Source: Thermoproteota archaeon
Lineage (GTDB): Archaea > Korarchaeota > JAOZGF01 > JAOZFZ01
Reading direction: 5' to 3'
NCBI GenBank assembly: GCA_027492035.1
Contig: JAOZFT010000015.1
Coordinates: forward strand, 9,043-73,042
DNA: 64,000 nt
The position numbers were made by a program, and so were the translations under genes. The notes below the pieces were generated by a model that had not been told where the DNA came from, did no database searches, and worked only from the letters and a program-made list of their open reading frames with translations. How positions within the stretch are numbered: position 1 is the first letter of the stretch; every line of letters begins with the position of its first letter. Shown here in pieces: positions 1 to 64,000 of this stretch.

Positions 1-165
1 ATTACTCTATCCCCTTATTCCCTTAATAGTTTCTATCCGGTTTAAGTAAGGTGTCTTTCCTCCTCTTTTTTGTGGGAGACACAGATGGCTTTTTCACATT
101 CTTTCCAGCTTATCTCCATTAAATTAGTTAATTTAAAACCGAGAAATTAAACGTTTATTATTTTA

Positions 166-690
166 TTACCTGTTTATGTAAATTATAATATTAAATTCTC
201 CTTTTTCTTCTATTTTTAGGTTGGAAGGGTTGTAAAGAGCGTTTTTCATAAAATCTTTTAATTCCTTTCCCCCGTAATATTTCTCCATTACTCCCGTATT
301 AGCTCCTTCTTTCCAGTCTATCACTACAATTTCCCCGTTTCTAGTTGACACCCTTTTTATTTCCTTTAAAGCCTTTACTGGGTCATGGAACTCATGTAAA
401 CTCTTAACAGAATAGATAAAGTCGAAGAACCTTGACTTTAAGGGGATTTCTTCAGCTTTTGCTTCAATACATTTTATTCTTAAACCATAACCCCCCTTTT
501 CAATATTTTCTTTGCAGTGATTTATGTGAGGGTCTATCCCCCACAATTTAGCCCTTTCATTCCTTTTAGCTATTTTTATAAGAAGTTCTCCGTCACCGCA
601 TCCCACGTCTAAAATTCTCAAATGTTTCTTTCCTCTCTCCACTATATACCTTTTAATTACTTCATGCTGGTTGGGCAAGTTTAGCCTCAT
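166..690 (-). CDS. Class I SAM-dependent methyltransferase
   Basis: 174 aa ORF with the Rossmann SAM-binding motif ILDVGCGDGEL near the N-terminus, typical of the UbiE/COQ5-like class I MTase fold. Confidence 0.7.
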   Translation of the reverse strand: MRLNLPNQHEVIKRYIVERGKKHLRILDVGCGDGELLIKIAKRNERAKLWGIDPHINHCKENIEKGGYGLRIKCIEAKAEEIPLKSRFFDFIYSVKSLHEFHDPVKALKEIKRVSTRNGEIVVIDWKEGANTGVMEKYYGGKELKDFMKNALYNPSNLKIEEKGEFNIIIYINR

Positions 691-783
691 TTTTGAACAC
701 CTTGCTTTCCTTTCTATGTTTTCTTTGTTTACGTTTCTAAGTTCTTTTAAAGAGAAATTTGTGAAGAAATGTGAATTTTTGCT

Positions 784-1476
784 TCAGTCCAGCAACTGGA
801 AACACTCCTGTATTTCCTTGATTATTTTCGATATTTTCTTTTCCCTTATATCCAGTTCTTCAGCTAACTCGCTAACTATATCTTCAAAGTTTCCTTTACT
901 CCATGAACAAAAGGTTAAATAGGCAACTTTCCTTTTTAAACCGTCATGAATTTTTTCATTTATAACTGTTCGCATTTTGTCCATAATTCTTCTTTTAAGT
1001 TCCAAATAAAAGGTTAAACTGTTCTCTAAGCGATTTATTTTCTCATCTATTTCGTTTAAGACTTCCCCTGCTGATTTTAGCAGTAAGGAGGGGTTTGTAT
1101 CGTACAGTAACTTATTTACTTTGTTCATTAATTCATCCTTTGGGAAAAGCCTCTTTTTCAGTTCTGAGAATCTCCGTAAATTCATGTTGACAAGGCTCTG
1201 AGCCACACTTACTGTTAAGAAGAAAGATTTGTTTAATTTATAGTACTTTCTTGGTGGAGCCGCTAAGTCACTTTTTACGTAGTAAGAGGAAATAATGCCT
1301 TGCTCCATTAACTTGTCCAGGTGTTTTAAAATAGCTTGTTGACTTACCCCTATTTCTTTAGCTAATTGAGGCAGATACATTGGTTCTTCAGCTAGCAGTC
1401 TCAATATCTCTCTCCTAACTCTGTTCCCAAGTATTTTCAAGATGACGTCAAGTTCATCCTCAACATATTTAACCAT
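784..1476 (-). CDS. Winged-helix (ArsR-like) transcriptional regulator with C-terminal coiled-coil region
   Basis: N-terminal RREILRLLAEEPMYLPQLAKEIGVSQQAILKHLDKLMEQGII is a canonical ArsR/wHTH signature; 230 aa. Confidence 0.6.
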   Translation of the reverse strand: MVKYVEDELDVILKILGNRVRREILRLLAEEPMYLPQLAKEIGVSQQAILKHLDKLMEQGIISSYYVKSDLAAPPRKYYKLNKSFFLTVSVAQSLVNMNLRRFSELKKRLFPKDELMNKVNKLLYDTNPSLLLKSAGEVLNEIDEKINRLENSLTFYLELKRRIMDKMRTVINEKIHDGLKRKVAYLTFCSWSKGNFEDIVSELAEELDIREKKISKIIKEIQECFQLLD

Positions 1477-1586
1477 TTGTTTATTCCCCCTCCTTTTGCA
1501 TCAATTTATTTAAGTGGAACCGTTAAATTTAAATATTATACTTTGGTTATTAACTATTAGTTAATAAATGAAGCTTATCCTTTTAA

Positions 1587-3827
<2,241 letters not shown>

Positions 3828-3871
3828 CCCTTTTTAAGGAAAATGTAATGAAGTGAAGAGGGTGTAGAGAA

Positions 3872-4312
3872 ATGACTTATTGGCCCTTTTTTGAGGAACT
3901 TGAAAGGTTAAGGAATGAAATGAATAAATTCTTTTCTGAACTAATGAAAAGACCCCTCTCAAAAACCGGAACAGAATTGGCTGAAGGATTTAGGCAACCT
4001 TTAATGGACTTGGTAGAGAAAAACGGTGAAGTAACAGTCATAACTGAAATGCCTGGGTTAAACAAAGAAGACATAGATGTGAAACTCACTGAAAACACTT
4101 TAGAAATAAAGGCAAAAAAGAAAATAGAAAAAGAGGAAGAGAAGGGCAACTATAGAGTAAGAGAAAGAAGACATGTTGGATTTTACAGGAAAATAACTTT
4201 ACCCGAAAAAGTGGATCCTTCAACAGCGAAAGCAACTTATGAAAACGGAATCCTAAAAATAACGTTAACAAAAAAGGAAATACCGAAGAAATTCAAAATA
4301 AAAATAGAGTAA
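3872..4312 (+). CDS. hsp20: Small heat shock protein, Hsp20/alpha-crystallin family
   Basis: 146 aa; alpha-crystallin domain pattern (DL.E..GE..V....PG....DI.V......L.I.A) with the G-ILKITLPK-type C-terminal motif. Confidence 0.85.
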   Translation: MTYWPFFEELERLRNEMNKFFSELMKRPLSKTGTELAEGFRQPLMDLVEKNGEVTVITEMPGLNKEDIDVKLTENTLEIKAKKKIEKEEEKGNYRVRERRHVGFYRKITLPEKVDPSTAKATYENGILKITLTKKEIPKKFKIKIE

Positions 4313-4456
4313 ACCTAAACTTTAAAAAAGTAAAACCAAAATTTTTTTAGAAAACTTAAAAGCTAACCTCCCTTTTTCCTTTTTCTTAAAAAGAGTGACG
4401 GGTTAGAATTTACTCTCCCCAAAAAAATTTATCCTTTCTGAGAAGTAGTAGAGGCT

Positions 4457-5068
4457 TTGAGAAAGATGGTAAACAAGGAAGAAACCCTTAAAAAACTTGC
4501 TGAAGAAATAAAAAACTGCAAAAAATGTGAATTATATAAAACAAGAACAAACCCTGTCCCTGGAGAGGGGAACCCAAATACATCTATCTTATTGATTGGA
4601 GAAGCCCCAGGGTACTGGGAAGACATAAGGGGCAAACCTTTCGTGGGGGCAGCAGGAAAATTCTTAAATGAGTTACTGGCAATTTCTGGATTAGAAAGAG
4701 AAGATGTTTACATTTGTAACGTTTTAAAATGCCGTCCAACCTTTGAAGGAAAGAATAGGCCGCCGAAACCTGAAGAAATAAAGGCTTGCACACCGTATTT
4801 AGATAAACAAATCAAGATAATAGGGCCCGAAATTATTTGCACCTTAGGGAATTTCGCAACAAGTTATATCCTGCAAAAATTCGGGTTTAAGCCAGAGTCA
4901 GTTGGGGAAGTGCATGGAAAAGTTTTTGAGGTGAACAGTTTAATGGGAAAAATGAAAATAATTCCCCTCTACCACCCAGCAGCTGGTTTACATAAGCCCC
5001 CAATGAAGGAAATCATAAGGAAGGATTGGGAGAGAGTCAGGGAGGAAATAGAAACCGGGAAGAATTAA
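4457..5068 (+). CDS. udg: Uracil-DNA glycosylase, family 4 (Fe-S type)
   Basis: CKKCELYKTRTNPVPGEG ... LLIGEAPGYWED ... GKPFVGAAGKFLNELL motifs characteristic of family 4 UDG; 203 aa. Confidence 0.8.
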   Translation: MRKMVNKEETLKKLAEEIKNCKKCELYKTRTNPVPGEGNPNTSILLIGEAPGYWEDIRGKPFVGAAGKFLNELLAISGLEREDVYICNVLKCRPTFEGKNRPPKPEEIKACTPYLDKQIKIIGPEIICTLGNFATSYILQKFGFKPESVGEVHGKVFEVNSLMGKMKIIPLYHPAAGLHKPPMKEIIRKDWERVREEIETGKN

Positions 5069-5091
5069 GTTTATTGAAGGAAGGTTTTTAA

Positions 5092-5283
5092 GTGTTGAAA
5101 GCAAAAAGGCTTTACAGAAAAATAAAAGGCGTTAGAGCCCAAATAAAAACAGCTACGAAAAAAATTGAGAAGGCTTACTCTAAAGGTGAAAATTTCCGGT
5201 TTTACGAAAACAAAGTGCAAAAACTAGTGAAAAATAAAAGTAAATGGAGGAAAAGATTCCATAAACTTAAACATGAAAGGTAA
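5092..5283 (+). CDS. Small lysine/arginine-rich basic protein (hypothetical)
   Basis: 63 aa ORF with GTG start after a GGAAGG-like RBS. Composition is very basic; no recognisable family, so this could be a spurious ORF. Confidence 0.3.
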   Translation: MLKAKRLYRKIKGVRAQIKTATKKIEKAYSKGENFRFYENKVQKLVKNKSKWRKRFHKLKHER

Positions 5284-5390
5284 AAAATGTTTCCAGAAGT
5301 ATCTTTAAGGTTTATTTCTTAAACTTATGATTAAGTTTATAGGGGTATATAGTATACGTATATGCCAAATAATGTTTACAAGTTACTGCA

Positions 5391-6890
5391 CTAAATCGCC
5401 ACTTGGAATTTTTTCTTGTCTTTTCTGCATATAACTTGAGTTAAATTCCTCCCAGATAAAGCTACAGCTGGTAAACCTCCACCTGGTTCAACCCATTGCC
5501 CAACCATATAAAAATTTTTCAGCCTGGGTAAGGTCTTTTTCATCCTTCTCATAAACATTTTTGGTGTTGGCAGCCACCCTTCAAAACTCCCTTTCCAGTT
5601 ATTTGTATACCTTATGTAAGTGGCAGGTGTAGCAACATCATAAACCTCAACTTTCGAGGCTATATCTCCAAATCTTTTATCAAGAATCACTATAAGCTCC
5701 TTAGCAATTCTTTCTTTCTCTTTACGATACTTTCCCATATTTCTCTTCCTCAATTTTACCCAGTATTCATAATTGGAGGGGACGTGTACAATGATAGAGG
5801 TTTTTCCTTCTGGTGCTAATGTAGGGTCAAAGTTGTAGATTCTCACCATTACCCTCTCAACTTTGTTTTTATCGTCAATAATGAAAGGCTTATCAAGAGG
5901 GAAACTTATTGAATGTGGAATGTTATTGAATCTTTTCGATATTCCCAGTGAAATTTGAGTAATTGCAGGAAACAGCTCTGAATTATTGTAATAATCCAAG
6001 ATTTCCTTATTTATGTATTTACCGTCAAGCATTTCAAAAATGGTATAATGTCCATCAGCAGCTGAGATTACAATGTCAGCACTGTAAATTTCCCCATTTG
6101 CCAGTTTTATTCCAACAGCTTTATTATTTTCCACAATAACCTTTAACACTTTCGAGTTATAACTCACTTTGCCGCCGAGATCAACATACCTCCTTTCGAT
6201 AGACTTTGAAAACTCTAGAGATCCCCCAATTGGATAACCTGCAGATTTTAGGTGCATCCAGGAGAGGGTCATAATAAGTCCAGCCATTGCGAATCGGTCA
6301 TCTACCCCAAGAATCAAAGGAAATATCTCTTTTAAAAATGGATTTTGAAATTTTTCTGCGTAATCCTTAATTGTGATTTTCTTCCATTTCTTTGCAGCTT
6401 TTAAAAAACGATACATCTTAAATAAAAATTTCATTCCATCGATAGGACCATATAGTTCAGGTGCCTTCTCTATCGGTATTTCAAACCCTGTAAATTCCCT
6501 TACTGCATCTGTAAACTTCTTTATTACCTGTTTATCTTCAGGTGCAAACCTTATCATCTCCCTCTCTAATTTATCCACATTTGTATAAACTGTGAAAACC
6601 CTTCCATTTTTCCCTTCTATCCTAATGAATTCTTCAAAGTTCACTATCTTCTTATTTTGAATCGCACCTAATTCTTGCCATATCTTGTATAAGTTAACAA
6701 ATGGACTTGAACCAACAAGCCAATGAATGCAGCCATCGAAAATATACCCTTTCCTTCTCCATGAAGTGCATACACCACCTGGAGACTGGCTCATTTCGAA
6801 TATTTGAGTTTCGTACCCATTCATTTGTAAATAACAACCTGTCGATAAACCAGCTACTCCAGCGCCTATTATTGCCACTTTCTTGCTCAT
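5391..6890 (-). CDS. NAD(P)/FAD-dependent oxidoreductase, phytoene desaturase (CrtI)-like family
   Basis: N-terminal dinucleotide-binding motif VAIIGAGVAGLSTGCYL; 499 aa; overall length and pattern resemble the CrtI/amine-oxidase-like family. Confidence 0.7.
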   Translation of the reverse strand: MSKKVAIIGAGVAGLSTGCYLQMNGYETQIFEMSQSPGGVCTSWRRKGYIFDGCIHWLVGSSPFVNLYKIWQELGAIQNKKIVNFEEFIRIEGKNGRVFTVYTNVDKLEREMIRFAPEDKQVIKKFTDAVREFTGFEIPIEKAPELYGPIDGMKFLFKMYRFLKAAKKWKKITIKDYAEKFQNPFLKEIFPLILGVDDRFAMAGLIMTLSWMHLKSAGYPIGGSLEFSKSIERRYVDLGGKVSYNSKVLKVIVENNKAVGIKLANGEIYSADIVISAADGHYTIFEMLDGKYINKEILDYYNNSELFPAITQISLGISKRFNNIPHSISFPLDKPFIIDDKNKVERVMVRIYNFDPTLAPEGKTSIIVHVPSNYEYWVKLRKRNMGKYRKEKERIAKELIVILDKRFGDIASKVEVYDVATPATYIRYTNNWKGSFEGWLPTPKMFMRRMKKTLPRLKNFYMVGQWVEPGGGLPAVALSGRNLTQVICRKDKKKFQVAI

Positions 6891-6977
6891 TTCTTTTTCC
6901 TCTTATATCCTTCTATATTCAACTATACAGGGTTTAATTTAGGTAAATGTATATAAAGTTATGTTGGGATGATGTTT

Positions 6978-7001
6978 CAAAGGGATGCGCAAAGGGATGC
7001 G
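6978..7001. repeat. Tandem 2 x 12-bp direct repeat CAAAGGGATGCG
   Basis: caaagggatgcgcaaagggatgcg in the intergenic region between divergently transcribed genes (5391..6890 minus, 7182..7844 plus). Confidence 0.7.
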
Positions 7002-7106
7002 ATAAGTAATTTCTCTTTATTAAATCCCTTCAAGGTTTTCAGTGCATCTGCAATGGTTTTTCATTCTTCACCGACAATAATTTCAACATGGTTGTAAACC
7101 GAAAAA

Positions 7107-7119
7107 TTTATATATAAAA
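7107..7119 (+). promoter_or_regulatory. TATA-box-like element (TTTATATATAAAA) upstream of the Yip1 gene
   Basis: AT-rich TATA-like hexamer run about 65 bp upstream of the 7182 start, in the intergenic region between divergent genes. Confidence 0.3.
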
Positions 7120-7181
7120 AAAATTACTTAGATTTCGAATTATTAATTTTCTAACTTATTTCTTGAAAGAGTGAAGTAAAA

Positions 7182-7844
7182 ATGAACTGGTACAAAGGGT
7201 TTTCAAGTAGAATTGGAGGAGTTTTGCTTCACCCGAGGGAAACTTTTGAAATGATTGTGCATGAAAAAAGAGGGCTAACAGAACCTGTTCTACTCTTTCT
7301 AATAATAACTTTGGTTGAGGGATTGCTTGCAGGTTCAGTTATTTCCCGTGTTATACAACGTATTCTAGAAATTGTGGAGGTTGGGAGCCATATTCCTTCT
7401 TGGATTGTCTCAGGTATTTTTTCCCAAGTTTTGCCTTTCAGTTTAGTGTTGGTTAGTGTAATAGGTGGCTTCGTTAACTTAATACTTTGGAGCCTGATTA
7501 ATCACTTAGTTGCTAGACATTTATTTGACAGCATGGGAAGTTATGAAGCAACACTGGGTTTGTACATGTACACCTCAGTTATTGATTTCCTAATTATTCT
7601 TGGCTTAATTGTTTCATTATTCACTCCCGCTGCTGGTTTACTCCTAACTTCAACTTTAGCATTTGTTACTTTGATTTGGAAAGCTTGGTTGCTTGTTTTA
7701 ATAACAGAGAATGTTTACGGTTTAGATTCAGGTAAAGCTTTAATTTCAGCCATCTTAATTCCTTTAGTTATTTATCTTGTGGTTTTTCCAGGTTTATCTC
7801 TGATAAGGCTGCTTTACATGCCATGGAACCCTTGGAGGTTTTAA
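7182..7844 (+). CDS. Yip1-domain integral membrane protein
   Basis: 220 aa, multiple predicted TM helices after a hydrophilic N-terminus; layout typical of the Yip1/YIF1 family. Confidence 0.55.
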   Translation: MNWYKGFSSRIGGVLLHPRETFEMIVHEKRGLTEPVLLFLIITLVEGLLAGSVISRVIQRILEIVEVGSHIPSWIVSGIFSQVLPFSLVLVSVIGGFVNLILWSLINHLVARHLFDSMGSYEATLGLYMYTSVIDFLIILGLIVSLFTPAAGLLLTSTLAFVTLIWKAWLLVLITENVYGLDSGKALISAILIPLVIYLVVFPGLSLIRLLYMPWNPWRF

Positions 7845-7870
7845 TTTTTTTAGTTTTTGGAAGGTAAGGT

Positions 7871-8767
7871 GTGGAAGGAATGGTTTCATTAAATTTGTCA
7901 AAGGAACAGTTAACCGGTTTAGGTATAATAATAATTATCGCAGCTGGTTTAATTCTTGCAGTTAGTGCTCCCCTTTTTCTAAAAGGTAAACCTGTCGAAG
8001 AAAGGGAGAAAATAAATTTAATTAACATTTTTGAAAAAATAACAAGGGAATGGGGAGAAAAAGAGAAATTATATTTCAATAGCACCGACGTGGATGTAAA
8101 GGAAGTAGTTGTGAATTTAAACGCTTCACTGGGTTCATTCAAAGTTTCTTTTGAAGACACGGGACTTCCTTTTCAAGCTGAAATTGAGCAGCAGAAGTCA
8201 TCTCCAAAACCTGTTTTTGAAAAAGAGAAAAGAAACCAGGTTCTTTATTGCAGCCTTAAAGTTGAAGAGGGGAAAGTACATGTTTTCTTGGATCCCTCCT
8301 GGAAGTATAGTGTCTCAGTAAAAACAGGGACAGGAGCTGTGACTTTCACGTCCATAACCGGTGTTAGAGTGGACAATTTGTTTTTGTCAACGATTGTGGG
8401 TGCTGTAAACCTAAATTTGCAAGGTTTAATCAGGAATGTGTCAGTTAAAACCGAAACAGGCGCCATAAACCTTTCATATATTATAAGTGAACCATTAAAC
8501 AGTTCAGTGGATTGTAAAACAGGAATTGGGGCGATTAAGTTCAGTGTTGCTGTACCTGAAGAAGCGGGTCTCAGCATTCACGCAGAAACAGGTGTAGGAT
8601 CAGTTAAAATAAAGGGTGACGGATTAAAAGTTGTAAGTTCTTCAGAGAATGAAATTCACTATAAATCAAATAATTTCGATGCTGCCAAGTCTAGGTTAGA
8701 CATAAACCTATTTACTGGTACAGGATCGATTAAAGGGGACGTTGAAACTATGTCCTCAACTGTTTAA
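7871..8767 (+). CDS. DUF4097-family (putative adhesin-like beta-repeat) protein with N-terminal TM anchor
   Basis: N-terminal TM segment, then repeated short beta-strand units ending in TGTGAV / TETGAI / KTGIGAI / AETGVGSV / TGTGSI, as in DUF4097. Confidence 0.55.
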   Translation: MEGMVSLNLSKEQLTGLGIIIIIAAGLILAVSAPLFLKGKPVEEREKINLINIFEKITREWGEKEKLYFNSTDVDVKEVVVNLNASLGSFKVSFEDTGLPFQAEIEQQKSSPKPVFEKEKRNQVLYCSLKVEEGKVHVFLDPSWKYSVSVKTGTGAVTFTSITGVRVDNLFLSTIVGAVNLNLQGLIRNVSVKTETGAINLSYIISEPLNSSVDCKTGIGAIKFSVAVPEEAGLSIHAETGVGSVKIKGDGLKVVSSSENEIHYKSNNFDAAKSRLDINLFTGTGSIKGDVETMSSTV

Positions 8768-8854
8768 AAACTGCACTTTTTTGTTTCCTTCCACTCTTTT
8801 AAAAACTTTGAAGACAGGTGAATCGGGACGGTTTATATTCCTAGAAATAAACCC

Positions 8855-9511
8855 TTGCAGGGAAAAAATGTTTTGAATGTTTTAGCCAATGAAAACAGGC
8901 TTTTAATCATAAAGTTCATTACTGAAAGCAAGGAGGGAGTCAGTGCCTCAGAAATAGCTGAAAAATTAAATTTGAAAATTTCAACCGTTATGAGTCACTT
9001 AGAACAAATGGAGTCTGTGGGATTGATCAGGTTTGACTGGAAAAGGATAGGTAGGGGTAGGCCTCTCAAAAAATATAAACTTGTAGATAACTATGTAACA
9101 ATAGACCTGGACTTAGCTGCTTTAGCCAGGATCCCAAACAAGGAGGAACTTGAAGAAAAAATTTTCACCTACATCTCCTTAAAAAGGAAAAGAGACACTT
9201 TGCCCGTAAGCTTAACAGTTGAAGACATAATTAAAACCTTAAATGTAGACGCTAAAACCGCACTTGTATTGCTTGATTACTTAACTGAAAAGAAAAACGA
9301 AGTAGCTAAAATGTTAGCTTCAGAAGTGCTCGAAAAATTCAAAAACAAAAAAGTTGTGGAAATAGAAAAAATAGCTAGGGAATTGAAAGTACATGAATAC
9401 TGGGCAGCGAAAACAGCTTCGTACCTGGAATCAAAAGGCCTTTACAAAGTTAGAGAAGGTAAAATTTGTAGGATTGAATACGAAAAAGGCAAGGAAAAAA
9501 CAGGGAAGTGA
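8855..9511 (+). CDS. HTH (ArsR/wHTH-like) transcriptional regulator
   Basis: LLIIKFITESKEGVSASEIAEKLNLKISTVMSHLEQMESVGLI is a winged-helix DNA-binding signature; 218 aa. Confidence 0.55.
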   Translation: MQGKNVLNVLANENRLLIIKFITESKEGVSASEIAEKLNLKISTVMSHLEQMESVGLIRFDWKRIGRGRPLKKYKLVDNYVTIDLDLAALARIPNKEELEEKIFTYISLKRKRDTLPVSLTVEDIIKTLNVDAKTALVLLDYLTEKKNEVAKMLASEVLEKFKNKKVVEIEKIARELKVHEYWAAKTASYLESKGLYKVREGKICRIEYEKGKEKTGK

Positions 9512-9519
9512 GGTTTCCT

Positions 9520-9873
9520 TTATTGAATAGGTGGTGAAAGGGCATAAATTATGGTGGCGCTTTCCTTCCCTTCATTTATTAACCCATGTTTCTCACCAGC
9601 TGGGAGATAAATTGCATCTCCCTCTTTTACCTTAATTTTTTTGTTGTTACAGTAAATTGTCACTTCCCCCTTTAATATGAAGTAAACTTCGTCTTCAACC
9701 TCATACTTCCACTTCAATGGTTTATTACCTGGTTCAACAAATACTACACCAAACATTATTTTGTCAGATCCTTCCCTTCCCTTAGTTATTAACCTTCTTA
9801 CACGAATACTGTCAGATAAAGTTACAGATTCAATATCTCTTACATTAACAACCTTTGCTGACTTTTTACTCAT
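9520..9873 (-). CDS. Cupin-domain protein
   Basis: 117 aa; cupin motif-like G(X)5FVEPG ... G..IYLPAGEKHG. Confidence 0.6.
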   Translation of the reverse strand: MSKKSAKVVNVRDIESVTLSDSIRVRRLITKGREGSDKIMFGVVFVEPGNKPLKWKYEVEDEVYFILKGEVTIYCNNKKIKVKEGDAIYLPAGEKHGLINEGKESATIIYALSPPIQ

Positions 9874-9931
9874 TGCTTTCCCCCCATTTTCTTGAAAAGG
9901 AAAAACTGTGAAGTTCTCAGCTTCTCATCCC

Positions 9932-11005
9932 TCACCCTTTAAAGTGAGGCATTATCTTTTCATTAATCTCTTTTAATGTCTCCTCAACTGTTGGTCCCCC
10001 TGAAATGGTCATTATTCTGAACCCTAGGTTTTTTGCACCGGCTTTAACGTACTCATTTATATGTTCTAAACATTCTTCAGGACTGCCTATTACAATAGTT
10101 TTTCTAACTAATTCCTCAGGCACGTCTTTAGATGCTTCAAGTAAAGCTTTTCCATTTGGGAAAGGTTTATGTGCCAATATATGGGTGTAAGCCGGGGCTG
10201 AAACCTCATAACCATGTTCCTTCAAAATACTTCTTTCAACGTAGAGGTAAGCCTTACCTACCTCCACAGCTTTCTTCTGCACTTCAGGATCGTCACACAT
10301 ACAAACATAAAGCCATGTAACAATGTCTATTTCATCGAAATTCCTACCAGCTCTTTTTGCGGATTCTTCTATTGTTTTGATTAAACCTGGAAGTTTCTTT
10401 GGCAACACAATCCACGAGAACCAACCTTCAGCTTTTTCCCCTATTATTTTCAGGAGGCTTTTTGATTTTATTGCCCCCACATAAATTGGTGGATGAGGTT
10501 TCTGAACAAACTTCTGATCTATAAATGCTTCTTTTAAAGTGTAAAACTCTCCATTGTAGAAAGCCATTCTTTCTCTGTTAGAGGTCCATAAAAGCTTGGT
10601 TACGTCAATGTACTCACTTAACCTTTTAATCCTCTTTTTTGCACTTTCGAATTCTATTCCGAAAGGTATAAGGTTCATTGCTTCACCTGCACCTAAGGCT
10701 GTCACTGCTCTGCCTGCTGTTAACTCATCAAGTGTAGCCACCATTTGAGCCATTTTTGAGGGGTGAATGTGGTAAATGTCAGCTACACCTGGGCTTAATT
10801 TAATTTTTTTAGTTTGGGCACCTATTGCACCCATAACAGTCCAACAGTCGATGCGTGCCCCATCAATGTCTACGATATGGTCAGGTATAAAAACATAGTC
10901 GAAACCGTATTTTTCAGCTAAAACTCCACATTTCACAACCCTATCTGCTGGGTACATATCTCCAAGCACTGCACTAAACTTCATTTTTTCCCCACCTCCT
11001 CCCAA
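9932..11005 (-). CDS. mer: LLM-class F420-dependent oxidoreductase, Mer-like (5,10-methylene-H4MPT reductase homolog)
   Basis: 357 aa luciferase-like monooxygenase fold; KIKLSPGVADIYHIHP and C-terminal IMPHFKG resemble Mer (KIKLGPGITNPYTRHP ... VIPHFKE). Confidence 0.65.
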   Translation of the reverse strand: MGGGGEKMKFSAVLGDMYPADRVVKCGVLAEKYGFDYVFIPDHIVDIDGARIDCWTVMGAIGAQTKKIKLSPGVADIYHIHPSKMAQMVATLDELTAGRAVTALGAGEAMNLIPFGIEFESAKKRIKRLSEYIDVTKLLWTSNRERMAFYNGEFYTLKEAFIDQKFVQKPHPPIYVGAIKSKSLLKIIGEKAEGWFSWIVLPKKLPGLIKTIEESAKRAGRNFDEIDIVTWLYVCMCDDPEVQKKAVEVGKAYLYVERSILKEHGYEVSAPAYTHILAHKPFPNGKALLEASKDVPEELVRKTIVIGSPEECLEHINEYVKAGAKNLGFRIMTISGGPTVEETLKEINEKIMPHFKG

Positions 11006-11016
11006 AAAGTAAAAAA

Positions 11017-11739
11017 TTACTTTGTTGCAAATAATGCTTCTCCGTAACCTTTCACTTCTTTTAACGGTGCGTTACATTTTTTTAATGCATTCCATAGTGT
11101 TGCTGAGTTGCTGCAAACAACAGGTTTGTTAAGTTTCTTCTCTAACTCATTTATGAGCCCCATTAGTTTAAGCCCTGTACAGCTTATGAATAAACCTTTA
11201 GATCTTTCGGAGTCAGCTTTTTCAGCTGCTTCACTTAATTCGCTATGTTCCAAGGCACACATTTCTTCAGTATTAGTTATGGAAAGGCCGACATCCTTCA
11301 CAACTTTTATGTTGAAATTTGCCAAGTAATTTATCTCCATTTTGTTAAGGTCTTTAGTGTAAGGTGTCATTAAAGATATAGTGGATAATTTTAATTGCTT
11401 CAATGCCTCAACCACTGACTGCATAGTACTTATTGCTTTTACCCCTGTCTCATTTTCTATTTTATTAAGCAGTTTCTTTTCCCATTCCAAACCTAGAACA
11501 AAGGTTCCGCTTGTGCAATGGTAAATTATTAAGTCTATTTTTGGGGGTAACCTTTCAATAGCGATTTCTACTTCATCCGACATCTTGAGCAAGTTTTCTC
11601 TTGTAACTGATTCCAGTTTAATTCGTGTCGCGTAAAAAGCCACACCCTCAGGTGCTGCTTTATTGAATTCATATTCTGTCGTGTAGTCCTCGTGCGGTAA
11701 AATCAACCCTATTCTAGCTTTTTCACCGTAAAGAACCAT
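11017..11739 (-). CDS. Asp/Glu/hydantoin racemase superfamily enzyme (maleate isomerase/arylmalonate decarboxylase-like)
   Basis: 240 aa with two cysteine-containing motifs IIYHCTSGTF and LFISCTGLKL, placed like the paired catalytic Cys residues of this superfamily. Confidence 0.6.
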   Translation of the reverse strand: MVLYGEKARIGLILPHEDYTTEYEFNKAAPEGVAFYATRIKLESVTRENLLKMSDEVEIAIERLPPKIDLIIYHCTSGTFVLGLEWEKKLLNKIENETGVKAISTMQSVVEALKQLKLSTISLMTPYTKDLNKMEINYLANFNIKVVKDVGLSITNTEEMCALEHSELSEAAEKADSERSKGLFISCTGLKLMGLINELEKKLNKPVVCSNSATLWNALKKCNAPLKEVKGYGEALFATK

Positions 11740-11766
11740 TTTTAAACACCTTTAATAAATGCCCAA

Positions 11767-13074
11767 TTATTCTTTGTGTTCCTTAATAAACTTGTCAACA
11801 AGTGCTAAAAACGTATCTATTTCCTCTTCAGTGTGTGCAGTTGAGAGTATGAAGTGGGCAGTTGACGGGGAGAGATAAATAACCCCATGCTCCAGCATAA
11901 ACCTGTGGAGGGCTGTTGTTAATTTTAAATTTTTAGTTCTGTAAACTGTTAATCCATCCTTGGGTCTTTCACGGGTGAAATGGATACCGAAAACAGAACC
12001 TATTCCCGTAACGTAAGCTTGAAAACCGTATTTTTCAAAAATATCAATTAACCCCTCCCTAGCCCTTTTCCCTAGTTTATCTAGGTAAGGATAAATTTCA
12101 TCTTTTCTCCTTTCCAGTTCTTTCATGACAATGTACCCTGCCTTGGCTACTAAAGCGTTTCCTGTGTATGTACCCCCGTGAAAAGACCTTTCCCAAAAAT
12201 TAGGATGCTTCAAATGATCTATTTTCTCCATAACGTCAGCCCTGCCACAAATAGCTCCTGCACCCGCAAAATATTGGCCACCAACTGTTTTTCCTAAAGT
12301 GGTTAGGTCAGGTTTTACGCCATAAAACTTTTGTGCACCTCCCACAAACCTGAACCCTGTAACCACCTCATCAAATATCAACAAAATATCCTTTTCGTCG
12401 CAAAGTTCTCTAAGGCCTTTCAAGAAATCATTTTCCGGAGGTATAAAACCACCAGCCCCCATAACAGGTTCAAGAATCATACAAGCTAAATCTTCACCCT
12501 TTATTCTTTCTCTAACTCCATCTAAATCATTGAATGGAAGTAGGATAGTGTTTTTTATTTGGTTCTCAGTTAATCCTAAGGAGGCAGGTTTGTCGAAAGG
12601 GTAACTGACAGCTTTATGTAATGCATCATAACCCCCATGCCAATGACCTTCAAACTTACCGATTTTCTTCCTGCCTGTGTAGGCCCTTGCCAATCTGATG
12701 TTATACATATTTCCCTCTGTTCCACTATTGGTTGGCCTCACCATTTCTGCACTAGGGAACCATTTACAAACCTGTTCAGCCCATTTAACAGCTTCCTCAT
12801 TTAAGTAACCAAAGAAAGGCCCATTATTTAATTGTTCTTTTACAGCTTCAATGACAGGCTCATAATTATGCCCAAGAATGGCAGCTGAATGATCCATCCA
12901 ATAATCCACATATTCATTGCCATCAATATCCCAGACTTTACTTCCTTTAGCTTTAACTATACATAGGGGATAAGGCTCAAAGTATCGAGAGCCGTAACAA
13001 ACTCCTCCAGGCAAATATTTTTTAGCTTTTTCAAAAATAACCTTAGACTTCTTAGTTCTCTCCTCAAAACCCAT
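11767..13074 (-). CDS. Class III PLP-dependent aminotransferase/aminomutase (glutamate-1-semialdehyde 2,1-aminomutase-like)
   Basis: 435 aa; LPGGV N-terminal motif, DHSAAILGH, ILLIFDEVVTGFR, and the PLP-lysine region TLGKTVGGQ. Confidence 0.8.
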   Translation of the reverse strand: MGFEERTKKSKVIFEKAKKYLPGGVCYGSRYFEPYPLCIVKAKGSKVWDIDGNEYVDYWMDHSAAILGHNYEPVIEAVKEQLNNGPFFGYLNEEAVKWAEQVCKWFPSAEMVRPTNSGTEGNMYNIRLARAYTGRKKIGKFEGHWHGGYDALHKAVSYPFDKPASLGLTENQIKNTILLPFNDLDGVRERIKGEDLACMILEPVMGAGGFIPPENDFLKGLRELCDEKDILLIFDEVVTGFRFVGGAQKFYGVKPDLTTLGKTVGGQYFAGAGAICGRADVMEKIDHLKHPNFWERSFHGGTYTGNALVAKAGYIVMKELERRKDEIYPYLDKLGKRAREGLIDIFEKYGFQAYVTGIGSVFGIHFTRERPKDGLTVYRTKNLKLTTALHRFMLEHGVIYLSPSTAHFILSTAHTEEEIDTFLALVDKFIKEHKE

Positions 13075-13173
13075 TTCTCCCCACCTTTGGTTAAGAATCT
13101 ACAAAAAAGGAAAAAGTTAAAAGCTGTTTTAAAGGAAAGAATGAAAAAATAAAAAAAGGAAAGGAGGGTTCGT

Positions 13174-14574
13174 TTAGCCTTTTAAGATAGGTGGTATTTC
13201 AAGTTTAGCTTCAGCAACATCTGCAGGCCATATTGGTTTTGATTGTCCACCTTTCCATTGAAGCAATGGGAAGTGGAAGTGCTGTGCATCAGCAACTGTT
13301 TCTTGGAAGTGGCCTATTAATCTGCCGCTGGCATCGGTACAGTTTATTTTGTCGCATATCTTTATGTTCATAAAGAGTCCTTTGTAGTCCATACTTAACA
13401 ACGCAGCTCTTATTTTGTCAGGATCCATGCTTCCAGCTTTGTTTAAAGCATCTATTAACATCGAGAATTGGTCATGTGCCCAGTAACCACACACTACGGC
13501 TGAGGGTGTATAACCTAGCTGTGCTTTGTATTTGTTTACCCACGCCTTCTGTTCATCTGTTAAAACTGCAGTGGCATCCATGCTTAATACGTAATCTGAA
13601 GCCTCTCCTACTGCAGGGTACCACTCATCTACTGAGAACCATCCTATACCGAACGATGCAACAAATGCTTTCAGTTTCATTTCATGAACCTGTTTAAGGA
13701 ACGCTGTCAAGCTTGGGAGGCCAGTAGAAACTTGGTAAACCAAACTGATGTCAGCTGACTTATATTTGCTGATTAATGGCGTAAAGTCTGTTTCTGGCGG
13801 TGACAAGGTGAAGACGTCATAGTAGACTACTTGCCACCCGGCTTTTTCGAAAGCAGCTTTTAATGCATCCCCCATTCCTCTACCGTAATCTGTGTCTTCA
13901 ACAAGTAAAGCAACTTTTTTGTTTCTTGGCGTGTACCCTGCATCCTTTAATACTTCTTGGAAAGCAGGTACGAATAAGCTGGCATAAATTGGTGGACATG
14001 GCCAAAGTTTGAACCAGTACTTGCTCTCGTCAGGATTCTTTATTCTTTTATAGCATAGGAATTGAGTTTCCCCTACTGAACCCCAATGAATCTTATGATA
14101 CCTTGTAGAAATCTTGTATAGTGCCATTGCTACTGAACTGTGCCAGTTTCCTCCTAATATGTCAGCTCCAAGCCTTACAATCGCGTCTTCGTAGGCTTTA
14201 ACAGCTTCTTCTGGGTCTGATTTCGAATCAACCCAAATAAACTGTATGTCCCTCAGTTTTCCATCCACATACACTGGAATTTTTCCTTGCGCTTTTAATT
14301 CATTATAAGTGAAAAGAATAGCATCTTTGTATTGTTCTCCTGTTCGTGCAGCAGGTCCTGTTAAAGGGGCCACAAGTGCTATTTTGATAGGTGGCCCTGT
14401 CGGAGTTGGTGAAGCTGTTGGTGTAGCTGTAGGAGATGCTGTAGCTGTTGGTGTAGGTGTTGGAGTGGGTGAAGGAGGCTGCCCCACGCATCCAGATAGT
14501 ACCAGAATAGCAATGAGGAAGAAAGGAAGTACGTACTTACCTGAACCTATATATTTTGCCTTCATGATAGGCAC
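13174..14574 (-). CDS. ABC transporter substrate-binding lipoprotein, LivK/type-I periplasmic-binding fold (amino-acid type)
   Basis: Signal peptide plus lipobox-like LSGC, a Thr/Pro-rich linker (SPTPTPTPTATASPTATPTASPTPTG), then a LivK-like binding domain; upstream of the permease/ATPase genes. Confidence 0.8.
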   Translation of the reverse strand: MPIMKAKYIGSGKYVLPFFLIAILVLSGCVGQPPSPTPTPTPTATASPTATPTASPTPTGPPIKIALVAPLTGPAARTGEQYKDAILFTYNELKAQGKIPVYVDGKLRDIQFIWVDSKSDPEEAVKAYEDAIVRLGADILGGNWHSSVAMALYKISTRYHKIHWGSVGETQFLCYKRIKNPDESKYWFKLWPCPPIYASLFVPAFQEVLKDAGYTPRNKKVALLVEDTDYGRGMGDALKAAFEKAGWQVVYYDVFTLSPPETDFTPLISKYKSADISLVYQVSTGLPSLTAFLKQVHEMKLKAFVASFGIGWFSVDEWYPAVGEASDYVLSMDATAVLTDEQKAWVNKYKAQLGYTPSAVVCGYWAHDQFSMLIDALNKAGSMDPDKIRAALLSMDYKGLFMNIKICDKINCTDASGRLIGHFQETVADAQHFHFPLLQWKGGQSKPIWPADVAEAKLEIPPILKG

Positions 14575-15097
14575 CTAGAAGTTGGAAAACTTCCATTACT
14601 CTCTTGAATCTTTCACTCTCATGATTATTTTTTAAGACTAAACTTTAAGTAAAATTTATAAATCTTACCCTTTTTCCCCCTGACGTTCATCTTAATAATC
14701 CATATTTAAATTCTTTTACAACTCTGCAATTAAGTTTCCTGACAAATTTAGTAAGATACACGTATAAAACAGCTGTTTTTCAAGCGTAAATTAGGTAAAG
14801 TGTTGTATACTCTTTAAGTTCATGGTTTAAAATCGTTAAAATAATAATGATACCCTGATAGAAATACTATAAAGGCTCTTTTCTAGTATTATTGTTTATG
14901 GAAAAATTGGAAGATGGGTTACGTATATTCAAAAATTGTTCTATGAAAATGCAAGAAATAAAAATAAAAGATAAAATTTTTAAAGGAAAAATTAAGTATA
15001 AGATGCTTCAATTAATTCCTTACAAAAACCTTTTCTCACTTAATTAGATAAGAGAAAGGGAGTCTTTTTCCTTCAGGAGGATACGGGGGGAATTGAT

Positions 15098-15988
15098 TTG
15101 ATTTCGCCGGTTGAATTGTTGATAGTAAGCTTGTTAAGGGGATCTTTATACGTTTTAATTTCAGCAAGCCTTGCTATGCTCTTCGGTATAATCTCTGTAG
15201 CTAGTTTTTGCCATGGCGACTTTGCTATGCTAGGAGGATATCTTTCGTACTTTCTACTGGTTTCATTGGGACTTAACCCTATCCTGGCACTGGTGTTAAC
15301 TGCTGCTGTAATGTTCCTTTTCGGATGCTTAATCGAGAAATCACTACTTTTCCCACTCCGCAAAACTAGTGGAAAACTTTGGATGTTCTATACATTTGTT
15401 TTAACGCTTGGTATATCCCAAGTTTTGGAGAATGGTGCATTAGCTGCTTTTGGAGCGGCCTTTCTGGGCATTAAAAGCTTATGGCCTGGAAACATTAATT
15501 TACTGGGTACAGCAACTTCTTTAGATAGGTTTGCTATACTTGGAATAAGTGTAGGCATAGTTGTGGTTTTCTGGTTTTTCTTAAAATACACCAAAATTGG
15601 TCGAGCTATTAGGGCTGTAGGTATAAATGAGGAAGCTGCTTCGATTTTTGGGGTAAACGTAAACTTCATTTATACATTAACCTTTGGTTTGTCTGCATTA
15701 TTAGCAGGGATAGGTGGCCTTTTTTACATGGTGCTTTTCACAACGTATCCCTTAATGGGAGTTACTGCGAACTTAAAAGCTTGGATAGTTGTGGTAACAG
15801 CGGGTCTCGGTAACATAAAGGGAGCTATTTACTGTAGTTTTCTATTATCCTTTGCAGAGACACTAGCTTACACTTTCCTTTCTGCTGGGTGGCAAAACGT
15901 TATTTCCATAATCATTGTAGCTTTAATTCTCCTGTTCAAACCCACAGGTCTTTTCGGTACGGAGGTTAAAGGGATATGGGAGAGATAA
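15098..15988 (+). CDS. livH: Branched-chain amino acid ABC transporter permease (LivH-like)
   Basis: 296 aa polytopic membrane protein with LivH-family organisation; TTG start; overlaps the next permease by 13 nt. Confidence 0.75.
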   Translation: MISPVELLIVSLLRGSLYVLISASLAMLFGIISVASFCHGDFAMLGGYLSYFLLVSLGLNPILALVLTAAVMFLFGCLIEKSLLFPLRKTSGKLWMFYTFVLTLGISQVLENGALAAFGAAFLGIKSLWPGNINLLGTATSLDRFAILGISVGIVVVFWFFLKYTKIGRAIRAVGINEEAASIFGVNVNFIYTLTFGLSALLAGIGGLFYMVLFTTYPLMGVTANLKAWIVVVTAGLGNIKGAIYCSFLLSFAETLAYTFLSAGWQNVISIIIVALILLFKPTGLFGTEVKGIWER

Positions 15989-16932
15989 ACCTTCCGAAGC
16001 TAAAAACATTCAAAATACTCCCATACTTACTATTTGTGGTTGCACTTGTACCACCTTTGTTTAAAAACGAATACCTTAACAGCGTACTTATTTCAATTTT
16101 CCTGTGGGCAGCCATAGGGGCCTCCTTTGACCTCACTGCTGGCTTTATAAGAGTGACAAACTTTGGATATGCAGGCTTTTTTGCTATAGGAGCTTACACT
16201 TCAGGGTTATTAGCTTTATATTTCAATATATCTCCATGGATAGGAGTATTTCCTGCTGTGGCATTTGCTGCTGCTCTCGGTGCTCTTGTAGGTTTGTTGA
16301 CTCTGAGGCTGCATGGAATCTATGCTGCAGTTTTCAGTTGGTTCCTTGCAGAAACAATTAAGTACATACTTGCAGCAGCTTCAGATATAACAAGGGGATA
16401 TCAGGGTTTAATGAATCCGCCTCTCTTCCCAGGAATTAGTAGGTTTCCATATTATTACTTCATACTTGGCATCTTAGCCTTTGAAATAATAATCCTTACA
16501 AAAATAGCTAGGGGTAAAATGGGTTTTGCCTTTAGGGTAATAGGAGAAGATGAAACAGCAGCAAAGTCCATAGGGGTCAATGTGCTCTATTACAAAGTTT
16601 CCGCCTTTACAATTTCGACCGCGTTTGCAGGTTTACTAGGAGTTTTTTATGCACATTACATTGGAGTCATAACACCTGACGTAAGCAGTTTAGTAATAAC
16701 TGTGCCTGCACTAGCAATTTGTTACGTAGGCGGAGTAGGTTCAATATGGGGATCAATACCTTCTTCTTTTGTAATCATCACAATATTTGAGGCATTTAGA
16801 GAAATAGGAGCTTACAGATTCATAATCTACGGTGTGCTTTTAATAGTAGTCATGATATGGGCAAGGACTGGACTTGTGGGTTTAATAAGAAAAGCAGCAG
16901 AAAAAATGAAAGTTACAGAAAAAGAAAAGTGA
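15976..16932 (+). CDS. livM: Branched-chain amino acid ABC transporter permease (LivM-like)
   Basis: 318 aa polytopic membrane protein, second permease of the Liv-type system. Confidence 0.75.
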   Translation: MGEINLPKLKTFKILPYLLFVVALVPPLFKNEYLNSVLISIFLWAAIGASFDLTAGFIRVTNFGYAGFFAIGAYTSGLLALYFNISPWIGVFPAVAFAAALGALVGLLTLRLHGIYAAVFSWFLAETIKYILAAASDITRGYQGLMNPPLFPGISRFPYYYFILGILAFEIIILTKIARGKMGFAFRVIGEDETAAKSIGVNVLYYKVSAFTISTAFAGLLGVFYAHYIGVITPDVSSLVITVPALAICYVGGVGSIWGSIPSSFVIITIFEAFREIGAYRFIIYGVLLIVVMIWARTGLVGLIRKAAEKMKVTEKEK

Positions 16933-17040
16933 CTAGCTTTCCCCTCTTTCATTTTTTGCTTTTTCTAGCAATGTTTCCTGGCCTTTAAAAGGTATTATTT
17001 AAGGTATCTGGGAAAAAATAGAGGAAGGGTTTGTAGGGGA

Positions 17041-17778
17041 TTAAAGTCCTAAGTATGCCTTTTTCACATGCTCAGACTCTAATAGTTCATTACCTGCTCC
17101 CTCCATGACTACCCTACCCTGCTCCATGAGATAACCCCTATTTGCCATCTTAAGTGCACTTTCTACGTGTTGTTCAACCATTAATACAGTTATTCCCTCA
17201 TCCCTCACCTTCTCAACCACTTTAAAAAGCTCTGCAACTAAGGTAGGCATTAAACCTAGGGACATTTCATCTATCATTAGAAATGAGGGTTTAAGCATTA
17301 ATGCTCTTGCAACAGCAAGCATTTGTTGCTCTCCACCACTGAGGGTTCCAGCTAGTTGTCTCTTTCTTTCCTTTAACCTGGGGAACAGTTGATAAACAAA
17401 CTCTAATGAATCCTTTATTTCTTCTTCATTTTTTAGGTATGCTCCCATGAGAAGATTTTCGAAAACAGTCATTTTTTCGAAAAGCTGCCGTCCCTCAGGC
17501 ACCATCGCAACTCCAAGCTTAGCAATCCTGTGGGATGGAAGTTTACTTATCTCTGTTCCGTTAAAGAAAATTTTTCCCCTAGCCGGTTTAAGTAAACCTG
17601 CTACTGTTCTTAAAGTCGTTGTCTTCCCTGCTCCGTTAGGACCTATCAACGCAACAATTTCTCCTTTTTCAACATGGAGCGAAAGCCCCCATAAGGCCTG
17701 AAACTTCCCGTAAAAAACATCTATTGTTTCAATCTTTAACATTCCTATATTCACCTTAGAAAATGTATTTCTTTCCAA
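17041..17778 (-). CDS. livF: ABC transporter ATP-binding protein (LivF-like)
   Basis: Walker A GPNGAGKTT, ABC signature LSGGEQQ, Walker B MIDE; 245 aa. Confidence 0.85.
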   Translation of the reverse strand: MERNTFSKVNIGMLKIETIDVFYGKFQALWGLSLHVEKGEIVALIGPNGAGKTTTLRTVAGLLKPARGKIFFNGTEISKLPSHRIAKLGVAMVPEGRQLFEKMTVFENLLMGAYLKNEEEIKDSLEFVYQLFPRLKERKRQLAGTLSGGEQQMLAVARALMLKPSFLMIDEMSLGLMPTLVAELFKVVEKVRDEGITVLMVEQHVESALKMANRGYLMEQGRVVMEGAGNELLESEHVKKAYLGL

Positions 17779-18559
17779 GATAAGCTTTAATTACTGCTTC
17801 ATTACTAGCTATTTCTTTGGGGGTTCCTTCAGCGATTTTTTCACCATAGTGGAGTACAACTAACCTTTGTGCCACATTCATTATGAATCTCATGTTGTGA
17901 TCTACAACTAAGGTTGTAACTCCTTTCTCATGAAGTTTATTTATTAAGTTAATCATTATTGGTAATTCTGAAGGTGTTAAACCTGTTGCTGGTTCATCTA
18001 GTAGTATAAGGCTTGGGTCGGTTAATAACGCCCTAGCTAATTCTATCCTTTTCATTTCTACAACATTTAAACTTCCAGCTACTACATCCCTCTTCTCCAC
18101 TGGAAACTCTACAAACTGCATAGTTTCTAAAGCAGATTTCTTTGCTTCTTTGAAATCTGACAATTCCTTTCTACCAAACATTATTCCACTCATAACATTT
18201 TCAAGTGCTGTCATGTTCACAAAAAGACGTGTAATTTGGAAAGTTCTAGCCACTCCTTTCTTGCAAATGTATTCAGGTTTCTTACCTGTGATATCTTCGT
18301 CTTCAAAGTACACTTTACCTTCCTCAGGTTTATAAATTCCATTTATTACATTTAGAAGTGTTGTCTTCCCTGCTCCGTTAGGACCAACTAAACCCAAAAT
18401 CTCGCCTTTAAAAACATTCAAATTTACTTTGTTTACGGCTACAAGGCCGCGGAATCTTTTAACCACATTATCGGTCCTTAAAATTGTTTCTTCCATAAAA
18501 ACACTCCTCACACCTGTCATTGCATATTTTTGGGGGATGAATTTAAAAAAAATGGGCAT
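17756..18559 (-). CDS. livG: ABC transporter ATP-binding protein (LivG-like)
   Basis: Walker A GPNGAGKTT, Walker B LLDEPATG, C-terminal LivG-type extension; overlaps livF by 23 nt. Confidence 0.85.
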   Translation of the reverse strand: MPIFFKFIPQKYAMTGVRSVFMEETILRTDNVVKRFRGLVAVNKVNLNVFKGEILGLVGPNGAGKTTLLNVINGIYKPEEGKVYFEDEDITGKKPEYICKKGVARTFQITRLFVNMTALENVMSGIMFGRKELSDFKEAKKSALETMQFVEFPVEKRDVVAGSLNVVEMKRIELARALLTDPSLILLDEPATGLTPSELPIMINLINKLHEKGVTTLVVDHNMRFIMNVAQRLVVLHYGEKIAEGTPKEIASNEAVIKAYLGKKYIF

Positions 18560-18700
18560 CTGAATTTTATTTATTTTTTTCTCTCCATATTTGGTTGATG
18601 TTATATAAATATTTATATATTATGCACTAGGTTTTAATTAAAGCTGAATATTCCCTTTCTTTATTGAATTTTTAAAGGGTTTAAAAAAATAACTTATGGA

Positions 18701-20167
18701 GTGGTTTCGGAATTGCGAGAAGGAGTTAAAGGGGGGCAATTAAGGATTTTAAGTAACGAAGATTTGCGGCAAATTTATGTAGCAACCCTTCATCTACTTG
18801 AAAAGCAAGGTGTAAAGGTGGAAAATGAAAAAGCCTTAAACATACTGGCTAAATCTGGCGCCATGGTGGATAAAAGGAGGAAAATTGCTAAAATTCCAGG
18901 CTACATGGTTGAGGAAGCAATTAAAAAGGCACCGAAAAGTATAAGGCTTTGCGGCAGAAACAGAAACCAAGATTTTATTCTTGAAGGAAAAAGAGCTTAC
19001 TTTGGAAGTGGGGTGGGGACCACCCATATTTACGACCTTTATACTGGGGAATACAGAAAAACAAGGAAGAGAGACGTGGAGGACGCATTCAAGCTTTCAG
19101 ATGCTCTTCCAAATATTGATCATGCCTGGGGGTTGTTCAGTTGTACAGACGTACCTTCCAGCGTTGTTGGGCTCCATGAGCTTGAAGCAGGTTTAACAAA
19201 CACCACTAAACACATTTGCATCTACACTTGGCATGGCAAACCCCAAATAAATAAACAAATTGAAATGGCTAAGTTAGTAGCTGGAGGTGAAGAAGAACTC
19301 AGGAAAAGGCCTCTTGTCACCCTCTACAATGAGCCCCATTCACCTCTAACCTACGGAAAAGATTATTTAGATTCCTTAATGGAGTGGGCTAAAGCTGGGT
19401 TGCCTCAAATTTGGTACCCAGCCCCTATGTCAGGGGCTACTTCACCTGTAACAATGGCTGGGACACTGGTTCAAGGCTGGGCTGAGTCATTAGGAGGATT
19501 GGTGATAGCTGAACTCATTAACCCAGGAACCCCTTTCATTGTAGGTACAGGTACTTTCCTCATGGATATGAAGACTTCCTCTATAGTTTATGCTTCAGCT
19601 GAATGTATGCTTTTAGCCGTTGCAATAGCCCAGATTGCCCATTATCTAGATATCCCTCTATTTGGATTGGCAGGAGCCTCAGATTCGCAAGTATTGGACG
19701 GGCAGGCATTAGCAGAATCAGCTATGTATCTTGCTATTTCAGCTTTAGCAGGTCAAAACCTTATTCACGACTTAGGGTACCTAGCTTCAGGTTTAACGGG
19801 GAGTTTAGAACTTTTAACAATTTGTGATGAAATAGTGGCGATGGTTAAAAGGATAGCTAAAGGAATAAAAGTTAATGATGAAACATTAGCTTTGGGCGTA
19901 ATAGAGAAAGTAGGTTTTGGAGGGAATTACTTAAAGGAGAAACATACAAGGAAACATTTCTGGACTGAACACTTAGTTCCAGATTTAATGAATAGAGACT
20001 TTCACTCTGGATGGGTGAAAAAGGGAGGCAAAACTTTGGAGGAGAGGGCTAGAGAAAAAACAAAGAAATTACTTAAAGAACATGAGGTTGAGCCTTTAGA
20101 TAAAGAAGTAAAAAAGAAAATTGAAGAAATAATTAAGGAAACGACGAAAGAAACAACGAAAATATGA
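18701..20167 (+). CDS. MttB-superfamily methyltransferase (non-pyrrolysine trimethylamine-methyltransferase homolog; quaternary-amine:corrinoid methyltransferase candidate), paralog 1
   Basis: 488 aa uninterrupted ORF. Conserved MttB-family blocks include KIPGYMVEEAIKKAPK, AGGEEELRKRP, PLTYGKDY, GATSPVTMAGTLVQ and LAVEAI-like regions. No in-frame TAG. A TTG at 18713 giving MREGVKGGQLRIL matches the paralog N-termini better than the listed GTG start. Confidence 0.85.
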   Translation: MVSELREGVKGGQLRILSNEDLRQIYVATLHLLEKQGVKVENEKALNILAKSGAMVDKRRKIAKIPGYMVEEAIKKAPKSIRLCGRNRNQDFILEGKRAYFGSGVGTTHIYDLYTGEYRKTRKRDVEDAFKLSDALPNIDHAWGLFSCTDVPSSVVGLHELEAGLTNTTKHICIYTWHGKPQINKQIEMAKLVAGGEEELRKRPLVTLYNEPHSPLTYGKDYLDSLMEWAKAGLPQIWYPAPMSGATSPVTMAGTLVQGWAESLGGLVIAELINPGTPFIVGTGTFLMDMKTSSIVYASAECMLLAVAIAQIAHYLDIPLFGLAGASDSQVLDGQALAESAMYLAISALAGQNLIHDLGYLASGLTGSLELLTICDEIVAMVKRIAKGIKVNDETLALGVIEKVGFGGNYLKEKHTRKHFWTEHLVPDLMNRDFHSGWVKKGGKTLEERAREKTKKLLKEHEVEPLDKEVKKKIEEIIKETTKETTKI

Positions 20168-20184
20168 GTTTTGGAGGTGTTTAA

Positions 20185-21189
20185 ATGAAGTTTTCTCATT
20201 TTATCACATGTGTAGATTCCCACACAGCAGGTGAACCAACAAGAATAGTTACTTCAGGCGTACCTAAATTAAGAGGTAAAACTGTAGCTGAAAAAAGGGA
20301 TTATTTCAAGGAAAATCTCGACTATTTACGAACCTTTCTCATGCATGAACCACGAGGCCATAACGACATGTTCGGGGCTGTAGTTGTTGAACCTTCTGAC
20401 GAAAAGGCAGATTTAGGAATAATTTTTATTGACTGCGGGGGATACCTTGACGGCTGCGGCCACGGCACAATAGGTGTAGCTACGGTAGCTGTTAAAACAG
20501 GATTAATTGAAGCAAGAGAACCTGAAACAAAAATAACCATAGAAACCCCTTCAGGCCTTGTTGAAACAATATGTGAAATTAAGGATGGCCACGTTGAGGA
20601 AGTCAAGTTAAGGAATGTACCCTCATTCCTTTATGATACTAAGGAAGTGGATGTGCCTGGTTTCGGTAAAGTAGAGATTGACATAGCTTTTGGAGGAAAC
20701 TTTTTCGCTATAGTTGACGTGAAACAAGTTAAACTTAAAATAAACCCCAAAAACTCCTTGAAACTGATAGATGCAGGGCTAAAAATAAGAGATGCAATTA
20801 ATAAACAAGTGGAAGTTATACACCCAATGAAGAAATACATAAACAAAGTAAATTTGGTGGAGTTTTATGACGACCCGGATATCCCTGAAGCCCACTGCAA
20901 AAACGTCGTTGTTTTCGGTAATGGTCAAATAGATAGGTCCCCTTGCGGCACAGGCACAAGTGCAAAAATTGCAACCCTGTATGCGAAGGGGAAATTAAAA
21001 CTTGGAGAAGAGTTCATCCATGAAAGCATATTGAAAACTGTTTTCCGTGGAAAAGCTTTGAAAGAAACAAAAATAGGGAAATTTAAGGGGATCATCCCGG
21101 AAATAAAGGGTAAAGCATACATCACTGGCTTCAATCAATTAGTGATGGACCCAAAAGACCCTTTGAAACATGGGTTCCAATTAAAATGA
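20185..21189 (+). CDS. Proline racemase / 4-hydroxyproline epimerase family enzyme (both catalytic Cys present)
   Basis: 334 aa; motifs DCGGYLDGCGHGTIG and DRSPCGTGTSAK match the two Cys-containing catalytic motifs of proline racemase family enzymes. Confidence 0.8.
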   Translation: MKFSHFITCVDSHTAGEPTRIVTSGVPKLRGKTVAEKRDYFKENLDYLRTFLMHEPRGHNDMFGAVVVEPSDEKADLGIIFIDCGGYLDGCGHGTIGVATVAVKTGLIEAREPETKITIETPSGLVETICEIKDGHVEEVKLRNVPSFLYDTKEVDVPGFGKVEIDIAFGGNFFAIVDVKQVKLKINPKNSLKLIDAGLKIRDAINKQVEVIHPMKKYINKVNLVEFYDDPDIPEAHCKNVVVFGNGQIDRSPCGTGTSAKIATLYAKGKLKLGEEFIHESILKTVFRGKALKETKIGKFKGIIPEIKGKAYITGFNQLVMDPKDPLKHGFQLK

Positions 21190-21323
21190 AAAAGGGTATC
21201 ACCAGGGAAAAATTTTTGAAAAAAGTTTAAAAAAATGCTGCTTCATTCCTTCCTAAAAATATCCTATAATTTTCTCACTCCCTATCTTTTAAGAAGGACC
21301 CTTTAAAGAGCGAGGCTTTTAAA

Positions 21324-22610
21324 GTGCCGAGATATGATGTAGTAGTGGTTGGGGCTGGAATTCTAGGTTTAACTTCAGCATATTACATAAAGAAGTGGAA
21401 CCCGGACAAATCCGTCTTAGTTATTGATAAGTTCGCTTCAGCTGGCCAAGGGAACACTGCAAAAAGTGAAGCTTCATTCAGAAACGTTTTCTCCTCCAAG
21501 ACAAATTTCTTTTTGGCTGACAGCTCTGTTGATTTTTATTTCCACCTCCAAAATGATCTAGGTTACAATCTTGGCTTGCATAAGATAGGATACTTATTTC
21601 TTTTAGGTGAAACAAGTTACAGAAAAGAAATAAATGTATTCAGAGAAGTTGAGAAGAAAGGGGTGGAAGTCGAGTACTTTGAAAAAGATGACTTGGAAAA
21701 AATGATTCCAGGCGTTGTTTTAGAATTCAGTAGCGAAGATGAGGAAGCTAAAAGACTTAACTTAGAAAACGTTGTGATGGGTGTTTTAGGTAAGAAATGC
21801 GGTTATTTAGACGCTGATTCGCTGGTGAAGTTTTACGAAGAAAGTTTTAAAAAAGAAGGAGGCCTTATTCAGTATAAAACATTGGTTACTGAATTAATTC
21901 TTGAACCCTTAGAAAAATACTGCATACCTGGTGAACCTTTTACGTGGCAAGAAGCAAAAATAATGGGAGTAAAAACAAATAGGGGGGAAATAAGGGCTGA
22001 CACTGTGGTAGTGGCAGCAGGTGCTTGGTCAAACATCCTCCTTGACCCTGTAGGAATAGATGCAAGGGTGAAACCTAAGAAAAGACAAATTTTTGTGTTG
22101 AAAGGGGAAAGCCTTGAGCCATTATTTAACATTAAAGGGTTCAACAAGGAGAGGGTTCTTCCATTTGTGGCTATGCCTACAGCAGAGATTTACCTCAGGC
22201 CATGTATAGAGGAGAAAACTTTCTGGGTTGGTTGCACAGATGAGTTGGGGAGGAAATTTGAGCTCGAAGAAGACCCTCAACCAGAAAAATACTTTTACAT
22301 TTACGGGATCAGGCTTGTACTGGAAAAGTACTTTCCCCATTTCAGGAACCTTAAACCGCTTAATGCATGGGCTGGTCAATACACACAAAACTCTTTAGAT
22401 GCAAACCCTTACATTTTTGAGGAGGCTGGTGTAATAACTGTTACAGGAGCAAGTGGAAGCGGAATACTTAAAGGAGATGCAATCGGCAGAGTAGCAGCTG
22501 CTTTATATATGGGTGAAGACTACGCCGAACTTTATGGCGGAAGGAAATTTAAAGTAAGTGACCTTGGAGTGGATGAAAGAAAGGCTGAAAAGGAAGAGTT
22601 AGTGCTCTAA
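21324..22610 (+). CDS. FAD-dependent oxidoreductase, DAO (D-amino-acid/sarcosine oxidase-like) family, paralog A
   Basis: VVVVGAGILGLTSAYYI dinucleotide-binding motif, 428 aa; clear paralog of 44622..45890. Confidence 0.75.
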   Translation: MPRYDVVVVGAGILGLTSAYYIKKWNPDKSVLVIDKFASAGQGNTAKSEASFRNVFSSKTNFFLADSSVDFYFHLQNDLGYNLGLHKIGYLFLLGETSYRKEINVFREVEKKGVEVEYFEKDDLEKMIPGVVLEFSSEDEEAKRLNLENVVMGVLGKKCGYLDADSLVKFYEESFKKEGGLIQYKTLVTELILEPLEKYCIPGEPFTWQEAKIMGVKTNRGEIRADTVVVAAGAWSNILLDPVGIDARVKPKKRQIFVLKGESLEPLFNIKGFNKERVLPFVAMPTAEIYLRPCIEEKTFWVGCTDELGRKFELEEDPQPEKYFYIYGIRLVLEKYFPHFRNLKPLNAWAGQYTQNSLDANPYIFEEAGVITVTGASGSGILKGDAIGRVAAALYMGEDYAELYGGRKFKVSDLGVDERKAEKEELVL

Positions 22611-22702
22611 TAAAAAAATTATTTATTTTCAAAAAGTTTGTTTACGAAGTTTTTTTGTAACCTACTCCTTTAAATTTTAACTTTTTAAGGAGTTAATTAG
22701 TT

Positions 22703-23992
22703 ATGAAAAAGACACTGATTAAAAATTTAGAGGGTGTACCCCAAACCAAACTTCTTTATTTTAAAGACCCTTACAAATTCAAGTTTAAGGCAGAAATTTT
22801 GAAAAAATGGGAAGTAAATGGGAAAATGTATATAGTACTGGACAAAACCTATTTCTATCCAGAAGGTGGAGGCCAGCCATCAGACAAAGGTTATGTCTCA
22901 GTTGAGGATAAAAAGTACTCGGTTGTGGATGTGCAGAAAATTAAGGGCGTCATTGTTCATGAGTGTGTCCCTTCAACTACTAAATCCTTAGAGGGAAAAG
23001 AGGCTTTAGGTGAGATTGATTCTAAAAGAAGAGTTTCTAATATGCGTTGCCACACAGCCTCACACATAGTGATGTCTGCTATCGAAAAAGTTAAGGGAAA
23101 GGCACAGTACGCAGGTTTTGGAATAGAGGAAGGTAAAGTTAGGTTAGATGTTCAAACTGAGAAAATAACACCCGAAGACTTAGAGGAAATAGAAAGGCGT
23201 TCAAACAAAGTTATTTACCAAGCCATACCTGTAAAAACATACTTTGTTTCAAGGAGTGAACTGGAAAAGATTCTGACCGGTCTCCACTGGGCAAAGGAAA
23301 TACCCCTAGAGGAAAAAGTGAGGATAGTAGAGATTGAGGGTTTCGACAAAAGTATCTGCAGCGGAACACATTGTTTAAACACTATTGAAATAGGGATGAT
23401 CAAAGTAATTAACAAGTTTAGGCTACAGAAGGGGGTTGAAAGGATAGAGTTCTTAGTTGGGGAGGAAGCAGTTAATGAAACCCTGGACTACATGAACAAA
23501 TTAAGTTCTTTAGCTAGGAAACTGAATATTTCAGCAGAAGAAATACCTAATGTCCTTATGAAGTTAAGGAATGAGAAAAAGAGAATGGAAAAAGAAATTG
23601 AAGAAATGAAGCAAGAGTTAACTGAATCAAAATTCAGAAACTTGATAAGTAAAAAAGAGCTGATAGGAACTGTGGAGGTAGTAACTGGGCTCTTAAGGGA
23701 AGCAAACGCCAAAACCCTGGGGAGACTGGTGAAAAAGGAGATAGAGGAAAACGAAAATTTATTCATTGCTGTGGGGGGATTAAGTGGAAAACCAGCATTA
23801 GTTGCTGGAGGTGGGTCTCAACTTATTAAGAAAGGATTAAACGTAAGTCAGGTAGTCAGTGAAGTATGTCAAACATTGGGTGGGAGAGGTGGAGGGTCGA
23901 AAAACATAGGTTTTGGTGGAGGTTTAACAAGTGAAAACATTGCGAAAGCCGTTGAAAAAGTGAAAGAAAGAATTGTGTCATTCATTAAATGA
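22703..23992 (+). CDS. alaX: AlaX-L type alanyl-tRNA editing protein (AlaRS editing domain plus C-terminal Gly-rich domain)
   Basis: HxxxH (HTASH) and CxxxH (CSGTHC) zinc-binding editing motifs of the Thr/Ala-tRNA synthetase second additional domain; C-terminal GGRGGGSKNIGFGGG as in the AlaRS C-terminal domain. Confidence 0.7.
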   Translation: MKKTLIKNLEGVPQTKLLYFKDPYKFKFKAEILKKWEVNGKMYIVLDKTYFYPEGGGQPSDKGYVSVEDKKYSVVDVQKIKGVIVHECVPSTTKSLEGKEALGEIDSKRRVSNMRCHTASHIVMSAIEKVKGKAQYAGFGIEEGKVRLDVQTEKITPEDLEEIERRSNKVIYQAIPVKTYFVSRSELEKILTGLHWAKEIPLEEKVRIVEIEGFDKSICSGTHCLNTIEIGMIKVINKFRLQKGVERIEFLVGEEAVNETLDYMNKLSSLARKLNISAEEIPNVLMKLRNEKKRMEKEIEEMKQELTESKFRNLISKKELIGTVEVVTGLLREANAKTLGRLVKKEIEENENLFIAVGGLSGKPALVAGGGSQLIKKGLNVSQVVSEVCQTLGGRGGGSKNIGFGGGLTSENIAKAVEKVKERIVSFIK

Positions 23993-24026
23993 ACGAGATT
24001 TGTTTCCTTACCCCAAAGTTCTCATT

Positions 24027-25019
24027 TTAAAGGGGGAAGTGTTTGCCTACCCCCTCTTGCAGAGACTTGGTGTAAGCATGTTTTGCTGTAACGGCATCTT
24101 GAACAGCTAACCCTACAGATTTCCAAAGGGTCACTTCATCCCTTGAAACTCTACCCTTTTTTAAACCAGTAACTACCTCCCCTAGTTCTGCGTAGACATG
24201 GCCTTCAGTTATTGCCCCCTCTTTTATGGGAATTATTATGTCTCCAGATTCCGCTAACACTGCCTCTTTTGAATCAACAAAAACTTTTGATTTCTTAACA
24301 GTTTCCGTATCCAACTCTCTTGCGTCTTTCCCCATCCAACCAATTGAGTTAACATGTGTTCCAGGTTTAATCCATTCCCCCTTTAAAACAGGTTTAACCG
24401 AGGTTGTGGCCACTATTAAAACATCACTTGGTTCAACTGCTTTTTCTGCAGTTTCCACGCTTCTGCCTTCAATCCTAAACCTTTCATTAATTTTTTCAGC
24501 TAACTCTTCAGCTTTGTCTTTCACAACATCATAAACTAAAACTGTTTCTATTTCCCTTACTTCTTTCACAGCCCACACTTGGGTAAATGCTTGTTTTCCA
24601 GCCCCTATTACCCCCAAAACCTTAGAGTCTTTGCGAGATAAATACTTAGTTGCTAAACCAGTTGCAGCACCTGTTCTTAAAGCAGTTATGTAACTTCCAT
24701 CCATAAAAGCTAAAGGTTCACCTGTTTCCGGGTTGTTAAGCTGGATAGTTGCATATATTGTAGGTAACTTATGTTTAACAATGTTATCGGGGTATACTGA
24801 AACAATTTTGACAGCTAAAGAGTTAAGGGGTTCAACGTAAGCCGGCATGTAAAGCATTGTGCCTCTATATTTTTTAATATTTATTATCGGCCTTAATGGA
24901 ACTTCCGTTTCTCCCTTAACAAATGCTGAAAAGGCCTTCTCCATTAAATCAATAACTTCTTTCATATCCAGAACTTTCTTTAAGTCTTTTTCAGTTAAAA
25001 GTAAAACCAAATATTTCAC
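24027..25019 (-). CDS. Ornithine cyclodeaminase/mu-crystallin family protein (OCD, archaeal alanine dehydrogenase or pyrroline-2-carboxylate reductase-like)
   Basis: 330 aa; Rossmann motif VIGAGKQA and family-typical layout. Confidence 0.8.
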   Translation of the reverse strand: MKYLVLLLTEKDLKKVLDMKEVIDLMEKAFSAFVKGETEVPLRPIINIKKYRGTMLYMPAYVEPLNSLAVKIVSVYPDNIVKHKLPTIYATIQLNNPETGEPLAFMDGSYITALRTGAATGLATKYLSRKDSKVLGVIGAGKQAFTQVWAVKEVREIETVLVYDVVKDKAEELAEKINERFRIEGRSVETAEKAVEPSDVLIVATTSVKPVLKGEWIKPGTHVNSIGWMGKDARELDTETVKKSKVFVDSKEAVLAESGDIIIPIKEGAITEGHVYAELGEVVTGLKKGRVSRDEVTLWKSVGLAVQDAVTAKHAYTKSLQEGVGKHFPL

Positions 25020-25221
25020 ACCTCACCTAACTAAGGGTATTCTCACTAAAATTTTTTGTTAACTCAGTTTCAAATACCTTCTTGTTTAGGATTTTTTTAC
25101 CAAGAATTACTGCCTTTTTTTTAAGGTGTTGTAAAAAGTTAATGTTGCAAAAAAGAATTATTGGAAAAAAACTTAAACTTTTAAAAAAATTTTGAAAGGG
25201 AAGTATTATAACCTGTAGCTT

Positions 25222-27069
25222 TTGGTGATGAAGTTGCATGGTTGGAATGGTAAAATCTTAAGGGTGAATCTATCTAGCTCGAAAGTATCTGTTCAAAAGT
25301 ATGGGGCAGATTTTGCTTTGAAATTCATTGGAGGCAGGGGATTCGCAGTTAAGATTTTATGGGATGAACTTAAATCTGGGGTGGATGCTCTCTCTCCATT
25401 GAATAAACTTGTTATAGCTGCTGGTCCGTTAACAGGTCTACCTGGGCCAAGTACAGGTAAACTTGTGCTTGCAGCTAAAAGCCCTTTAACGAATGGGTAT
25501 GGAGACGGGAACATAGGTGGGTTAGCAGCTGTGCATTTAAGAAAAGCAGGTTATGATGCTTTAGTAATTGAAGGAAAAGCTGAAAAACCTTCCTACTTAT
25601 ATGTAGAAAACGAAAATGTAAGTTTGTTAAGTGCTGACGGTATATGGGGGGAGACAACATTTAAGGCTGAAAATAAATTGAGAGAGGTTCATGGGAGGAA
25701 TATAGGGGTTTTAGTAATTGGACCAGCAGGAGAGAACCTGGTTAAATACGCAACTGTAATTTCTCAAGAGGGAAGGGCTGGTGGAAGGCCGGGTATAGGT
25801 GCAGTTATGGGTTCAAAGAATCTAAAAGCCATTGTGCTTAAAGGAACAAAGGAAATTTCTTTAGCAGACCCAAAAAAACATAAAGAAACAGTGAAGGAAT
25901 GTTACAAATCTATACAGGAAAACGAGAATTATTCTTTCTGGGTGAGACAGGGAACCATGGGTGTAGTGGAGTGGTGTCAAGAAAACAGTACACTGCCCAC
26001 TTTTAATTTCAGAGAAGGAGTTTTTGAGTTTTCAAGGATGATTGACGGTTACACTATGGAAGCCATGAAAATAAGTAGAAGGGGGTGCCCTAACTGTAAC
26101 ATGATGTGTGGAAATGTGGTTGTTGATTTGGAGAGAAAAGATTCTGAGTTAGATTACGAAAACGTAGCAATGCTTGGTTCAAACATTGGTTTAGGTCACC
26201 TGGGAAAAGTTTCGGTTTTAAATAGGTTAGCTGACGAATACGGAATAGATACGATTTCATTGGGTTCAAACTTAGCTTTTGCAATGGAGGCTACAGAGAA
26301 AGGTTTATGGAAGGATGGAATTGAGTGGGGAGACTTCGAAGCTGCAAAAGCACTCGTTGAAGACATTACATATCGCAAAGGTCAAGGTAACCTGTTAGCT
26401 GAAGGAGTAAAAAGGGCTTCTGAAGAACTGGGTGGTGGATCTGAACAATGGGCTATTCACGTTAAAGGACTTGAAGTTTCTGCTTATGACTGTCATACAG
26501 CCCCTGGAATGGCTCTAGCTTACGGCACTTCACCAATAGGTGCCCACCATAAAGATGCATGGGTTATTTCATGGGAAGTAAGCACAAACAGGTTAGGATA
26601 TGGAAAAGAAAAAGTTGATAAAGTAATAGAATTCCAAAGGATCCGTGGAGGAATGTTTGAAACGTTAGTCGCCTGCAGACTCCCATGGATAGAGCTTAAT
26701 TTCAGTCTTGAGTGGTACGTGAAGTTGTTTAAAACAGTTACGGGTATAAGTTTAACATTGAATGAACTGGCTGGAACCGTTGCAGACAGGATTTATTGTT
26801 TAATGAGAGCTTTCTGGGTTAGAGAGTATGGTGAAAAGTGGAACAAAGAAATGGACTATCCACCATCCAGATGGTTCAATGAACCATTAACTAAAGGGCC
26901 TTTTAAAGGAGGAAAGCTGGACATGAAAAAGTATGAAGAAACACTTTTGCTGTACTACCGAGAGAGGGGGTGGGATGAACGAGGCATCCCCAAAAAAAGT
27001 ACCTTTGATAAATTGGGTCTCCAAAAGGAAGCAGTTGAACTTGGTAAACATGTCTCTTTAATCCCCTGA
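25222..27069 (+). CDS. aor: Tungsten-containing aldehyde:ferredoxin oxidoreductase (AOR family)
   Basis: 615 aa; N-terminal AFOR_N-like region ([12 protein letters not shown]...), conserved Cys residues for the 4Fe-4S and pterin domains, typical length. Confidence 0.85.
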
Positions 27070-27202
27070 GAAAAACAGAGTTTGAGGTATCAATTACTTA
27101 TAATGCTCCACACATAAAAAGATAAGCCCCCTCCCCTTTTTTCAGAGTCCTTCTGAAACAGGCGTCCTTTGACCTTTACTTTGCTTCTTTAAAACAACTC
27201 TT

Positions 27203-27727
27203 TTACTCCTTTTTAATCTTGAAAATCGCTATTTCGTCGGTGGTTTGGATTTGTTCTAAACTCACACCCAAAGCTTCTTCTAAATACCCTTGTAGCAGTT
27301 CCTTTGGAAAGAAGGGGTATTGAACAATAATTTTTCCATTTTCAAGTTTAAAATGTCCCCATCCTATTTGCGACAGAATTTTAAAAGCTATTCCCCAGTT
27401 CTCTTTCTTTCTTGGGTCAACACCAAAATTGGCGAGACATGAATCAACCATTGTTTTACCCATTTCTCTTCCCCCTTTAACCAATTGTTTTTTGGAAAGA
27501 TTACTCAAGAGATTGTTTATGCTTCTTTGGTTTACAATTGCTCTTCTAAACCCCCTTATGAAAATTAAAGGTTCTTTCCATTCAAAAATTGAAAGCTCAA
27601 ACGCTTTCTTAAGGGCTTTAATAACTATTTCTCTCTTGCTTTTAGCAGTTCCTTTCTTGATTAACTCCTCCATGGTGCTGTAAATGTCTTCAGGCAAATT
27701 AATAGTTAAGACAGGCATGGAAGACAC
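27203..27727 (-). CDS. Ribbon-helix-helix (CopG/NikR-like) domain protein with uncharacterised C-terminal domain
   Basis: N-terminal TINLPEDIYSTMEELIKKGTAKSKREIVIKALKK resembles the RHH beta-alpha-alpha DNA-binding motif; remainder unassigned. Confidence 0.4.
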   Translation of the reverse strand: MSSMPVLTINLPEDIYSTMEELIKKGTAKSKREIVIKALKKAFELSIFEWKEPLIFIRGFRRAIVNQRSINNLLSNLSKKQLVKGGREMGKTMVDSCLANFGVDPRKKENWGIAFKILSQIGWGHFKLENGKIIVQYPFFPKELLQGYLEEALGVSLEQIQTTDEIAIFKIKKE

Positions 27728-27811
27728 CTTTTTCGTTGAATAAGAATAATTCCTTGTTTAAAGTATAACGTTTACATTCGTTTTCAAAGTATTTATTTTT
27801 AAGTTGTTTTT

Positions 27812-28684
27812 TCAGAATGCGAGAGCTACTAAACCCACTAAAACAACTGTTACTCCTATTTTTTGATGTGTTAGAACCCTTTCTCCCAAAAACAAATGCG
27901 CAAGTACAAGTGTTAATGCCGGGTAACTTGTAGCTATCGGGGACATCAAAGAAACCATCACTCCACTTCCAAGCCCAAACATAAAGGTTAAGTTTCCAGC
28001 CATACTTGAAACTCCACTCGCAAGCGAAAAAGAAAAATGTTTCTGCGACTTCACTTCTCTCAATTTCAGTTTAGCCATGATTGAGAAGAGGAGTAAATAA
28101 AAAGTTGTTAATGATCTTACACCTAAGAAGGCTAAAAGTTCAGTTGCTTCTTTAACAAGGGGTTTATAAAGGCACCAGGTGAAACCGAAACATAAAACCG
28201 ATACTAAAGCGAAATTTAAACCTATAATTAGTTTTAAACTTTTTTTCACTCCCTTTATTTCTTCAAAATCAATTGAAGCAAGGGACACACCTAAAAAAAC
28301 TATCAAAATACCTATTGTTTCTATTAAACTTAGCCTTTCGTTCAAGAAAAAGTACGATAAAACAATTGCAAATGCTGCTCCTCCGGAGTTGGCTATGGGA
28401 GCCATCAAGGAAATTTTACCGTATTTCAAAGATTTAATGTACATGTAGTAGCCAAGAGTGTAAAATAAACTTGTTGAAATGAAAAGGAGGAAAATTTCTT
28501 TAGTAGGGGCGGGGAAACTTGACTGGAATGGAAGGAAGAGTAAGCCGGCAATTAAACCCGTTAATTGGATGTAAAAAGTTGTTTTTAACTCATTTATTCT
28601 TTCAAGTGCTAATTTGGCAAGGAAATCCCCTGTGCCGAAGAAAAGGAGGGTGAGAATGCCGTAAACAGGCCCAGGGATTAGCAT
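27812..28684 (-). CDS. EamA/DMT-superfamily transporter
   Basis: 290 aa, about 10 TM helices in two repeated halves. Confidence 0.7.
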   Translation of the reverse strand: MLIPGPVYGILTLLFFGTGDFLAKLALERINELKTTFYIQLTGLIAGLLFLPFQSSFPAPTKEIFLLFISTSLFYTLGYYMYIKSLKYGKISLMAPIANSGGAAFAIVLSYFFLNERLSLIETIGILIVFLGVSLASIDFEEIKGVKKSLKLIIGLNFALVSVLCFGFTWCLYKPLVKEATELLAFLGVRSLTTFYLLLFSIMAKLKLREVKSQKHFSFSLASGVSSMAGNLTFMFGLGSGVMVSLMSPIATSYPALTLVLAHLFLGERVLTHQKIGVTVVLVGLVALAF

Positions 28685-28701
28685 TCAACCATCTGCCTTT
28701 T

Positions 28702-29985
28702 TTAAAGTGTAGGGATAGTTATTGAACCATAGGGAACAACTAACACTTCAGCGTCTCTACCTTGTAGTTGAAAAGCCTTGTTTAACGCCTCCTCTACTGT
28801 ATCTTCTCTTTTGAAACCGAATACTGAAAGATCCTCATTTGAAAGGTTACCGGAAACAACAGACACGTTAACTTTCTCTCTTAAAAATGAAAGTTCATAA
28901 ACCATGCATCCTAACACACTTGAAAGCCTCCCCTCCTCAACTAAATTCAGGATATCTTCAGGTTTCAGGGAGAAAATCTCCTTTTCATGTTTAATAATGT
29001 GCTCGGAAACTCCTTCATAGCATGGTGAAACATAAATTAAGGAACCGTTATCCTTAATGATTGGTTCAACTGATGCAAGAGCTCTTGTACCTCCCTGTAG
29101 AAAACTTACGTCATGTTCTTTGAATCCGCTGCTGCACACAACAATATCTGCTTTTCCTGGAGATTTTATCCTTGCAAATTCATCAAGTTTCTTTACTCCT
29201 TCCCGATGAGCCTTTACTATGTCTCCAGAAACAACTTCCACTATTTTTTTCTTATGGTTCAGGACAGTGTTCACAACCATGTCCACGTTTGTTTTTGAAC
29301 CTGCTTCTTCTATATCTTCCCTGACTAAGTTCCCTTTCAATACCCCAAATAAACTTGACCTTTTAATTTTGGCTAAAACCTTTGTAAATAATGAATGATT
29401 TTTCTCTATTGTTTCTCGGCTTGAAACACCTGGCAGAACAGTTTTAGCTCCCCCTGAATAACCTGCAAGCATACATGGAGTTATATTACCTGTAATTATC
29501 TTTATTTCCGCTTCAGCAAAGTCCTTATTAACTTTTAAAGGAGTCAAGTTAGCTGTAACCCCTAAATAAACATTTGTTTCGCTATCCGGGTCATGATTAA
29601 ACACCTTTACCTTCCCAATAACTTCCTCTCCCACATTTCTCTTTATTAGCTCCATCGAATCAGGTCGATGGAGACCTGTAGCAATAATCACTTTCAGATT
29701 TTCATACTTAACTCCCCTACCGTGAAGTTCTTTTAGGAGCACCGATAAAATTTCTTTATTAGGTGTGGGCCTTGTACTATCTGTTACAGCTATGGCTACA
29801 TCCTTCCCCTTTAAATTTTGTGAAAAAAGTGAATTTTTGCCTACTGGGTTATTTAACGCCTTCTTCACTAATTCCTTCACTTTTACATCTTTAACTGTGT
29901 CCTTAGGTGTTAGAACCCCCTTAACATTTCCCCTATCTACAGTAAACTTTAAGAACGTTTCTCCATAGGGCACCTCCACTTCCAT
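28702..29985 (-). CDS. larA: LarA-like nickel-pincer-nucleotide-dependent racemase/epimerase (lactate racemase family, DUF2088)
   Basis: 427 aa; IAVTDSTRPTP, IIATGLHRP and CMLAGYSGGAKTVLPGV align with the LarA blocks IISSDHTRPVP, ILVATGFHRP and FFAGFSGGRKSVLPGI. Confidence 0.75.
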   Translation of the reverse strand: MEVEVPYGETFLKFTVDRGNVKGVLTPKDTVKDVKVKELVKKALNNPVGKNSLFSQNLKGKDVAIAVTDSTRPTPNKEILSVLLKELHGRGVKYENLKVIIATGLHRPDSMELIKRNVGEEVIGKVKVFNHDPDSETNVYLGVTANLTPLKVNKDFAEAEIKIITGNITPCMLAGYSGGAKTVLPGVSSRETIEKNHSLFTKVLAKIKRSSLFGVLKGNLVREDIEEAGSKTNVDMVVNTVLNHKKKIVEVVSGDIVKAHREGVKKLDEFARIKSPGKADIVVCSSGFKEHDVSFLQGGTRALASVEPIIKDNGSLIYVSPCYEGVSEHIIKHEKEIFSLKPEDILNLVEEGRLSSVLGCMVYELSFLREKVNVSVVSGNLSNEDLSVFGFKREDTVEEALNKAFQLQGRDAEVLVVPYGSITIPTL

Positions 29986-30170
29986 CCATTACACCTATAC
30001 TTCCTGGTACTTATTTTCGATTCATATTTAATTTTCCCAAGCATTCTTCGGCCAATGTATTAATATGGATTTAAAAAGATGGATATATTTAAAAATCTGT
30101 TGAATTTTATTTCGTTAAGGGCAGATTGGAAAACATTTTCCTCCTTATATGAAAGGCTAAGGGCGGAAAG

Positions 30171-31223
30171 GTGAGTAAAGTGAGTAATAGAGTAAAAATA
30201 ATAATGTATGGGCTTGGCTACATGGGAAAAGAAATTGCTAAACTGTTACTGAAAAAGAAAGGGGTTGAAATAGTTGGTGCCATAGATATCTCTAAAGACA
30301 TTGTTGGAAAGGATTTAGGAGAAGTTTTAGGGGTAAAAAAAGATTTAGGTGTAACTGTGACTGACGACTCCAAATCTCTTCTTTCAAAAGTTGAGTCAGA
30401 CATAGTTGCGCATGCAACAACTTCCTATTTAACTCAAACATTTTCGCAAATATCTGAATGCGTAATGGAGGGTTTTAATGTCATATCTACATGTGAAGAA
30501 CTCTCTTACCCTTTCAAAAAACATCCTGAACTTGCAAATAAGCTTGACAGGTTAGCTAAAGAAAACGGTGTAACAGTTTTAGGTACAGGGATAAACCCCG
30601 GTTTCTTAATGGACACTTTACCAATAGTGTTAACTGGGCTTTGTCAAGACGTTAAAAAGGTGAAAGTGACCAGGATGATGTATTCAGGTAACCGTAGAAT
30701 ACCTTTCCAGAAAAAGATAGGTACAGGGCTTTCCCCTAACGAATTTAAGCAAAAAATTGAGAAGAAAGAAATAACTGGACATGTTGGTTTAAACGAATCA
30801 ATTGCACACATTGCCGCTGCTCTAGGATGGGAACTGGAAAAAATAGTGGAAGAACCTCCTGAACCTATAATTGCAGAAAAAGAACTTAAAACAAGCTATA
30901 CTACAGTAAAAAGGGGCCAAGTTGCAGGGTTAAAAAGTGTAGGTAGAGGATTAATTCAAGGGAGGGAAGTCATAACTTTGGAGTTTATTTCCCATGCAAG
31001 CGTCGAGGAACCATATGATGAGGTAATAATTGAAGGTACTCCTTCAATACATGAAAAGATAATTGGTGGAGTTCATGGAGACCTAGGTACAGTGGCAATG
31101 GTGGTTAATATGATACCTAAAGTGATTAACGCAAGGCCTGGATTGTTAACAATGAGAGATATGCCTCTACCCTCAGCTGTGCTAGAAGATATGAGAATTT
31201 ACTTAGAATGGGAAACTCCTTAA
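30171..31223 (+). CDS. NAD(P)H-dependent amine dehydrogenase, DapB-N-terminal-like (2,4-diaminopentanoate dehydrogenase family)
   Basis: 350 aa; N-terminal Rossmann motif IIMYGLGYMGKEIAKLLLKKKGVEIVGAID, typical length for this family. Confidence 0.6.
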   Translation: MSKVSNRVKIIMYGLGYMGKEIAKLLLKKKGVEIVGAIDISKDIVGKDLGEVLGVKKDLGVTVTDDSKSLLSKVESDIVAHATTSYLTQTFSQISECVMEGFNVISTCEELSYPFKKHPELANKLDRLAKENGVTVLGTGINPGFLMDTLPIVLTGLCQDVKKVKVTRMMYSGNRRIPFQKKIGTGLSPNEFKQKIEKKEITGHVGLNESIAHIAAALGWELEKIVEEPPEPIIAEKELKTSYTTVKRGQVAGLKSVGRGLIQGREVITLEFISHASVEEPYDEVIIEGTPSIHEKIIGGVHGDLGTVAMVVNMIPKVINARPGLLTMRDMPLPSAVLEDMRIYLEWETP

Positions 31224-31252
31224 CTTTTAAACTAAACAGGGGCTTGTAGGAG

Positions 31253-33157
31253 TTGAGGAAAGCTGAAATAATAGCTAAAAATAATCCAGGGGAAAAAGTT
31301 TTATTGCTCGGTAACGAAGCAGTTGCTAGGGGCGCTATTGAAGCAGGGATTCAAGTCGCTACATCTTACCCAGGAACACCTGCATCCGAGATCCTTTCAA
31401 CCATAGCATCTGTAGCTAATAAATTTAATATTCACGCAGAGTGGTCAACAAACGAAATGGTTGCTTTTGAAACAGCTGCAGGGGCTGCAATGGCTGGGTT
31501 AAGATCAATGGTTTCACTGAAACATGTAGGGTTAAACTGGTGCGCTGACCCCTTAATGGCTATTAATCAATCAGGTATAAGTGGCGGTTTTGTAATAGCT
31601 GTAGCTGATGACCCTGGAGCCTATAGTTCACAAAATGAGCAAGACAGCAGGTATTACTCTAAAATGTCTGAATTATTGATGTTGGAACCTTGTGACGCAG
31701 CTGAAGCTAAAGAAGCTGTCAAGGAGGCATTTAATCTTTCAGAGAAACTTGAGTTACCTGTTTTCGTCAGACTTGTGAATCGGATATGTCACTCAAGGGC
31801 AGACATTACTTTAGGTCCCATAAAAACGGAGAAAAGGAAGGCTTCATTCAAAAGAGGGAGACGCTGGGTAATGATCGCTGGTAGCTCACCTGAAAGACAC
31901 AAATGGCTCCATCAGAAACAAAGGGAAATAGAGGAAGTGGTTGGAAACCTCTGGCTTAATAAACTTGAACTCAAAAAAGGTGAGTTAGGTATAGTTTCAG
32001 CAGGCGTCACTTACACATACGTTAAGGATGCACTTAACAAGTTAGGGTTAGATGGAGAAGTTAGTGTGTTAAAAATTGGGACATATCCTTCGCCGAGAAA
32101 ACTTATAGAGCAATTACTAAAAAATGTCAAAAAAGTACTTGTTTTCGAGGAAGTGGAGCCTTTGGTTGAGAAGGAAATCAAAGAAATATGTTTCGATTTA
32201 GGTGTAAAACCGGTAGTTAGGGGGAAACTAACAAATGATGTGCAGAGAGAAAAGGACTTAAATGTGGATTCCGTATCTAAATCAATAGTTGAGGTTTTAA
32301 ATATCAAACACAAGCATCTAAACCCTGTCAGAGATTCAGCTCTTAAAAAAGCTCAAGAAATCACTCCTCCAAGAAGACTTCTCATGTGCCCAGGATGTCC
32401 CCACACAGCAACTTTCTACATCATTAGGAAAGCAGGTTTTAAAGCCGCTAAGGGAAAAATAATTTACTCCGGAGACATAGGTTGTTACTCTTTGGGATTT
32501 TATGCTTTTGAACCACCAAGACAGGACACTCAATTCTGCATGGGAGCAAGTATAGGTGTAGGTTGCGGATTAGCGCAAAGTGGTATAGAGGATGTGGTGG
32601 TGGCCACGATAGGTGACTCCACCATTATCCACGCTGGAATACCTGGCTTGATCAACGCCTCCTACAACAAAGCTAAACTTCTAATAGTGGTCTTTGACAA
32701 CGGTGCAACTGCAATGACGGGCTTCCAGCCTCATCCAGGTACAGGTGTAACTGCTACAGGTGAAAAAACAAAGAAGGTGAATATAGAAGACATTGCAAAG
32801 GCTTGCGGAGTAGAATATGTAAAAGTAATAGACCCTTACAGCGTTGATGAATCAGTTAAAGTTGTAACTGAAGCCATGAAACAACCAGGTGTATCTGTTA
32901 TTATTTCACGTAGACTTTGCATGCTTGAATGGCTTAGGAAAGCCAGAAGGGAAGGAATGAAGAAAAAGCTCTACGAAGTTGATGTTGAGAAATGTACAGG
33001 CTGTAAAATTTGCGTAAATGAATTAGGGTGTCCAGCAATAGTTTTCGATCAGAGAAACAATGTAGCAGCTATAGATGAAGTATTGTGCAACGGTTGTGGC
33101 GTATGCGCACAGGTCTGCCCTGTGGATGCAATTCACAAAATTAAAGAGGTGACTTAA
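31253..33157 (+). CDS. iorA: Indolepyruvate:ferredoxin oxidoreductase alpha subunit (IorA)
   Basis: 634 aa; TPP-binding 2-oxoacid oxidoreductase domains plus C-terminal 2x[4Fe-4S] motifs CTGCKICVNELGCP and CNGCGVCAQVCP. Confidence 0.85.
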   Translation: MRKAEIIAKNNPGEKVLLLGNEAVARGAIEAGIQVATSYPGTPASEILSTIASVANKFNIHAEWSTNEMVAFETAAGAAMAGLRSMVSLKHVGLNWCADPLMAINQSGISGGFVIAVADDPGAYSSQNEQDSRYYSKMSELLMLEPCDAAEAKEAVKEAFNLSEKLELPVFVRLVNRICHSRADITLGPIKTEKRKASFKRGRRWVMIAGSSPERHKWLHQKQREIEEVVGNLWLNKLELKKGELGIVSAGVTYTYVKDALNKLGLDGEVSVLKIGTYPSPRKLIEQLLKNVKKVLVFEEVEPLVEKEIKEICFDLGVKPVVRGKLTNDVQREKDLNVDSVSKSIVEVLNIKHKHLNPVRDSALKKAQEITPPRRLLMCPGCPHTATFYIIRKAGFKAAKGKIIYSGDIGCYSLGFYAFEPPRQDTQFCMGASIGVGCGLAQSGIEDVVVATIGDSTIIHAGIPGLINASYNKAKLLIVVFDNGATAMTGFQPHPGTGVTATGEKTKKVNIEDIAKACGVEYVKVIDPYSVDESVKVVTEAMKQPGVSVIISRRLCMLEWLRKARREGMKKKLYEVDVEKCTGCKICVNELGCPAIVFDQRNNVAAIDEVLCNGCGVCAQVCPVDAIHKIKEVT

Positions 33158-33158
33158 T

Positions 33159-33779
33159 ATGGTTAAAAGAGAAATTGAAGAGTTCAATATTCTAATTGCA
33201 GGTGTAGGGGGGCAGGGTAACCTTTTATCTTCAGAAATAATAGCCACAGCTGCTGTGAAATCAGGTTTCAAAGTAAGAGTTGCTGATGTTTTCGGCGCTG
33301 CCCAGAGGGGAGGAAGTGTATTGAGCCATATCAGAATAGGTGAAAAAATCTTTAGCCCCGTTATTCCTGAACAAAACGCTAATGTACTTCTCGGTTTTGA
33401 ACCTGTAGAATGCTTGAGGGCCGCAAAGTTTCTTTCACCCACTTGCGTAGCCATCGTTAACTTAAGGCCTATATATCCAAGGGATGTAGCCTTAGGGAAA
33501 TTTAAGTACCCGAGTATCGAGGAAATAATTAATTTATTGAGGGAATTAGCCAATAAAGTTTTATCTAAAGACTTTATCTCCGTAGCAGAGAAGGCAGGGG
33601 ACCCCATGACATTAAATGTCACAATGGTTGGGGCTTTAGCCAGTTTAAAAACTTTACCGATTGAGAAAGAAACTTTGCTGGAAGCTGTTAAAGAAGTTGT
33701 TCCTCCAAAAACCAAAGAAATGAACATTAGGGCCTTCAAAATGGGTTATGATGAAACACTTAAAATCTTAAAGCCTTAA
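33159..33779 (+). CDS. iorB: Indolepyruvate:ferredoxin oxidoreductase beta subunit (IorB)
   Basis: 206 aa; FNILIAGVGGQG motif of the 2-oxoacid oxidoreductase gamma/IorB family; start 2 nt after iorA stop. Confidence 0.8.
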   Translation: MVKREIEEFNILIAGVGGQGNLLSSEIIATAAVKSGFKVRVADVFGAAQRGGSVLSHIRIGEKIFSPVIPEQNANVLLGFEPVECLRAAKFLSPTCVAIVNLRPIYPRDVALGKFKYPSIEEIINLLRELANKVLSKDFISVAEKAGDPMTLNVTMVGALASLKTLPIEKETLLEAVKEVVPPKTKEMNIRAFKMGYDETLKILKP

Positions 33780-33795
33780 GCCCTTTTTCGATTTT

Positions 33796-35331
33796 TTGGA
33801 GGCGCCTGAATTGCTCATGAATGGAAGAGAATATATAGAAAGTTTAAAGAAACTAAAACCCAAAATTTACTGTTTCGGTAAAAGGGTAGAAAGCGTAGTT
33901 AACCATCCAATGTTTAAACCTCACATAACCGCAGCTGCAATGACTTACGAGTTGGCACATGACCCAGAGTACAAAGAAATAATGACAGCTAAATCTCCTT
34001 TCATAAAAGACGTGGTTAATCGTTTCACTCACATACATCAATCAACTGATGATTTAGTTAAGAAAGTTAAAATGATGCGTCTCCTCGGCCAAAGAACAGG
34101 GACATGTTTCCAGAGATGCGTAGGGTTAGATGCATTAAATGCTCTTTATGTAGTAACTTATGAAATTGATAAGAAGCATGGAACAAACTACCATAAAAGA
34201 TTTATTGAATATCTTAAACATGTACAAAGGAAAGATTTAATGCCTGCCGGTGCAATGACGGACCCTAGAGGAGTAAGAAGCTTAACTCCGCATGAACAAC
34301 CTGATCCAGACTTATATGTTCATGTTGTTGAAAAAAATAAAGACGGAATAATAGTAAGAGGAGCGAAATGCCAAATAACAGGTACCGTGAACTCGCATGA
34401 AATAATTGCTTTACCAACTAGAACTATGAGAAAAGAAGATTCAGACTATTCAGTTGCATTCGCTGTTCCAGTGGATGAAAAAGGAATTACTTTAGTGTTT
34501 GCGAGGCAAACAAACGATACAAGGAGATTAGAAACTGAAATCGATGTAGGAAATGCTAAATATGGTGTAGTAGGAGGGGAAACCCTAATAATTTTCGATG
34601 ATGTTTTTGTTCCATGGGAAAGGGTTTTTATGTGCGGCGAGCACGAACACAGCTTAGAACTTGTTGAGGCCTTCAGCAGCCACCACAGATCAAACTACGG
34701 AGGCTGCAAAGTTGGAGTGGCTGACGTAGCTATAGGAGCCTGTAAATGGTTGGCTGATGCATACGGGTTAAGTAAAGTGTACCATATAAGAGACAAGTTA
34801 AGTGAAATGGTTCATTTAGCTGAAACATGTTGGAGCTGTTCTCTTGCATGTGCCTATGAGGGATATAAAACCAACTCCGGAGCCTACATGGTTAACACCT
34901 TGCTGGCGAACGTTGTCAAATTAAACATTACAAGAATGGTTTATGAATGGATGAGACTTGCTCAAGATATTACAGGTGGAACGGTGATAACTCTACCTTC
35001 TGAATTAGACTATAACCATCCTGAAATAGGGAAGTATATAGATAAGTTTTATCAAGTTAAAGAAGGGATTCCCACTGAGTACAGGCTTAGAATGACAAGG
35101 CTTGTTGAAAACATAGCTGTGGGTGCTGGTTTACCTGAGTCACTTCACGGCGCAGGATCTCCCGGGGCGCAAAAAGTCATGATTGAAAGAAGAACAAATT
35201 TAGAAGAAAAAAAATCCTTTGCAGAAGTGATTGCAGGCATAAAGGGTGATAAGTACTTCAGAAAGATATGGGGAGTTTCTGAAGATGAATTTTTCGCTAA
35301 ATTCCGTAAGAAAAGGAAGGAAAAGACGTAA
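33796..35331 (+). CDS. abfD: 4-hydroxybutyryl-CoA dehydratase/vinylacetyl-CoA isomerase (AbfD)-like, HpaB-family flavoenzyme
   Basis: 511 aa; long conserved blocks matching AbfD (YIESLKKLKPKIY, MTYELAHDPEY, IHQSTDDLVKKVKMMRLLGQRTG, GAMTDPRG, SHHRSNYGGCKVGV, HGAGSPGAQ). Confidence 0.8.
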   Translation: MEAPELLMNGREYIESLKKLKPKIYCFGKRVESVVNHPMFKPHITAAAMTYELAHDPEYKEIMTAKSPFIKDVVNRFTHIHQSTDDLVKKVKMMRLLGQRTGTCFQRCVGLDALNALYVVTYEIDKKHGTNYHKRFIEYLKHVQRKDLMPAGAMTDPRGVRSLTPHEQPDPDLYVHVVEKNKDGIIVRGAKCQITGTVNSHEIIALPTRTMRKEDSDYSVAFAVPVDEKGITLVFARQTNDTRRLETEIDVGNAKYGVVGGETLIIFDDVFVPWERVFMCGEHEHSLELVEAFSSHHRSNYGGCKVGVADVAIGACKWLADAYGLSKVYHIRDKLSEMVHLAETCWSCSLACAYEGYKTNSGAYMVNTLLANVVKLNITRMVYEWMRLAQDITGGTVITLPSELDYNHPEIGKYIDKFYQVKEGIPTEYRLRMTRLVENIAVGAGLPESLHGAGSPGAQKVMIERRTNLEEKKSFAEVIAGIKGDKYFRKIWGVSEDEFFAKFRKKRKEKT

Positions 35332-35358
35332 CTTTCTCCTAAAAAATGTGATCGTAAA

Positions 35359-36744
35359 GTGACGCATTACAACCAGTTACTGCAGCAAGAAATAAGGAAA
35401 TATAGGGAGAAAACAAGGAAATCAAGGAATCTTAATAACTTAGCACGGAGTCTCCTCCCGGGAGGAGACACAAGAACCGTAACTTACTTTAAACCTTATC
35501 CTCTTTATGTGAGAGAGGGATCAGGATACTTGGTTTGTGATGTTGACGGTAACAAATACATTGATTTCCTTAACAACTACACTTCACTGGTGCACGGCCA
35601 CCGTCACCCTAAAATTGTTGAGGCAATCAATAACCAACTTACCCATTTACAAGCAGTTCATGCCCCCACAGAAAAACAAATCGAGCTTGCTAAATTGATT
35701 TGTGAAAGATTTCCTTCAGTTGAAATGGTTAGGTTTATGAATTCAGGTACTGAAGCTACAATGAACGCTATAAGACTTGCAAGAGCTTATACAGGGAAAA
35801 AGAAAATAATGAAAGCTGAGGGGGGTTACCATGGAACCCATGACTTTGCAATGATAAGTGTGCATCCTCCTTCGGAGAAGTATGGCTCTCTAAACAACCC
35901 TGAATCTGTTCCAGAGGATAAAGGGATACCTAAAGCTGTACTCAAAAACGTTATAGTCTTCCCCTTCAACAATTTCGAAGTCACTGAGAAATTAATAAAG
36001 AGAAACAAGGAAGAGTTGGCAGCTTTAATAGTTGAACCTATAATGGGAACAGCAGGCATAATACCACCTGTAAAAGATTATTTAAAATTTCTCAGAGAAA
36101 TAACAATTGACAATGACGTTTTATTGGTTTTCGATGAAGTAATTACTGCCAGACTAAGTAAGGGAGGTGCTCAGGAATATTTTAAGGTAGAACCTGACTT
36201 AACAGCCTCAGGGAAAATGTTCGGTGGCGGAACCCCTATTGGCTTAGTTGGAGGAAAGGAAGAAATTATGCAACTTTACTCCCCTGAGAGGAAAGAATTC
36301 TTATCTCAATCAGGAACTTTTAACGCAAACCCTGTAACCATGGCCGCAGGTGTTGCAACACTTAAACTGTTAACAACCCAAGCTATAAAGAAAATAAACT
36401 CTTTAGGAGGATTCTTAAAGAAAAGAATTTCCAACTTATTTAGTGAATTTAGTGTTCAAATTAAGGTTACAGGTGTAGGCTCCCTCTTAAATATTCATTT
36501 CACAAATAAAGAAGTTTTAGATTACAGGAGTTCCTTAACAGCTGACAAGGATCTCCACTTCCTACTTTACTTATCTTTACTCAACAGGGGAATCTGGATA
36601 GCCCCAAGATTAATGGCTAACATTTCCACTCCCATGTCTAACAGGGAAACTGAAAAATTCCTTAAAACTTTAGGGGAAGTCTTAGTTTCTATTAAACCTG
36701 CAATTGAAGAGAAAGCTCCCCACTTAATAAACAAAGAAATGTAG
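35359..36744 (+). CDS. Class III PLP-dependent aminotransferase/aminomutase (GSA-aminomutase/GABA-aminotransferase-like), paralog of 11767..13074
   Basis: 461 aa; LPGGDTR, DVDGNKYIDF, LLVFDEVITA, and TASGKMFGGG containing the PLP lysine; GTG start. Confidence 0.8.
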   Translation: MTHYNQLLQQEIRKYREKTRKSRNLNNLARSLLPGGDTRTVTYFKPYPLYVREGSGYLVCDVDGNKYIDFLNNYTSLVHGHRHPKIVEAINNQLTHLQAVHAPTEKQIELAKLICERFPSVEMVRFMNSGTEATMNAIRLARAYTGKKKIMKAEGGYHGTHDFAMISVHPPSEKYGSLNNPESVPEDKGIPKAVLKNVIVFPFNNFEVTEKLIKRNKEELAALIVEPIMGTAGIIPPVKDYLKFLREITIDNDVLLVFDEVITARLSKGGAQEYFKVEPDLTASGKMFGGGTPIGLVGGKEEIMQLYSPERKEFLSQSGTFNANPVTMAAGVATLKLLTTQAIKKINSLGGFLKKRISNLFSEFSVQIKVTGVGSLLNIHFTNKEVLDYRSSLTADKDLHFLLYLSLLNRGIWIAPRLMANISTPMSNRETEKFLKTLGEVLVSIKPAIEEKAPHLINKEM

Positions 36745-36817
36745 AACGGAATTTTTAACTAATTTATTTTCTTTTCTCAACGTCTTACTTGCTTTTTAAT
36801 TCCTTCCCTTCCTATTT

Positions 36818-37720
36818 TTAGGATATTCTGTATCTGGGATGGCTTTTTGGAAGTTTAATCTTTTCCTCTATTAACAATTGGCCGAAGGAAGCATCTACCA
36901 AACTTATTGCTGGGAACATGTATTCTGCGTCTCTTAATGGGCCGTACAATATGAAATCAGCTCCTAAAGCTGTGGGAAGTATACATGAAGAAGCTGTAGA
37001 AGCTATTACTCCTTCTTGGCTTATTTTCTTCTTCAACCCTTTCCACTGACTTACTGCATTATGGGCTCCGCAGCCGGCTGGAACACCGAATTTATCCTTT
37101 ATTTCAAATAAAGCCTTTGTAGCCATTCCAAGAGTTGGTATGTCCAGTACTGTTGTGTCTACCAGAATGTTTTCTAATCCAAGTTCCTCAGCCTTCTTTA
37201 TTAATTCCCCAGCTACTTCAACTCTTCCTTTTGAGGAAATTATTGCTTTCATTCCGTAAGTTAGTAACACTGCACTTTTTAAACCAACCTCTTTCACTTT
37301 GTTTAAAACAACTTCTTTTGTTTCTGGAGTTATTGAGTTCAGAATTATTCTAGACAACAAACCTGTTTCGTTTGAATACTCTAACCCTTCAACCATTGTT
37401 TCATTACTTAATCCATCTAAAAGCAAAGGAACATCTGAATTGTTAGCTGTGAAATCTAAAAATTTTTTCATAGCCTCAGGAGTTGTCCCTACAACATCCA
37501 GCATTAAAGGTAAACCTGTTAAATCAGACATTTCCAAGGCTTTACTTAACTCTTCCCCGGCTTCTTCTTCATTAAACACTCCCTTGTCAGGGTCATTAAC
37601 TACCCTATGTCCTCTGTAAAAGATACTTCCTATTAACACTGTCGGATTCTCCCCAGGATTTCCCCCCAACTTGATGCCTCCTATTTCAACAATTTTTTGT
37701 TTAGCTTTAAATTTCCACAT
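36818..37720 (-). CDS. mtrH: MtrH-like methyl-corrinoid:tetrahydromethanopterin/tetrahydrofolate methyltransferase
   Basis: 300 aa; GGNPGENPTVLIGSIFYRGHRVV ... LPLMLDVVGTTPEA ... DVPLLLDG ... GADFILYGP match the MtrH family blocks (GGQPGEYPT.L.GTIFY ..., LYGPI). Confidence 0.75.
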   Translation of the reverse strand: MWKFKAKQKIVEIGGIKLGGNPGENPTVLIGSIFYRGHRVVNDPDKGVFNEEEAGEELSKALEMSDLTGLPLMLDVVGTTPEAMKKFLDFTANNSDVPLLLDGLSNETMVEGLEYSNETGLLSRIILNSITPETKEVVLNKVKEVGLKSAVLLTYGMKAIISSKGRVEVAGELIKKAEELGLENILVDTTVLDIPTLGMATKALFEIKDKFGVPAGCGAHNAVSQWKGLKKKISQEGVIASTASSCILPTALGADFILYGPLRDAEYMFPAISLVDASFGQLLIEEKIKLPKSHPRYRIS

Positions 37721-37860
37721 CCAAAAACCCCTCTTCTACTCTTTCACTAAGTGAAGGAGAAAGTAAAGATTGAACCTAAAAAAACAAATACAGTTCTTTT
37801 TTTAGAAAAACTTTAGGAAGGTGCTGTTGCGAAAAAAGGTAAAAAAGCTAAAGAATTAAT

Positions 37861-39318
37861 TTAGTGAACAACTTCTTTAGCTGCACTTTTGATCACTTTG
37901 TCTATTTCATCTACTACATCCTTGGGTAAAGGTGTAACTTCGTGTTCCTTCAATATTTTTCTGGCTTTCTCTCTAGCCTTCTTCGTCAAGTCTTTGCCTC
38001 CTTCACTTATCCACTTCCTCCAAGAGGATTTGCTTAATAGATCAGTTAGGTAATGTTCCTGTTTAAAAAGTTTCCTTGTGTGTTTAAGGCTTAAATAACT
38101 TCCTGCATGACCTGCTTCCTTTATAGCTTCAACTGCTAAAGTTTCTTCATTTACTTCAACTCCCTGCAACAATCTTTTAATCATCCCTATTAATTCATCA
38201 CAAATCACAATGAAATCAGCGCTGCACAGCAAACCTGAGTCCATGTAGCCTATATCATGGATAAGGTTTTGGCCACTTAAAGCAGCTGCTGCTATATAAA
38301 GCGCCGCTTCAGCAGCTGCTTGTGCATCAGTTAATTTAGAATCTGTACACCCTGTAGTTCCCCAAAGGGGAATATCGTAGTAGTGAGACATCTGGGCGAG
38401 CATGACAGCCATCAATAAAGTTGACGCTGTTGTATAAGAAGTTACAGCGTATTTCATATCTAGAACCAAAGGCACCCCACCGTAAATGAAGGGGGTACCT
38501 GGGTTTAACAATTGAATTATAACGTTTCCTCCCAAGGATTCGGCGCTTGTTTGAACCACTGAACCTGCAAGAGTGACAGGGGCAGTTGCCCCGCTTTGTG
38601 TGCAAGGGGCCCAAACAATTGGCAATCCCTTCTTAACCCATTCAAATAATGCCTCAATGTAATCCCTGCCGAAAATTAATGGGGATTGTGGTTCATCGTA
38701 TAAGGTAACTATTGGTTTCCTTCTCAGTTCTTCTTCACCCCCGGCTACGAGTTCAGCTATTTTTATTTGCAGTTTCGTTAACTCTGCACCATGGTAACTG
38801 TACATTACAAAATGTTTTTCGGTATTAAGCAGTACAGCTTTTTCTTCATATAACCCCATTAAGCCAGAAGGAGCGTCGCTAGCTGTACCTGAACCCATTG
38901 CAAAGTCAATATTTTCTAATGCATCCCCTAACCTAGTTAGTTCCTCCATGTCCTTGAATGTGCACCTTCTCCTTTCACCTGTTTCAAGGTCTAAAACATA
39001 GGTTTGACCGCTTCCTGTACCAAAATATGTCCTTAACCCTTCAAGAACAAAGTCGTATTTTGGGTTCCTACCGTATAACCTAATTGTTTTGGGGGCCTTT
39101 TTAATTGATTCTTCAACTAAGTACTGAGGTATCTTAGCGATTTTAGTTTTAAAATCAACGTCAGCTCCTGCATCCTTAAGGAGTTTTAAAGCCCCTTCAT
39201 GTTCAATTTTTATTCCGTGCTGTTCCAGAACTTTCAACACTGCCAAATGTATATCGTATATTTGGTCATTAGTTAAAATTTTGAGCTGCCCCCCCTTTAA
39301 TCCACCCCTCATTCTCAT
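37861..39318 (-). CDS. MttB-superfamily methyltransferase (non-pyrrolysine), paralog 2
   Basis: 485 aa uninterrupted ORF, about 50-60% identical over long blocks to paralogs 1 and 3; no in-frame TAG; stop overlaps the corrinoid gene start by 4 nt. Confidence 0.85.
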   Translation of the reverse strand: MRMRGGLKGGQLKILTNDQIYDIHLAVLKVLEQHGIKIEHEGALKLLKDAGADVDFKTKIAKIPQYLVEESIKKAPKTIRLYGRNPKYDFVLEGLRTYFGTGSGQTYVLDLETGERRRCTFKDMEELTRLGDALENIDFAMGSGTASDAPSGLMGLYEEKAVLLNTEKHFVMYSYHGAELTKLQIKIAELVAGGEEELRRKPIVTLYDEPQSPLIFGRDYIEALFEWVKKGLPIVWAPCTQSGATAPVTLAGSVVQTSAESLGGNVIIQLLNPGTPFIYGGVPLVLDMKYAVTSYTTASTLLMAVMLAQMSHYYDIPLWGTTGCTDSKLTDAQAAAEAALYIAAAALSGQNLIHDIGYMDSGLLCSADFIVICDELIGMIKRLLQGVEVNEETLAVEAIKEAGHAGSYLSLKHTRKLFKQEHYLTDLLSKSSWRKWISEGGKDLTKKAREKARKILKEHEVTPLPKDVVDEIDKVIKSAAKEVVH

Positions 39319-39971
39319 CCCTTCCCAATTAACCTTTTAGCTACTTCAACTGCTTCTGTAGCATCTGCTCCATGTCCATCAGCCCCTATTTCCTCAGCCC
39401 ATTCAGGACTTGTAGGGGCTCCTCCAACTATAACTTTGTACTTATCCCTTAACCCCCTCTTTTTAAGTTCCTCGATGAGTTTCTTCTGGACAGGCATTGT
39501 AGTGGTTAATAATGCAGAGGCACCTATTATGTCAGCACCGTTTTCTTCAGCTGCTTTAATGAAGTTTTCAGGAGGTTGGTCGTTGCCTATCTGAATCACC
39601 CTGAAACCTGCTGCCTGAAGCATTGAAGCAACTATCCTCTGCCCTATATCATGTATATCCCCCTCAACTGTACCTATCACAATTGTTCCTACGTATTCAG
39701 CTTTCTCCTTTGATTTCTCCAATGCAGGCCTCAAAACAGTCATAACACTGTTCATAACCTCAGCTGACCCAACTAAATCCATCAAAAATATTTCTCCCCT
39801 CCCAAACTTATCCCCTATCTCTTTCAATTTTTTTGATAATGCATTCACAAGTTCAACAGGGCTCATGCCACGTTTTTCAAGTAATTCCTTAGCTAACTCG
39901 TCAGCACCCTCCGGTTCAGCTTCATCAAGTCTCTTCAACAACTCGTTAAGCACATCTTCTTTAGTGGACAC
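39315..39971 (-). CDS. Corrinoid (B12-binding) protein, MttC/MtbC/MtgC-like
   Basis: 218 aa; B12-binding-N helical cap plus Rossmann B12-binding domain with the DxHxxG motif (GDIHDIGQRIV). Confidence 0.85.
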   Translation of the reverse strand: MSTKEDVLNELLKRLDEAEPEGADELAKELLEKRGMSPVELVNALSKKLKEIGDKFGRGEIFLMDLVGSAEVMNSVMTVLRPALEKSKEKAEYVGTIVIGTVEGDIHDIGQRIVASMLQAAGFRVIQIGNDQPPENFIKAAEENGADIIGASALLTTTMPVQKKLIEELKKRGLRDKYKVIVGGAPTSPEWAEEIGADGHGADATEAVEVAKRLIGKG

Positions 39972-40167
39972 AAGTTTACACCTCCCAGTATTTTTAAAAC
40001 AAAAGGAAGCTTTTTCTATTATAAATTTTTCTATTTTATTGATTTATTTAGAAAAATTGTAAGGAAAAATAAGGAATATTTTGAAAAATGAAACACAAAT
40101 AACCCTAATCTAACCTTGCTTTCCATATGATAAAACTTTTAAACTTGAAAAATTTGGGTTAGATTAT

Positions 40168-40923
40168 TCATAAATAAATTCTTGTCGGGTCCAGTTCCCT
40201 TAAAACCCTAATTTCAGCTTTTTTTGGTTCAGGAGTTGTCTTAAGCTCCTCTGAAACTTTTAGCTTCCACCCTGTATTTTCTTGCACTTCTTCAAGTGTC
40301 ACTTTCGGATGAAGTTTTTCTACAACCAATTCCCCGTATCTATTGTGAAGAGATAACACGCATAAATCAGTTATTACTTTTATTTCTCTCACTTCTTTAT
40401 TTGTCTCTAAACTTTCCTCTTCTTTTTTCAGCTGTTTCCCTGGACTCGTTAAGAAATCAAGCTTGTTAACAAATCTCCTTTTTTGATGAGGCGTAATTAT
40501 TAATATTTTCTTCACCAAATGAGCTATGTCGCAGGCTCCTCCACTTCCAGGCAATCTAACTTTTGGTTTCCTGTAATCCCCTATCACAGTTGTGTTTATG
40601 TTTCCAAACTTATCAATTTGTGCCCCTCCTAAAAAACCAACATCCACACGTCCAGGTTGAAGGTAGTAACCGAAGACTTCAAACATGGAACAGACACTTT
40701 CTGAATTGGTCACTATGCAAGGGTCTCCTATTGAAAGAGGAAGTCTTGAAGGCTTAGCCCCTACTACTCCTGATTCATAGATCATTACCAACTTAGGGGC
40801 GTGAAGCCTTTTAGCTAAGTTACATGCAAGGTTGGGTAAACCCACCCCCACCAAAACTGTTTCTCCGTTTCTAAGTTCTCTTGCGGCTGTAACAACCATT
40901 AATTCGTTTCTGCCGTAATCCAT
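40168..40923 (-). CDS. Family I CoA-transferase subunit B (glutaconate/3-oxoacid CoA-transferase beta-like)
   Basis: 251 aa; catalytic-glutamate region MIYESGVVG, GGAQIDKFGN, GSGGACD typical of beta subunits. Confidence 0.75.
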   Translation of the reverse strand: MDYGRNELMVVTAARELRNGETVLVGVGLPNLACNLAKRLHAPKLVMIYESGVVGAKPSRLPLSIGDPCIVTNSESVCSMFEVFGYYLQPGRVDVGFLGGAQIDKFGNINTTVIGDYRKPKVRLPGSGGACDIAHLVKKILIITPHQKRRFVNKLDFLTSPGKQLKKEEESLETNKEVREIKVITDLCVLSLHNRYGELVVEKLHPKVTLEEVQENTGWKLKVSEELKTTPEPKKAEIRVLRELDPTRIYL

Positions 40924-40936
40924 TTTTCCTTCACCT

Positions 40937-41851
40937 TTAGAGATAGAGCCCGTAATCGACCGGTAAACTATAGAATCTCTTAGGTTGAAGTTTCATTATT
41001 TTTTCAACACCTAACTTTTTCACGTATTCCCTCCTATCATTCACACTGTAAACCCATTCCTCCAGATATTTTTCCACTAATTCAGGTTCTCTTGAAATCT
41101 TATCCCATTCTAGATAGAAGTCATTGTCTCTGTCGTAGTACCCTTGGACATAGGATGGATGAGCTGCCCATGGTTCCTCCACAACCGCATCAACCACTAA
41201 ATTGTGTATTAGTGTCCTGTTAGGGTCTCTCCTAATAACAGCTTCATCAACTATTTCTTCAACACTTAAAATTACCTTTTTCGCTGCGTATGCTGCTTCT
41301 TTTTGGTCACCTATTATGCCCCAAATTTGAGCATTCCCCTCCTTATCTGATCTCTGGGCATGAACGATTGCAACATCCGGTTTTAAAGCAGGTACGACAC
41401 TTACTTTTTCATGCGTAAACGGACACTTAATAAACTTAATGTTTGGGTTGACTTTCGGTAAATCTGAGTAAATGTTTGACCTTAAAGGGATGAAAGGTAA
41501 ATTCAGAGCTCCAGCATGGATTCTTGCCACCATACCAAAGTGGGTGTACTCCTCAATTTCTATTTTGTTAGGTACACCCTGCTCAACTGCTCTTCTGAAA
41601 CATCTTAAAGAACCTACTCCAGGGTTTCCAGCCCAGCTGAAAACAACCTTTTGTGCACAGCCGGCTGCGATCATTTGGTCAAGGATCAAGTCTGGAGTCG
41701 GTCTGCAAAGTGTTAATCTCTTCTTTTTTTGCCTAATTATTTCATGGCCTGCTGAAAAGTTTATGAGGTGGGTAAAACCTGCAATGTAGACAACGTCTCC
41801 GTCTTTAACAAACTTCTTTATTGCTTCCTTCATGTCCATGACTTTATCCAT
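40937..41851 (-). CDS. Family I CoA-transferase subunit A (glutaconate CoA-transferase alpha-like)
   Basis: 304 aa; N-terminal AIKKFVKDGDVVYIAGF and overall alpha-subunit pattern; adjacent to the beta subunit. Confidence 0.75.
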   Translation of the reverse strand: MDKVMDMKEAIKKFVKDGDVVYIAGFTHLINFSAGHEIIRQKKKRLTLCRPTPDLILDQMIAAGCAQKVVFSWAGNPGVGSLRCFRRAVEQGVPNKIEIEEYTHFGMVARIHAGALNLPFIPLRSNIYSDLPKVNPNIKFIKCPFTHEKVSVVPALKPDVAIVHAQRSDKEGNAQIWGIIGDQKEAAYAAKKVILSVEEIVDEAVIRRDPNRTLIHNLVVDAVVEEPWAAHPSYVQGYYDRDNDFYLEWDKISREPELVEKYLEEWVYSVNDRREYVKKLGVEKIMKLQPKRFYSLPVDYGLYL

Positions 41852-42284
41852 TCAAATCTTCCTCTTGAGGCTTAAACTTGAAACCGTATCTAATGACCCC
41901 TTCGTCTTCATAGATTCTTCTAAGTACTGCCTTAACCCTCATTCCTATTTTTACTTCTCCAGGCTTACAATCCGTTAATTGAGCAACTATCCTAGGTCCT
42001 TCATCTAAGTCAACCAATGCAACAACGTATGTGCCCCCATATTTTTCTTGTTTAGAGAATTCAGGGGGGGCAGCTGCAGCTGATATTACAGTGTAAGAGT
42101 ATATTGTTCCTTTCCCACTTAACTTAACTTTTTCAAAATCAAGGGATTCCTTACAGTTCTTACATACTCCTTTAGGGGGAAAATTTATCCATCCACACTT
42201 TTTACATCTTAATCCTACTAGCCCATACCTTTGAGGAATTGTTCTTTTATAGAGCGGAACCGAAACATAGGCCAAAAAAGACAC
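41844..42284 (-). CDS. DUF35 OB-fold/zinc-ribbon protein (scaffold partner of archaeal thiolase/HMG-CoA synthase)
   Basis: 146 aa; CKKCGWINFPPKGVCKNC zinc ribbon followed by an OB-fold region; immediately downstream of HMG-CoA synthase and thiolase, the conserved archaeal trio. Confidence 0.75.
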   Translation of the reverse strand: MSFLAYVSVPLYKRTIPQRYGLVGLRCKKCGWINFPPKGVCKNCKESLDFEKVKLSGKGTIYSYTVISAAAAPPEFSKQEKYGGTYVVALVDLDEGPRIVAQLTDCKPGEVKIGMRVKAVLRRIYEDEGVIRYGFKFKPQEEDLNG

Positions 42285-42306
42285 CTCCCTAAATTTCTTG
42301 AATACC

Positions 42307-43317
42307 CTAAACTATTGCTTCCTTAAGTTTCAAATACGTCAAGTAATCTATATACTCCTTATTGTTTAAAGCAGAAGAGACTTTTCCCTTATTCACCGGT
42401 TCTTGGGTCACTTTGAAACTTAAAGCGTCACTTCCTGCACCGGACCCATACGAAACTATAAGTATCTTTTCTTCAGGTTTAGCCTCCTCCAAAACTTTTG
42501 AAAAACTTATTAAAGTGGAACAAGTCCCTACATCCCCAAGTAATGGAGCAAGTAAACCTGCTGTTAACTGGTCTTTTGCGAAACCTAGTTTCAATGCAGC
42601 CCTTAACGGATCCCTGCCATTAAACTGTTGAACAATGAAATGGTTGTAATCTGAAGGCATCCTACCTAATTTATCAAGTAAAACTTTCAAGCTTCCATTT
42701 ACGTTTTCCATGAATGAAGTGAAGCAGTATCCCTTCAACCCTAAATCTTCAACTTTTGACGAATTTTTTGGTTTAAACCTTTCACCTGGAACCTCAGAAA
42801 CATAGGTCGAAGCCCCTTCAAATTCTGCAATTACATTTTGGAAACCTAACAGTAGAGAAGTTGCGGAAGAACCGAATCCATGCTCCAAGTCATTTTGCAT
42901 ATTTGTTGAAGGAGAATCGGAAGCAACCACTAAACCTAAACCTTCACCCATTGACTTTAAGTAACTTAAACATGAAATTAAAGCTTCAGTACCTGAACGT
43001 GTTGAGGATAAATGTTCAGAAACAAAAATGTTTTTGTTCAAGCCAAGTCCCTCAATTAAAAAACTTGATAGCAGTTTTTCAGTGTATGGGGGGGTGGTGG
43101 AGGCGAAACTTAACACTTTTATGTCCCTTAAATCAACTCCTTCAATTGCTTGCTCAGCTGACCCTAAACCCATGGACATCACATCTTCATCTAAGTCTGC
43201 AACTGCTTTCTCCTTAACCCCTCTTGCTGAAAACCTCCCCCAAACCTTGATGTATTCTTCTGCCTTTATCCTATACTTAGGGACATAAACTCCATAGTTA
43301 ACTACACCTAAAACCAT
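42307..43317 (-). CDS. hmgS: Hydroxymethylglutaryl-CoA synthase (archaeal type)
   Basis: 336 aa; N-terminal VNYGVYVPKYRIKAEEYIKVWG is typical of archaeal HMGCS; thiolase-fold condensing enzyme. Confidence 0.8.
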   Translation of the reverse strand: MVLGVVNYGVYVPKYRIKAEEYIKVWGRFSARGVKEKAVADLDEDVMSMGLGSAEQAIEGVDLRDIKVLSFASTTPPYTEKLLSSFLIEGLGLNKNIFVSEHLSSTRSGTEALISCLSYLKSMGEGLGLVVASDSPSTNMQNDLEHGFGSSATSLLLGFQNVIAEFEGASTYVSEVPGERFKPKNSSKVEDLGLKGYCFTSFMENVNGSLKVLLDKLGRMPSDYNHFIVQQFNGRDPLRAALKLGFAKDQLTAGLLAPLLGDVGTCSTLISFSKVLEEAKPEEKILIVSYGSGAGSDALSFKVTQEPVNKGKVSSALNNKEYIDYLTYLKLKEAIV

Positions 43318-43332
43318 CCCTTTCCACCTTTC

Positions 43333-44502
43333 TCAAACCTTGAAAACAGTAACTGCTGCTGTTCCACCTGACCCCCCCACGTTATGAGTTAAGCCTATTT
43401 CAGCGTCTTTAACCTGTCTAGCTGGCTTCTGAACAGTTTTTCGGAGTTGGTTAAATATTTCATAAACTTGGCCTGTTCCAGTTGCCCCAATAGGATGTCC
43501 TTTAGCCTTCAATCCTCCACTTAGATTGACAGGTATTTCTCCTTCCATTGAAGATAAGCCCTCTTCAATAAATTTTCCTCCTTCCCCCCTTTCACAGAAC
43601 CCAAGATCTTCATATGCAATTATTTCAGCTATTGTAAAACAGTCATGGACTTCAGCTACATCTACATCTTTGGGTTTGATTCCTGCTTTTTTGTATGCCT
43701 CTCTAGCAGCCAGTACTGCCGCTTTTAAAGAAGTTATTGTCTCTCTATCATGTAGGGCGAGGTAATCTGTACCTGTACCGAACCCAGCCACGTAAACAGG
43801 TGAATCAGTGAATTTTTTGGCTATTTCGGCTTTACACAGCAGGACTGCTGATGCTCCATCGGTAGTGGGGCAACAGTCGAAAAGATTTAATGGATAAGCT
43901 ACCATTGGAGAATTCATTGCTTTTTCTAGGGTTATTTTATTCTGGAACTGAGCTTTTGGGTTAAGAAATGCATTTTTATGGTTTTTCACAGCCACCATAG
44001 ACAGTTGCTCTCTGGTTGTGCCGTAGTCATGCATGTGACGGTTAGCCATTATTGCATAAAGCCCTGCAAAAGTCATACCTGCAAGTCTTTCGTACTCTGT
44101 ATCCCCAGAAACTCCAAGCCAATACTTAGCCTTAAGAGATGAAACATCCCGCATCTTCTCAACCCCTCCTGCAATTACAACGTCATACATACCGGACATT
44201 ATTGCTAAACATGCTTCTATGAAGGCAAAACCAGACGAGGAACATGCGTTCTCAATTCTTACTGCATGAACCCCTGGTAAACCTACATATTCAGCCATTA
44301 AAGCGGAAAGGTTGCCAAGCTGGAAACCTCCACTACCTAAACTACCAATGTAAACAGCATTTATTTCTCTAGGTTCTAACCCGTTATCTACACTGTTTAT
44401 TAATTCTATATAAGCATCTAAAAAAAGCTCTTTCACACTTTTATCGACTGATTCACCATATTTGCTTTGACCAGCTCCAACAACAGCTACTTTACTCTCC
44501 AT
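43333..44502 (-). CDS. Acetyl-CoA C-acetyltransferase (thiolase), archaeal type
   Basis: 389 aa; VAVVGAGQSKYGE N-terminus, active-site Cys region NACSSSGFA, C-terminal GHPIGATG and NVGGSGG motifs. Confidence 0.85.
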   Translation of the reverse strand: MESKVAVVGAGQSKYGESVDKSVKELFLDAYIELINSVDNGLEPREINAVYIGSLGSGGFQLGNLSALMAEYVGLPGVHAVRIENACSSSGFAFIEACLAIMSGMYDVVIAGGVEKMRDVSSLKAKYWLGVSGDTEYERLAGMTFAGLYAIMANRHMHDYGTTREQLSMVAVKNHKNAFLNPKAQFQNKITLEKAMNSPMVAYPLNLFDCCPTTDGASAVLLCKAEIAKKFTDSPVYVAGFGTGTDYLALHDRETITSLKAAVLAAREAYKKAGIKPKDVDVAEVHDCFTIAEIIAYEDLGFCERGEGGKFIEEGLSSMEGEIPVNLSGGLKAKGHPIGATGTGQVYEIFNQLRKTVQKPARQVKDAEIGLTHNVGGSGGTAAVTVFKV

Positions 44503-44621
44503 ACTGCTCCCTTACCCTTACTCCTTCTGTTTCTTAATTAAAAAATTAAAGATAATCATTTATATATTGAAATAATTATTTAAAATTTTTTGACAGCCTG
44601 AACTTTCCGGATGTGTAAAAT

Positions 44622-45890
44622 ATGAATTACGACGCCGTAGTGGTTGGGGCAGGTGTCCTCGGTTTATCTACAGCTTACCACATCAAATTAGAAAATCCAG
44701 CTGAAAAAGTTTTGTTAATTGATAAGAACCCTGGGCCTGGACAAGGAAATTCAGGTAAATCAGCTGAATGTTTCCGAAACATTTTCTACTCTGAAATTAA
44801 TACTTTGTTAGCAGATACATCTATTGATTTCTTTTTCCATGTTCAGTATGAAAAGGGGTTTGACTTGGGTATACGCAAGGTGGGTTATCTTTTCCTGACA
44901 GCTGAAGAGGAACTGAAGCTTTTCAAAAAGGAGCACATAAAGAAAGGCCAGGTTAAGGTTTATGAAAGAGAAGACCTCAAGAAACTTCTTAAATTAAACC
45001 TAAACGTTGAAAAAGATAAAGAAGCCCAAATGCTTAATCTTAAAAACATCCAGAAAGGGTTTCAAATAATCAAAGCAGGTTACTTAAGTGTAAGCAAATT
45101 AATTGAGTTCTATGAATCAGAATTCAAGAGACTTGGAGGTGAAACACTTTACCGTACAAAAGTTAAAAAGTTGCTTATGAAACCTAAAGAAGAACTCAAT
45201 ATCATAGGTGAACCCCACATTTGGCAGGATGCAGAAGTAGTTGGTGTTGAAACTGAAAAAGGGAAAATTTACGCAAAAAAGACAATAGTAGCTACTGGTG
45301 CTTGGAGCAACACTTTACTTCACCCAGTAGGTCTAGAAACATATATGAACCCTAAGAAAAGGCAACTTTTTGTTTTGAAAGCTAAAACAAAAGAATTAAA
45401 AGATTTACTTTACTCGAAAGGGTTCAATAAAGAAGGAATACTTCCTTTCACCATTTTACCAAAACCTCTAATTTGGATGAGGGCAACAATGGAGGAGAAC
45501 ACCTTCTGGATAGGGTGTGCAGATGAAATAGGTAGAAGTTTCAAACTTGAAGACGACCCTAAACCGGAAAAATACTTCTATATTTACGGAATAAGGCCTG
45601 TGCTTGAAAAATACTTTCCCCAATTCACAAACCAGGAACCTTTAAACATGTGGGCTGGTCAGTACGCAGTGAATTCCTATGACGGATGCCCAATAGTGTA
45701 TGAAGAGAGTGGTGTTATTTATTTAACAAGTGCAACTGATAGGGGGATACAGATTTCTCCTTCCCTGGGAAAAATTGCTTCAGCTGTTTACTTCGGTGAA
45801 GAGTATGCTGAACTGTTTGGGGGCAGGAAATTTAAAGTAAGTGATGTAGGTATCAGAAAAAGGAAAATTGAGTATGAGCTAGTGCTTTGA
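44622..45890 (+). CDS. FAD-dependent oxidoreductase, DAO family, paralog B
   Basis: 422 aa; VVVGAGVLGLSTAYHI motif; collinear similarity to 21324..22610 including the shared C-terminal GGRKFKVSD. Confidence 0.75.
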   Translation: MNYDAVVVGAGVLGLSTAYHIKLENPAEKVLLIDKNPGPGQGNSGKSAECFRNIFYSEINTLLADTSIDFFFHVQYEKGFDLGIRKVGYLFLTAEEELKLFKKEHIKKGQVKVYEREDLKKLLKLNLNVEKDKEAQMLNLKNIQKGFQIIKAGYLSVSKLIEFYESEFKRLGGETLYRTKVKKLLMKPKEELNIIGEPHIWQDAEVVGVETEKGKIYAKKTIVATGAWSNTLLHPVGLETYMNPKKRQLFVLKAKTKELKDLLYSKGFNKEGILPFTILPKPLIWMRATMEENTFWIGCADEIGRSFKLEDDPKPEKYFYIYGIRPVLEKYFPQFTNQEPLNMWAGQYAVNSYDGCPIVYEESGVIYLTSATDRGIQISPSLGKIASAVYFGEEYAELFGGRKFKVSDVGIRKRKIEYELVL

Positions 45891-45918
45891 AACCCTTTCC
45901 TCATGAATCAGTAAAGTT

Positions 45919-47385
45919 TTAGTTTTTGGATGTAACTTTGGCTATTTCTCTGGCCTGCTTTAGTATTTCTTCAACTCTTTCCCTTGTTTCAGCCGGTAAA
46001 GGTTCTATTTCATGTTCCTTCAATATTTTTAAGGCTTTCTCCCTTGTTCTTTTAACTATATCTTTAGCTCCAAGTTTCATCCACATACTGTATGAAAAAC
46101 TTCTATCCAACAATTCATTAATGAAATGTTCCTCCTTAAAGTATTTCCTTGTATGTTTAAGCTTTAAGAAGTTTCCAGCATGTCCAGCTTCCATTATTTC
46201 GTTTACAGCAAGTCTTTCCTCATCCACCTTTATTCCTTTCATGAAAAGCTTAGTTTCACCTATTACCTCATCCGCAAAAACCAGTATCTCATGGGAAGTT
46301 GTAATTGCTGAGTCAATATAGCCTATGTCATGAATGAGGTTTTGGCCTCCGAGAGCCGCAACCATTAAGTTCCTTGTTGCCTCAGCAAAAGCTTGTCCGT
46401 CAAGCACCCGTGAATCTGAACATCCACCAGTACCCCACATCGGGATTCTTAAATAATGACAAAGCTGAGCTTGTGCTGTTCCAAGCATCAAATCCTCAAT
46501 TGCTCCATAAGAGGTAACTGTCGTCCTCATATCCATAACCATAGGTACAAAACCGAAAATGAAAGGGGTGCCAGGGTTTATAAGTTGAGCTAAAACGTTT
46601 CCACCTATGGATTCCGCCATTCCTTGAACAATTGAACCAGCTAAAGTTACAGGGGCTGTTGCACCAGTGATTGGGCAAGGGGCGAAAACAACAGGTAACC
46701 CCCTCTTAACCCATTCAATCAAAGCTTCTACATAGATTTCGCCGTAAACTAACGGGGATTGCGGTTCATCATACATGGAAACTATGGCTCTCCTTTTTAA
46801 CTCCTCTTCACCACCCGCCACTTCTTCAGCTATTTTAATCATTAGTTTAGTCAATTCTGCACCATGGTAAGCGAAAACAATTGAGTGCTTCACTGTATTG
46901 GACATTATTGCATATTGTTCATAGAGGCCTTGAACCTCTGTCGGAACATCAAAAGGAGTAGCTAAACCCATTGCGTAATCAATGTTCGGTAACGCATCTG
47001 ATAATTTAGCTGTGTTCGCTACGTCTTGAAGGTTGGTTTTTCTTCTTTCACCTGTTTCAAGGTCTATTATATGGGTTGTTCCACTGCTTGTGCCAAAAAA
47101 AACTTTCCTGCCTTCAATAATAAAATCTTGCTCTTTACTTCTTCCACAAAGCCTAACTCTCCTCGGTGCCTTCCTTAATGACTCCTTAACCAAATACTCT
47201 GGGAATTTAACTACTTTACTTTTATAATCAACTATTGCACCTGCATCTTCAAGTAGTTTAAGAGCTTTGTCATGCTCTATTTTAACTCCATGCATTTCTA
47301 AAACGTTAAGGATAGCGTAATAAATGTCTTCTATTTGTTCCTTGGATAAAATTTTCAACTGTCCCCCCTTTAATCCTTTCCTCAT
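45919..47385 (-). CDS. MttB-superfamily methyltransferase (non-pyrrolysine), paralog 3
   Basis: 488 aa uninterrupted ORF; conserved blocks shared with paralogs 1 and 2 (GLKGGQLKILS, AGGEEELKRR, GATAPVTLAGS, LAVNEI). Confidence 0.85.
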   Translation of the reverse strand: MRKGLKGGQLKILSKEQIEDIYYAILNVLEMHGVKIEHDKALKLLEDAGAIVDYKSKVVKFPEYLVKESLRKAPRRVRLCGRSKEQDFIIEGRKVFFGTSSGTTHIIDLETGERRKTNLQDVANTAKLSDALPNIDYAMGLATPFDVPTEVQGLYEQYAIMSNTVKHSIVFAYHGAELTKLMIKIAEEVAGGEEELKRRAIVSMYDEPQSPLVYGEIYVEALIEWVKRGLPVVFAPCPITGATAPVTLAGSIVQGMAESIGGNVLAQLINPGTPFIFGFVPMVMDMRTTVTSYGAIEDLMLGTAQAQLCHYLRIPMWGTGGCSDSRVLDGQAFAEATRNLMVAALGGQNLIHDIGYIDSAITTSHEILVFADEVIGETKLFMKGIKVDEERLAVNEIMEAGHAGNFLKLKHTRKYFKEEHFINELLDRSFSYSMWMKLGAKDIVKRTREKALKILKEHEIEPLPAETRERVEEILKQAREIAKVTSKN

Positions 47386-47558
47386 TTAACTCATCACCTT
47401 ACGTTTTACACGTATTGAAACCTGTTTCAAGTTTTTAAATTTTTTATTGATAATGTTTTACTTTTACCCTGTTTTAAAATAAATATTTTTGAAGAATGAT
47501 TTCTTAGTTTTGGGTTCCTTAGTTATGTAGGGCTGAAAGTGAAACTCTTTTCGAAAAA

Positions 47559-48179
47559 TTAACAGAGCAAAACTAACCCAACTCTGACGATTTTGTCCTT
47601 AGTTGGAAAACTAATAGGTGCCCCTGCTCTTTTGCATGTTTCTACGACATCTATTCCTAGAGCCTCCATTGAGGGCCTAGCCATGAAAGGTTTTGAACAG
47701 AAGGGGGTCCCTTTCTTGAGGTTGCATTCCTTACATAATCTACACTGCCCTGAAGTTAATCCTGCAGCAAATCTGTAACCCATTTGGAAAGCTAAAGCCT
47801 CAACTTTAGAAACTACTTCATAAAGCTTCATTGCACTTGGTGCAACTACTGCTTCATAACCCTTTTCAGAATACGCTTCTGCCAGGTTGCTTTTACCTTC
47901 TATAACTTTGTTTTTCGGGATCTTATCAGTAAGTTTTATAAGAATAGCAACTCGATATTTTTTCAAAACCTTTTTGAACTCTGGTAAAGAGGGTACATAG
48001 GGTGGACACATTAAATTGGTGTTGTAGTTTGGGCAAAGTGGAACTATACACTTAAATTTTACCCTTTCATCTAACACTATATCCTTTGTTGGTATTATTT
48101 TACAGAAGGAAGCACCTGACTCTTTAGCTTTTTCGCATAACCTGTTAAAAGCTGCATCCTCAGCTTTCTTTTCAATCAT
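47559..48179 (-). CDS. Cys-rich putative metal-binding protein (possibly DUF2284-like)
   Basis: 206 aa with clustered cysteines: FCKIIP...KFKCIVPLCPNYNTNLMCPP and CRLCKECNLKKGTPFC; last gene of the corrinoid/MtmB-like/AAA-VWA array. Confidence 0.45.
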   Translation of the reverse strand: MIEKKAEDAAFNRLCEKAKESGASFCKIIPTKDIVLDERVKFKCIVPLCPNYNTNLMCPPYVPSLPEFKKVLKKYRVAILIKLTDKIPKNKVIEGKSNLAEAYSEKGYEAVVAPSAMKLYEVVSKVEALAFQMGYRFAAGLTSGQCRLCKECNLKKGTPFCSKPFMARPSMEALGIDVVETCKRAGAPISFPTKDKIVRVGLVLLC

Positions 48180-48190
48180 AGAAACACTTT

Positions 48191-50083
48191 CTAAATTATT
48201 TCGGCTACTTTATATGGTAACTCATTGAAATTGTCAAGGAAAGTGTAGTTTCCATTTGTGGCCTTTGACAAGTCTTTACAAAGATCTACACTTTCTTTTC
48301 TTCCACCTCCAATTCCTACCTGTACAACATTTAGTTTATCAAATTTTTTAGCCACATGTCTTGGATCTTCCCCTCTCGTAACCCAACCATCCGTTATGAG
48401 GATTCCTAATTTTTCACTTATATCTGCTCTTATGTTGGCTTCATCTAACTCATCTAAACCCTTCTTTAAAGCCGTTTCTATGTTTGTCAACCCGCCTGTT
48501 TTTAAATTCAAAATTTTCCTTATCACTTCAGTTAGTTCTTCCTGTTCAAACACAGATTTTACCACTTCAGGTTTATCCTTAAAAGATATAACTGAGCAGT
48601 AATCATCTTTAAATTTAATAAGTAACGTAGCTGCTGCAATAGCTGTCAAAACTATTTTTTCCCTTTGCATGGAATTGCTTGTATCCAGCATCACAGCCAC
48701 TCCAACTTTCCTCGGAATTTTCTGCATACACACTATGTCTTGGTAATCAATCACTTTTTTACCTATTAAGTTTTCAAAGGTTAAATCTTCATCTATTTCT
48801 TCCAATCCAGGAACAAATTCACTTCTTTCTTTACGTACTCTTCTAATCCTTTTTCCAGCTATTCTATGAGCAATCTCTAAAACCATTTTTATAATTAAAT
48901 CCTCGATTTTCCTTTTTGTTACCGCATCTAAAGCTCTTTCACTAAGTAAAGAATAAATTTTTATAACTGGCCATTCATAACCTTCTTTTTCAGCTTTCAA
49001 AACCAAATTTAAAACTTCATCATCACTTAATTTCTCAATAAAACCCGGTTTTTCAATTGCTTCCTTAACAGCTTCAATTATTTTTGTGTTCCGTTCCCGG
49101 AAAGAAACCCCTTGTTTTTTCCTATTTTCCACAATGTTTTGTCCTTGTTTAAGTTTATTGCTATTGACTCCCCAGTTTTCATTTTTAGGTGTGAAGGGGT
49201 TACTACCCCAGTTAAGTTCTTTAAGAACAGAATAGACTATTTCTTTTATTATCTCGCTCAATTTCTTTTCCGTCTTACCTATTAAAGCAACTTTTGTGTA
49301 CATTGCTGAAACAGCTAAGTTTACGATTAGTTCAGGGTTTAAGTCAGGGTTTCTTCTATTTTTCACTAGTTCGACAAAATCTACAGCTCCCCTAATTGAG
49401 GCTCCATGTCTAAATTCAGGATGGACCCTTGTTTTTCTCATAATCTTGACAGCAAGTGTAAGTACTTTTCGGTCTTCGAACCCTGTTTCCTTCCTGACAA
49501 TATCTATTTCCTCTTCTTCGCTTTGGTAACTTAACCCTATCCACACGAATCGGTCTCTAAGTGCTTCACTTAACCTGCTTGTGCCAACGTACTCTTGGGG
49601 ATTTTGTGTAGCTATAACCAGAAAACCTTCCTTAGCCTTTATTACACCTATTTTTGGAATGATAATTTGTTTTTCATCCATTGCAGGAAGCAAAACATTC
49701 TGTGTTCCCTCAGGCATTCTGTTAAGTTCATTTATGAAAAGAACACCACCCTCTATCATTGCTTGAGTCAAGGGGCCTGGTATGAAGGACTTCCAGCTGT
49801 ACCCTTTAGATAAGACAATTGGAGGATCAAACCAACCTGTTAATTTGTGTTCAGTGTACCTTTCATCGCCATCCACCCGGTAAATTTTTCTCCCTAAGAA
49901 ATTGGCTACAGCTGCAGCTAAAGTTGTTTTCCCTATACCTACAGGGCCTTCAAGTAAAACATGTTTATTTGAAAGTGCAGCATTTAAGATGTTTTTCAGT
50001 TCCTCTTCTCTACCAATAATCCTATATTTCCTCTTTATCTTCTTTATGGCTTCCTCTAAATTGAACATTAGACTTCCCTGCAA
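48191..50083 (-). CDS. MoxR-type AAA+ ATPase fused to a C-terminal von Willebrand factor A (VWA) domain
   Basis: N-terminal MoxR/ChlI-like AAA (GPVGIGKTTLA, FINELNR, sensor region); C-terminal VWA with MIDAS motif VMLDTSNSM; 630 aa. Confidence 0.75.
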   Translation of the reverse strand: MQGSLMFNLEEAIKKIKRKYRIIGREEELKNILNAALSNKHVLLEGPVGIGKTTLAAAVANFLGRKIYRVDGDERYTEHKLTGWFDPPIVLSKGYSWKSFIPGPLTQAMIEGGVLFINELNRMPEGTQNVLLPAMDEKQIIIPKIGVIKAKEGFLVIATQNPQEYVGTSRLSEALRDRFVWIGLSYQSEEEEIDIVRKETGFEDRKVLTLAVKIMRKTRVHPEFRHGASIRGAVDFVELVKNRRNPDLNPELIVNLAVSAMYTKVALIGKTEKKLSEIIKEIVYSVLKELNWGSNPFTPKNENWGVNSNKLKQGQNIVENRKKQGVSFRERNTKIIEAVKEAIEKPGFIEKLSDDEVLNLVLKAEKEGYEWPVIKIYSLLSERALDAVTKRKIEDLIIKMVLEIAHRIAGKRIRRVRKERSEFVPGLEEIDEDLTFENLIGKKVIDYQDIVCMQKIPRKVGVAVMLDTSNSMQREKIVLTAIAAATLLIKFKDDYCSVISFKDKPEVVKSVFEQEELTEVIRKILNLKTGGLTNIETALKKGLDELDEANIRADISEKLGILITDGWVTRGEDPRHVAKKFDKLNVVQVGIGGGRKESVDLCKDLSKATNGNYTFLDNFNELPYKVAEII

Positions 50084-50138
50084 AAATGATTAGTAAGTAC
50101 TAAGTTGCTAATGCTTCTTTAAAAAAAGAGGAAGGTAT

Positions 50139-51524
50139 TTATTTGTACCACTCTATTCCGATATCACTTAACTCCCTTTTAACTGATTCATATATTTTAA
50201 TGTAACTTTTTGCGGGTTTCACCCTCTTTATGTCATAGCATTCTTGGAATTTTTTACCTAAGGGGGCGTTCTTGATTTTGTCACTATATTTCTTCAAAAT
50301 CTCTTTCACGATAACGTTTGCATCTGTTCTTTTCATTCCCAATACTGAATACGCTATTTCAGCCGCAAATTTAGGTTCTAAAGGTGTGAAATAATCTTCA
50401 TGCTTGTTTTTAGCCACCCCTACTGCCTCTATGTGGCCGCCGGAAACAATTGGTGAAATTACTGACGCAGCGGTTTCGTAGAGAACCATGTCAGTATGAG
50501 GCCCTGCAGCCACATACACCAAAGGAATGGTTAAAAAGTTTGTGTTAAGGCTTACAGCTTGGGTGTAGACCGAATTTACCCAGATCAAGTCAGGGGTTGT
50601 GTTACAGACGTGCCATATGTGTAGAGGGAAGGGGCTGAAATAAACAGCTTTAAAAACAAGGCTTCCTAAAAAGTGATGTGCAACTGTTGAAACAGCTGAC
50701 CCTTCAGGTCCTCCAGCGTATCCACCAACCATTGGGGAGAAGTCGATGTCAATGGGTGCACCAAAGGACATTATGGTACATGCTTTGTTTAATCTGTCAA
50801 AATCAACTTTCATAGGATCAAGAACCCCTATCATGAACCCATCTGACTGCCTTAGTCCATATTTTGGATGTAAAGCAGCTGCGAGAGAAACAGCTGATTC
50901 AGCTGTCGAAAGGGTGTTCATGATAGGTATACCAGGTCTTCCAACTCTTCTCATTCCTTCTCTAGCTAAAACAGCATTTCTTATAGCTCCCAAAACCTCT
51001 AAAGGTGACCTGGGTCTAATTCTCATTCCATTCACATTAGTTAAAGCAGGGGTGGTGATAGAGTTTGTTTCAGGTATAGAGGCATACCCTTCCATCAATG
51101 CTAGAAATATAGCTTCAGAAGATACTGGCCCACCTGCTGCACCTAAGAAGCACCATGGAGACTGTTTATCTTCAGGTTTTCTAGGCATCAATGCTTTTCT
51201 ATCGTTTCCTTCTCCGAAATAAACCTTTTTTGGGGCTTTTCTCAATTCTTCCTTAACTTCCTCCTCACTAAACTTTATTACTCTACCAGTGTCAACACAA
51301 TAGGCACCTGTTTCAACAAAGAATTCAAAAGCTGCATTAAAAACGTCTTTAGCCAAGCCGTTATCAGCTGGAACCAGTTCTTCACCGTCATACTTTATGT
51401 CATACTCCTTTACCTTCTCTCTTAAGTTTTTTGAATAAATTCTTAGTTCATAATCTCTTGGAAGTACAGGTTTACCTGTTAAAGCTTTCTCCATCACATC
51501 TAAAAACGTAACCAATTCTATCAC
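50139..51524 (-). CDS. MtmB-like methyltransferase (monomethylamine methyltransferase family homolog without pyrrolysine codon)
   Basis: 461 aa uninterrupted ORF. ETGAYCVDTGRVIKFSEEEV matches MtmB ECGIYCTDTHRIVKYTEDEI, GRPGIPIMNTLS matches GRPGMGV(Pyl)GPETS, and C-terminal GKKFQECYDIKRVKPAKSYIKIYE matches GKTFQECYDVKTVTPTEEYMQVYD. Sits 4 nt downstream of a corrinoid protein gene. Confidence 0.75.
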   Translation of the reverse strand: MIELVTFLDVMEKALTGKPVLPRDYELRIYSKNLREKVKEYDIKYDGEELVPADNGLAKDVFNAAFEFFVETGAYCVDTGRVIKFSEEEVKEELRKAPKKVYFGEGNDRKALMPRKPEDKQSPWCFLGAAGGPVSSEAIFLALMEGYASIPETNSITTPALTNVNGMRIRPRSPLEVLGAIRNAVLAREGMRRVGRPGIPIMNTLSTAESAVSLAAALHPKYGLRQSDGFMIGVLDPMKVDFDRLNKACTIMSFGAPIDIDFSPMVGGYAGGPEGSAVSTVAHHFLGSLVFKAVYFSPFPLHIWHVCNTTPDLIWVNSVYTQAVSLNTNFLTIPLVYVAAGPHTDMVLYETAASVISPIVSGGHIEAVGVAKNKHEDYFTPLEPKFAAEIAYSVLGMKRTDANVIVKEILKKYSDKIKNAPLGKKFQECYDIKRVKPAKSYIKIYESVKRELSDIGIEWYK

Positions 51525-51528
51525 TTCC

Positions 51529-52194
51529 TCACTTCTTCTTTTTTTCTAAAAGAGTAGCCGCCACTTTAACTGCATCCGTTGCAGTTTCTCCATACCCATC
51601 CGCGCCTATTTGTTCAGCCCATTCTGGAGTTGTTGGTCCTCCTCCAACTAAGACTATATATTTCTCTCTTACTCCTTGGGCCTTTAAGTATTCAATAACA
51701 TCTTTTTGTCCGCCAATGGTTGAGGACATTAAAGCTGAAACAGCTATTATATTTGCCCCGAATTTCTCTGCTTCTGTGTAAAATTTAGCTGCTGGAACAT
51801 CCACCCCTAAATCCAAAACATCGAAACCGTTAACTTTCAGCATTGTTGCCACTACATTTTTTCCTAATTCATGAATATCTCCCATCACTGTACCAATTAC
51901 GACTTTACCCTTCTTCTCCTCAAGTTTTGCAGTTTTAGGTATATGGGGAAGCAATATTTTCAAGGCCTTATCCATAGCTTCACCAGCCATCATCAAATCT
52001 GTTAAGAATATTTCCATTTTTTCAAATTTTTCCCCTACAATTTTCATTCCTTCAGCCAGTCCCTTCTCTATTGCTTCTAAAGGATTAATGTTTGCTTTAA
52101 TTATTTCCTTGGATAAATTAACTACCTCATCTTCATCTATTTCAATAATAGCCTTCTTTAACTTGTCAATTAGCTCAGCGCCCTTATTACTCAT
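51529..52194 (-). CDS. Corrinoid (B12-binding) protein, MtmC-like
   Basis: 221 aa; B12-binding cap plus DxHxxG motif (GDIHELGKNVV). Confidence 0.85.
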   Translation of the reverse strand: MSNKGAELIDKLKKAIIEIDEDEVVNLSKEIIKANINPLEAIEKGLAEGMKIVGEKFEKMEIFLTDLMMAGEAMDKALKILLPHIPKTAKLEEKKGKVVIGTVMGDIHELGKNVVATMLKVNGFDVLDLGVDVPAAKFYTEAEKFGANIIAVSALMSSTIGGQKDVIEYLKAQGVREKYIVLVGGGPTTPEWAEQIGADGYGETATDAVKVAATLLEKKKK

Positions 52195-52434
52195 TTACTC
52201 TTTCACCTCTCGGGTTCCCCCCTCCTGTAAAAATTTTAAATAATTGATGTTATTTTAGGAATAAGTGCCAAAAAATATTTTTAAATTTAACTTTTTTCTC
52301 TCTCCTAAGGATCAGTTAAGAAGATTTCTGGAAGAATCTTAATTGGAGGGTAGCCGTGAAAATTAAAGAATAGAAATTGAAGGGAAAAACTTAATTAAGA
52401 CAACTTCTGCATTTCCCCCAATTTTTTGCTTTTT

Positions 52435-53340
52435 GTTTTTAAACTATGTTTTCCATGCCTTTAAGGTCATAGAGAATTAAGTTCAGGTTTTCAATTTTTA
52501 TTTTTTCTTTTCCTTGGATTTCTCTTGTTATTAAGCAATAGGTTTTCTCTTTTATTTCAATTTCTTCAGCTTTGGCTTTAAGTTTTTTCAGGATTCTTAT
52601 TGTTTCTAACGGTTTCAGGACCCCTCATTTTACCTCTGCCAATATTGCTTTATCTTTGGATTTGTTAATGGCTAACAAATTTATTTCAGCAGGATTTCCT
52701 CTTTTTGTTTTCCACCATTACCCCCAATCTTGGTTATTGTGAAAGATAGATTCCTGTTCTCTAAAAGAAACTTTTTTAGCTACTTCCTTGAAAATCTGTC
52801 TCATATAATGCGAGTATCCCCTCTTAATATTCTTTAAAAGGCCCCCTCCCCTATTAAGTCCTTATTTGGATAATGTAACGGAACCAGAAATTGAAGTAAT
52901 TATCTTTGAGTTTGTAGAGCCTTTTCTTAGCGACTGGTTTTTCTAGAACAGGGGTTTCATAAGAAACTATCTCTAAGGTTCGGAGTGTTTCTAGATAACG
53001 TGTAACAGCAGCTCTGTCCAGGCCTGTTGTTTCAGCTATTTCATTCACTTTTCTTCAGCCTTCAGCCACAGCCTTAAATATCAACTTGTAATTCCTTGTT
53101 TCCCTTAACTCTTGTCTGAGAAGATTTTCAGCTTCTTCATACGGCTCCCCTCAAGAGAAGCCTATCTACATTCTCCCAAAATGTGAGATTTGGTTTTAAC
53201 TTAACTAAATATGCAGATATTCCCCCCATGGAACCGTATACACGCAAAAACATCTGAGTAACTATATCCAAGCACAAATTCCCTTGTAGCTTACGTTGTT
53301 CTTGTCTTGATTTTCTTCTTCATCCACCAATTTACGTAAC
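52435..53340 (-). pseudogene. Degraded remnant of an archaeal ATPase/DUF234-type (HTH plus FWF-motif) gene
   Basis: Minus-strand fragments with family-like sequence: GEPYEEAENLLRQELRETRNYKLIFKAVAEG, then an in-frame TGA, then VNEIAETTGLDRAAVTRYLETLRTLEIV...YKLKDNYFNFWFRYI (DUF234-like FWFR motif), then a separate fragment ...ILKKLKAKAEEIEIKEKTYCLITREIQGKEKIKIENLNLILYDLKGMENIV. No intact long ORF on either strand. Confidence 0.4.
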
Positions 53341-53564
53341 ATGTGTCACGATAATTATTTTAAACTATTTTACTAAATTATTAACAGTATTAGCGAGAAA
53401 AGGTAAGTAAAAGAAATGAAAAGGTTTGATAGAGGATGGGTCGTAATTATTTAAAGGATTTTTTTAAAATAAATTTTTTAAATCTAAATGGAGGATTGCG
53501 TCCTTAATTTTTCAGAAAAAGTGTTGTAGAGGTTTTTAAATTGAAAAAGTTGAAAGGGAGAAGG

Positions 53565-54071
53565 ATGGTTTTTCTCGTTGCAGACCTAACCTATGATGAT
53601 GAATTATTTTTTCCTTATTACTGGCTGAAATGGGAAGGAGCGGAAACTGAAATTTCTGGACTTTCAGAAACCCACATCTCAAGGTTTGGCCGTGAAATAA
53701 AAACAGATTTGTTAGTTAACCAGTTAAAACCTGAAAATTATGATGCAGTAATCATTCCAGGTGGTTTCGGCCCTGATAAACTAAGAACAAACAAATTTGT
53801 GCTTCGATTCGTTAAGTCAATGTTTGAAATGAGGAAGCTGGTGGCTGCAATTTGCCACGGTCCACAAGTTCTTATTTCTGCAGGAATAATTAAAAACAAA
53901 ACCTTGACTTGCCTAGATAGAATTGCAGTGGATGTGGTGAATGCAGGAGGAAAATACGTTAATAAAGAAGTTGTTAGAGACGGAAATTTAATTACTTCAA
54001 GAAATCCTTACGACTTACCAGCTTTCACAACGGCTATAATTGAGTTTTTTATAAGGGAAAAGGAACCTTAA
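53565..54071 (+). CDS. DJ-1/PfpI family protein (class I glutamine amidotransferase-like fold)
   Basis: Nucleophile elbow AICHGPQVL, IIPGG motif; ATG at 53565 preceded by AAGGGAGAAGG, preferred over the upstream TTG at 53541. Confidence 0.8.
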   Translation: MVFLVADLTYDDELFFPYYWLKWEGAETEISGLSETHISRFGREIKTDLLVNQLKPENYDAVIIPGGFGPDKLRTNKFVLRFVKSMFEMRKLVAAICHGPQVLISAGIIKNKTLTCLDRIAVDVVNAGGKYVNKEVVRDGNLITSRNPYDLPAFTTAIIEFFIREKEP

Positions 54072-54094
54072 AAGTTTAATTTTGGGGACTTTCC

Positions 54095-55768
54095 TTGTTT
54101 ATTGAATTTAAAAAAATCAAAATCTACTCTGACTCAGTTAAAACACTCTACTTTACAGTGGAGAGCTTAACTAGGTTAATGAGGAAAGTGCCTGAACTGA
54201 AAAAACTTGAAAACCTGATCCTGTACGTTGGAAACCCAAGAAACATGCTTCATGATTTAAGGAAAGAATTGTCGAGTAAGGGTTTAAATCTGCTGCAGCA
54301 AGAGCTGGAAATTAGAGGGCTAAGTTTAAGTTTTAGAGATAAGGAAAATGAAATTGTGTTGGTAAACCTTGAAGATGCAACATTAACTGGTGCAGAAGGT
54401 TCAAAAGAATCATGGATGAAATCCTTCACCGGAGTTTTAGCCCATGAAATAATTCATTCAATCCAAAGAGAACTGGGTTTTGAAGAACTTATGAACAAGG
54501 CTTTAGAGGAGACGTATTACATTCTTGAAGAAATAATGGAAAGTGAAAAATTGAAAACTCCTGAGTTTAAAAAATCTTTTCTAGAGTTCGTTAAAACAGC
54601 TTTGCTTTCACTTAAAGATTTAGCAGTAAACACTTACATGATTGACTGCAGTTTAAAGGATGAATGCTTAGCTTATCAATTTGAAGATTTCAAAAAGGGG
54701 AAAGGTGAACTAAAACCACAATTTTACGACTTTAAACCTGGAAAGAAACCTAAAAAGGAGGAAATACTGAAAATCCTGGAGGCTCTTGAATTCGAAATAA
54801 TGCTTTTACCCTCTTGGCTTCCCTTCTCTATAGAAGCATCATCCTACGCTGAAAAACTACTTCAAACCCTAAATCTATACTACAGATCATCAACAAAAAA
54901 CATAGCTTTACAGATGGGTTTCATAGAGCCATTTTACCTCTATAGTTTCTCTTATAGTGAAAATTTCTACAAAAAATATTTCTACTTCCTTTACTCACTA
55001 CTCTACGAAATAATTACTGGTAAACCATTCTTTGTCCTACATATAGCTGACGCGTTTAAAGTGTTTGAAGAGGAACCATTCGAAAATAAAGAAACAGTTG
55101 AGAGTACTCTACTGAAATCAGCATATTTAGGGCTTCAAAACGATGCCAGACACAGCGAAGAATTTAAAATAGTTGAGGAAGAACTTAAACAGAAACTGTC
55201 AGCTGCAGAATGGGAAGAGTGGATTGAAATAAAAAATAAGTATACTCCATCTGACTTAATTAAACTACCTGTGTTAATTTTGATAAATGAAGGAATGAAA
55301 AAACTGTTAAGCAACAAAAAGACACATTTAATCCAAGCAGCTTTAAGCTTAAGTTTAACAGGTGCCTTTATCTACAACAACGAAGTTTTTAAGAAAGTAG
55401 CTGAGCATTTAAAATTTAAGGAAGTGCCTAAAAATATCTGGGATGTAGTAACCAACCTCCTTCTAGCCTACACCTTCTTGTCAACAAATATTCATGGGGA
55501 AAAATTCAGGAAGAGACATGTAGTACAGCTTGTTGAATCATTGAGGAAATTTAAGGTTCCACCAAGTTACCCAAATTTAAAATTTGCATTTGAAGTTTTC
55601 TGGGAAGCTAAGAAACCAAAAAAATCAATTGAAAAATTCACTCAAGTAATAATTCACTTAGCTCAAGTGTACGGCGTGAAAGTTGAACTTCACCCCACCG
55701 TATTCGCTGCTTTACTGGCTGCCAACTGGGAAACGGATGACATTAAAAAGGTAATTTTAGGGATTTAA
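54095..55768 (+). CDS. Uncharacterised protein with HExxH motif (possible zincin-like metallopeptidase domain)
   Basis: 557 aa, mostly predicted alpha-helical; single motif VLAHEIIHSIQREL; no recognisable family; TTG start listed, true start uncertain. Confidence 0.45.
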   Translation: MFIEFKKIKIYSDSVKTLYFTVESLTRLMRKVPELKKLENLILYVGNPRNMLHDLRKELSSKGLNLLQQELEIRGLSLSFRDKENEIVLVNLEDATLTGAEGSKESWMKSFTGVLAHEIIHSIQRELGFEELMNKALEETYYILEEIMESEKLKTPEFKKSFLEFVKTALLSLKDLAVNTYMIDCSLKDECLAYQFEDFKKGKGELKPQFYDFKPGKKPKKEEILKILEALEFEIMLLPSWLPFSIEASSYAEKLLQTLNLYYRSSTKNIALQMGFIEPFYLYSFSYSENFYKKYFYFLYSLLYEIITGKPFFVLHIADAFKVFEEEPFENKETVESTLLKSAYLGLQNDARHSEEFKIVEEELKQKLSAAEWEEWIEIKNKYTPSDLIKLPVLILINEGMKKLLSNKKTHLIQAALSLSLTGAFIYNNEVFKKVAEHLKFKEVPKNIWDVVTNLLLAYTFLSTNIHGEKFRKRHVVQLVESLRKFKVPPSYPNLKFAFEVFWEAKKPKKSIEKFTQVIIHLAQVYGVKVELHPTVFAALLAANWETDDIKKVILGI

Positions 55769-55778
55769 CATTGAGAAA

Positions 55779-56201
55779 ATGTTTCTCAAACATTCACCAA
55801 CTGAATTTTTCAAAAAGGGAGATGCAGTGAACGAGAAAGATAAAAGCAAAGTTGTTCAACTTATTCTTGACGGTGAAGTGGAAAAAGCATTAAAAATTGT
55901 TTGTGACAGTTACGGAAGAAAAATTCCTAAATTGAAAGTTGGAAAAGTGAAAAGACACAGCAAGGCTTTAGCTGTTTATGTCCCTAGAAAAGCGACGATA
56001 TTCCTTTCTAAAGGATCCTTGGCAAGAAATCCTTTCATTATTTTGCATGAACTTTACCATCACCTTAGGTTCTCTAATGGAAAACATAAAGGTACAGAAA
56101 AGTATGCTAACGAATTCGCTTTATCATTCATAAAATCCTACGTTTTAAACTTTTTAAAAAAGAAAGGAGCTACTGGAAAAAAAAGTAACCAGTTTCTGTA
56201 A
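55779..56201 (+). CDS. Small basic protein with HExxH(H) motif (DUF45/WLM/ImmA-like metal-dependent hydrolase candidate)
   Basis: 140 aa; FIILHELYHHLRFSNGKH; 10 nt downstream of the 557-aa HExxH protein. Confidence 0.4.
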   Translation: MFLKHSPTEFFKKGDAVNEKDKSKVVQLILDGEVEKALKIVCDSYGRKIPKLKVGKVKRHSKALAVYVPRKATIFLSKGSLARNPFIILHELYHHLRFSNGKHKGTEKYANEFALSFIKSYVLNFLKKKGATGKKSNQFL

Positions 56202-56329
56202 AAGTTAAGTAAGAAATCTAGCGCTGTCGATTATTGTTAACGTAATCTTTCCTGAACGGAAAGAGTTGCATAAAGTAACTTAATAGGAAAGGAACCTTAT
56301 CTATTTTGAACAAAACTAAGGAACATAAC

Positions 56330-57403
56330 TTATTTTGTAATTGTTTCAATTTTACAAACATCACTTGATTTTTCAAGCACTCTATTTATAACTATTTCCA
56401 CAATAACTTTACAGAGGTAAGGGATCTGTTCCAAGTTCGACTTAAAGTTTTCTAGATTAGCAACCACCTTTGTCTTTTTTTCGTTCTTAATTATTTCTTC
56501 ACTTACTTTTGAACTCAAGCTTTTTATTAAGTCAGCTTCCTCTATTGCTTCACTAGCTAAATATATATCCATTTTATAAAGTGCCTCCATTGTTTTATCC
56601 AACACTTTTCCCACGAATCCGCTGAAATTTAATAGTTCTTTAATGAGTTCTTTGTTGCAACTGCATTTTAAAGGTTCAAGGGATAGAATTGCTTTCGCCA
56701 TTTTTTCAATGTTATCAGCTATAAGCTCCAAGTTCTTAGCTATTGTTCTGTTACCTATTATATGGTCAATAGACTCTATCCCAACCTCCTTTCTGATTTC
56801 CTTGTTGTGAAGCGAAATTATGAGTTGCCTAACAACGAACCAGTAAATCCGGTCTACTTCATCTTCTAAATGGAAAACTTCATCTAACAAATCTGGTTTT
56901 GATTCACTAAACGCAGTCATTACCTTTTCAAACATCACTGAAATTATTGAATGCATTCTTTTAAATAAACCGTAAATCGGGAATTTGGAAGGGTCAACAA
57001 AACACTGAATAACAACTTTTTTAGGGGTTTGTTCAATAACCCCTATCCCTGACAATCTATTAATTAACTTCTGAATTTCTTTAAGATATTCTTGCTTAAG
57101 TTTATGTTTAGAAACAATACTTATTGTGTCATGGCCGGTGACGTAACAACCAGTAAGAAGCCTTGTTACAAGTTTAGGTTTCTTACATGAATCAGAGAAT
57201 ATTGTACATTTTGTCACTTTATTTTTCCTTTGGTTTTTAAAACCCGGGTAAATCTTTAGCGATCCATCTTCTCTTCTTTCGATTGTTACTATTTCCCCAG
57301 GCTTTAGCCCTGTTTCTTCCACCCAACTTTTAGGTAAGGAAACAACGAGAGTTGAGCGTCCTAACTTCTGGGTTTTACGTACCTCCAAGCAGCATACCTC
57401 CAA
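56330..57403 (-). CDS. AbrB/SpoVT-domain fused to PhoU-like domains (archaeal PhoU-type regulator)
   Basis: N-terminal LGRSTLVVSLPKSWVEETGLKPGEIVTIERREDGSLKIYP is a swapped-hairpin AbrB/MazE-type domain; the C-terminal 250 aa form helical PhoU-like repeats. Confidence 0.55.
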   Translation of the reverse strand: MEVCCLEVRKTQKLGRSTLVVSLPKSWVEETGLKPGEIVTIERREDGSLKIYPGFKNQRKNKVTKCTIFSDSCKKPKLVTRLLTGCYVTGHDTISIVSKHKLKQEYLKEIQKLINRLSGIGVIEQTPKKVVIQCFVDPSKFPIYGLFKRMHSIISVMFEKVMTAFSESKPDLLDEVFHLEDEVDRIYWFVVRQLIISLHNKEIRKEVGIESIDHIIGNRTIAKNLELIADNIEKMAKAILSLEPLKCSCNKELIKELLNFSGFVGKVLDKTMEALYKMDIYLASEAIEEADLIKSLSSKVSEEIIKNEKKTKVVANLENFKSNLEQIPYLCKVIVEIVINRVLEKSSDVCKIETITK

Positions 57404-57437
57404 TTTCCTCTAAATTTTAACTTTTTAAATTCGAGGT

Positions 57438-57878
57438 TTACTGTTTATTTTCAAAATGAAATACCGCAGTTAATTTTTCTGCCTTTCTCTGTTTTAAATT
57501 CTTTACTGGTTTTAGTTGATTTAAGTTGTTAGTTTCCCTAAAGGAGTGATCAGCCTTAAATTTGCTGCTTTCTCTCTCTTGTTCAAGCAAGGGTTCTTTT
57601 TCTAAATTACTTCTAGAATGTTCCCCCATAGGAAAACCAAGCAAGAGATATAGGGACGTAGAAAAAGTTTTTGGTAAAATATCTAACATTGAAAATTTCG
57701 AGAAGAGGACAGAAAACACAACCGCGAAAGAGAAAAACAAGGATTCATTTAAATAATACCTAAAATGCAGTGTAAAGAATAATTTCAAATAGTAAATGGC
57801 TATTATGAATGAAATTGAAGTAAAGGAAGTAAAAATCGCGAAATAAAAACCTTTAACTTTTCTAACCATTTTTTCCAC
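57438..57878 (-). CDS. Small membrane protein (hypothetical)
   Basis: 146 aa, two or three hydrophobic helices then a charged tail; no family recognised. Confidence 0.35.
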   Translation of the reverse strand: MEKMVRKVKGFYFAIFTSFTSISFIIAIYYLKLFFTLHFRYYLNESLFFSFAVVFSVLFSKFSMLDILPKTFSTSLYLLLGFPMGEHSRSNLEKEPLLEQERESSKFKADHSFRETNNLNQLKPVKNLKQRKAEKLTAVFHFENKQ

Positions 57879-57917
57879 CCTTTCTAAATTGACAAGGAAG
57901 CTTATTTATTTATTTCG

Positions 57918-57949
57918 TTTATAAACGTCTATAAACGTTTGTAAACGTA
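57918..57949. repeat. Three tandem copies of a TATAAACGT-like decamer
   Basis: tttATAAACGTCtATAAACGTTtGTAAACGTaa, 40-70 bp upstream of the 57878 start on the minus strand, inside a 480-bp AT-rich intergenic region. Confidence 0.6.
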
Positions 57950-58360
57950 AAGAAAAGTTTCTAGGCGTTTAATTCGGCAAGAAAAGACGAGTAATTAGTC
58001 AAATAAAGAAGAAGTTTATTATAGAGTTCCCTTCAAAAGAAAGTTTGACAATTAAGAAAAAAGGTAAAAAATTAAATTTTTTACGTAATAAGTAACTTAA
58101 ACTTCTATTTTTTACAAAAAAATTCTTTTATGGCAGTAATTTATTCGAAAAATACATAACTGCATCGCCACTTAACATTTTTCTTTTTTTTAATTTTAAA
58201 AAATAGTAAATGGGAGGTGAAAATATCAAACTGTGTTAATTTTATTTAGTCAGGAACTTCCTCTTTGATCAAGAAAGAATTAATTTGAAATGTTCTGGAA
58301 CAACTTAACAAGCCCATACTACCCTTATCAACTATTTTTTAAACAGAAGCCGTGGATTAA

Positions 58361-61009
58361 ATGCTGAACGAAAAAAGTTTAACAATTGTTGAGGAAGCCT
58401 GTGAAAAAAAGGAAATTCTCAGTTTACTTAATCCTTATGTTGCTCAATGGTTTAGTTCAAAATTTAAAGAGTTGGCGCCGCCTCAAAAGTACGGGATAAA
58501 GCCCATAATTAATGGATGGAACACTTTAATTTGTAGTCCAACAGGCTCTGGAAAAACCCTAACTTCCTTCATTTATATAATAAGTGAATTGTTTAATATG
58601 GCTCTGGAGAATAAACTGGAAAATAAAGTCTACTGTGTATATATAAGTCCTTTAAGGGCTCTATCTAATGACATCCGCCGTAACCTAGAGGAACCATTGA
58701 AAGAAATAAAGGAACTGATGGAAGCTGACGGCAAAAAAATCCAAGAAATTAGACATTCAGTGAGGACAGGAGATACTTCCCCCTATGAAAAATCAAAAAT
58801 GCTGCGTTACACTCCCCATATATTAATCACTACTCCTGAATCCCTAGCTATAATACTTAACGCTAAGAGGTTTAGAGAGAAACTTAAGGGTGTGAAATGG
58901 GTTATTGTTGATGAACTTCACAGTTTAGCTGATAATAAACGGGGTGTGCATTTAAGTTTGAGTTTGGAGCGTTTACAGTACTGGGTTGAACAATCAATTG
59001 TGAGGATTGGTTTATCAGCCACTATAGCTCCACTTGATGAAGTGGCTAAGTTTCTGGTGGGTTATGGAAACAACGGTTTGAGAAAATGTTGCATAGTTGA
59101 TGTCAGTTTCATAAAACAAAAGGATATTCGTGTAATTACTCCAGTAAAAGACATTGTACATTCTTCTGCAGCCTTGATAAATGATAAAATGTATGAAACA
59201 TTGGTTAAATTCATAGAAAGGCACAAGACCACACTTATCTTCACCAACACACGTAGCGGTACAGAGAGGGTGGTTTTCCACTTGAAACGTTTACTTCCAG
59301 AAAAAGTTAATGGGGTTGAAGTTGAAGATGTAGCGGCTCATCATGGTTCCTTAAGCAGGGGGATACGCTTTGATGTTGAAGAAAAAATGAAAAGGGGAAA
59401 GTTAAAAGCTTGTGTAAGTTCTACTAGTCTAGAATTGGGAATAGACATTGGTTACATTGATTTGGTTGTTCAGCTTGGCTCACCTAAATCTGTCACCCGT
59501 TGTCTTCAGCGTATAGGGAGGAGTGGGCATCGTTTACATGCCGTCACTAAAGGCGTAATGCTTGAAATGGACTTAGATGATTTAGTTGAAGTTGCTGTAA
59601 TGGTGAAGGAGGCATACAAAAACCATTTAGATAAAATAAGAGTGCCTAAAAACTGTTTAGATGTTTTGGTGCAGCACTTGTTGGGGATGGCTATCAACAA
59701 AAAATGGAGAGTTGATGAAGCTTTAGAATTAATAAGGAAATCCTATTGTTACCACACTTTCCCAAAGAAGGAATTAGTTAACCTCTTAAAGTTTCTTTCA
59801 GGGGGATACTCCAAACTTGAAACATACAAAGTCTATGGTAAAATTTGGTTCGACCCAGATGAAGAAACCTTTGGACGTAGAGGAAAATACGCCAGGGTGA
59901 TCTACTCCCTAAACATAGGAACAATACCTGATGAAGTAATGGTCAAGGTTTACACTTCTGGTGGAAAGTATGTGGGAAATATTGAAGAGGAATTTCTTCA
60001 AAGGCTTGTTAAGGGGGACAGGTTTGTTTTGGGAGGAAAAGTTTATGAGTTTATTTCATCTAAGGGAGTTAAGGCTAAAGTGAAACCAGCCTTTGAAAAT
60101 AAGCCAACAGTACCAAGATGGTTTTCAGAACAATTACCTTTAACCTTTGATTTAGCTATTGAAGTAGGTAAATTTAGGGAAGAAATGTTTCATTTCCTTG
60201 AAAAAGGGAGTAAGAAGCAAGAAATAATTAATTACTTAATAAAGAATTGTCACACAGACTATTACGCTGCAAACTCAATTTATAATTACTTCATGGAAGA
60301 ATACCTTTTCTTGAAATCGTTAGGAGTTAATTCTTTCCCTTCTCATCGAAATGTTTTGATTGAAGAATTCCTTGATGAATTTGGAAGAAAAAATATTGTT
60401 TACCACACCCTCTATGGAAGAAAAGTGAATGATGCCTTGTCTAGGGCTTGCGGTTACTTGGCAAGTAAAAAAATTAAGAGAAACATAGGGGTAGCAGTGC
60501 ATGACAATGGATTCTCTTTAATTTACCCTGTAAACGTGGATTACAACCCCTTAGATGAACTACTGAATCTTGACTTGAAAATGGTTTTAGAGGAGGCTTT
60601 AGAAAAAACTGAACTTGTTAAAAGGAAGTTCAGACACTGCGGAGTAAGGAGTTTAATGATTCTCCGAAACTATAAGGGACATGAAATAAAAGTGAGAAAA
60701 CAACAACTTAACGCTGAAAAAATAATAAAATTAGCGAAAGAAATACCTGAATTCCCGGTTCTTAAAGAAACATACAGAGAAATACTTGAAGACTCTATGG
60801 CGCTCTTCCATGCAAAAGAGATTCTTAAGAAATTGAAAAAAGGGGAAATAAAAACATTCAGGATAGAAACAAATATTCCTTCCCCCTTCGCTCACGGTAT
60901 TGTTTTAGTTGGTATGTCAGATATTATTTTGATGGAAGACAGGAAAGCATTACTTAAAAGGCTTCATGAAATGGTTATGGAGAAAATACATGAACTAGAA
61001 AGGGAGTAA
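58361..61009 (+). CDS. lhr: Lhr-type DEAD/DEAH-box ATP-dependent helicase
   Basis: 882 aa; helicase motifs I (CSPTGSGKT), II (DELH) and VI (QRIGRSGHR), plus the Lhr-specific C-terminal extension. Confidence 0.8.
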   Translation: MLNEKSLTIVEEACEKKEILSLLNPYVAQWFSSKFKELAPPQKYGIKPIINGWNTLICSPTGSGKTLTSFIYIISELFNMALENKLENKVYCVYISPLRALSNDIRRNLEEPLKEIKELMEADGKKIQEIRHSVRTGDTSPYEKSKMLRYTPHILITTPESLAIILNAKRFREKLKGVKWVIVDELHSLADNKRGVHLSLSLERLQYWVEQSIVRIGLSATIAPLDEVAKFLVGYGNNGLRKCCIVDVSFIKQKDIRVITPVKDIVHSSAALINDKMYETLVKFIERHKTTLIFTNTRSGTERVVFHLKRLLPEKVNGVEVEDVAAHHGSLSRGIRFDVEEKMKRGKLKACVSSTSLELGIDIGYIDLVVQLGSPKSVTRCLQRIGRSGHRLHAVTKGVMLEMDLDDLVEVAVMVKEAYKNHLDKIRVPKNCLDVLVQHLLGMAINKKWRVDEALELIRKSYCYHTFPKKELVNLLKFLSGGYSKLETYKVYGKIWFDPDEETFGRRGKYARVIYSLNIGTIPDEVMVKVYTSGGKYVGNIEEEFLQRLVKGDRFVLGGKVYEFISSKGVKAKVKPAFENKPTVPRWFSEQLPLTFDLAIEVGKFREEMFHFLEKGSKKQEIINYLIKNCHTDYYAANSIYNYFMEEYLFLKSLGVNSFPSHRNVLIEEFLDEFGRKNIVYHTLYGRKVNDALSRACGYLASKKIKRNIGVAVHDNGFSLIYPVNVDYNPLDELLNLDLKMVLEEALEKTELVKRKFRHCGVRSLMILRNYKGHEIKVRKQQLNAEKIIKLAKEIPEFPVLKETYREILEDSMALFHAKEILKKLKKGEIKTFRIETNIPSPFAHGIVLVGMSDIILMEDRKALLKRLHEMVMEKIHELERE

Positions 61010-61238
61010 ATTACCTTAATTTTCCCTGCGTTAATTCAATTAATGCCTTAAGGTTTTTACTATTTTTTCAGCTAAACCTCTCCAAAAAACCCCTTAACTA
61101 GCTAGATATATTCTTCTTTATTTATCATGTTGTGTTCAGAATGAACTGTCTAGGTTACTTAAAGGGTTTTTCGTTAATAGAGTTAATAAAATTAAGATAT
61201 TCCAGGCCCATTTTCTTCTTTATTCACCCTGAAAAATT

Positions 61239-62345
61239 TCAGTTTCCCCCTCCTTCCTTCTGCAAACCCATTTTCTCAATTATTTCCTCTACATTTATTC
61301 TCTTCTCCACTTCATTAATTATTCTCTGAAGTTTTGCTTCACTTAAGAACTTTATAGTGTACCCTGTTTCTTCTATTTTTTTCATTGTAAGGTAAGTGTC
61401 GTACGGGGTCAAAAGTAAGGGTATATTTCTTTCTTCAGCCTTTAACAAAACGTGATGATCTGGCTGTAAATTGCCTGTGAGAATTATAGCTGATGTGGGC
61501 GTTTCTAAAGCTGCAAGCAAAATATCTGTTCTATCTCCACCGGTTATCAACGCTTTATTTGTGGTGACTCTTAAGTAGCGTAATGCACTTTCAGGTGTCA
61601 TCGCCCCTATCAGGAACTCCTCGATAGGTTTATCTAATGCATCCTCTCCAACCAGAATCTTTGCATCTATCGCCTCAACAAGTTCTTTGGGTGTAATAGG
61701 TATTATTTCCCTGACCCCCGGCATTACCCCCAATATCTTGTATTTCCCAGATTCTAAAATTGTAAAGTAATATTCTCTAAACCTTTCATCTTTTTCAGGG
61801 GTTACACCCATTATTACAGCCCCTAAATACTCAGTTTTGAATTTCTCAGCTGCTTCTCTGATCAACACTACATTGTCAAAAACCTTCAATGGAGTATAGT
61901 GGGTTAAACTTATTAATGGTGAATTAAACATGTTTGCAAGATGCCAAATCGATAAATCAATAGCTAAACCTGTCCACAGGACATCTAATCCCTCTGCTAT
62001 CACTAAATCTTTGCCTTCAGCTATTTCCTTCCCAGTCTCCAAAATCTTTTTCTTTAAAGCATCAACCACATCTGACGTCAATGTTTTATGAAGCAATTCT
62101 ACGTGGTAGAAAATAGGTGAAATAGTTTCAAGTTTATCCTTTAGGCCTAAGATTCTTTTTATGGAGTAAGCATCCTCTTCAACTATTTCCCCATTTTCTA
62201 AAGTCATTAGTCTTTGACCTAATGGTTTAAAGTAACCTACTTTGTATCCTCTTTTCTTCAATGCCCCCGCTAAACCTACAGCAAGGAAAGTTTTCCCTAT
62301 TTGTTTATCTGTCGACCCTATAAAAAGAAATTTTCCTTCATTCAA
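61239..62345 (-). CDS. Stand-alone Pta-N-terminal-like protein (BioD-like P-loop domain plus DRTGT domain)
   Basis: FIGSTDKQIGKTFLAVGLAGALKKRGYKVGYFKP P-loop (BioD/CobQ-like), then LITGGDRTDILLAALE (DRTGT motif); 368 aa; 17 nt downstream of the ACD gene. Confidence 0.65.
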   Translation of the reverse strand: MNEGKFLFIGSTDKQIGKTFLAVGLAGALKKRGYKVGYFKPLGQRLMTLENGEIVEEDAYSIKRILGLKDKLETISPIFYHVELLHKTLTSDVVDALKKKILETGKEIAEGKDLVIAEGLDVLWTGLAIDLSIWHLANMFNSPLISLTHYTPLKVFDNVVLIREAAEKFKTEYLGAVIMGVTPEKDERFREYYFTILESGKYKILGVMPGVREIIPITPKELVEAIDAKILVGEDALDKPIEEFLIGAMTPESALRYLRVTTNKALITGGDRTDILLAALETPTSAIILTGNLQPDHHVLLKAEERNIPLLLTPYDTYLTMKKIEETGYTIKFLSEAKLQRIINEVEKRINVEEIIEKMGLQKEGGGN

Positions 62346-62362
62346 AGAAATCCTCCCTCCTT

Positions 62363-64000
62363 TTAAGCAGAAAACAATATTCTCGCATCAACCGCAAAAC
62401 CCAGCTTCGGGTAAACAATTATCGGGTTAACATCTAACTCAATTATTTCTGGGAAGTCTGAGAGAAGTTGAGAAATCCTCAAAATGTTCTCTTTTATGAA
62501 ATCTATATCAACACCCTCCTTTCCCCTAACTCCCCTCAACAAGTCATAACCTTTTATCTCTGTAATCATTTTTGAAGCTTCCCAGTCAGTTACTGGAACT
62601 ACTCTAAAGGAAACATCCTTAAACACTTCAACATAAATTCCTCCTAAACCGAACATCACCAGAGATCCGAATTGAGGATCCATCGTTCCCCCAATTATAA
62701 CTTCTGTCCCTGAAGGAACCATTTCTTGTACACTTACTCCCTTAATAGTTGAACCAGGTGCATACTTACGTACATTCATAACTATTTGTAAATAAGCGTT
62801 TCTCAATTCTTTTTCGTCAGTAATATTTACTTTAACCGCTCCTATATCTGTTTTGTGAAGTATCTCTGGCGAAACAATTTTCAGAACTACAGGATACCCT
62901 ATTTCATTAGCGGCCTCTAAAGCTTGCTCCACAGTTTTAACTACTTTATATTTCGGAATAGGTATACCGTAACTTTTCAAAATTTCTTTAGCTTCTATTT
63001 CAGTTAACCTTGTCCTTCCTTCACCCCTAGCCTTTTTTAGTATCACTTGAACCCTTTCTTTGTTCACATTAAATTTCACAATTTTCCCCTTTCCGGTTTC
63101 TTCAAGTAAGGATTTATATTTTATAAGAGTTGAAAGGGCTTTTGCAGCTCTTTCTGGTTCTGTAAAATTAGGTATACCATATTCTCTCAATACATCCTCT
63201 ATTTCCTCTACTTCTCCACCGCCCATGAAGCACCCTATTACTGTTTTACTTGTCTCTTTTAAACCCTTACCCAACATTTCAGCTAATTTCTTGGCGTCAA
63301 GTATTTGAATAGGTAAAACTGCTGTGATTAAAGAGCTGATGTTACGGTCTGAAAGCAAAGTTTTAAAGGCTGAAAAATAAATTTGCTCATTGGCGTTACC
63401 TGTCACATCTAACGGATTCCTGAAACTTGCAAACGGTGGAAGGAATTTATTGAGTTCCTTGATTGTTCTCTTTTCAAAACTTGTCAGTTTCATTCCTAAA
63501 CTTGCAACTGCATCTGTTAAAAGGACACCCACTCCTCCGCCGTTCGTTAAAATCCCTATCTTGTCGTCTTTGGGTAAAGGTTGAGTGGCGAAGGCTTCAG
63601 CTGCATCAAACAATTCATCGATCCTGTAAACCCTTATAACTCCGCACTGTTTAAAAGCTGTTTCATACGATCTGTCTAAACCAGCTAAACTCCCTGTATG
63701 AGATGATACAGCTCTTCCACCTTCCTCTGTTCTTCCAGATTTAATTGCTAAAATAGGTTTATTCTTAATAACCTCTGAAGCTTTCTCCATAAATCTCTTT
63801 CCATTCCTTACATCTTCAAGGTAAAAAGTTATGACTTTTGTTTTTGGGTCATTGTTTAAGTACTCCAATAAATCAGCTTCGTCAATGTCTCCCTTGTTTC
63901 CAAGGTTTATAAACTTTGAAAAACCTATTTTCTCAGTTATTCCCTTGTTTAAAATCGATATGCATAAGGCTCCACTTTGTGAAATGAAGGAAATATACCC
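62363..64000 (-). CDS. acd: ADP-forming acetyl-CoA synthetase (ACD; NDP-forming acyl-CoA synthetase, fused alpha/beta), 5' end outside window
   Basis: C-terminal ATP-grasp beta domain and succinyl-CoA-synthetase-like ligase-CoA domain (SGRTEEGGRAVSSHTGSLAG). The reading frame stays open with no stop to the window edge at 64000, so the N-terminal CoA-binding domain lies beyond the window. Confidence 0.75.
   Translation of the reverse strand, partial: GYISFISQSGALCISILNKGITEKIGFSKFINLGNKGDIDEADLLEYLNNDPKTKVITFYLEDVRNGKRFMEKASEVIKNKPILAIKSGRTEEGGRAVSSHTGSLAGLDRSYETAFKQCGVIRVYRIDELFDAAEAFATQPLPKDDKIGILTNGGGVGVLLTDAVASLGMKLTSFEKRTIKELNKFLPPFASFRNPLDVTGNANEQIYFSAFKTLLSDRNISSLITAVLPIQILDAKKLAEMLGKGLKETSKTVIGCFMGGGEVEEIEDVLREYGIPNFTEPERAAKALSTLIKYKSLLEETGKGKIVKFNVNKERVQVILKKARGEGRTRLTEIEAKEILKSYGIPIPKYKVVKTVEQALEAANEIGYPVVLKIVSPEILHKTDIGAVKVNITDEKELRNAYLQIVMNVRKYAPGSTIKGVSVQEMVPSGTEVIIGGTMDPQFGSLVMFGLGGIYVEVFKDVSFRVVPVTDWEASKMITEIKGYDLLRGVRGKEGVDIDFIKENILRISQLLSDFPEIIELDVNPIIVYPKLGFAVDARILFSA

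Follow-up and report, generated by a model that had tools for sequence, protein, structure and literature searches.

Closest described systems

Co-located mtrH-mttB-mttC clusters have been published for Culexarchaeia (PMC9723716) and Asgard archaea (10.1101/2023.11.21.568159), so a trio of this arrangement in non-methanogenic archaea is already known, and both papers interpret their clusters in the functional terms set out below. Both accounts take quaternary-amine substrates as given, without residue-level support. The clusters of Culexarchaeia and of Atabeyarchaeia/Freyarchaeia resemble the present one in gene content, have no pyrrolysine, occur in MCR-free archaea and have been proposed to feed the Wood-Ljungdahl pathway; those of Culexarchaeia also carry a corrinoid activation protein.

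In bacteria, MtgB-MtgC-MtgA of Desulfitobacterium hafniense unites the same three families at one locus and passes the methyl group to a pterin, in this case THF. In Eubacterium limosum, several MT1 (substrate:corrinoid methyltransferase) enzymes share one corrinoid protein, MtqC, and one MT2 (methylcorrinoid:pterin methyltransferase), MtqA. These MttB-family enzymes, MtpB, MtcB, MtyB and MthB (PMC13080624), belong to a bacterial, THF-dependent system for acidic quaternary amines, which are bound via a conserved Arg.

Among archaeal systems, MtoABCD of Methermicoccus shengliensis and Archaeoglobus fulgidus employs a stand-alone MtrH-like protein, MtoA, for transfer to H4MPT and not to CoM (PMC8630106). 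In A. fulgidus, which is not a methanogen, the system supplies methyl groups to the Wood-Ljungdahl pathway; its MtoB is an O-demethylase from another family than the MT1 enzymes described here. Methanosarcina MttB-MttC-MtbA transfers the methyl group of trimethylamine to CoM, with an MT2 of the URO-D family.

The gene trio

A 64-kb stretch of korarchaeal DNA (the window) was analysed. The three minus-strand ORFs of the first-pass annotation, including the 140-nt spacer between the second and third, were recovered at the same positions (Table 1). Their families, corrinoid protein, MTTB (PF06253) and MtrH (PF02007), were unambiguous in Pfam, and the assignment as carrier, MT1 and MT2 held on Pfam, NCBIfam and PDB matches. 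While the gene observation was thus confirmed, the interpretation attached to it was supported in part.

Table 1. Features of the methyl-transfer region in window coordinates.
Feature	Coordinates	Strand	Length	Details
MttB1, MttB-family MT1 paralogue	18701..20167	+	488 aa	Pfam MTTB 323 bits; TIGR02369 480 bits
Stand-alone MtrH/MtgA/MtoA-family methylcorrinoid:pterin methyltransferase (MT2)	36818..37720	-	300 aa	
MT1-MT2 spacer	37721..37860	-	140 nt	AT-rich, GC 0.31; oligo-T tracts
MttB2, MttB-superfamily MT1, pyrrolysine-free	37861..39318	-	485 aa	483 aa with start 39312
CorA, corrinoid (cobalamin-binding) carrier, MttC/MtgC-like	39315..39971	-	218 aa	GTG start
Region upstream of CorA gene	39972..40167	-	196 nt	GC 0.22
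MttB3, MttB-family MT1 paralogue	45919..47385	-	488 aa	Pfam MTTB 304 bits; TIGR02369 431 bits
DUF2284 Cys-rich protein	47559..48179	-	206 aa	Pfam DUF2284 147 bits
MoxR-class AAA+ ATPase fused to VWA domain	48191..50083	-		Pfam AAA_5/AAA_3 + VWA; inside CorB/MtmB-like operon
MtmB-family methyltransferase, pyrrolysine-free, fourth MT1 candidate	50139..51524	-	461 aa	Pfam MtmB 327.5 bits
CorB, second corrinoid protein	51529..52194	-	221 aa	Pfam B12-binding_2 + B12-binding; TIGR02370 220.3 (cut-off 215.3)

CorA contains the Pfam domains B12-binding_2 (E 7e-14) and B12-binding (E 3e-30) and the His-on motif D105-I-H107-D-I-G110 (DxHxxG), plus S152-A-L and G183-G184. Its best NCBIfam models, MtgC (203 bits; cut-off 310 bits) and pyl_corrinoid (193 bits), were both under cut-off, and its best PDB match was M. 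barkeri MttC (7xcn_M, 180 bits, full length). MttB2 scored 328 bits with Pfam MTTB and 446.5 with TIGR02369, under the cut-off of 525. Its ORF is uninterrupted, with zero in-frame TAG codons, and was matched over the full length by MbMttB (7xcl, 246 bits) and DhMtgB (2qne, 228 bits). Carrier and MT1 are, hence, full-length homologues of the Methanosarcina pair.

The CorA/MttB2 junction reads ...GGG ATG A GA ATG AGG..., with the CorA stop codon TGA overlapping an ATG by 4 nt. This overlap, previously described as translational coupling, is present in the sequence, but its ATG is probably not the start codon used; the public gene call begins MttB2 at the second ATG (39312), giving a 2-nt spacer in place of the overlap, and the N-termini of homologues ('MRxG..') match this ATG, 6 nt downstream, better. 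With either start the two genes are tightly coupled. Since overlaps occur at 4 of the 35 same-strand junctions in the window, and gaps of at most 30 nt at 17 more, the ATGA overlap is an ordinary one. The Shine-Dalgarno sequence GGGAGGTG lies 7 nt ahead of the CorA GTG, and the TATA-like elements TTTATAA and TTTAAAAATA are found ~53 and ~27 nt upstream of it, within the probable promoter region of the gene.

The MtrH-like protein and its likely methyl acceptor

The MtrH-like protein scored 255 bits with Pfam MtrH, passed the model NF002142 'MtrH family protein' (314 bits; cut-off 287) and failed the mtrH equivalog TIGR01114 (215 bits; cut-off 271). PDB scores decreased from 8z9u_B (248) over MtgA (6sj8, 206) to the Mtr-complex MtrH (9qtp_o, 170 bits). 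On this basis it groups with stand-alone homologues and not with the MtrH of the membrane Mtr complex (MtrA-H), with which it has PF02007 and the pterin-binding TIM-barrel methyltransferase fold in common; mtrA-G genes were absent from the window. The positions D75, D102, N128, D188/D193 and N221 are common to MtgA, the model of which gave 242 bits, far under its cut-off. With MtgA and MtgC models both far below their cut-offs and several MT1 paralogues present, the window differs from the Mtg locus of D. hafniense.

That the acceptor is a pterin rather than CoM, as originally put forward, has good support from characterised homologous systems. PDB naming (6sj8) and NCBIfam NF047990 describe MtgA as a methylcorrinoid:THF methyltransferase, and H4F, unlike CoM, allows MtoA to demethylate CH3-Co(III)-MtoC (PMC8630106). 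Delivery to CoM, i.e., the methylamine:CoM transfer first proposed for the MtrH of Bathyarchaeia/Methanomethylicia, has been restated for Korarchaeia (PMC10667645) and considered for Asgard archaea (10.1101/2023.11.21.568159). For the present protein it is extremely unlikely, given the inactivity of its homologue MtoA with CoM and the report of mcrABG only from another Korarchaeia clade. In addition, known corrinoid:CoM transfer is catalysed by MtaA/MtbA (URO-D family) enzymes, and a Pfam scan covering the ORFs in the window from 110 aa upwards returned zero URO-D/MtaA matches, in agreement with the first-pass annotation. An MtrH-family MT2, a probable pterin acceptor and a non-methanogen host set the locus apart from the MtbA-dependent relay of Methanosarcina.

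Within the pterins, H4MPT is most likely the acceptor in this archaeal host, different from the bacterial Mtg system. The C1 pathway documented for the MAG is of the H4MPT type (mer, mtd, mch, ftr, fwd), and the protein finds its nearest relatives in archaea, namely in Bathyarchaeia, whose pathways are of the H4MPT type as well. THF instead of H4MPT would fit the bacterial homologue MtgA, and H4F was the sole pterin assayed for MtoA (PMC8630106); parts of both C1 branches also occur in some related archaea (PMC9723716). Against the documented pathway and the relatives of the protein, we consider THF an unlikely acceptor.

The window belongs to the INS_M21_B37 population of the Jan Mayen hot vents, represented by a marine Korarchaeia MAG of deep-branching position; it shares 99.8% identity with JAOZGG010000023.1, a contig assigned to that MAG. 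Published tables list Mer, CdhA and CdhE for INS_M21_B37, which falls in deep-branching lineages where the H4MPT Wood-Ljungdahl pathway is complete. This pathway, together with CODH/ACS and with MCR reported only from other Korarchaeia clades, conforms with a non-methanogen archaeon. Of the Mtr complex, most korarchaeal MAGs encode mtrH alone. The ORF at 9932..11005, initially taken for a Mer-like reductase of the route, is not the Mer of the genome, as it reached 132-136 bits against Mer equivalog cut-offs of 276-349; it is an LLM ORF in an amino-acid-type operon, and the true Mer of the MAG is a separate 327-aa protein (TIGR03555 E 4.5e-126).

A wider methyl-transfer island

Four MT1, two corrinoid-protein and one MT2 gene were found by Pfam inside 34 kb of the window, a clustering that is not due to chance. 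Among 80 related loci, about one third have corrinoid-system partner genes within 8 kb of the MtrH-like gene. MttB1 and MttB3 are 52% and 57% identical to MttB2, with Ala and Cys at the pyrrolysine position and Phe and Trp at the position of MtgB R312, respectively. The MttB1 gene adjoins proline-racemase-family, DAO-type and OCD-family genes. The MtmB-like protein matched MtmB (PDB 1l2q, 216 bits) and is encoded by an uninterrupted ORF, Met replacing Pyl202 ('GVXGP'). Located 4 nt upstream is the gene of CorB, which has a DIHELG motif and 44% identity to CorA. Such a multi-MT1 island including a pyrrolysine-free MtmB homologue distinguishes the window from the Culexarchaeia and Asgard clusters. 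It is surrounded by genes for a Liv-type ABC transporter, aminotransferase, IOR, AOR, CoA-transferase and ADP-forming acetyl-CoA synthetase.

The PDB relatives of the MoxR-AAA/VWA protein are midasin AAA domains, NorQ and CbbQ, and its gene is kept next to MtmB-like/DUF2284 genes in one related locus (L089) and next to MtrH in another (L046). The DUF2284 protein is a probable Fe-S protein with seven invariant Cys, among them those of a CxxCxxCx8C motif. Its AF2 model (pLDDT 92.8) had QueG and reductive dehalogenases as best fold matches, which were weak (E 2e-3, TM 0.41), and no support for this likeness was found at the sequence level. By role, the DUF2284 protein is a candidate electron-transfer partner and the MoxR-AAA/VWA protein a candidate activase or chaperone; the pair may replace the activase.

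A reductive activase (RamA/RACo) gene was not present in the 64-kb window, in contrast to the Culexarchaeia clusters and the Mto cluster with its activase MtoD. An activase is needed for sustained corrinoid turnover, and the gene may sit elsewhere in the genome.

Operon structure and probable sharing of the MT2

The description of the trio as complete and in one unit was overstated, considering the lack of an activase in the window and the presence of a single MtrH for four MT1 and two corrinoid proteins. The three genes could form one co-transcribed, self-contained operon for a single substrate, with MtrH dedicated to the MttB2/CorA pair. They are adjacent on the same strand, the coupling of the first two is tight (4-nt overlap or 2-nt spacer), a simple pattern gave no TATA-like element in the 140-nt gap, and comparable three-gene clusters exist elsewhere (PMC9723716). 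Several observations nonetheless make a dedicated operon rather doubtful. T6, T6, T5 and T7 runs follow right behind the MttB2 stop codon, the first beginning 15 nt past it, and may constitute an archaeal terminator or attenuation point. In a sister-genus locus (L003), MtrH adjoins a different MttB paralogue, namely the orthologue of MttB1 (79%); the two genes are divergent there, and MtrH has an upstream region to itself. Among the nearest homologues of MttB2 (58-60% identical), the order is corrinoid-MttB-MFS transporter with no nearby MtrH, and the three further MT1 and the second corrinoid protein of the window come without a second MtrH.

Because of the oligo-T tracts and the other gene order in the sister genus, co-transcription of MtrH with CorA-MttB2 is unproven; the MtrH-like gene, the ATG of which is preceded by a Shine-Dalgarno-like GAGGGG, probably has, at least in part, a transcript of its own. 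Since it encodes the only MT2 of the window, the enzyme probably serves all four MT1 and both corrinoid proteins, which would parallel the E. limosum scheme of many MT1 enzymes, few carriers and one MT2. In three Bathyarchaeia loci (L005, L028 and L048), CorB-MtmB-like-MtrH(-RACo) genes are directly adjacent.

Proposed methyl relay and its direction

We consider it quite probable that the trio is a corrinoid-dependent methyl relay of the MtgB-MtgC-MtgA/Mto type, constituting one arm of the larger island. The relay most likely strips a methyl group from a methylated amine and hands it over to the C1 carrier of the cell. MttB2 would take the methyl group off an N-methylated substrate and load it onto the Co(I) form of CorA, from which, as CH3-Co(III), it would be shifted by the MtrH-like MT2 to a reduced pterin, most likely H4MPT. 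Methyl-H4MPT would then be combined with CO to acetyl-CoA via CODH/ACS, or be part-oxidised through the methyl branch. With the island embedded among amino-acid fermentation genes, the demethylated carbon skeleton would probably be fermented too. Vulcano et al. point to redox balancing as a difficulty not yet settled for growth of these Korarchaeia on methyl compounds.

Methyl transfer by corrinoids is reversible chemistry and the sequence leaves its direction free, so that methyl-H4MPT from the Wood-Ljungdahl pathway might also pass via MtrH and the corrinoid protein into a biosynthetic amine methylation. This reversal is very unlikely, because every characterised MttB-family system is a catabolic demethylase and the genes around the island serve transport and catabolism (Liv-type ABC transporter, aminotransferases, IOR, AOR).

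Substrate pocket of MttB2

In the alignments, Pyl334 of Methanosarcina MttB corresponds to Cys324 of MttB2, and Y97/R312/H348/F356 of MtgB correspond to S103/W319/H354/G362. Of the four residues validated as binding glycine betaine in D. hafniense MtgB, only H348 is, thus, kept; the other three are changed (S for Y97, W for R312, G for F356). R312 binds the acidic group and is present in every characterised quaternary-amine member (PMC13080624), whereas the korarchaeal MttB paralogues have Trp or Phe there, and 106 of the 120 closest homologues carry an aromatic residue at this position. Where Methanosarcina MttB has Tyr, MttB2 is also aromatic.

A pocket of this kind speaks against glycine betaine or another acidic quaternary amine as the substrate, the usual assumption for pyrrolysine-free homologues. 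That assumption draws on the fact that all characterised pyrrolysine-free MttB members take acidic quaternary amines (PMC13080624), and it would agree with the retained H348, with MtgC as best NCBIfam model for the partner CorA, and with genomic surroundings of amino-acid catabolism. In view of the three substituted residues, the lack of the Arg seen in all characterised members and a CorA score far under the MtgC cut-off, an MtgB-type or related activity of MttB2 is improbable. The MttB2 clade, with Cys at the pyrrolysine position and without the Arg common to the characterised quaternary-amine enzymes, offers a lead in its own right.

Gene organisation of the trio

The genes of the corrinoid protein CorA, of MttB2, a candidate substrate:corrinoid methyltransferase (MT1), and of the MtrH-like protein, a candidate methylcorrinoid:pterin methyltransferase (MT2), were found on the minus strand at exactly the coordinates assigned in the first-pass annotation. 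The ATGA translational coupling proposed for the first two genes was retained with a reservation concerning the start codon. The junction reads GGG-ATGA-GA-ATG, i.e., a 4-nt ATGA overlap is present, and coupling is tight under either start; however, the public gene call starts MttB2 at the second ATG (39312), giving a protein of 483 aa and a 2-nt spacer, and the N-termini of MttB2 homologues ('MRxG..') favour this start over that in the ATGA. Such close spacing is usual throughout the window: of its 35 same-strand junctions, 4 are overlaps and a further 17 are gaps no longer than 30 nt.

The gap between MttB2 and MtrH measures 140 nt and has a GC content of 0.31; at 15 nt past the stop codon begins a series of T6, T6, T5 and T7 runs. 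Aligning the regions upstream of MtrH from the window and from locus L003, which belongs to a sister Korarchaeia genus, revealed no conserved promoter motif. Scans of the window for tRNAs and Rfam families returned nothing, and a scan of 36.6-40.3 kb for promoters and terminators of the bacterial type, a model that is not applicable to an archaeon, gave counts at chance level.

Features of the trio and of the surrounding methyltransferase island
Feature	Position	Strand	Remarks
Corrinoid protein CorA	39971..39315	-	218 aa; GTG start; Shine-Dalgarno GGGAGGTG upstream; Pfam B12-binding_2 and B12-binding
MttB2	39318..37861	-	485 aa; Pfam MTTB 328 bits, residues 11-478
MtrH-like	37720..36818	-	300 aa; Pfam MtrH 255 bits
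MttB1 (MttB family)	18701..20167	+	52% identical to MttB2
MttB3 (MttB family)	45919..47385	-	57% identical to MttB2
DUF2284 protein	47559..48179	-	second module
MtmB homologue, pyrrolysine-free	50139..51524	-	Met at Pyl202 position
CorB, second corrinoid protein	51529..52194	-	directly upstream of MtmB homologue
F420/LLM-family ORF	9932..11005	-	operon 9932..14574
Island neighbours, transport/amine			Liv-type ABC transporter; class-III aminotransferases; 2,4-diaminopentanoate dehydrogenase
Island neighbours, proline-like			proline-racemase-family enzyme; DAO-type flavoenzymes; OCD-family enzyme
Island neighbours, redox			indolepyruvate-type and aldehyde:ferredoxin oxidoreductases
Island neighbours, CoA			4-hydroxybutyryl-CoA-dehydratase-like protein; CoA-transferases; thiolase; ADP-forming acetyl-CoA synthetase

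Assignment of the three proteins

CorA matches M. barkeri MttC (7xcn_M, 180 bits) over its entire length and carries the His-on motif D105-x-H107-x-x-G110 as well as the SxL and GG motifs. Judged by the DxHxxG motif and its B12 domains, corresponding to a four-helix cap and a Rossmann domain, it is predicted to be the cognate corrinoid protein encoded beside the MT1 gene. MttB2 gave full-length alignments with M. barkeri MttB (7xcl, 246 bits) and D. hafniense MtgB (2qne, 228 bits), which places it by homology in the MttB superfamily (PF06253). No TAG codon interrupts its reading frame, and in the alignment Cys324 stands at the position of Pyl334 of 7xcl. A genuine trimethylamine MttB was rejected, given the missing pyrrolysine and a TIGR02369 score of 446.5 below the cut-off of 525.

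The expectation that the MtrH-like protein would group with stand-alone MtrH homologues was borne out. It scored 314 bits against NF002142 ('MtrH family protein'), above the cut-off of 287, and its PDB matches ranked 8z9u_B (deposited as MtrH, 248 bits) before D. hafniense MtgA (206 bits) and MtrH of the Mtr complex (170 bits). Assignment as Mtr-complex MtrH was dismissed, as evident from the TIGR01114 equivalog score of 215.3 (cut-off 271.4) and from the absence of mtrA-G among the window ORFs. Residues D75, D102, N128, D188/D193 and N221 are common to MtgA and invariant in the family alignment. With few exceptions, the nearest relatives of the protein (about 50-55% identical) are MtrH-like proteins of Bathyarchaeia. 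The archaeal homologue MtoA has been reported to demethylate its own corrinoid protein with H4F and not with CoM (PMC8630106).

Putative substrate-binding residues of MttB2

The glycine-betaine-binding residues of D. hafniense MtgB have been validated experimentally as Y97, R312, H348 and F356 (Picking et al. 2026). Using an offset that was validated by matching all four reference residues, these were mapped to S103, W319, H354 and G362 of MttB2, respectively. With only H348 kept, MttB2 was not accepted as an MtgB. R312, which binds the acidic group of the substrate, occurs in every pyrrolysine-free member characterised so far (MtgB, MtcB, MtpB, MtyB and MthB), whereas genuine MttB has Tyr at this position.

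Among the 120 closest MttB2 homologues, which include archaea, Firmicutes and Chloroflexi, the R312-equivalent is aromatic in 106 (F 47, W 41, Y 18) and R in 13, and the pyrrolysine-equivalent position is occupied by Cys in 71. From these residues, the MttB2 clade appears to be a large uncharacterised group with a pocket nearer to that of MttB (Tyr and Pyl) than to that of MtgB (Arg and Leu), and a possible activity of its members is the pyrrolysine-independent demethylation of non-acidic methylamines, perhaps of trimethylamine. No report of the combined aromatic-R312/Cys-Pyl signature was found in the literature searched. The shortcut by which a pyrrolysine-free MttB is read as a quaternary-amine enzyme of the glycine betaine type fails for this archaeal and bacterial clade, and the residue-level result raises a testable question, namely which substrates its members might use.

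Two substrates suggested by neighbouring genes were kept as speculation only: γ-butyrobetaine, leading to GABA, from the dehydratase-like gene, class-III aminotransferase and CoA-transferases, and, as a guess for MttB1, proline betaine from the proline-racemase, DAO and OCD neighbours. The reasons are that the pairing of MT1 with its neighbours is shuffled in the sister genus and that the carboxylate-binding Arg is absent. The Bathyarchaeia O-demethylase named 'MtgB' (Yu et al. 2023) was discarded as a relative of the MT1, being a protein of about 300 aa outside the MttB family; of that system, only the MT2 and the corrinoid protein are homologous to those of the window.

Proposed methyl transfer and C1 metabolism of the host

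The closest characterised systems are MtgBCA of D. hafniense, the multi-MT1 system of E. limosum and the archaeal MtoABCD. Of the parts of an MtgBCA- or Mto-type system, the window holds an MT1, a cognate corrinoid protein and a stand-alone MT2; an activase of the RamA, RACo or MtoD type is absent. By analogy, the trio probably forms a relay from MT1 via the corrinoid protein to MT2 that delivers methyl groups to H4MPT and the Wood-Ljungdahl pathway. The MT1 would transfer the methyl group of an N-methylated compound to Co(I) of the corrinoid protein, the MtrH-like MT2 would pass it from CH3-Co(III) to H4MPT, and methyl-H4MPT would then enter the Wood-Ljungdahl pathway. From characterised homologues and from the published gene content of the host, we infer in which direction the methyl group moves, which acceptor is used and that the MT2 is shared.

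The window is 99.84% identical over 21.4 kb to contig JAOZGG010000023.1 (GCA_027491775.1), which also encodes an identical MttB2 protein; because of this identity, the window is taken to come from a conspecific assembly. Among species-representative genomes, 'Thermoproteota archaeon Flange_M5_B4' (JAOZFL01) is nearest, with an MtrH-like protein 83% identical to that of the window; JAOZFL01 designates a Korarchaeota clade at genus level (PMC12787533). Fifty Korarchaeia MAGs from vents of the Arctic Mid-Ocean Ridge have been described by Vulcano et al. 2023 (PMC10667645). INS_M21_B37, the MAG population to which the window is referred, originates from Bruse vent-field sediment (about 49-74 °C), has a GC content of 36.6%, a size of 1.8 Mb, an N50 of 45,825 bp and a completeness of 93.6%, and was classified to the class Korarchaeia with the order unassigned (PMC10667645). 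A separate 2.7-kb contig (L002, GCA_027491625.1), 99.75% identical to positions 37673..40418 of the window (corrinoid gene and MttB2), was binned in a second MAG. If the WGS prefixes run in BioSample order, this MAG would belong to a different genus (QMVU01, GC 44%), in which case mis-binning or an incorrect assignment of prefixes to bins is likely.

For deep-branching Korarchaeia lineages, a complete H4MPT-type Wood-Ljungdahl pathway has been reported, and CdhA, CdhE and a genuine Mer (327 aa, TIGR03555 E 4.5e-126) appear in the published tables for INS_M21_B37 (PMC10667645). The view of the host as a non-methanogen archaeon agrees with published surveys, according to which mcrABG in Korarchaeia is confined to a different, terrestrial clade and most korarchaeal MAGs encode mtrH alone of the Mtr complex; going by these surveys, the host does not combine a full Mtr complex with Mcr. 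In the same study, MtrH, MttB and MtmB were scored as present and an oxidative Wood-Ljungdahl pathway was discussed for Korarchaeia; full methyl oxidation was weighed, and no complete route for redox balance was found (PMC10667645). Since amino-acid fermentation yields reduced ferredoxin, a more natural fate of the methyl group would be condensation with CO at CODH/ACS to acetyl-CoA, which would be converted to acetate and ATP.

The claim that no CoM methyltransferase of the MtaA/MtbA type is present in the window held up: none of the ORFs of at least 110 aa that were scanned with Pfam matched the URO-D family (PF01208), and the unscanned ORFs of that length all lie antisense to scanned genes, with which they overlap. 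The 'Mer-like reductase' by which the first-pass annotation had linked the trio to a C1 route had to be abandoned. The ORF encodes an F420/LLM-family protein whose nearest solved relative is Mer, with a weak match (about 106 bits), and it stays far below both Mer equivalog cut-offs (NF002619, 136 versus 276; TIGR03555, 132 versus 349). The Mer of the MAG is another protein, and the real pathway is encoded elsewhere in the genome. The operon of this ORF also contains an arylmalonate-decarboxylase (Amdase)/racemase-family gene, a class-III aminotransferase and a Liv-type solute-binding protein.

Clusters of mtrH, mttB and mttC without pyrrolysine in MCR-free archaea, read as feeding the Wood-Ljungdahl pathway, have been published for Culexarchaeia and Atabeyarchaeia/Freyarchaeia. 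The trio is of a type already known, with Korarchaeia as a further lineage, and for this reason the locus itself is incremental. It provides a delimited Korarchaeia example of a possible entry of methyl groups from methylated amines into the H4MPT Wood-Ljungdahl pathway of MCR-free archaea; in the source paper, the gene families of the trio were scored only as present or absent (PMC10667645). The more useful by-products are the residue-level signature and the lead provided by the AAA/VWA-DUF2284 pair described below.

Genomic context of MtrH

MtrH was surveyed in 80 loci of species-representative genomes, many of them on short contigs. A corrinoid-protein gene was found in 17 loci, a full-length MttB-like gene in five, an MtmB-like gene in three and a RACo-type activase directly beside MtrH in 22. 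At least one of these four was present in 27 loci, or in 29 when L003 (partial MttB-like gene) and the Bathyarchaeia locus L046 (AAA-VWA and DUF2284) are counted. The order CorB-MtmB-like-MtrH-RACo occurs in three Bathyarchaeia loci (L005, 5948..10532; L028, 5947..10534; L048, 306..4888), whose corrinoid and MtmB-like proteins are 56-62% identical to CorB and the MtmB homologue of the window. Such clusters point to MtmB-like/CorB as a common partner of MtrH proteins of this clade.

The closest MttB2 homologues (58-60% identical, Bathyarchaeia) conserve the pairing with a corrinoid protein; there, an MFS transporter comes after the pair, the flanking genes are of the DAO/proline-dehydrogenase type, and MtrH is missing. 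In L003, MtrH lies divergent beside an orthologue of MttB1 (79% identical), while the downstream aminotransferase and dehydratase-like gene are conserved.

That the trio constitutes one self-contained operon is the less likely version and appears rather doubtful to us. It would accord with the presence of the MT1, carrier and MT2 families side by side; the claim of a complete module in one unit goes too far, and against it are the lack of an activase in the window, the single MtrH-family gene of the window for several MT1s, the oligo-T gap and the shuffled gene order. The neighbour survey, the gene order of L003 and the oligo-T tracts argue for MtrH as a semi-independent gene that serves several MT1/carrier pairs.

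Second module and candidate activase

A tblastn search with a RACo protein (L086) gave no match for RACo/RamA, the known corrinoid activases, in the 64-kb window. The second module (45919..52194, minus strand) consists of CorB, the MtmB homologue, a MoxR-class AAA+/VWA protein, the DUF2284 protein and MttB3, separated by 4, 55, 11 and 173 nt, respectively. For pyrrolysine-free MtmB proteins, a first function (tetramethylammonium/choline) did not appear in print until 2026 (PMC13044021).

Solved relatives of the AAA+/VWA protein are NorQ, CbbQ and the AAA domains of midasin. The DUF2284 protein has seven invariant Cys residues, arranged as Cx4Cx8CPP and CxxCxxCx8C, and is probably a Cys-rich Fe-S protein. 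Its AlphaFold model (m2c920ff5ae9f) is confident (pLDDT 92.8), and the best fold matches in the PDB, which are weak (E 2e-3, TM 0.41), are the cobalamin/[4Fe-4S] enzymes QueG and reductive dehalogenases, followed by nitroreductases. No solved sequence relative was found, and a profile search gave no sequence-level support.

The series CorB-MtmB-like-AAA/VWA-DUF2284 recurs in the Korarchaeia MAG JAOZFU01 (L089), and AAA/VWA and DUF2284 stand beside MtrH in L046. A metagenome scan for DUF2284 returned two loci. The contexts of DUF2284 homologues were mixed, being linked to methyltransferases in L089, L046 and L090/91 and not in L092 and L093, and more distant DUF2284 genes showed no more than sporadic linkage to methyltransferase genes. 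It is a long shot that the AAA+/VWA and DUF2284 pair replaces RamA/RACo in the ATP-dependent reductive reactivation or cofactor loading of corrinoid proteins. The activating enzyme of a Bathyarchaeia enrichment culture has been reported as unidentified; if the proposal were true, the pair would be a specific candidate for the activase missing there as well.

Flanking genes of the island

Genes of amino-acid catabolism are scattered among those of the methyltransferases. In the region 18701..25019, a proline-racemase-family gene (NF010576, 511 bits, just below the cut-off) follows MttB1 after 18 nt, accompanied by a DAO-type flavoenzyme and, nearby, an ornithine-cyclodeaminase/mu-crystallin-family gene; this gene set resembles one for proline/hydroxyproline or N-methylproline metabolism.

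Convergent with MtrH, a 4-hydroxybutyryl-CoA-dehydratase-like protein (HpaB family) and a class-III aminotransferase are encoded at 33796..36744 on the plus strand. The dehydratase-like protein contains the Fe-S ligand-like motifs C104x3C108 and H297x6C304, and the synteny of both genes with MtrH is kept in L003 (2359..5297, 72-81% identity). These two genes and the CoA-transferase genes at 40168..41851 resemble a gene set for GABA/4-hydroxybutyrate fermentation.

The sole long unannotated gap in the window is a 1.3-kb AT-rich stretch (52195..53540) with ORFs of at most 64 aa. The 64-aa ORF (52854..53048) resembles part of a winged-helix DNA-binding protein and is possibly what remains of a gene.

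Follow-up and report, generated by a model that had tools for sequence, protein, structure and literature searches.

The window analysed here is a stretch of 64 kb of DNA from a Thermoproteota archaeon, and five co-directional ORFs were confirmed on its minus strand in the run 52194-45919, as the first-pass annotation had described. A corrinoid protein of the MtxC type (51529..52194, 221 aa) is followed by a non-pyrrolysine (non-Pyl) MtmB-family methyltransferase (50139..51524, 461 aa, GTG start), a fusion of a MoxR-class AAA+ (AAA_5) module with a VWA/MIDAS domain (AAA-VWA, 48191..50083, 630 aa from TTG), a DUF2284 protein (47559..48179, 206 aa) and a non-Pyl MttB-superfamily methyltransferase (45919..47385, 488 aa), and the domains previously assigned to all five proteins agreed with Pfam and NCBIfam. 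The intergenic gaps along the run were 4, 55, 11 and 173 bp; three of them were as annotated before, but the third had been given as 12 bp. In the NCBI annotation AAA-VWA starts at the ATG at 50068, which gives a protein of 625 aa and a gap of 70 bp instead of 55 bp to the MtmB homologue. The MttB homologue probably has its own promoter, predicted from the sequence of the AT-rich 173-bp spacer. The order corrinoid-MtmB-AAA/VWA-DUF2284 was found again in a second Thermoproteota MAG (locus L006), whose AAA-VWA is 72% identical, and the arrangement is thus not unique to the window.

The corrinoid protein contains the Pfam domains B12-binding_2 and B12-binding, scored 220.3 bits with the NCBIfam model for methyltransferase-cognate proteins TIGR02370 (cut-off, 215.3 bits), and carries in its translation the B12-binding motifs DxHxxG (as DIHELG), SxL (SAL) and GG (GGG). 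Its gene was located directly upstream of the MtmB homologue every time in L001, L003, L006 and L070. The MtmB homologue was covered over its whole length by PF05369 (327.5 bits) and was aligned with M. barkeri MtmB (1L2Q) at 216 bits with Met opposite Pyl202. No in-frame stop or UAG codon was found in either methyltransferase ORF, in agreement with the earlier description of an MtmB homologue free of an amber codon, and because of this and the Met at the Pyl position the protein was classed as non-Pyl and rejected as a monomethylamine methyltransferase; on its sequence it is a candidate substrate:corrinoid methyltransferase (MT1). Only one non-Pyl MtmB homologue has been characterised, MtqB, whose substrates are tetramethylammonium and choline (PMC13044021). 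The MttB homologue (PF06253, MTTB, 304 bits) scored 430.8 bits with the TIGR02369 equivalog (cut-off, 525 bits) and was rejected as MttB trimethylamine methyltransferase on this score and the lack of UAG. As judged by its similarities, it belongs to the non-Pyl MttB superfamily in the wider sense; its scores of 222 bits with D. hafniense MtgB and 216 bits with M. barkeri MttB place it equally near to both.

Pfam identified AAA_5 (82.1 bits; cut-off, 22) and VWA (50 bits) in AAA-VWA, which consists of an AAA module (approximately residues 1-290), a disordered linker (294-333), a helical region (334-410) and a VWA domain (415-630). Walker A (GxxGxGKT), sensor 1 (ATQNP), the Arg finger (DRF) and sensor 2 (GASxRG) are present in the window protein and kept in nearly all of 76 homologues. 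Walker B reads LFINELNR instead of the canonical hhhhDE, with Asp replaced by Asn (NE for DE) and the catalytic Glu retained in 75 of the 76 family members. The MIDAS motif (DxSxS...T...D) is intact, and D467, S469, S471, T533 and D565 are invariant. The best Foldseek matches to the AF2 model (pLDDT 80) were NorQ (TMt 0.81-0.86, 24% identity) and CbbQ (0.79) for the AAA module and the NorD VWA (0.53-0.56) for the VWA domain. Pfam, the motifs and Foldseek all upheld the assignment of a MoxR-type AAA fused to VWA/MIDAS, and structurally, according to the model, the protein is a NorQ/NorD- or CbbQ-type remodeller of the MoxR class. It was rejected as a class I chelatase D/T subunit (ChlD/BchD, CobT) by its AAA_5/MoxR domain and by scores far under the chelatase equivalog cut-offs (TIGR02442, 59.7 versus 779.45 bits; TIGR02031, 39 versus 499.55 bits); PF01078 (Mg_chelatase) was aligned with residues 22-64 only, and no ChlH/CobN-type partner gene was seen in the neighbourhoods bearing Pfam calls. 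The cobalt handling suggested at first is therefore not sustained in the chelatase sense of cobalt insertion. In Methanomethylicus and some other lineages AAA and VWA are encoded by separate genes.

The 206-aa protein, noted before for its Cys cluster, belongs to DUF2284 (PF10050, 147 bits; cut-off, 25), a family of approximately 3,600 sequence clusters, and seven Cys residues were invariant among 20 diverse members (C44, C49, C58-PP and C146xxC149xxC152x8C161). Its AlphaFold model has a nitroreductase-like cobalamin-binding fold, and was best matched by the reductive dehalogenases (RdhA) PceA and NpRdhA, QueG and the nitroreductase fold, with CblC also among the matches. The probability obtained by hhalign with E. 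coli QueG was 0.5%, and neither RdhA nor QueG was found in a profile search of the PDB. The protein bears one CxxCxxC motif rather than two ferredoxin-type CxxCxxCxxxCP motifs, and its CxxCxxCx8C is also similar to the site at which alcohol dehydrogenases bind structural Zn. As one part of our best explanation, the Cys residues and the predicted nitroreductase-like fold, by which cobalamin is held in reductive dehalogenases, QueG and CblC, are taken, with reserve, to suggest a redox or metal protein with a Cys cluster. DUF2284 neighbourhoods are heterogeneous for the most part. DUF2284 is nevertheless associated with B12 enzymes in its own right: a B12-related gene (CobA, MeaB, methylmalonyl-CoA mutase or methyltransferase genes) was located within 5 kb in 14 of 46 lineages, bacterial operons of the order MCM-B12 subunit-MeaB-CobA-DUF2284 were among these loci, and DUF2284 was also found beside RACo, MTTB, URO-D or MtrH in loci devoid of AAA-VWA. 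The fusions found were to SAM-dependent methyltransferases, a radical-SAM/SPASM enzyme and a nucleotidyl transferase, and none was to a B12 domain.

The same island holds a second, canonical module (36818..39971, minus strand), in which MtrH (36818-37720), an MttB homologue (37861-39318) and a corrinoid protein (39315-39971) were identified by Pfam; the architecture mtrH-mttB-mttC has been reported in TACK archaea (PMC9723716). MtrH is likely to provide the methyl route to H4MPT/H4F for both modules.

To describe the linkage among relatives, 32 dereplicated Thermoproteota loci with an AAA-VWA homologue were used, and genes for CORR, MTTB, MtmB, URO-D(MT2), MtrH or RACo were counted as linked. 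A linked gene was present within 0.5 kb of AAA-VWA in 15 loci and within 5 kb in 19, the remaining 13 were without a link, and DUF2284 adjoined AAA-VWA in 10 of the 32. The linked loci displayed approximately 10 different gene orders (e.g., CORR-MtmB-AAAVWA-DUF2284; MTTB-LarA-DUF2284-AAAVWA-UROD-RACo; MTTB-AAAVWA with DUF2284 convergent; and, in Methanomethylicus, UROD-AAA-VWA(split)-CORR-thermosome). Linkage of the pair to genes for corrinoid methyltransferases is thus a recurrent feature among archaeal relatives. In the NJ tree the immediate clade of the window comprised nine loci (the window, L006, L008, L001, L007, L012, L047, L003 and L070), every one of them linked, and the sister pair L005/L014 was unlinked. 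Which gene adjoins AAA-VWA differs between loci (MT1, MT2, MtrH or the corrinoid protein); these varying neighbours all have one partner in common, the corrinoid protein. In the Methanomethylicus clusters a thermosome gene comes after the corrinoid gene, which fits a maturation theme.

Outside these loci, no link to corrinoid genes was found in 26 Thermoplasmatota loci, where the AAA-VWA neighbours encode histidine kinase, GNAT, M55 peptidase, arginine decarboxylase and deoxyhypusine synthase, or in four loci from Asgard and other unclassified archaea. The AAA-VWA/DUF2284 adjacency recurs at about 35% identity in Thermoleophilia bacteria, where an AhtL-like molybdopterin oxidoreductase is encoded beside it; in Methylarchaceae the AAA-VWA copies adjoin the Moco-biosynthesis genes MoaA/B/C. 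A dedication of AAA-VWA to corrinoid proteins, as first suggested, hence fits 19 of the 32 Thermoproteota loci but does not hold family-wide.

Taken as a whole, the locus is explained best, although only tentatively, by a NorQD/CbbQO-like remodeller and a redox metalloprotein that serve as a module in the maturation or repair of corrinoid proteins. With the same caution, the region may be regarded as an island for corrinoid-dependent methyl transfer in a Thermoproteota archaeon that is not a methanogen. The two helper genes would probably contribute to maintaining the carrier protein for B12 in a loaded or active state. The corrinoid protein and the neighbouring non-Pyl MtmB homologue would act as a substrate:corrinoid methyltransferase pair, the MttB homologue as a second substrate-specific methyltransferase, and MtrH, 8 kb off, would hand the methyl group to the pterin. 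The accessory pair would comprise DUF2284 and a single-chain NorQ/NorD- or CbbQ/CbbO-like MoxR AAA+ remodeller with the VWA/MIDAS domain as its client-binding adaptor. Driven by ATP, the AAA ring might pull on the corrinoid protein or its complex via the MIDAS contact and open the B12-binding domain, so that corrinoid could be inserted, exchanged or re-reduced, while DUF2284 might hold, process or reduce the corrinoid, and the module would act beside RACo/RamA-type reductive activases, not instead of them. The identities of the domains, the integrity of the motifs, the matching folds and the recurring linkage are observations, whereas we infer which protein is the client, in which direction the reaction runs and what DUF2284 binds, which may be Fe-S or corrinoid. 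Classical methylamine systems have been reconstituted in vitro with MT1, corrinoid protein, MT2 and RamA alone (PMC13044021), and AAA-VWA/DUF2284 is therefore not generally required. Because the Thermoleophilia and Methylarchaceae copies adjoin Mo-enzyme or Moco genes, the module may be a generic metalloenzyme chaperone.

A bolder form of this explanation, which we consider rather unlikely, is that DUF2284 is an Fe-S-bearing CblC counterpart handling free corrinoid and AAA-VWA the first AAA+ corrinoid-protein loader/activase. DUF2284 would then be a so far unrecognised B12-handling protein of prokaryotes that binds corrinoid on its nitroreductase-like fold and processes or reduces it, AAA-VWA would open MtxC-type proteins at the expense of ATP so that their cofactor could be inserted or exchanged, and together they would constitute a cofactor-trafficking route for the corrinoid methyltransferases of Bathyarchaeia, Methanomethylicia and relatives, with DUF2284 alone serving the bacterial adenosyltransferase/MeaB/mutase operons.

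No RACo/RamA homologue was detected by phmmer with a bona fide RACo query in the 64-kb window, a result that bears out the claimed absence of a RamA/RACE-type activator from the window and says nothing of the genome, and none was found in the recovered flank beyond the window start. Fer2/Fer4, Raco_middle and RACo_C_ter (ASKHA) domains were absent from all five proteins by Pfam, and the identification of any of them as a RamA/RACo/RACE activase was rejected. The first-pass annotation had suggested that the module could take over from such activases; in this reading, DUF2284 would give low-potential electrons and the AAA+ motor would distort the corrinoid protein for Co(II) reduction in an ATP-dependent manner. 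The plausible Fe-S motif of DUF2284, the intact ATPase motifs of the AAA module, the position of DUF2284 beside CobA adenosyltransferases, whose reaction needs reduction of Co(II) to Co(I), and its fusion to a radical-SAM enzyme, likewise reductant-dependent, are consistent with such a replacement. However, RACo-type genes were located within 10 kb of AAA-VWA in 8 of the 32 Thermoproteota loci, all 8 of them among the 19 with a methyltransferase link (in L001 within the same co-directional run, in L047 at 42 bp), and in L108 DUF2284 directly adjoins RACo. Since the activases share clusters with the module in these loci, replacement is improbable, and the two look complementary rather than equivalent. 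In addition, most Methanomethylicus clusters with split AAA and VWA are without DUF2284, and we know of no MoxR/VWA system that mediates electron transfer.

Just as improbable is a general-purpose MoxR chaperone with no corrinoid tie, placed here by the density of methyltransferase genes or by vertically inherited synteny. The unrelated housekeeping contexts of the Thermoplasmatota copies and the 13 unlinked Thermoproteota loci agree with it, and the four MT1 genes in the window alone make for a high local background, but the adjacency within 0.5 kb was spread over Bathyarchaeia, Methanomethylicia, Nitrososphaerales and the window's own lineage, whereas, by rough estimate, a gene picked at random from a genome carrying a few dozen genes of this kind would have a chance of a few per cent; the many rearranged orders, in fused and split forms, are not explained by inherited synteny. 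Least probable is maturation of another nearby client (MT1 TIM-barrel enzymes, the zinc site of a URO-D-type MT2, or a Mo/W-pterin enzyme, cf. CoxD/CoxE), which accords with the Thermoleophilia and Methylarchaceae contexts, a Mo-oxidoreductase/NrfD/Fer4 cluster 4 kb from AAA-VWA in L086, URO-D directly preceding AAA and VWA in Methanomethylicus and an aldehyde:ferredoxin oxidoreductase gene in the window (AFOR, 25222-27069, Pfam), but AFOR is more than 20 kb from AAA-VWA with many unrelated genes between, the linked loci with Pfam-called neighbours (L001-L004) were devoid of Mo-enzyme genes, and the methyltransferase component beside AAA-VWA varies by locus while the corrinoid protein stays.

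As for how corrinoid proteins of methylotrophic pathways gain, maintain and recover their cofactor, only the reductive step (RamA/RACo) is understood. Bathyarchaeia, Methanomethylicia and related archaea carry very many non-Pyl MttB/MtmB paralogues, and through these they influence how methylated amines are turned over in sediments and hot springs. A conserved ATP-dependent remodeller with a B12-linked metalloprotein is a cloneable candidate for the missing maturation or repair step, which might be required for heterologous reconstitution of non-Pyl methyltransferases. The link of DUF2284 to CobA, MeaB and methylmalonyl-CoA mutase, together with the RdhA/QueG/CblC fold match, offers a testable function for a family without an assigned role.

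With the mtrH-mttB-mttC and MtqB/MtqC clusters the locus shares its standard parts, i.e., corrinoid protein, non-Pyl MtmB and MttB homologues and MtrH (PMC9723716; PMC13044021), whereas an AAA-VWA gene is mentioned in neither paper, and neither was among the results of a full-text literature search for DUF2284. No description of AAA-VWA/DUF2284 with corrinoid methyltransferases was found in the literature searched, as expected from the earlier claim of an undescribed methylotrophy operon architecture. Like RamA/RACo/RACE (COG3894), the pair includes an ATP-using accessory protein inside corrinoid methyltransferase clusters, and the client may be shared, but no domains are in common, RACo being composed of Fer2/Fer4, Raco_middle and an ASKHA ATPase. 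ChlD/BchD and CobT/CobS have AAA, flexible linker and VWA/MIDAS in the same order as the AF2 model of AAA-VWA, whose AAA is of the AAA_5/MoxR type and whose Pfam-called neighbourhoods are without ChlH/CobN.

DUF2284 is likened to RdhA (PceA, NpRdhA), QueG and CblC/MMACHC by its predicted nitroreductase fold, with no detectable sequence homology. Like RdhA and QueG it has a region with a Cys cluster after the fold, but the protein carries one CxxCxxC..C motif and three further Cys instead of two ferredoxin-type motifs, and it is about 200 aa long, without a catalytic extension. Its place in the bacterial MCM-MeaB-CobA-DUF2284 operon corresponds to that of CblC in the human B12 trafficking pathway.

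NorQ/NorD, which inserts FeB into cNOR, and CbbQ/CbbO, the Rubisco activase, belong to the CGN subgroup of MoxR AAA+ proteins with a VWA partner. AAA-VWA shares with them the MoxR motifs and MIDAS, the superposition of its AAA on NorQ/CbbQ and of its VWA on NorD, and a gene position beside a metallo- or cofactor enzyme. It differs from them in the NE of Walker B in place of DE, in client genes that are corrinoid methyltransferase components, with DUF2284 as an extra partner, and in the AAA and VWA on a single chain, which would give six VWA domains per hexamer as compared with one in NorQ/NorD- and CbbQ/CbbO-type complexes.

The five minus-strand genes at 45919-52194 of this hydrothermal Thermoproteota MAG were all recovered as co-directional ORFs at the positions of the first-pass annotation, and its domain assignments were borne out for every product by Pfam and NCBIfam; its spacings of 4, 55 and 173 bp stood, and the third was corrected from 12 to 11 bp. 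The corrinoid protein is of the methyltransferase-cognate type (TIGR02370, 220 bits, over the cut-off; DxHxxG present), the MtmB-family protein was matched by Pfam along its full length (327 bits), the product of 48191-50083, for which the NCBI start is an ATG five codons further in (625 aa), is an AAA_5 and VWA fusion (AAA-VWA), and the 206-aa Cys-cluster protein (47559-48179) was assigned to DUF2284 (PF10050, 147 bits). The MttB-like protein scored 304 bits against the MTTB family and 431 bits against the true-TMA equivalog, under its cut-off of 525, and was as close to D. hafniense MtgB as to M. barkeri MttB. The MtmB-like gene, described as free of an amber codon, was indeed an ORF without in-frame stop, as was the MttB-like gene, and the pyrrolysine of M. 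barkeri MtmB was aligned with Met. MtqB, the sole non-Pyl MtmB homologue of demonstrated function, has tetramethylammonium and choline as substrates (PMC13044021).

The best-supported reading of the first four genes is an operon-like unit consisting of a corrinoid protein/MT1 (substrate:corrinoid methyltransferase) pair and an accessory pair, AAA-VWA and DUF2284; the same order is repeated in the nearest other genome (locus L006), with 72% identity between the AAA-VWA proteins. TATA-like AT-rich sequence and Shine-Dalgarno-like motifs were located upstream of both the corrinoid and the MttB gene, and the latter therefore probably has its own promoter. No structured RNA or riboswitch was matched at the gathering score of Rfam across the whole window. 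The only Rfam hit was a sub-threshold match to PYLIS_3, the pyrrolysine insertion element of mttB, at 46323-46422 (-) (32 bits where the gathering score is 38; E 0.0012), inside the non-Pyl MttB-like CDS at about codons 322-355, the UAG site of true MttB, and it probably stems from conservation of the coding sequence, not from a functional element. The 1.3 kb ahead of the corrinoid gene (52195-53540) is devoid of any ORF longer than 64 aa, as is also the case in a sister assembly; the 64-aa ORF at 52854-53048 (-), which contains TGLDRAAVTRYLETLRTLEIV, resembles a remnant of a winged-helix regulator.

Homologues of AAA-VWA (38-73% identity) were plentiful in uncultured Bathyarchaeia, Methanomethylicia, Nitrososphaerales/'Methylarchaceae', Thermoplasmata and some bacteria, and the only annotations among those with names were 'AAA family ATPase', 'AAA domain-containing protein', 'MoxR-like ATPase' (with or without 'Mg-chelatase subunit ChlD') or 'GvpN'. 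Across the family (n=76), Walker A, sensor 1 ATQNP, Arg finger DRF, sensor 2 GASxRG and a complete MIDAS (DxSxS..T..D) were conserved, and Walker B was hhhNE(L/M)NR, with Asn for the canonical Asp in 75 of the 76 (window protein and homologues of loci L001-L089). In the AF2 model (pLDDT 80), residues 1-290 form the AAA module and 415-630 the VWA domain; between them are a disordered linker (294-333) and a helical region (334-410). In Foldseek, NorQ was the top match (TMt 0.81-0.86), followed by CbbQ (0.79), and the VWA part was matched to that of NorD (0.53-0.56); by sequence profile, the best PDB matches were midasin AAA domains, the MoxR protein 2R44 and NorQ. From these fold matches, AAA-VWA is predicted to be a single-chain remodeller of the NorQ/NorD and CbbQ/CbbO type. 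A chelatase subunit was rejected, equivalog scores being far under cut-offs and no CobN or ChlH being found in the Pfam-annotated neighbourhoods. An anti-phage MoxR-VWA conflict system was likewise rejected, and the protein is not a PADLOC defence protein (trivial P-loop matches only; bpMoxR 16.9 bits versus a cut-off of 27).

Gene neighbourhoods were examined at AAA-VWA-anchored loci (80 genome loci plus metagenome loci), with neighbours scored using the window's own proteins and bona fide RACo (a corrinoid reductive activase). The linkage to methyltransferase genes proposed earlier recurred in Thermoproteota (dereplicated, n=32), where a methyltransferase-pathway gene lay within 0.5 kb at 15 loci and within 5 kb at 19, and DUF2284 within 1 kb at 10; it did not extend to Thermoplasmatota, in which all three counts were 0/26. 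They were also zero in Asgard and other unclassified archaea (n=4), and the Bacteria (n=14) had DUF2284 within 1 kb at five loci and a pathway gene at none at either distance. Gene orders among linked loci varied widely: MTTB-LarA-DUF2284-AAA-VWA-UROD-RACo (L001); corrinoid protein-MTTB, then DUF2284-AAA-VWA-DAO, with RACo-corrinoid protein-UROD just downstream on the opposite strand (L007); MTTB and AAA-VWA 10 bp apart, with a convergent DUF2284 (Methanomethylicia L003, L070); AAA-VWA-MTTB and AAA-VWA beside MtrH (L020, L022); and AAA and VWA as separate genes, with URO-D on one side and a corrinoid gene and then a thermosome gene on the other (Methanomethylicus/Methanosuratincola L058, L059, L067). 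This thermosome gene, which encodes a group II chaperonin (Cpn60_TCP1), lies directly 3' of the corrinoid gene (12524-14257 in L058) and was also observed in L066 and L054. In an NJ tree, the window's immediate clade was linked at 9/9 loci and the sister pair L005/L014 was unlinked.

The persistence of this adjacency across classes despite rearrangement argues for functional coupling of AAA-VWA to corrinoid methyltransferase genes, not inherited synteny, and makes it unlikely that the protein is a generic chaperone placed there by coincidence. Thermoplasmatota homologues are surrounded by housekeeping genes, 'Methylarchaceae' copies adjoin MoaA/B/C, and in the Thermoleophilia locus L055 (3475-14392) the gene for an AhtL-like molybdopterin oxidoreductase comes with that for its Fer4_11 subunit; next are genes for two products (430 and 367 aa) that no Pfam family matches, and after these a fused AAA-VWA, DUF2284 and another AAA and VWA pair, this one split. 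The AhtL-like context, a different, Mo-enzyme setting for the same accessory pair, was also found in L079, L065, L073 and L052. Taken together, these contexts indicate that the family overall is a metalloenzyme-associated remodeller, with dedication to corrinoid methyltransferase clusters limited to some of its clades.

RamA/RACE-type activators had been reported as missing from the window, and RACo/RamA was indeed not found there by phmmer, nor in the flank beyond the window start. The further idea that the accessory pair replaces them is contradicted by how often RACo occurs in these same clusters (within 10 kb at 8/32 Thermoproteota loci; at none in the other three groups), including one within the same co-directional run as AAA-VWA (L001) and one 42 bp away from it (L047), and replacement is accordingly improbable. 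The direct neighbour of AAA-VWA varies by locus between MT1, MT2, MtrH and the corrinoid protein; as the component common to all of these, the corrinoid protein would be the most economical client, and MT1, MT2 or a pterin enzyme as the client instead is very doubtful.

Seven Cys were invariant in 20 diverse DUF2284 members (C44-x4-C49-x8-C58PP and C146-x2-C149-x2-C152-x8-C161). A nitroreductase-like fold holds cobalamin in the B12 enzymes RdhA, QueG and CblC, and the confident AF2 model (pLDDT 91) predicts such a fold for DUF2284, the likeness being at the fold level only (Foldseek probability 0.8-0.99, E at least 2.6e-3 and TM about 0.4 with QueG and RdhA chains; probability about 0.3 with nitroreductases). 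No homology to solved structures was detected by phmmer, hhalign gave no match to E. coli QueG, and a profile search against PDB returned only weak ADH zinc-motif look-alikes (E 0.07); the 4-Cys motif could alternatively be a Zn site. The family (about 3,600 clusters at 50% identity) is mostly stand-alone. Its fusion partners are SAM-dependent methyltransferases (including O-methyltransferase), a radical-SAM/SPASM enzyme and a nucleotidyl transferase, and no B12 domain was fused in the 150 best representatives; these fusions suggest that DUF2284 has an accessory role in redox or metal handling and do not prove corrinoid binding. Surroundings were heterogeneous across 80 DUF2284-anchored metagenome loci (46 lineages after dereplication at 80% identity). 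A B12-related gene lay within 5 kb in 14/46, 9 of them with a CobA/BtuR adenosyltransferase; MCM and/or MeaB occurred in 6 (five full MCM-small subunit-MeaB-CobA-DUF2284 operons, one MeaB and CobA only), and corrinoid-methyltransferase parts (RACo, MTTB, URO-D, MtrH or corrinoid protein) in 6, with an AAA-VWA match in 0/6 of these stretches.

In the mechanism proposed, AAA-VWA would act as an AAA+ remodeller like NorQD/CbbQO and contact the corrinoid protein through its MIDAS domain, DUF2284 would be a metalloprotein holding, processing or reducing the corrinoid, and the two would jointly load, exchange or rescue the cofactor alongside RACo, complementing it. This full mechanism is put forward tentatively; functional coupling as such is held with more confidence.

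By its gene content, the window is a methyl-transfer and amine-catabolism island. Pfam identified two more MTTB paralogues (18701-20167 and 37861-39318), a second corrinoid protein (39315-39971) and MtrH (36818-37720); a proline racemase, two DAO-type flavoproteins, a LarA homologue, a DAP-dehydrogenase-like protein, a class-III aminotransferase and a branched-chain-type ABC binding protein are also encoded. Since no gene for URO-D-type MT2, Mcr or RACo is present in the window, MtrH is likely the acceptor-side methyltransferase. At 18701-22610 (+), the third non-Pyl MTTB paralogue, the proline racemase and a DAO-type flavoprotein are consecutive, a grouping that would suit a module acting on a methylated proline derivative, e.g. 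proline betaine or N-methylproline. LarA-like genes (nickel-pincer racemase family) recur in these islands (window 28702-29985 (-); L001 7972-9279; L074): the L001 copy is between MTTB and DUF2284, and the copy of a Spirochaetota locus is 0.7 kb from split AAA and VWA genes. DAO-family FAD oxidoreductases (sarcosine/dimethylglycine-oxidase-like) are often near DUF2284 and AAA-VWA (window 44622-45890, L007, L003, L087 10205-13521); in L087, DUF2284 is flanked by a DAO gene on each side, with no methyltransferase within the 16 kb stretch. Four consecutive ORFs at 31253-36744 (+), with lengths (634, 206, 511 and 461 aa) near-identical to those of the array, were rejected as a paralogous second array; by Pfam they encode an unrelated 2-oxoacid:ferredoxin oxidoreductase alpha/beta-type fusion with Fer4 (TPP/POR), POR gamma, an HpaB-family enzyme and a class-III aminotransferase, and the resemblance is thus coincidental.

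The literature searched held no description of a function for DUF2284 (COG5423) or of a MoxR/VWA protein in corrinoid methyltransferase systems, in line with the view that the combination is not a described operon architecture. MoxR-VWA maturation systems and nitroreductase-fold proteins are already-known kinds; the client class and the partnership with DUF2284 appear new. The setting of the window MtrH gene agrees with the TACK-archaeal mtrH-mttB-mttC architecture, in which a COG3894 activator is normally alongside (PMC9723716). Unlike in NorQ/NorD and CbbQ/CbbO, AAA and VWA are joined on a single chain in the window protein. In high-GC bacterial contigs (L163, L165, L166, L168, L120, L142), an operon of methylmalonyl-CoA mutase large subunit, B12-binding small subunit, MeaB and CobA/BtuR adenosyltransferase ends in DUF2284; in its order it parallels mitochondrial B12 trafficking in humans, DUF2284 standing where CblC does.

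Follow-up and report, generated by a model that had tools for sequence, protein, structure and literature searches.

A pyrrolysine-free MtmB-family corrinoid methyltransferase with methionine at the pyrrolysine site in a Thermoproteota archaeon

Introduction

What can a member of the monomethylamine methyltransferase (MtmB) family do when it is encoded without pyrrolysine (Pyl)? This question is raised by a gene in a stretch of 64,000 nucleotides of Thermoproteota DNA, hereafter called the window. Pyl-free relatives of methylamine methyltransferases set which methylated nitrogen compounds, including osmolytes, choline derivatives and betaines, are used by anaerobes, and the breakdown of these compounds affects carbon and nitrogen cycling in sediments as well as the precursors of methane.

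Those non-Pyl members of the MttB and MtmB families that are named as characterised in the cited studies act mainly on quaternary amines, as was found for MtqB (PMC13044021) and for MtgB, the substrate of which is glycine betaine (PMC6855144). In the MtmB branch, MtqB from Methanococcoides methylutens Q3c (ACT9XH_RS04775) is the first non-Pyl homolog with a demonstrated function and so far the only one, and thus the sole enzyme of this branch with a known substrate. It demethylates tetramethylammonium and choline at 37 and 42 nmol/min/mg, respectively, and monomethylamine (MMA) at only 11 nmol/min/mg (PMC13044021, Front Microbiol 2026). The initial annotation of the window stated that no substrate had been established for the subfamily. 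Because of MtqB, this does not hold for non-Pyl MtmB homologs overall, but it does hold for the clade considered here, which is marked by the residues Met202-Asn203.

Results

Gene, reading frame and family

The open reading frame at 50139..51524 on the minus strand encodes a Pyl-free MtmB-family corrinoid methyltransferase of the MT1 type. It begins with GTG and ends with TAA. As had been described initially, it is uninterrupted over 461 amino acids, and the NCBI gene call on the identical sequence starts three codons later and gives 458 amino acids. An upstream extension of the frame is impossible, because the TGA stop of the corrinoid gene lies 4 nt before the start.

The Pfam profile PF05369 (MtmB) was matched with E=1.7e-97 over residues 6-457 of the protein and positions 2-450 of 450 of the profile. 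A phmmer search against PDB gave MtmB1 from Methanosarcina barkeri (1L2Q/1NTH) with E ~1e-62 (query 9-457, chain 11-456 of 458), the identity being about 30%. A match so long and so strong is impossible by chance, and the first assignment of a full-length MtmB-family protein is borne out by these two comparisons. The AF2 model has a pLDDT of 95.2, and its Foldseek comparison with 1L2Q (TM 0.96, rmsd 1.4 Å) gives the MtmB TIM-barrel fold.

Both blocks that had been reported as common to this protein and MtmB, one around the Pyl site and one at the C-terminus, were recovered in the alignment with MtmB1. The stretch GRPGIPIMNTLS pairs with MtmB GRPGMGV-X-GPETS, and GKKFQECYDIKRVKP (residues 423-437) pairs with MtmB1 GKTFQECYDVKTVTP. 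The conserved C-terminal block common to MtmB1 is GKKFQECYDIKRVKPA (residues 423-438; 50211..50258, minus strand). Another reading frame of 461 amino acids in the window, at 35359..36744, was considered as a possible paralog and proved to be a class III aminotransferase; the window contains no MtmB paralog.

The pyrrolysine site

Codon 202 (50919..50921, minus strand) is ATG and encodes methionine at the position equivalent to Pyl202 (UAG) in MtmB1. Pyl202 falls on Met202 both in the pairwise alignment at residue 202, which had been suggested as a check, and in two MAFFT alignments, one with 258 and the other with 471 sequences, so the presence of a canonical residue at the pyrrolysine site is confirmed. 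A codon scan revealed no in-frame TAG anywhere in the 50139..51524 frame, and a hidden pyrrolysine or read-through was therefore rejected as an explanation. Neither read-through elsewhere nor a TAG equivalent at the Pyl site was found, either of which the initial annotation had regarded as fatal to its claim. ATG differs from TAG by two substitutions, which excludes a single-base sequencing error. Since Met202 replaces Pyl202, activation of methylamine through an imine adduct is impossible, in agreement with the earlier argument that this chemistry is barred.

The pair Met202-Asn203 is invariant in at least 120 homologs with 55-100% identity, as well as in every one of the 76 orthologs from genomes that were analysed. 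Across 469 uninterrupted homologs of the sampled family, the Pyl column is occupied by Met, Gln, His, Ile, Leu, Gly and others, with Met in 36 of the 46 members of the Methanosarcinales non-Pyl clade. In the same databases, true Pyl-containing MtmB genes are broken at TAG into pieces of ~253 amino acids, whereas the Met202 clade is unsplit. No pyl-like Pfam domains were detected among the scanned reading frames of the window, and neither tRNA genes nor Rfam matches were found in its 64 kb.

Conservation and distribution

More than 120 clusters with 55-100% identity to the 461-aa protein were found, all of them uninterrupted, in Bathyarchaeia, Thermoplasmata and related MAGs, and these clusters carry the existing annotation "monomethylamine:corrinoid methyltransferase". 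A representative search gave 246 clusters at E<=1e-30; among the 150 matches listed, full-length and uninterrupted sequences formed the majority. The identical protein is present on contigs of at least three NCBI MAG assemblies, and a fourth contig of 73.5 kb is also on record. The observation from the sequence is thus not new, as the protein has been deposited and annotated and such homologs are established in the literature; Pyl-free MtmB variants are already known and are common in uncultured archaea rather than rare.

The nearest relatives belong to Thermoproteota/Bathyarchaeia and Thermoplasmata MAGs, including RBG_13_57_23 and RBG_19FT_COMBO_56_21, which represent Thermoplasmata MAGs reported to be devoid of pyl and mcr genes (bioRxiv 10.1101/2020.03.09.984617). 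Comparison with an 86%-identical ortholog (locus L005) gave a dN/dS of 0.033, which indicates strong purifying selection and rejects a pseudogene. Gene surroundings were compared in 80 related loci obtained by a narrow-alignment scan, which recovered only the close clade.

Corrinoid partner and neighbouring genes

Immediately upstream, ending 4 nt before the methyltransferase start, lies the gene of a corrinoid protein of the cognate type (221 aa; 51529..52194, minus strand), the putative methyl acceptor. Its product contains the Pfam domains B12-binding_2 and B12-binding and passes the cutoff of NCBIfam TIGR02370 'methyltransferase cognate corrinoid protein' (220.3 against 215.3). It also carries the motif DxHxxG of the cobalamin lower ligand (DIHELG, residues 106-111; 51862..51879, minus strand), which marks base-off/His-on cobalamin binding. 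The proposal that this gene encodes the corrinoid partner is consistent with all these features, and the same-strand gene directly upstream encodes a corrinoid protein in 49 of the 80 related loci.

On the other side, 55 nt downstream, there is a fusion of a MoxR-type AAA+ ATPase with a vWA domain (630 aa; 48191..50083, minus strand; Pfam AAA_5/AAA_3 and VWA), a candidate accessory protein or chaperone. It is followed by a cysteine-rich predicted metal-binding DUF2284 protein (206 aa, 11 Cys; 47559..48179, minus strand; Pfam PF10050, E=5e-43). The MoxR-vWA arrangement was found only in loci L005, L035, L088 and L089, of which L005 and L035 alone belong to the 80 genome loci, and a metagenome scan for the MoxR-vWA/DUF2284 pair as a general partner of corrinoid methyltransferases gave one short uninformative contig. 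That this pair may be a new kind of module which assists or activates corrinoid proteins is speculation.

The last same-strand gene of the cluster encodes a Pyl-free MttB paralog (paralog 3, 488 aa; 45919..47385, minus strand; Pfam PF06253, E=1.5e-90) without an internal stop codon. It scores 430.8 against TIGR02369, below the cutoff of 525, and its best PDB match is the glycine betaine methyltransferase MtgB (2QNE/9YCE, E=7e-65). Paralog 2 (37861..39318, minus strand) is paired with a second corrinoid gene (39315..39971, minus strand), and this pair is located directly upstream of the gene of an MtrH-family protein (36818..37720, minus strand; Pfam PF02007, E=1e-75). The latter passes NCBIfam NF002142 (314.2, cutoff 287), is MtgA-like at 241.7 bits, below the cutoff, and is a candidate second methyltransferase that may transfer methyl groups from methyl-corrinoid to tetrahydromethanopterin or tetrahydrofolate. 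Paralog 1 (18701..20167, plus strand) is followed by genes of a proline racemase-family protein and a DAO-type flavoprotein.

Amino-acid and amine catabolism genes make up most of the surroundings. They encode proline racemase-family, ornithine cyclodeaminase-family and 2,4-diaminopentanoate dehydrogenase-like proteins, aminotransferases, DAO flavoproteins and an ABC transporter of the branched-chain amino-acid type. No RamA-type reductive activase was found among the scanned reading frames of the window. The window also contains no MtbA/MtaA-type gene, and an MtrH-family gene is present there instead.

Discussion

Proposed function

In our opinion, the window protein is probably a functional Pyl-independent member of the MtmB family, which serves, in a three-part corrinoid system, as the substrate-specific methyltransferase of the first step and takes the methyl group from a cationic N-methyl donor different from monomethylamine. 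The earlier expectation of a substrate other than monomethylamine appears sensible, judging from the methionine at the Pyl site.

The methylated compound would be bound at the centre of the predicted TIM barrel, where Met202, on a barrel strand, would stand for Pyl202. The predicted site around it may include the clade-invariant Asn203, Asp228, Tyr269, Phe299, His302 and Glu366 and the near-invariant Tyr337. Invariance across 120 and 76 homologs was seen for Met202/Asn203 and for a residue set that the secondary structure of the AF2 model places at the C-terminal strand ends of the barrel; the active-site assignment is proposed by sequence position in the predicted barrel.

The corrinoid protein encoded at 51529..52194 would then accept the methyl group on its Co(I) corrinoid. 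From there the MtrH-family enzyme might transfer it to tetrahydromethanopterin or tetrahydrofolate, after which it would be oxidised or used to make acetyl-CoA in a host that appears to be a non-methanogen-like Thermoproteota archaeon of the Bathyarchaeia type. That the system of the MtmB homolog uses this enzyme is an assumption, since the MtrH gene is 12 kb away and adjoins another MttB/corrinoid pair. Without the Pyl imine no methylammonium adduct can form, and the nitrogen of the donor is therefore most likely a good leaving group already, as it is in quaternary amines or other cationic N-methyl compounds. The donor may be one of several such compounds handled by the neighbouring Pyl-free MttB paralogs. 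This reading is favoured by the quaternary amines used by characterised non-Pyl enzymes, by the gene order shared with mtqC-mtqB and by the linkage to MttB genes, three of which are in the window, with at least one MttB gene within 7 kb in 20 of the 80 loci. Its broad occurrence among uncultured Bathyarchaeia and Thermoplasmata and its strong conservation make the Met202-Asn203 clade a reasonable target for biochemistry.

Alternative explanations

The neighbouring MttB paralogs and the MtmB homolog might demethylate a single polymethylated amine in succession, all of them loading the same corrinoid protein, and this we regard as unlikely. MttB would take the first methyl from a quaternary amine such as betaine and the MtmB homolog a later one from the tertiary or secondary product, which would parallel the MttB/MtbB/MtmB series of methanogens without pyrrolysine. 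Such a division of labour is suggested by clusters in which one corrinoid gene accompanies one MtmB homolog and one to three MttB genes on the same strand. They comprise the window, locus L004 (corrinoid, MtmB homolog, one other gene, three MttB) and six Thermoplasmata loci with MttB-MttB-corrinoid-MtmB-homolog operons. DAO/sarcosine-oxidase-like flavoprotein genes beside two MttB genes of the window also fit it. A 'substrate mimicry' argument of the kind made for MtgB and MtqB points in the same direction: the Pyl-MMA adduct is a secondary N-methylamine on a carbon ring, so such an argument would predict a secondary or tertiary amine as the substrate (PMC13044021). However, such an amine is a poor leaving group unless it is protonated or activated, and the characterised non-Pyl members use mainly quaternary amines (PMC13044021, PMC6855144). 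Moreover, at least one MttB gene lies within 7 kb in only 20 of the 80 loci, and several independent substrates on one carrier would explain the co-clustering equally.

A broader suggestion, to which we give a low probability, is that the Met202-Asn203 clade of Bathyarchaeia, Thermoplasmata and their relatives is a distinct substrate class of corrinoid methyltransferases demethylating non-quaternary N-methyl compounds. According to Pfam, a DDAH/arginine-deiminase-like gene takes the upstream place of the corrinoid gene in 11 Thermoplasmata loci, which counts against the main reading and hints at a non-quaternary substrate, for example methylated guanidino compounds or released methylamines. 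Because of this conserved neighbour, methylated guanidino compounds of the methylarginine type are candidates, along with the partly demethylated products of co-clustered MttB enzymes. If this were true, it would mean a Pyl-independent activation of a non-quaternary methylamine and a hitherto unrecognised supply of methyl groups to the Wood-Ljungdahl pathway of archaea that are abundant in sediments.

It is improbable that the window protein is a functional equivalent of MtqB, i.e., a tetramethylammonium/choline:corrinoid methyltransferase. In favour of this is the fact that, among non-Pyl MtmB homologs, a function has so far been demonstrated for MtqB alone. The order of a corrinoid gene and then a methyltransferase gene is common to both, mtqC-mtqB being consecutive in Methanococcoides Q3c (pegs 949 and 950). 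Furthermore, the ligand in MtqB is surrounded by sulfur-containing and aromatic residues (PMC13044021), and the window protein has Met202, Met231, Phe230, Phe262, Tyr295 and Tyr337 at predicted barrel-strand positions, with Met at the Pyl column shared by the majority of the Methanosarcinales non-Pyl members noted above. These positions, however, vary by clade, and the gene cluster is of a non-methanogen type with MtrH rather than MtbA.

Methanococcoides homologs were found using the seeds P0260, from the Methanomassiliicoccales non-Pyl clade, and P0356, from Methanohalobium. They were rejected as MtqB itself, since their gene contexts do not match mtqC-mtqB, and were kept as proxies: P0448 has no corrinoid gene upstream and P0485 follows a Pyl-split mtbB. 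Identity of the window protein to the proxies is 31% for Methanohalobium, 30% for Methanococcoides methylutens MM1 and 28% for Methanococcoides LMO-2, not above that to the Pyl-containing MtmB1. Orthology to MtqB is thus not supported, the proxies P0356, P0448 and P0485 arguing against it as far as sequence identity can indicate, and a transfer of substrate by homology is unjustified at this level.

A donor other than an amine, such as a methoxylated aromatic compound, a methylated sulfur compound or a halomethane, seems very unlikely. In favour of such a donor, a connection with methoxylated aromatic compounds has been drawn for Bathyarchaeia. A non-Pyl protein of the MtmB superfamily is induced on dichloromethane in 'Ca. 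Formimonas warabiya' (PMC9768040), and the superfamily is therefore not necessarily restricted to amines. Against this stand the dominance of amino-acid and amine catabolism genes in the window, its Pyl-free MttB paralogs and the conserved acidic residues Asp228 and Glu366, which fit a cationic substrate.

The probability that the protein is a true monomethylamine methyltransferase working without pyrrolysine is very small indeed. Enzymes of the DDAH family split methylarginines with release of mono- or dimethylamine, and the DDAH/arginine-deiminase-like gene of the 11 related loci would agree with such a role. However, the columns of Glu229, Glu259 and Gln333, which we take to flank Pyl in MtmB1, are occupied by Met231, Asp261 and Leu335 in the window protein. 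The MMA activity of MtqB, 11 nmol/min/mg, counts in favour of such a role, but it is low and minor for that enzyme (PMC13044021).

An artefact or decay, meaning a Pyl gene misread through a sequencing error or a pseudogene, has a negligible chance of being true: no evidence was found in its support, and it is contradicted by the two substitutions between ATG and TAG, the identical protein in at least three MAG assemblies, the invariance of Met202 in more than 120 homologs, the dN/dS of 0.033 and the splitting of true Pyl genes, unlike the Met202 clade, into ~253-aa fragments.

Comparison with known systems

The Pyl-independent N-methyltransferase proposed here resembles MtmB1 of Methanosarcina barkeri in its Pfam family, fold, length and adjacent corrinoid gene and in the shared blocks GRPG and GK.FQECYD. 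It differs by the identity of about 30%, by Met (ATG) instead of Pyl202 (UAG) and by the barrel-strand residues near this site. In addition, it comes from a host outside the Methanosarcinales methanogens, with an MtrH-family gene in the window where methanogens use MtbA.

Pyl-free MttB enzymes such as MtgB (2QNE/9YCE) are similar as Pyl-free relatives of a Pyl-dependent methylamine methyltransferase with quaternary amines as donors, and in MtgB-type systems the corrinoid protein is of the TIGR02370 type and the second methyltransferase of the MtrH/MtgA type, types which also occur in the window. MttB/MtgB, however, belong to a non-homologous family (PF06253 versus PF05369), with a Foldseek TM of ~0.5 at 10-14% identity.

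Ga0180325_111810 of 'Ca. Formimonas warabiya' DCMF is a bacterial non-Pyl member of the MtmB superfamily, ~30% identical to other family members, and was the protein most strongly induced on dichloromethane (PMC9768040). By its description, it resembles the window protein as a Pyl-free superfamily member with a suspected role outside monomethylamine demethylation.

MtqB passes the methyl group to coenzyme M via MtbA in a methanogen, whereas the window has an MtrH-family gene and no MtbA. Both MtqB and the window protein are Pyl-free MtmB homologs, MtqB of ~459 amino acids, encoded right after their corrinoid proteins, and both presumably transfer a methyl group to Co(I) by an SN2 reaction from a cationic N-methyl donor.

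Sequence, Fold and the Pyrrolysine Site

The open reading frame at window positions 50139..51524 (-) encodes, from a GTG start, a protein of 461 amino acids (458 in the NCBI gene call for the identical sequence, which starts three codons later), and this protein belongs to the Pyl-free branch of the MtmB superfamily. It matches the Pfam MtmB profile (PF05369) with E=1.7e-97 over positions 2-450 of 450 and aligns with the Pyl-dependent MtmB1 of M. barkeri (PDB 1L2Q/1NTH) at E ~1e-62, residues 9-457 against 11-456 of 458. The uninterrupted, full-length MtmB-family frame described in the initial annotation is present, and both motifs quoted there are real: GRPGIPIMNTLS stands opposite GRPGMGV-Pyl-GPETS of MtmB1, and GKKFQECYDIKRVKP opposite GKTFQECYDVKTVTP.

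Pyl202 of MtmB1 corresponds to Met202 both pairwise and in the two multiple alignments made with MAFFT (258 and 471 sequences), which confirms the canonical residue proposed earlier for this site. The codon is ATG (50919..50921), two substitutions from TAG. Inspection of the whole frame revealed no in-frame TAG; the stop codon is TAA, and upstream extension is impossible because the TGA stop of the corrinoid gene lies 4 nt before the start. Thus, neither read-through of a TAG nor a TAG-equivalent at the site is found.

An AlphaFold2 model built with 120 homologs (mean pLDDT 95.2) is superposable on 1L2Q (TM 0.96, rmsd 1.4 A, 29% identity). [quoted passage not shown] Throughout the clade of 55-100% identity, Met202, Asn203, Asp228, Tyr269, Phe299, His302 and Glu366 do not vary, and Tyr337 hardly does. 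Most of these residues would lie in, or just past, barrel strands according to the secondary structure of the model, and their putative assignment to the active site follows from sequence position in this predicted barrel. In MtmB1, the residues flanking Pyl are presumably Glu229, Glu259 and Gln333.

In clades delimited by average-linkage clustering on identity, not by phylogeny, and in a sample in which relatives of the three queries are over-represented, the Pyl column is occupied by Met in 135/151 members of the window protein's clade (Gln in 15), in 36/46 of the Methanosarcinales non-Pyl clade and in 35/45 of the Chloroflexota/deltaproteobacterial clade, by His in 15/21 Asgard sequences, and mostly by Ile in the Methanomassiliicoccales non-Pyl clade, the nearest to MtmB1. 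The three Met-dominated clades share only ~28-40% identity, and methionine as the chief replacement in such distant groups suggests that a thioether at this site is either ancestral or has been adopted repeatedly.

Distribution

The rarity implied by the initial annotation was not borne out. A search of 5.8 billion proteins with the window protein gave 486 matches, the best 120 of which are all uninterrupted, ~451-487 aa long and 55-100% identical; those among the 120 that bear a name are called 'monomethylamine:corrinoid methyltransferase', their sources being Bathyarchaeota, Thermoplasmata or Methanobacteriota MAGs. In an exhaustive HMMER search against 1.84 billion cluster representatives, 1031 clusters reached E<=1e-3 and 246 of these E<=1e-30; among the best 150, the majority are full-length proteins with no interruption. 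True Pyl-type MtmB genes appear in the same databases as C-terminal fragments of ~253 aa, split at UAG.

A scan of one genome per species returned 80 loci, the closest being that of 'Thermoproteota archaeon isolate Flange_M5_B4' (86%). The remaining ones (46-62%) belong to Bathyarchaeia, many Thermoplasmata, one Methanomethylicia MAG, one Desulfurococcaceae MAG and two bacteria, and several of the scanned genomes carry 2 or 3 paralogs. The Thermoplasmata relatives include RBG_13_57_23 and RBG_19FT_COMBO_56_21, MAGs described as being without pyl and mcr genes (bioRxiv 10.1101/2020.03.09.984617). The range of the Pyl-free MtmB branch is hereby widened to Bathyarchaeia, Thermoplasmata, Chloroflexota and others.

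Gene Surroundings

A corrinoid protein (51529..52194, -), scoring above the cutoff of NCBIfam TIGR02370 'methyltransferase cognate corrinoid protein' and containing DxHxxG, precedes the MtmB homolog by 4 nt. After a 55-nt gap follow a MoxR-type AAA+ ATPase fused to a vWA domain (48191..50083, -) and, 11 nt further, a Cys-rich DUF2284 protein with 11 Cys (47559..48179, -); 173 nt beyond, the gene order ends with the third of the window's Pyl-free MttB paralogs (45919..47385, -). The MoxR-vWA/DUF2284 pair (47559..50083, -) accompanies the MtmB homolog only in the window's own species, in the related MAG of locus L005 and in the Methanomethylicia MAG of locus L035 (loci L005, L035, L088 and L089). 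No RamA-type corrinoid activase was seen within the window, so that an accessory or activation role of this pair is conceivable.

In the MtmB homolog, the TAA stop is followed by seven consecutive T residues (CCTCTTTTTTTAAAG, within 50084..50138, -), a possible archaeal oligo-T terminator; if it is one, this gene and that of the corrinoid protein could be transcribed together as a separate unit. A 64-aa ORF (52854..53048, -) with a winged-helix/IclR-type HTH as its sole match, perhaps a small regulator or the remnant of a gene, lies in the 660-bp gap that precedes the corrinoid gene.

A same-strand corrinoid gene lies directly upstream of the MtmB homolog in 49/80 loci, and at least one MttB homolog is found within 7 kb in 20/80. 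The operon MttB-MttB-corrinoid-MtmB homolog occurs in six loci of Thermoplasmata, and a JGI contig (L004) has corrinoid-MtmB homolog-small ORF followed by three MttB genes. In 11 Thermoplasmata loci (L011, L012, L013, L014, L015, L016, L020, L029, L030, L034, L046), the corrinoid gene directly upstream is replaced by that of a DDAH/arginine-deiminase-type protein (~255 aa, by Pfam matches). In 10 loci, which may or may not overlap with these 11, a saccharopine-dehydrogenase-like gene is close by; neighbours of this kind could be a sign that the substrates are methylated guanidino compounds or of lysine type. In Methanococcoides sp. LMO-2 (L086, 1653..5368), the non-Pyl MtmB homolog P0485 follows a corrinoid gene and a gene whose frame breaks ~353 codons in and resumes just downstream. 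By its layout, the latter is read as a Pyl-type dimethylamine methyltransferase (mtbB), in which case Pyl and non-Pyl methyltransferases stand side by side.

The other two Pyl-free MttB paralogs of the window are at 18701..20167 (+) and 37861..39318 (-). All three are free of internal stops, share 51-58% pairwise identity and fall under the TIGR02369 trimethylamine-methyltransferase cutoff, and among solved structures the third is best matched by the glycine betaine methyltransferase MtgB. Besides a second corrinoid protein, the window encodes an MtrH-family methyltransferase whose gene immediately follows an MttB/corrinoid pair (run 36818..39971, -); this enzyme scores above the NF002142 cutoff and is MtgA-like, under the cutoff of the MtgA model. 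The surrounding genes mostly concern amino-acid and amine catabolism: proline racemase-family, ornithine cyclodeaminase-family and 2,4-diaminopentanoate dehydrogenase-like proteins, class III aminotransferases, DAO/sarcosine-oxidase-like flavoproteins, an HpaB-family protein, 2-oxoacid:ferredoxin and aldehyde:ferredoxin oxidoreductases, CoA transferases and a branched-chain amino-acid-type ABC transporter. Downstream of the first MttB paralog (18701..25019), proline racemase-family, sarcosine-oxidase-like DAO flavoprotein, AlaX-like and ornithine cyclodeaminase/pyrroline-carboxylate-reductase-family genes form a layout that suggests breakdown of a proline-derived betaine or N-methylproline.

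tRNA, Rfam and Pfam scans of the 64-kb window found no tRNA, Rfam family or pyl-like gene. Organisms that decode Pyl reportedly use TAG sparingly; the stop codons of 54 long window ORFs are TAA in 35, TGA in 15 and TAG in 4 (7%), a frequency uninformative on Pyl decoding at 37% G+C and with this sample of 54. Pyl machinery has been reported in some Bathyarchaeia (PMC9723677).

Probable Function and Alternatives

The window protein has the family and fold of MtmB, Met at the Pyl site and a conserved corrinoid partner. It would act as a substrate-specific first methyltransferase, methylating the neighbouring corrinoid protein in its Co(I) state, from which an MtrH-family enzyme would move the methyl group to H4MPT or THF, as is assumed by analogy with MtgB/MtgC/MtgA. 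The corrinoid/MttB/MtrH run likewise suggests, by the same analogy, these acceptors rather than coenzyme M. A luciferase-like F420-dependent oxidoreductase (9932..11005, -), whose best NCBIfam matches, all below cutoff, are models of methylene-H4MPT reductase (Mer), could have a part in what becomes of methyl-H4MPT.

Through the Pyl imine, monomethylamine becomes a cationic adduct that has a good leaving group; since this imine is absent here, the donor most likely already bears such a nitrogen. The Pyl-free MttB/MtmB members named as characterised act mainly on quaternary amines (PMC6855144, PMC13044021). MtgB uses glycine betaine (PMC6855144), and MtqB, a non-Pyl MtmB homolog of Methanococcoides methylutens Q3c, demethylates tetramethylammonium (37 nmol/min/mg), choline (42) and monomethylamine (only 11), being inactive on trimethylamine and glycine betaine (PMC13044021). 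Leaving-group chemistry and this precedent together favour, by analogy, a cationic N-methyl substrate other than monomethylamine. In our opinion, this general mechanism is probable, and any one particular substrate much less so.

If the protein worked in series with the MttB paralogs and demethylated tertiary or secondary amine products, this would explain the operons with a shared corrinoid protein, but both the leaving-group argument and the precedent speak against it, and we consider it rather unlikely. An MtqB-like activity on tetramethylammonium or choline is more doubtful still: identity to Methanosarcinales non-Pyl homologs, stand-ins for MtqB, is 28-31%, no better than to Pyl-dependent MtmB1, and the barrel-strand residues differ. 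A non-amine methyl donor, for which the dichloromethane-induced non-Pyl MtmB-superfamily protein of strain DCMF offers a precedent (PMC9768040), seems improbable, and genuine use of monomethylamine without Pyl very improbable, even with the DDAH-like neighbour in relatives and the minor activity of MtqB.

An artefact or pseudogene is rejected with near certainty by the distance of codon 202 from TAG, by dN/dS = 0.033 against the 86%-identical ortholog of L005, an approximate value because dS is saturated, and by the occurrence of the identical protein on contigs from three or more MAG assemblies in a single project (GCA_027491625.1, GCA_027491775.1, GCA_027492235.1), a fourth contig (73.5 kb) being likewise on record. 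The gene is real, working, intact and under purifying selection.

Comparison with Known Systems

The initial statement that no substrate has been established holds for the window protein's clade and fails for non-Pyl MtmB homologs at large, as MtqB demonstrates (PMC13044021). The substrate of the widespread, strongly conserved Met202-Asn203 clade is a testable question. The operon-like corrinoid/MttB/MtrH-family run of the window resembles the MtgC/MtgB/MtgA glycine-betaine system. With Pyl-dependent MtmB, the window protein has its family in common by sequence and fold, whereas the defining UAG/Pyl at position 202 is missing, so that it should not be filed as MtmB proper.
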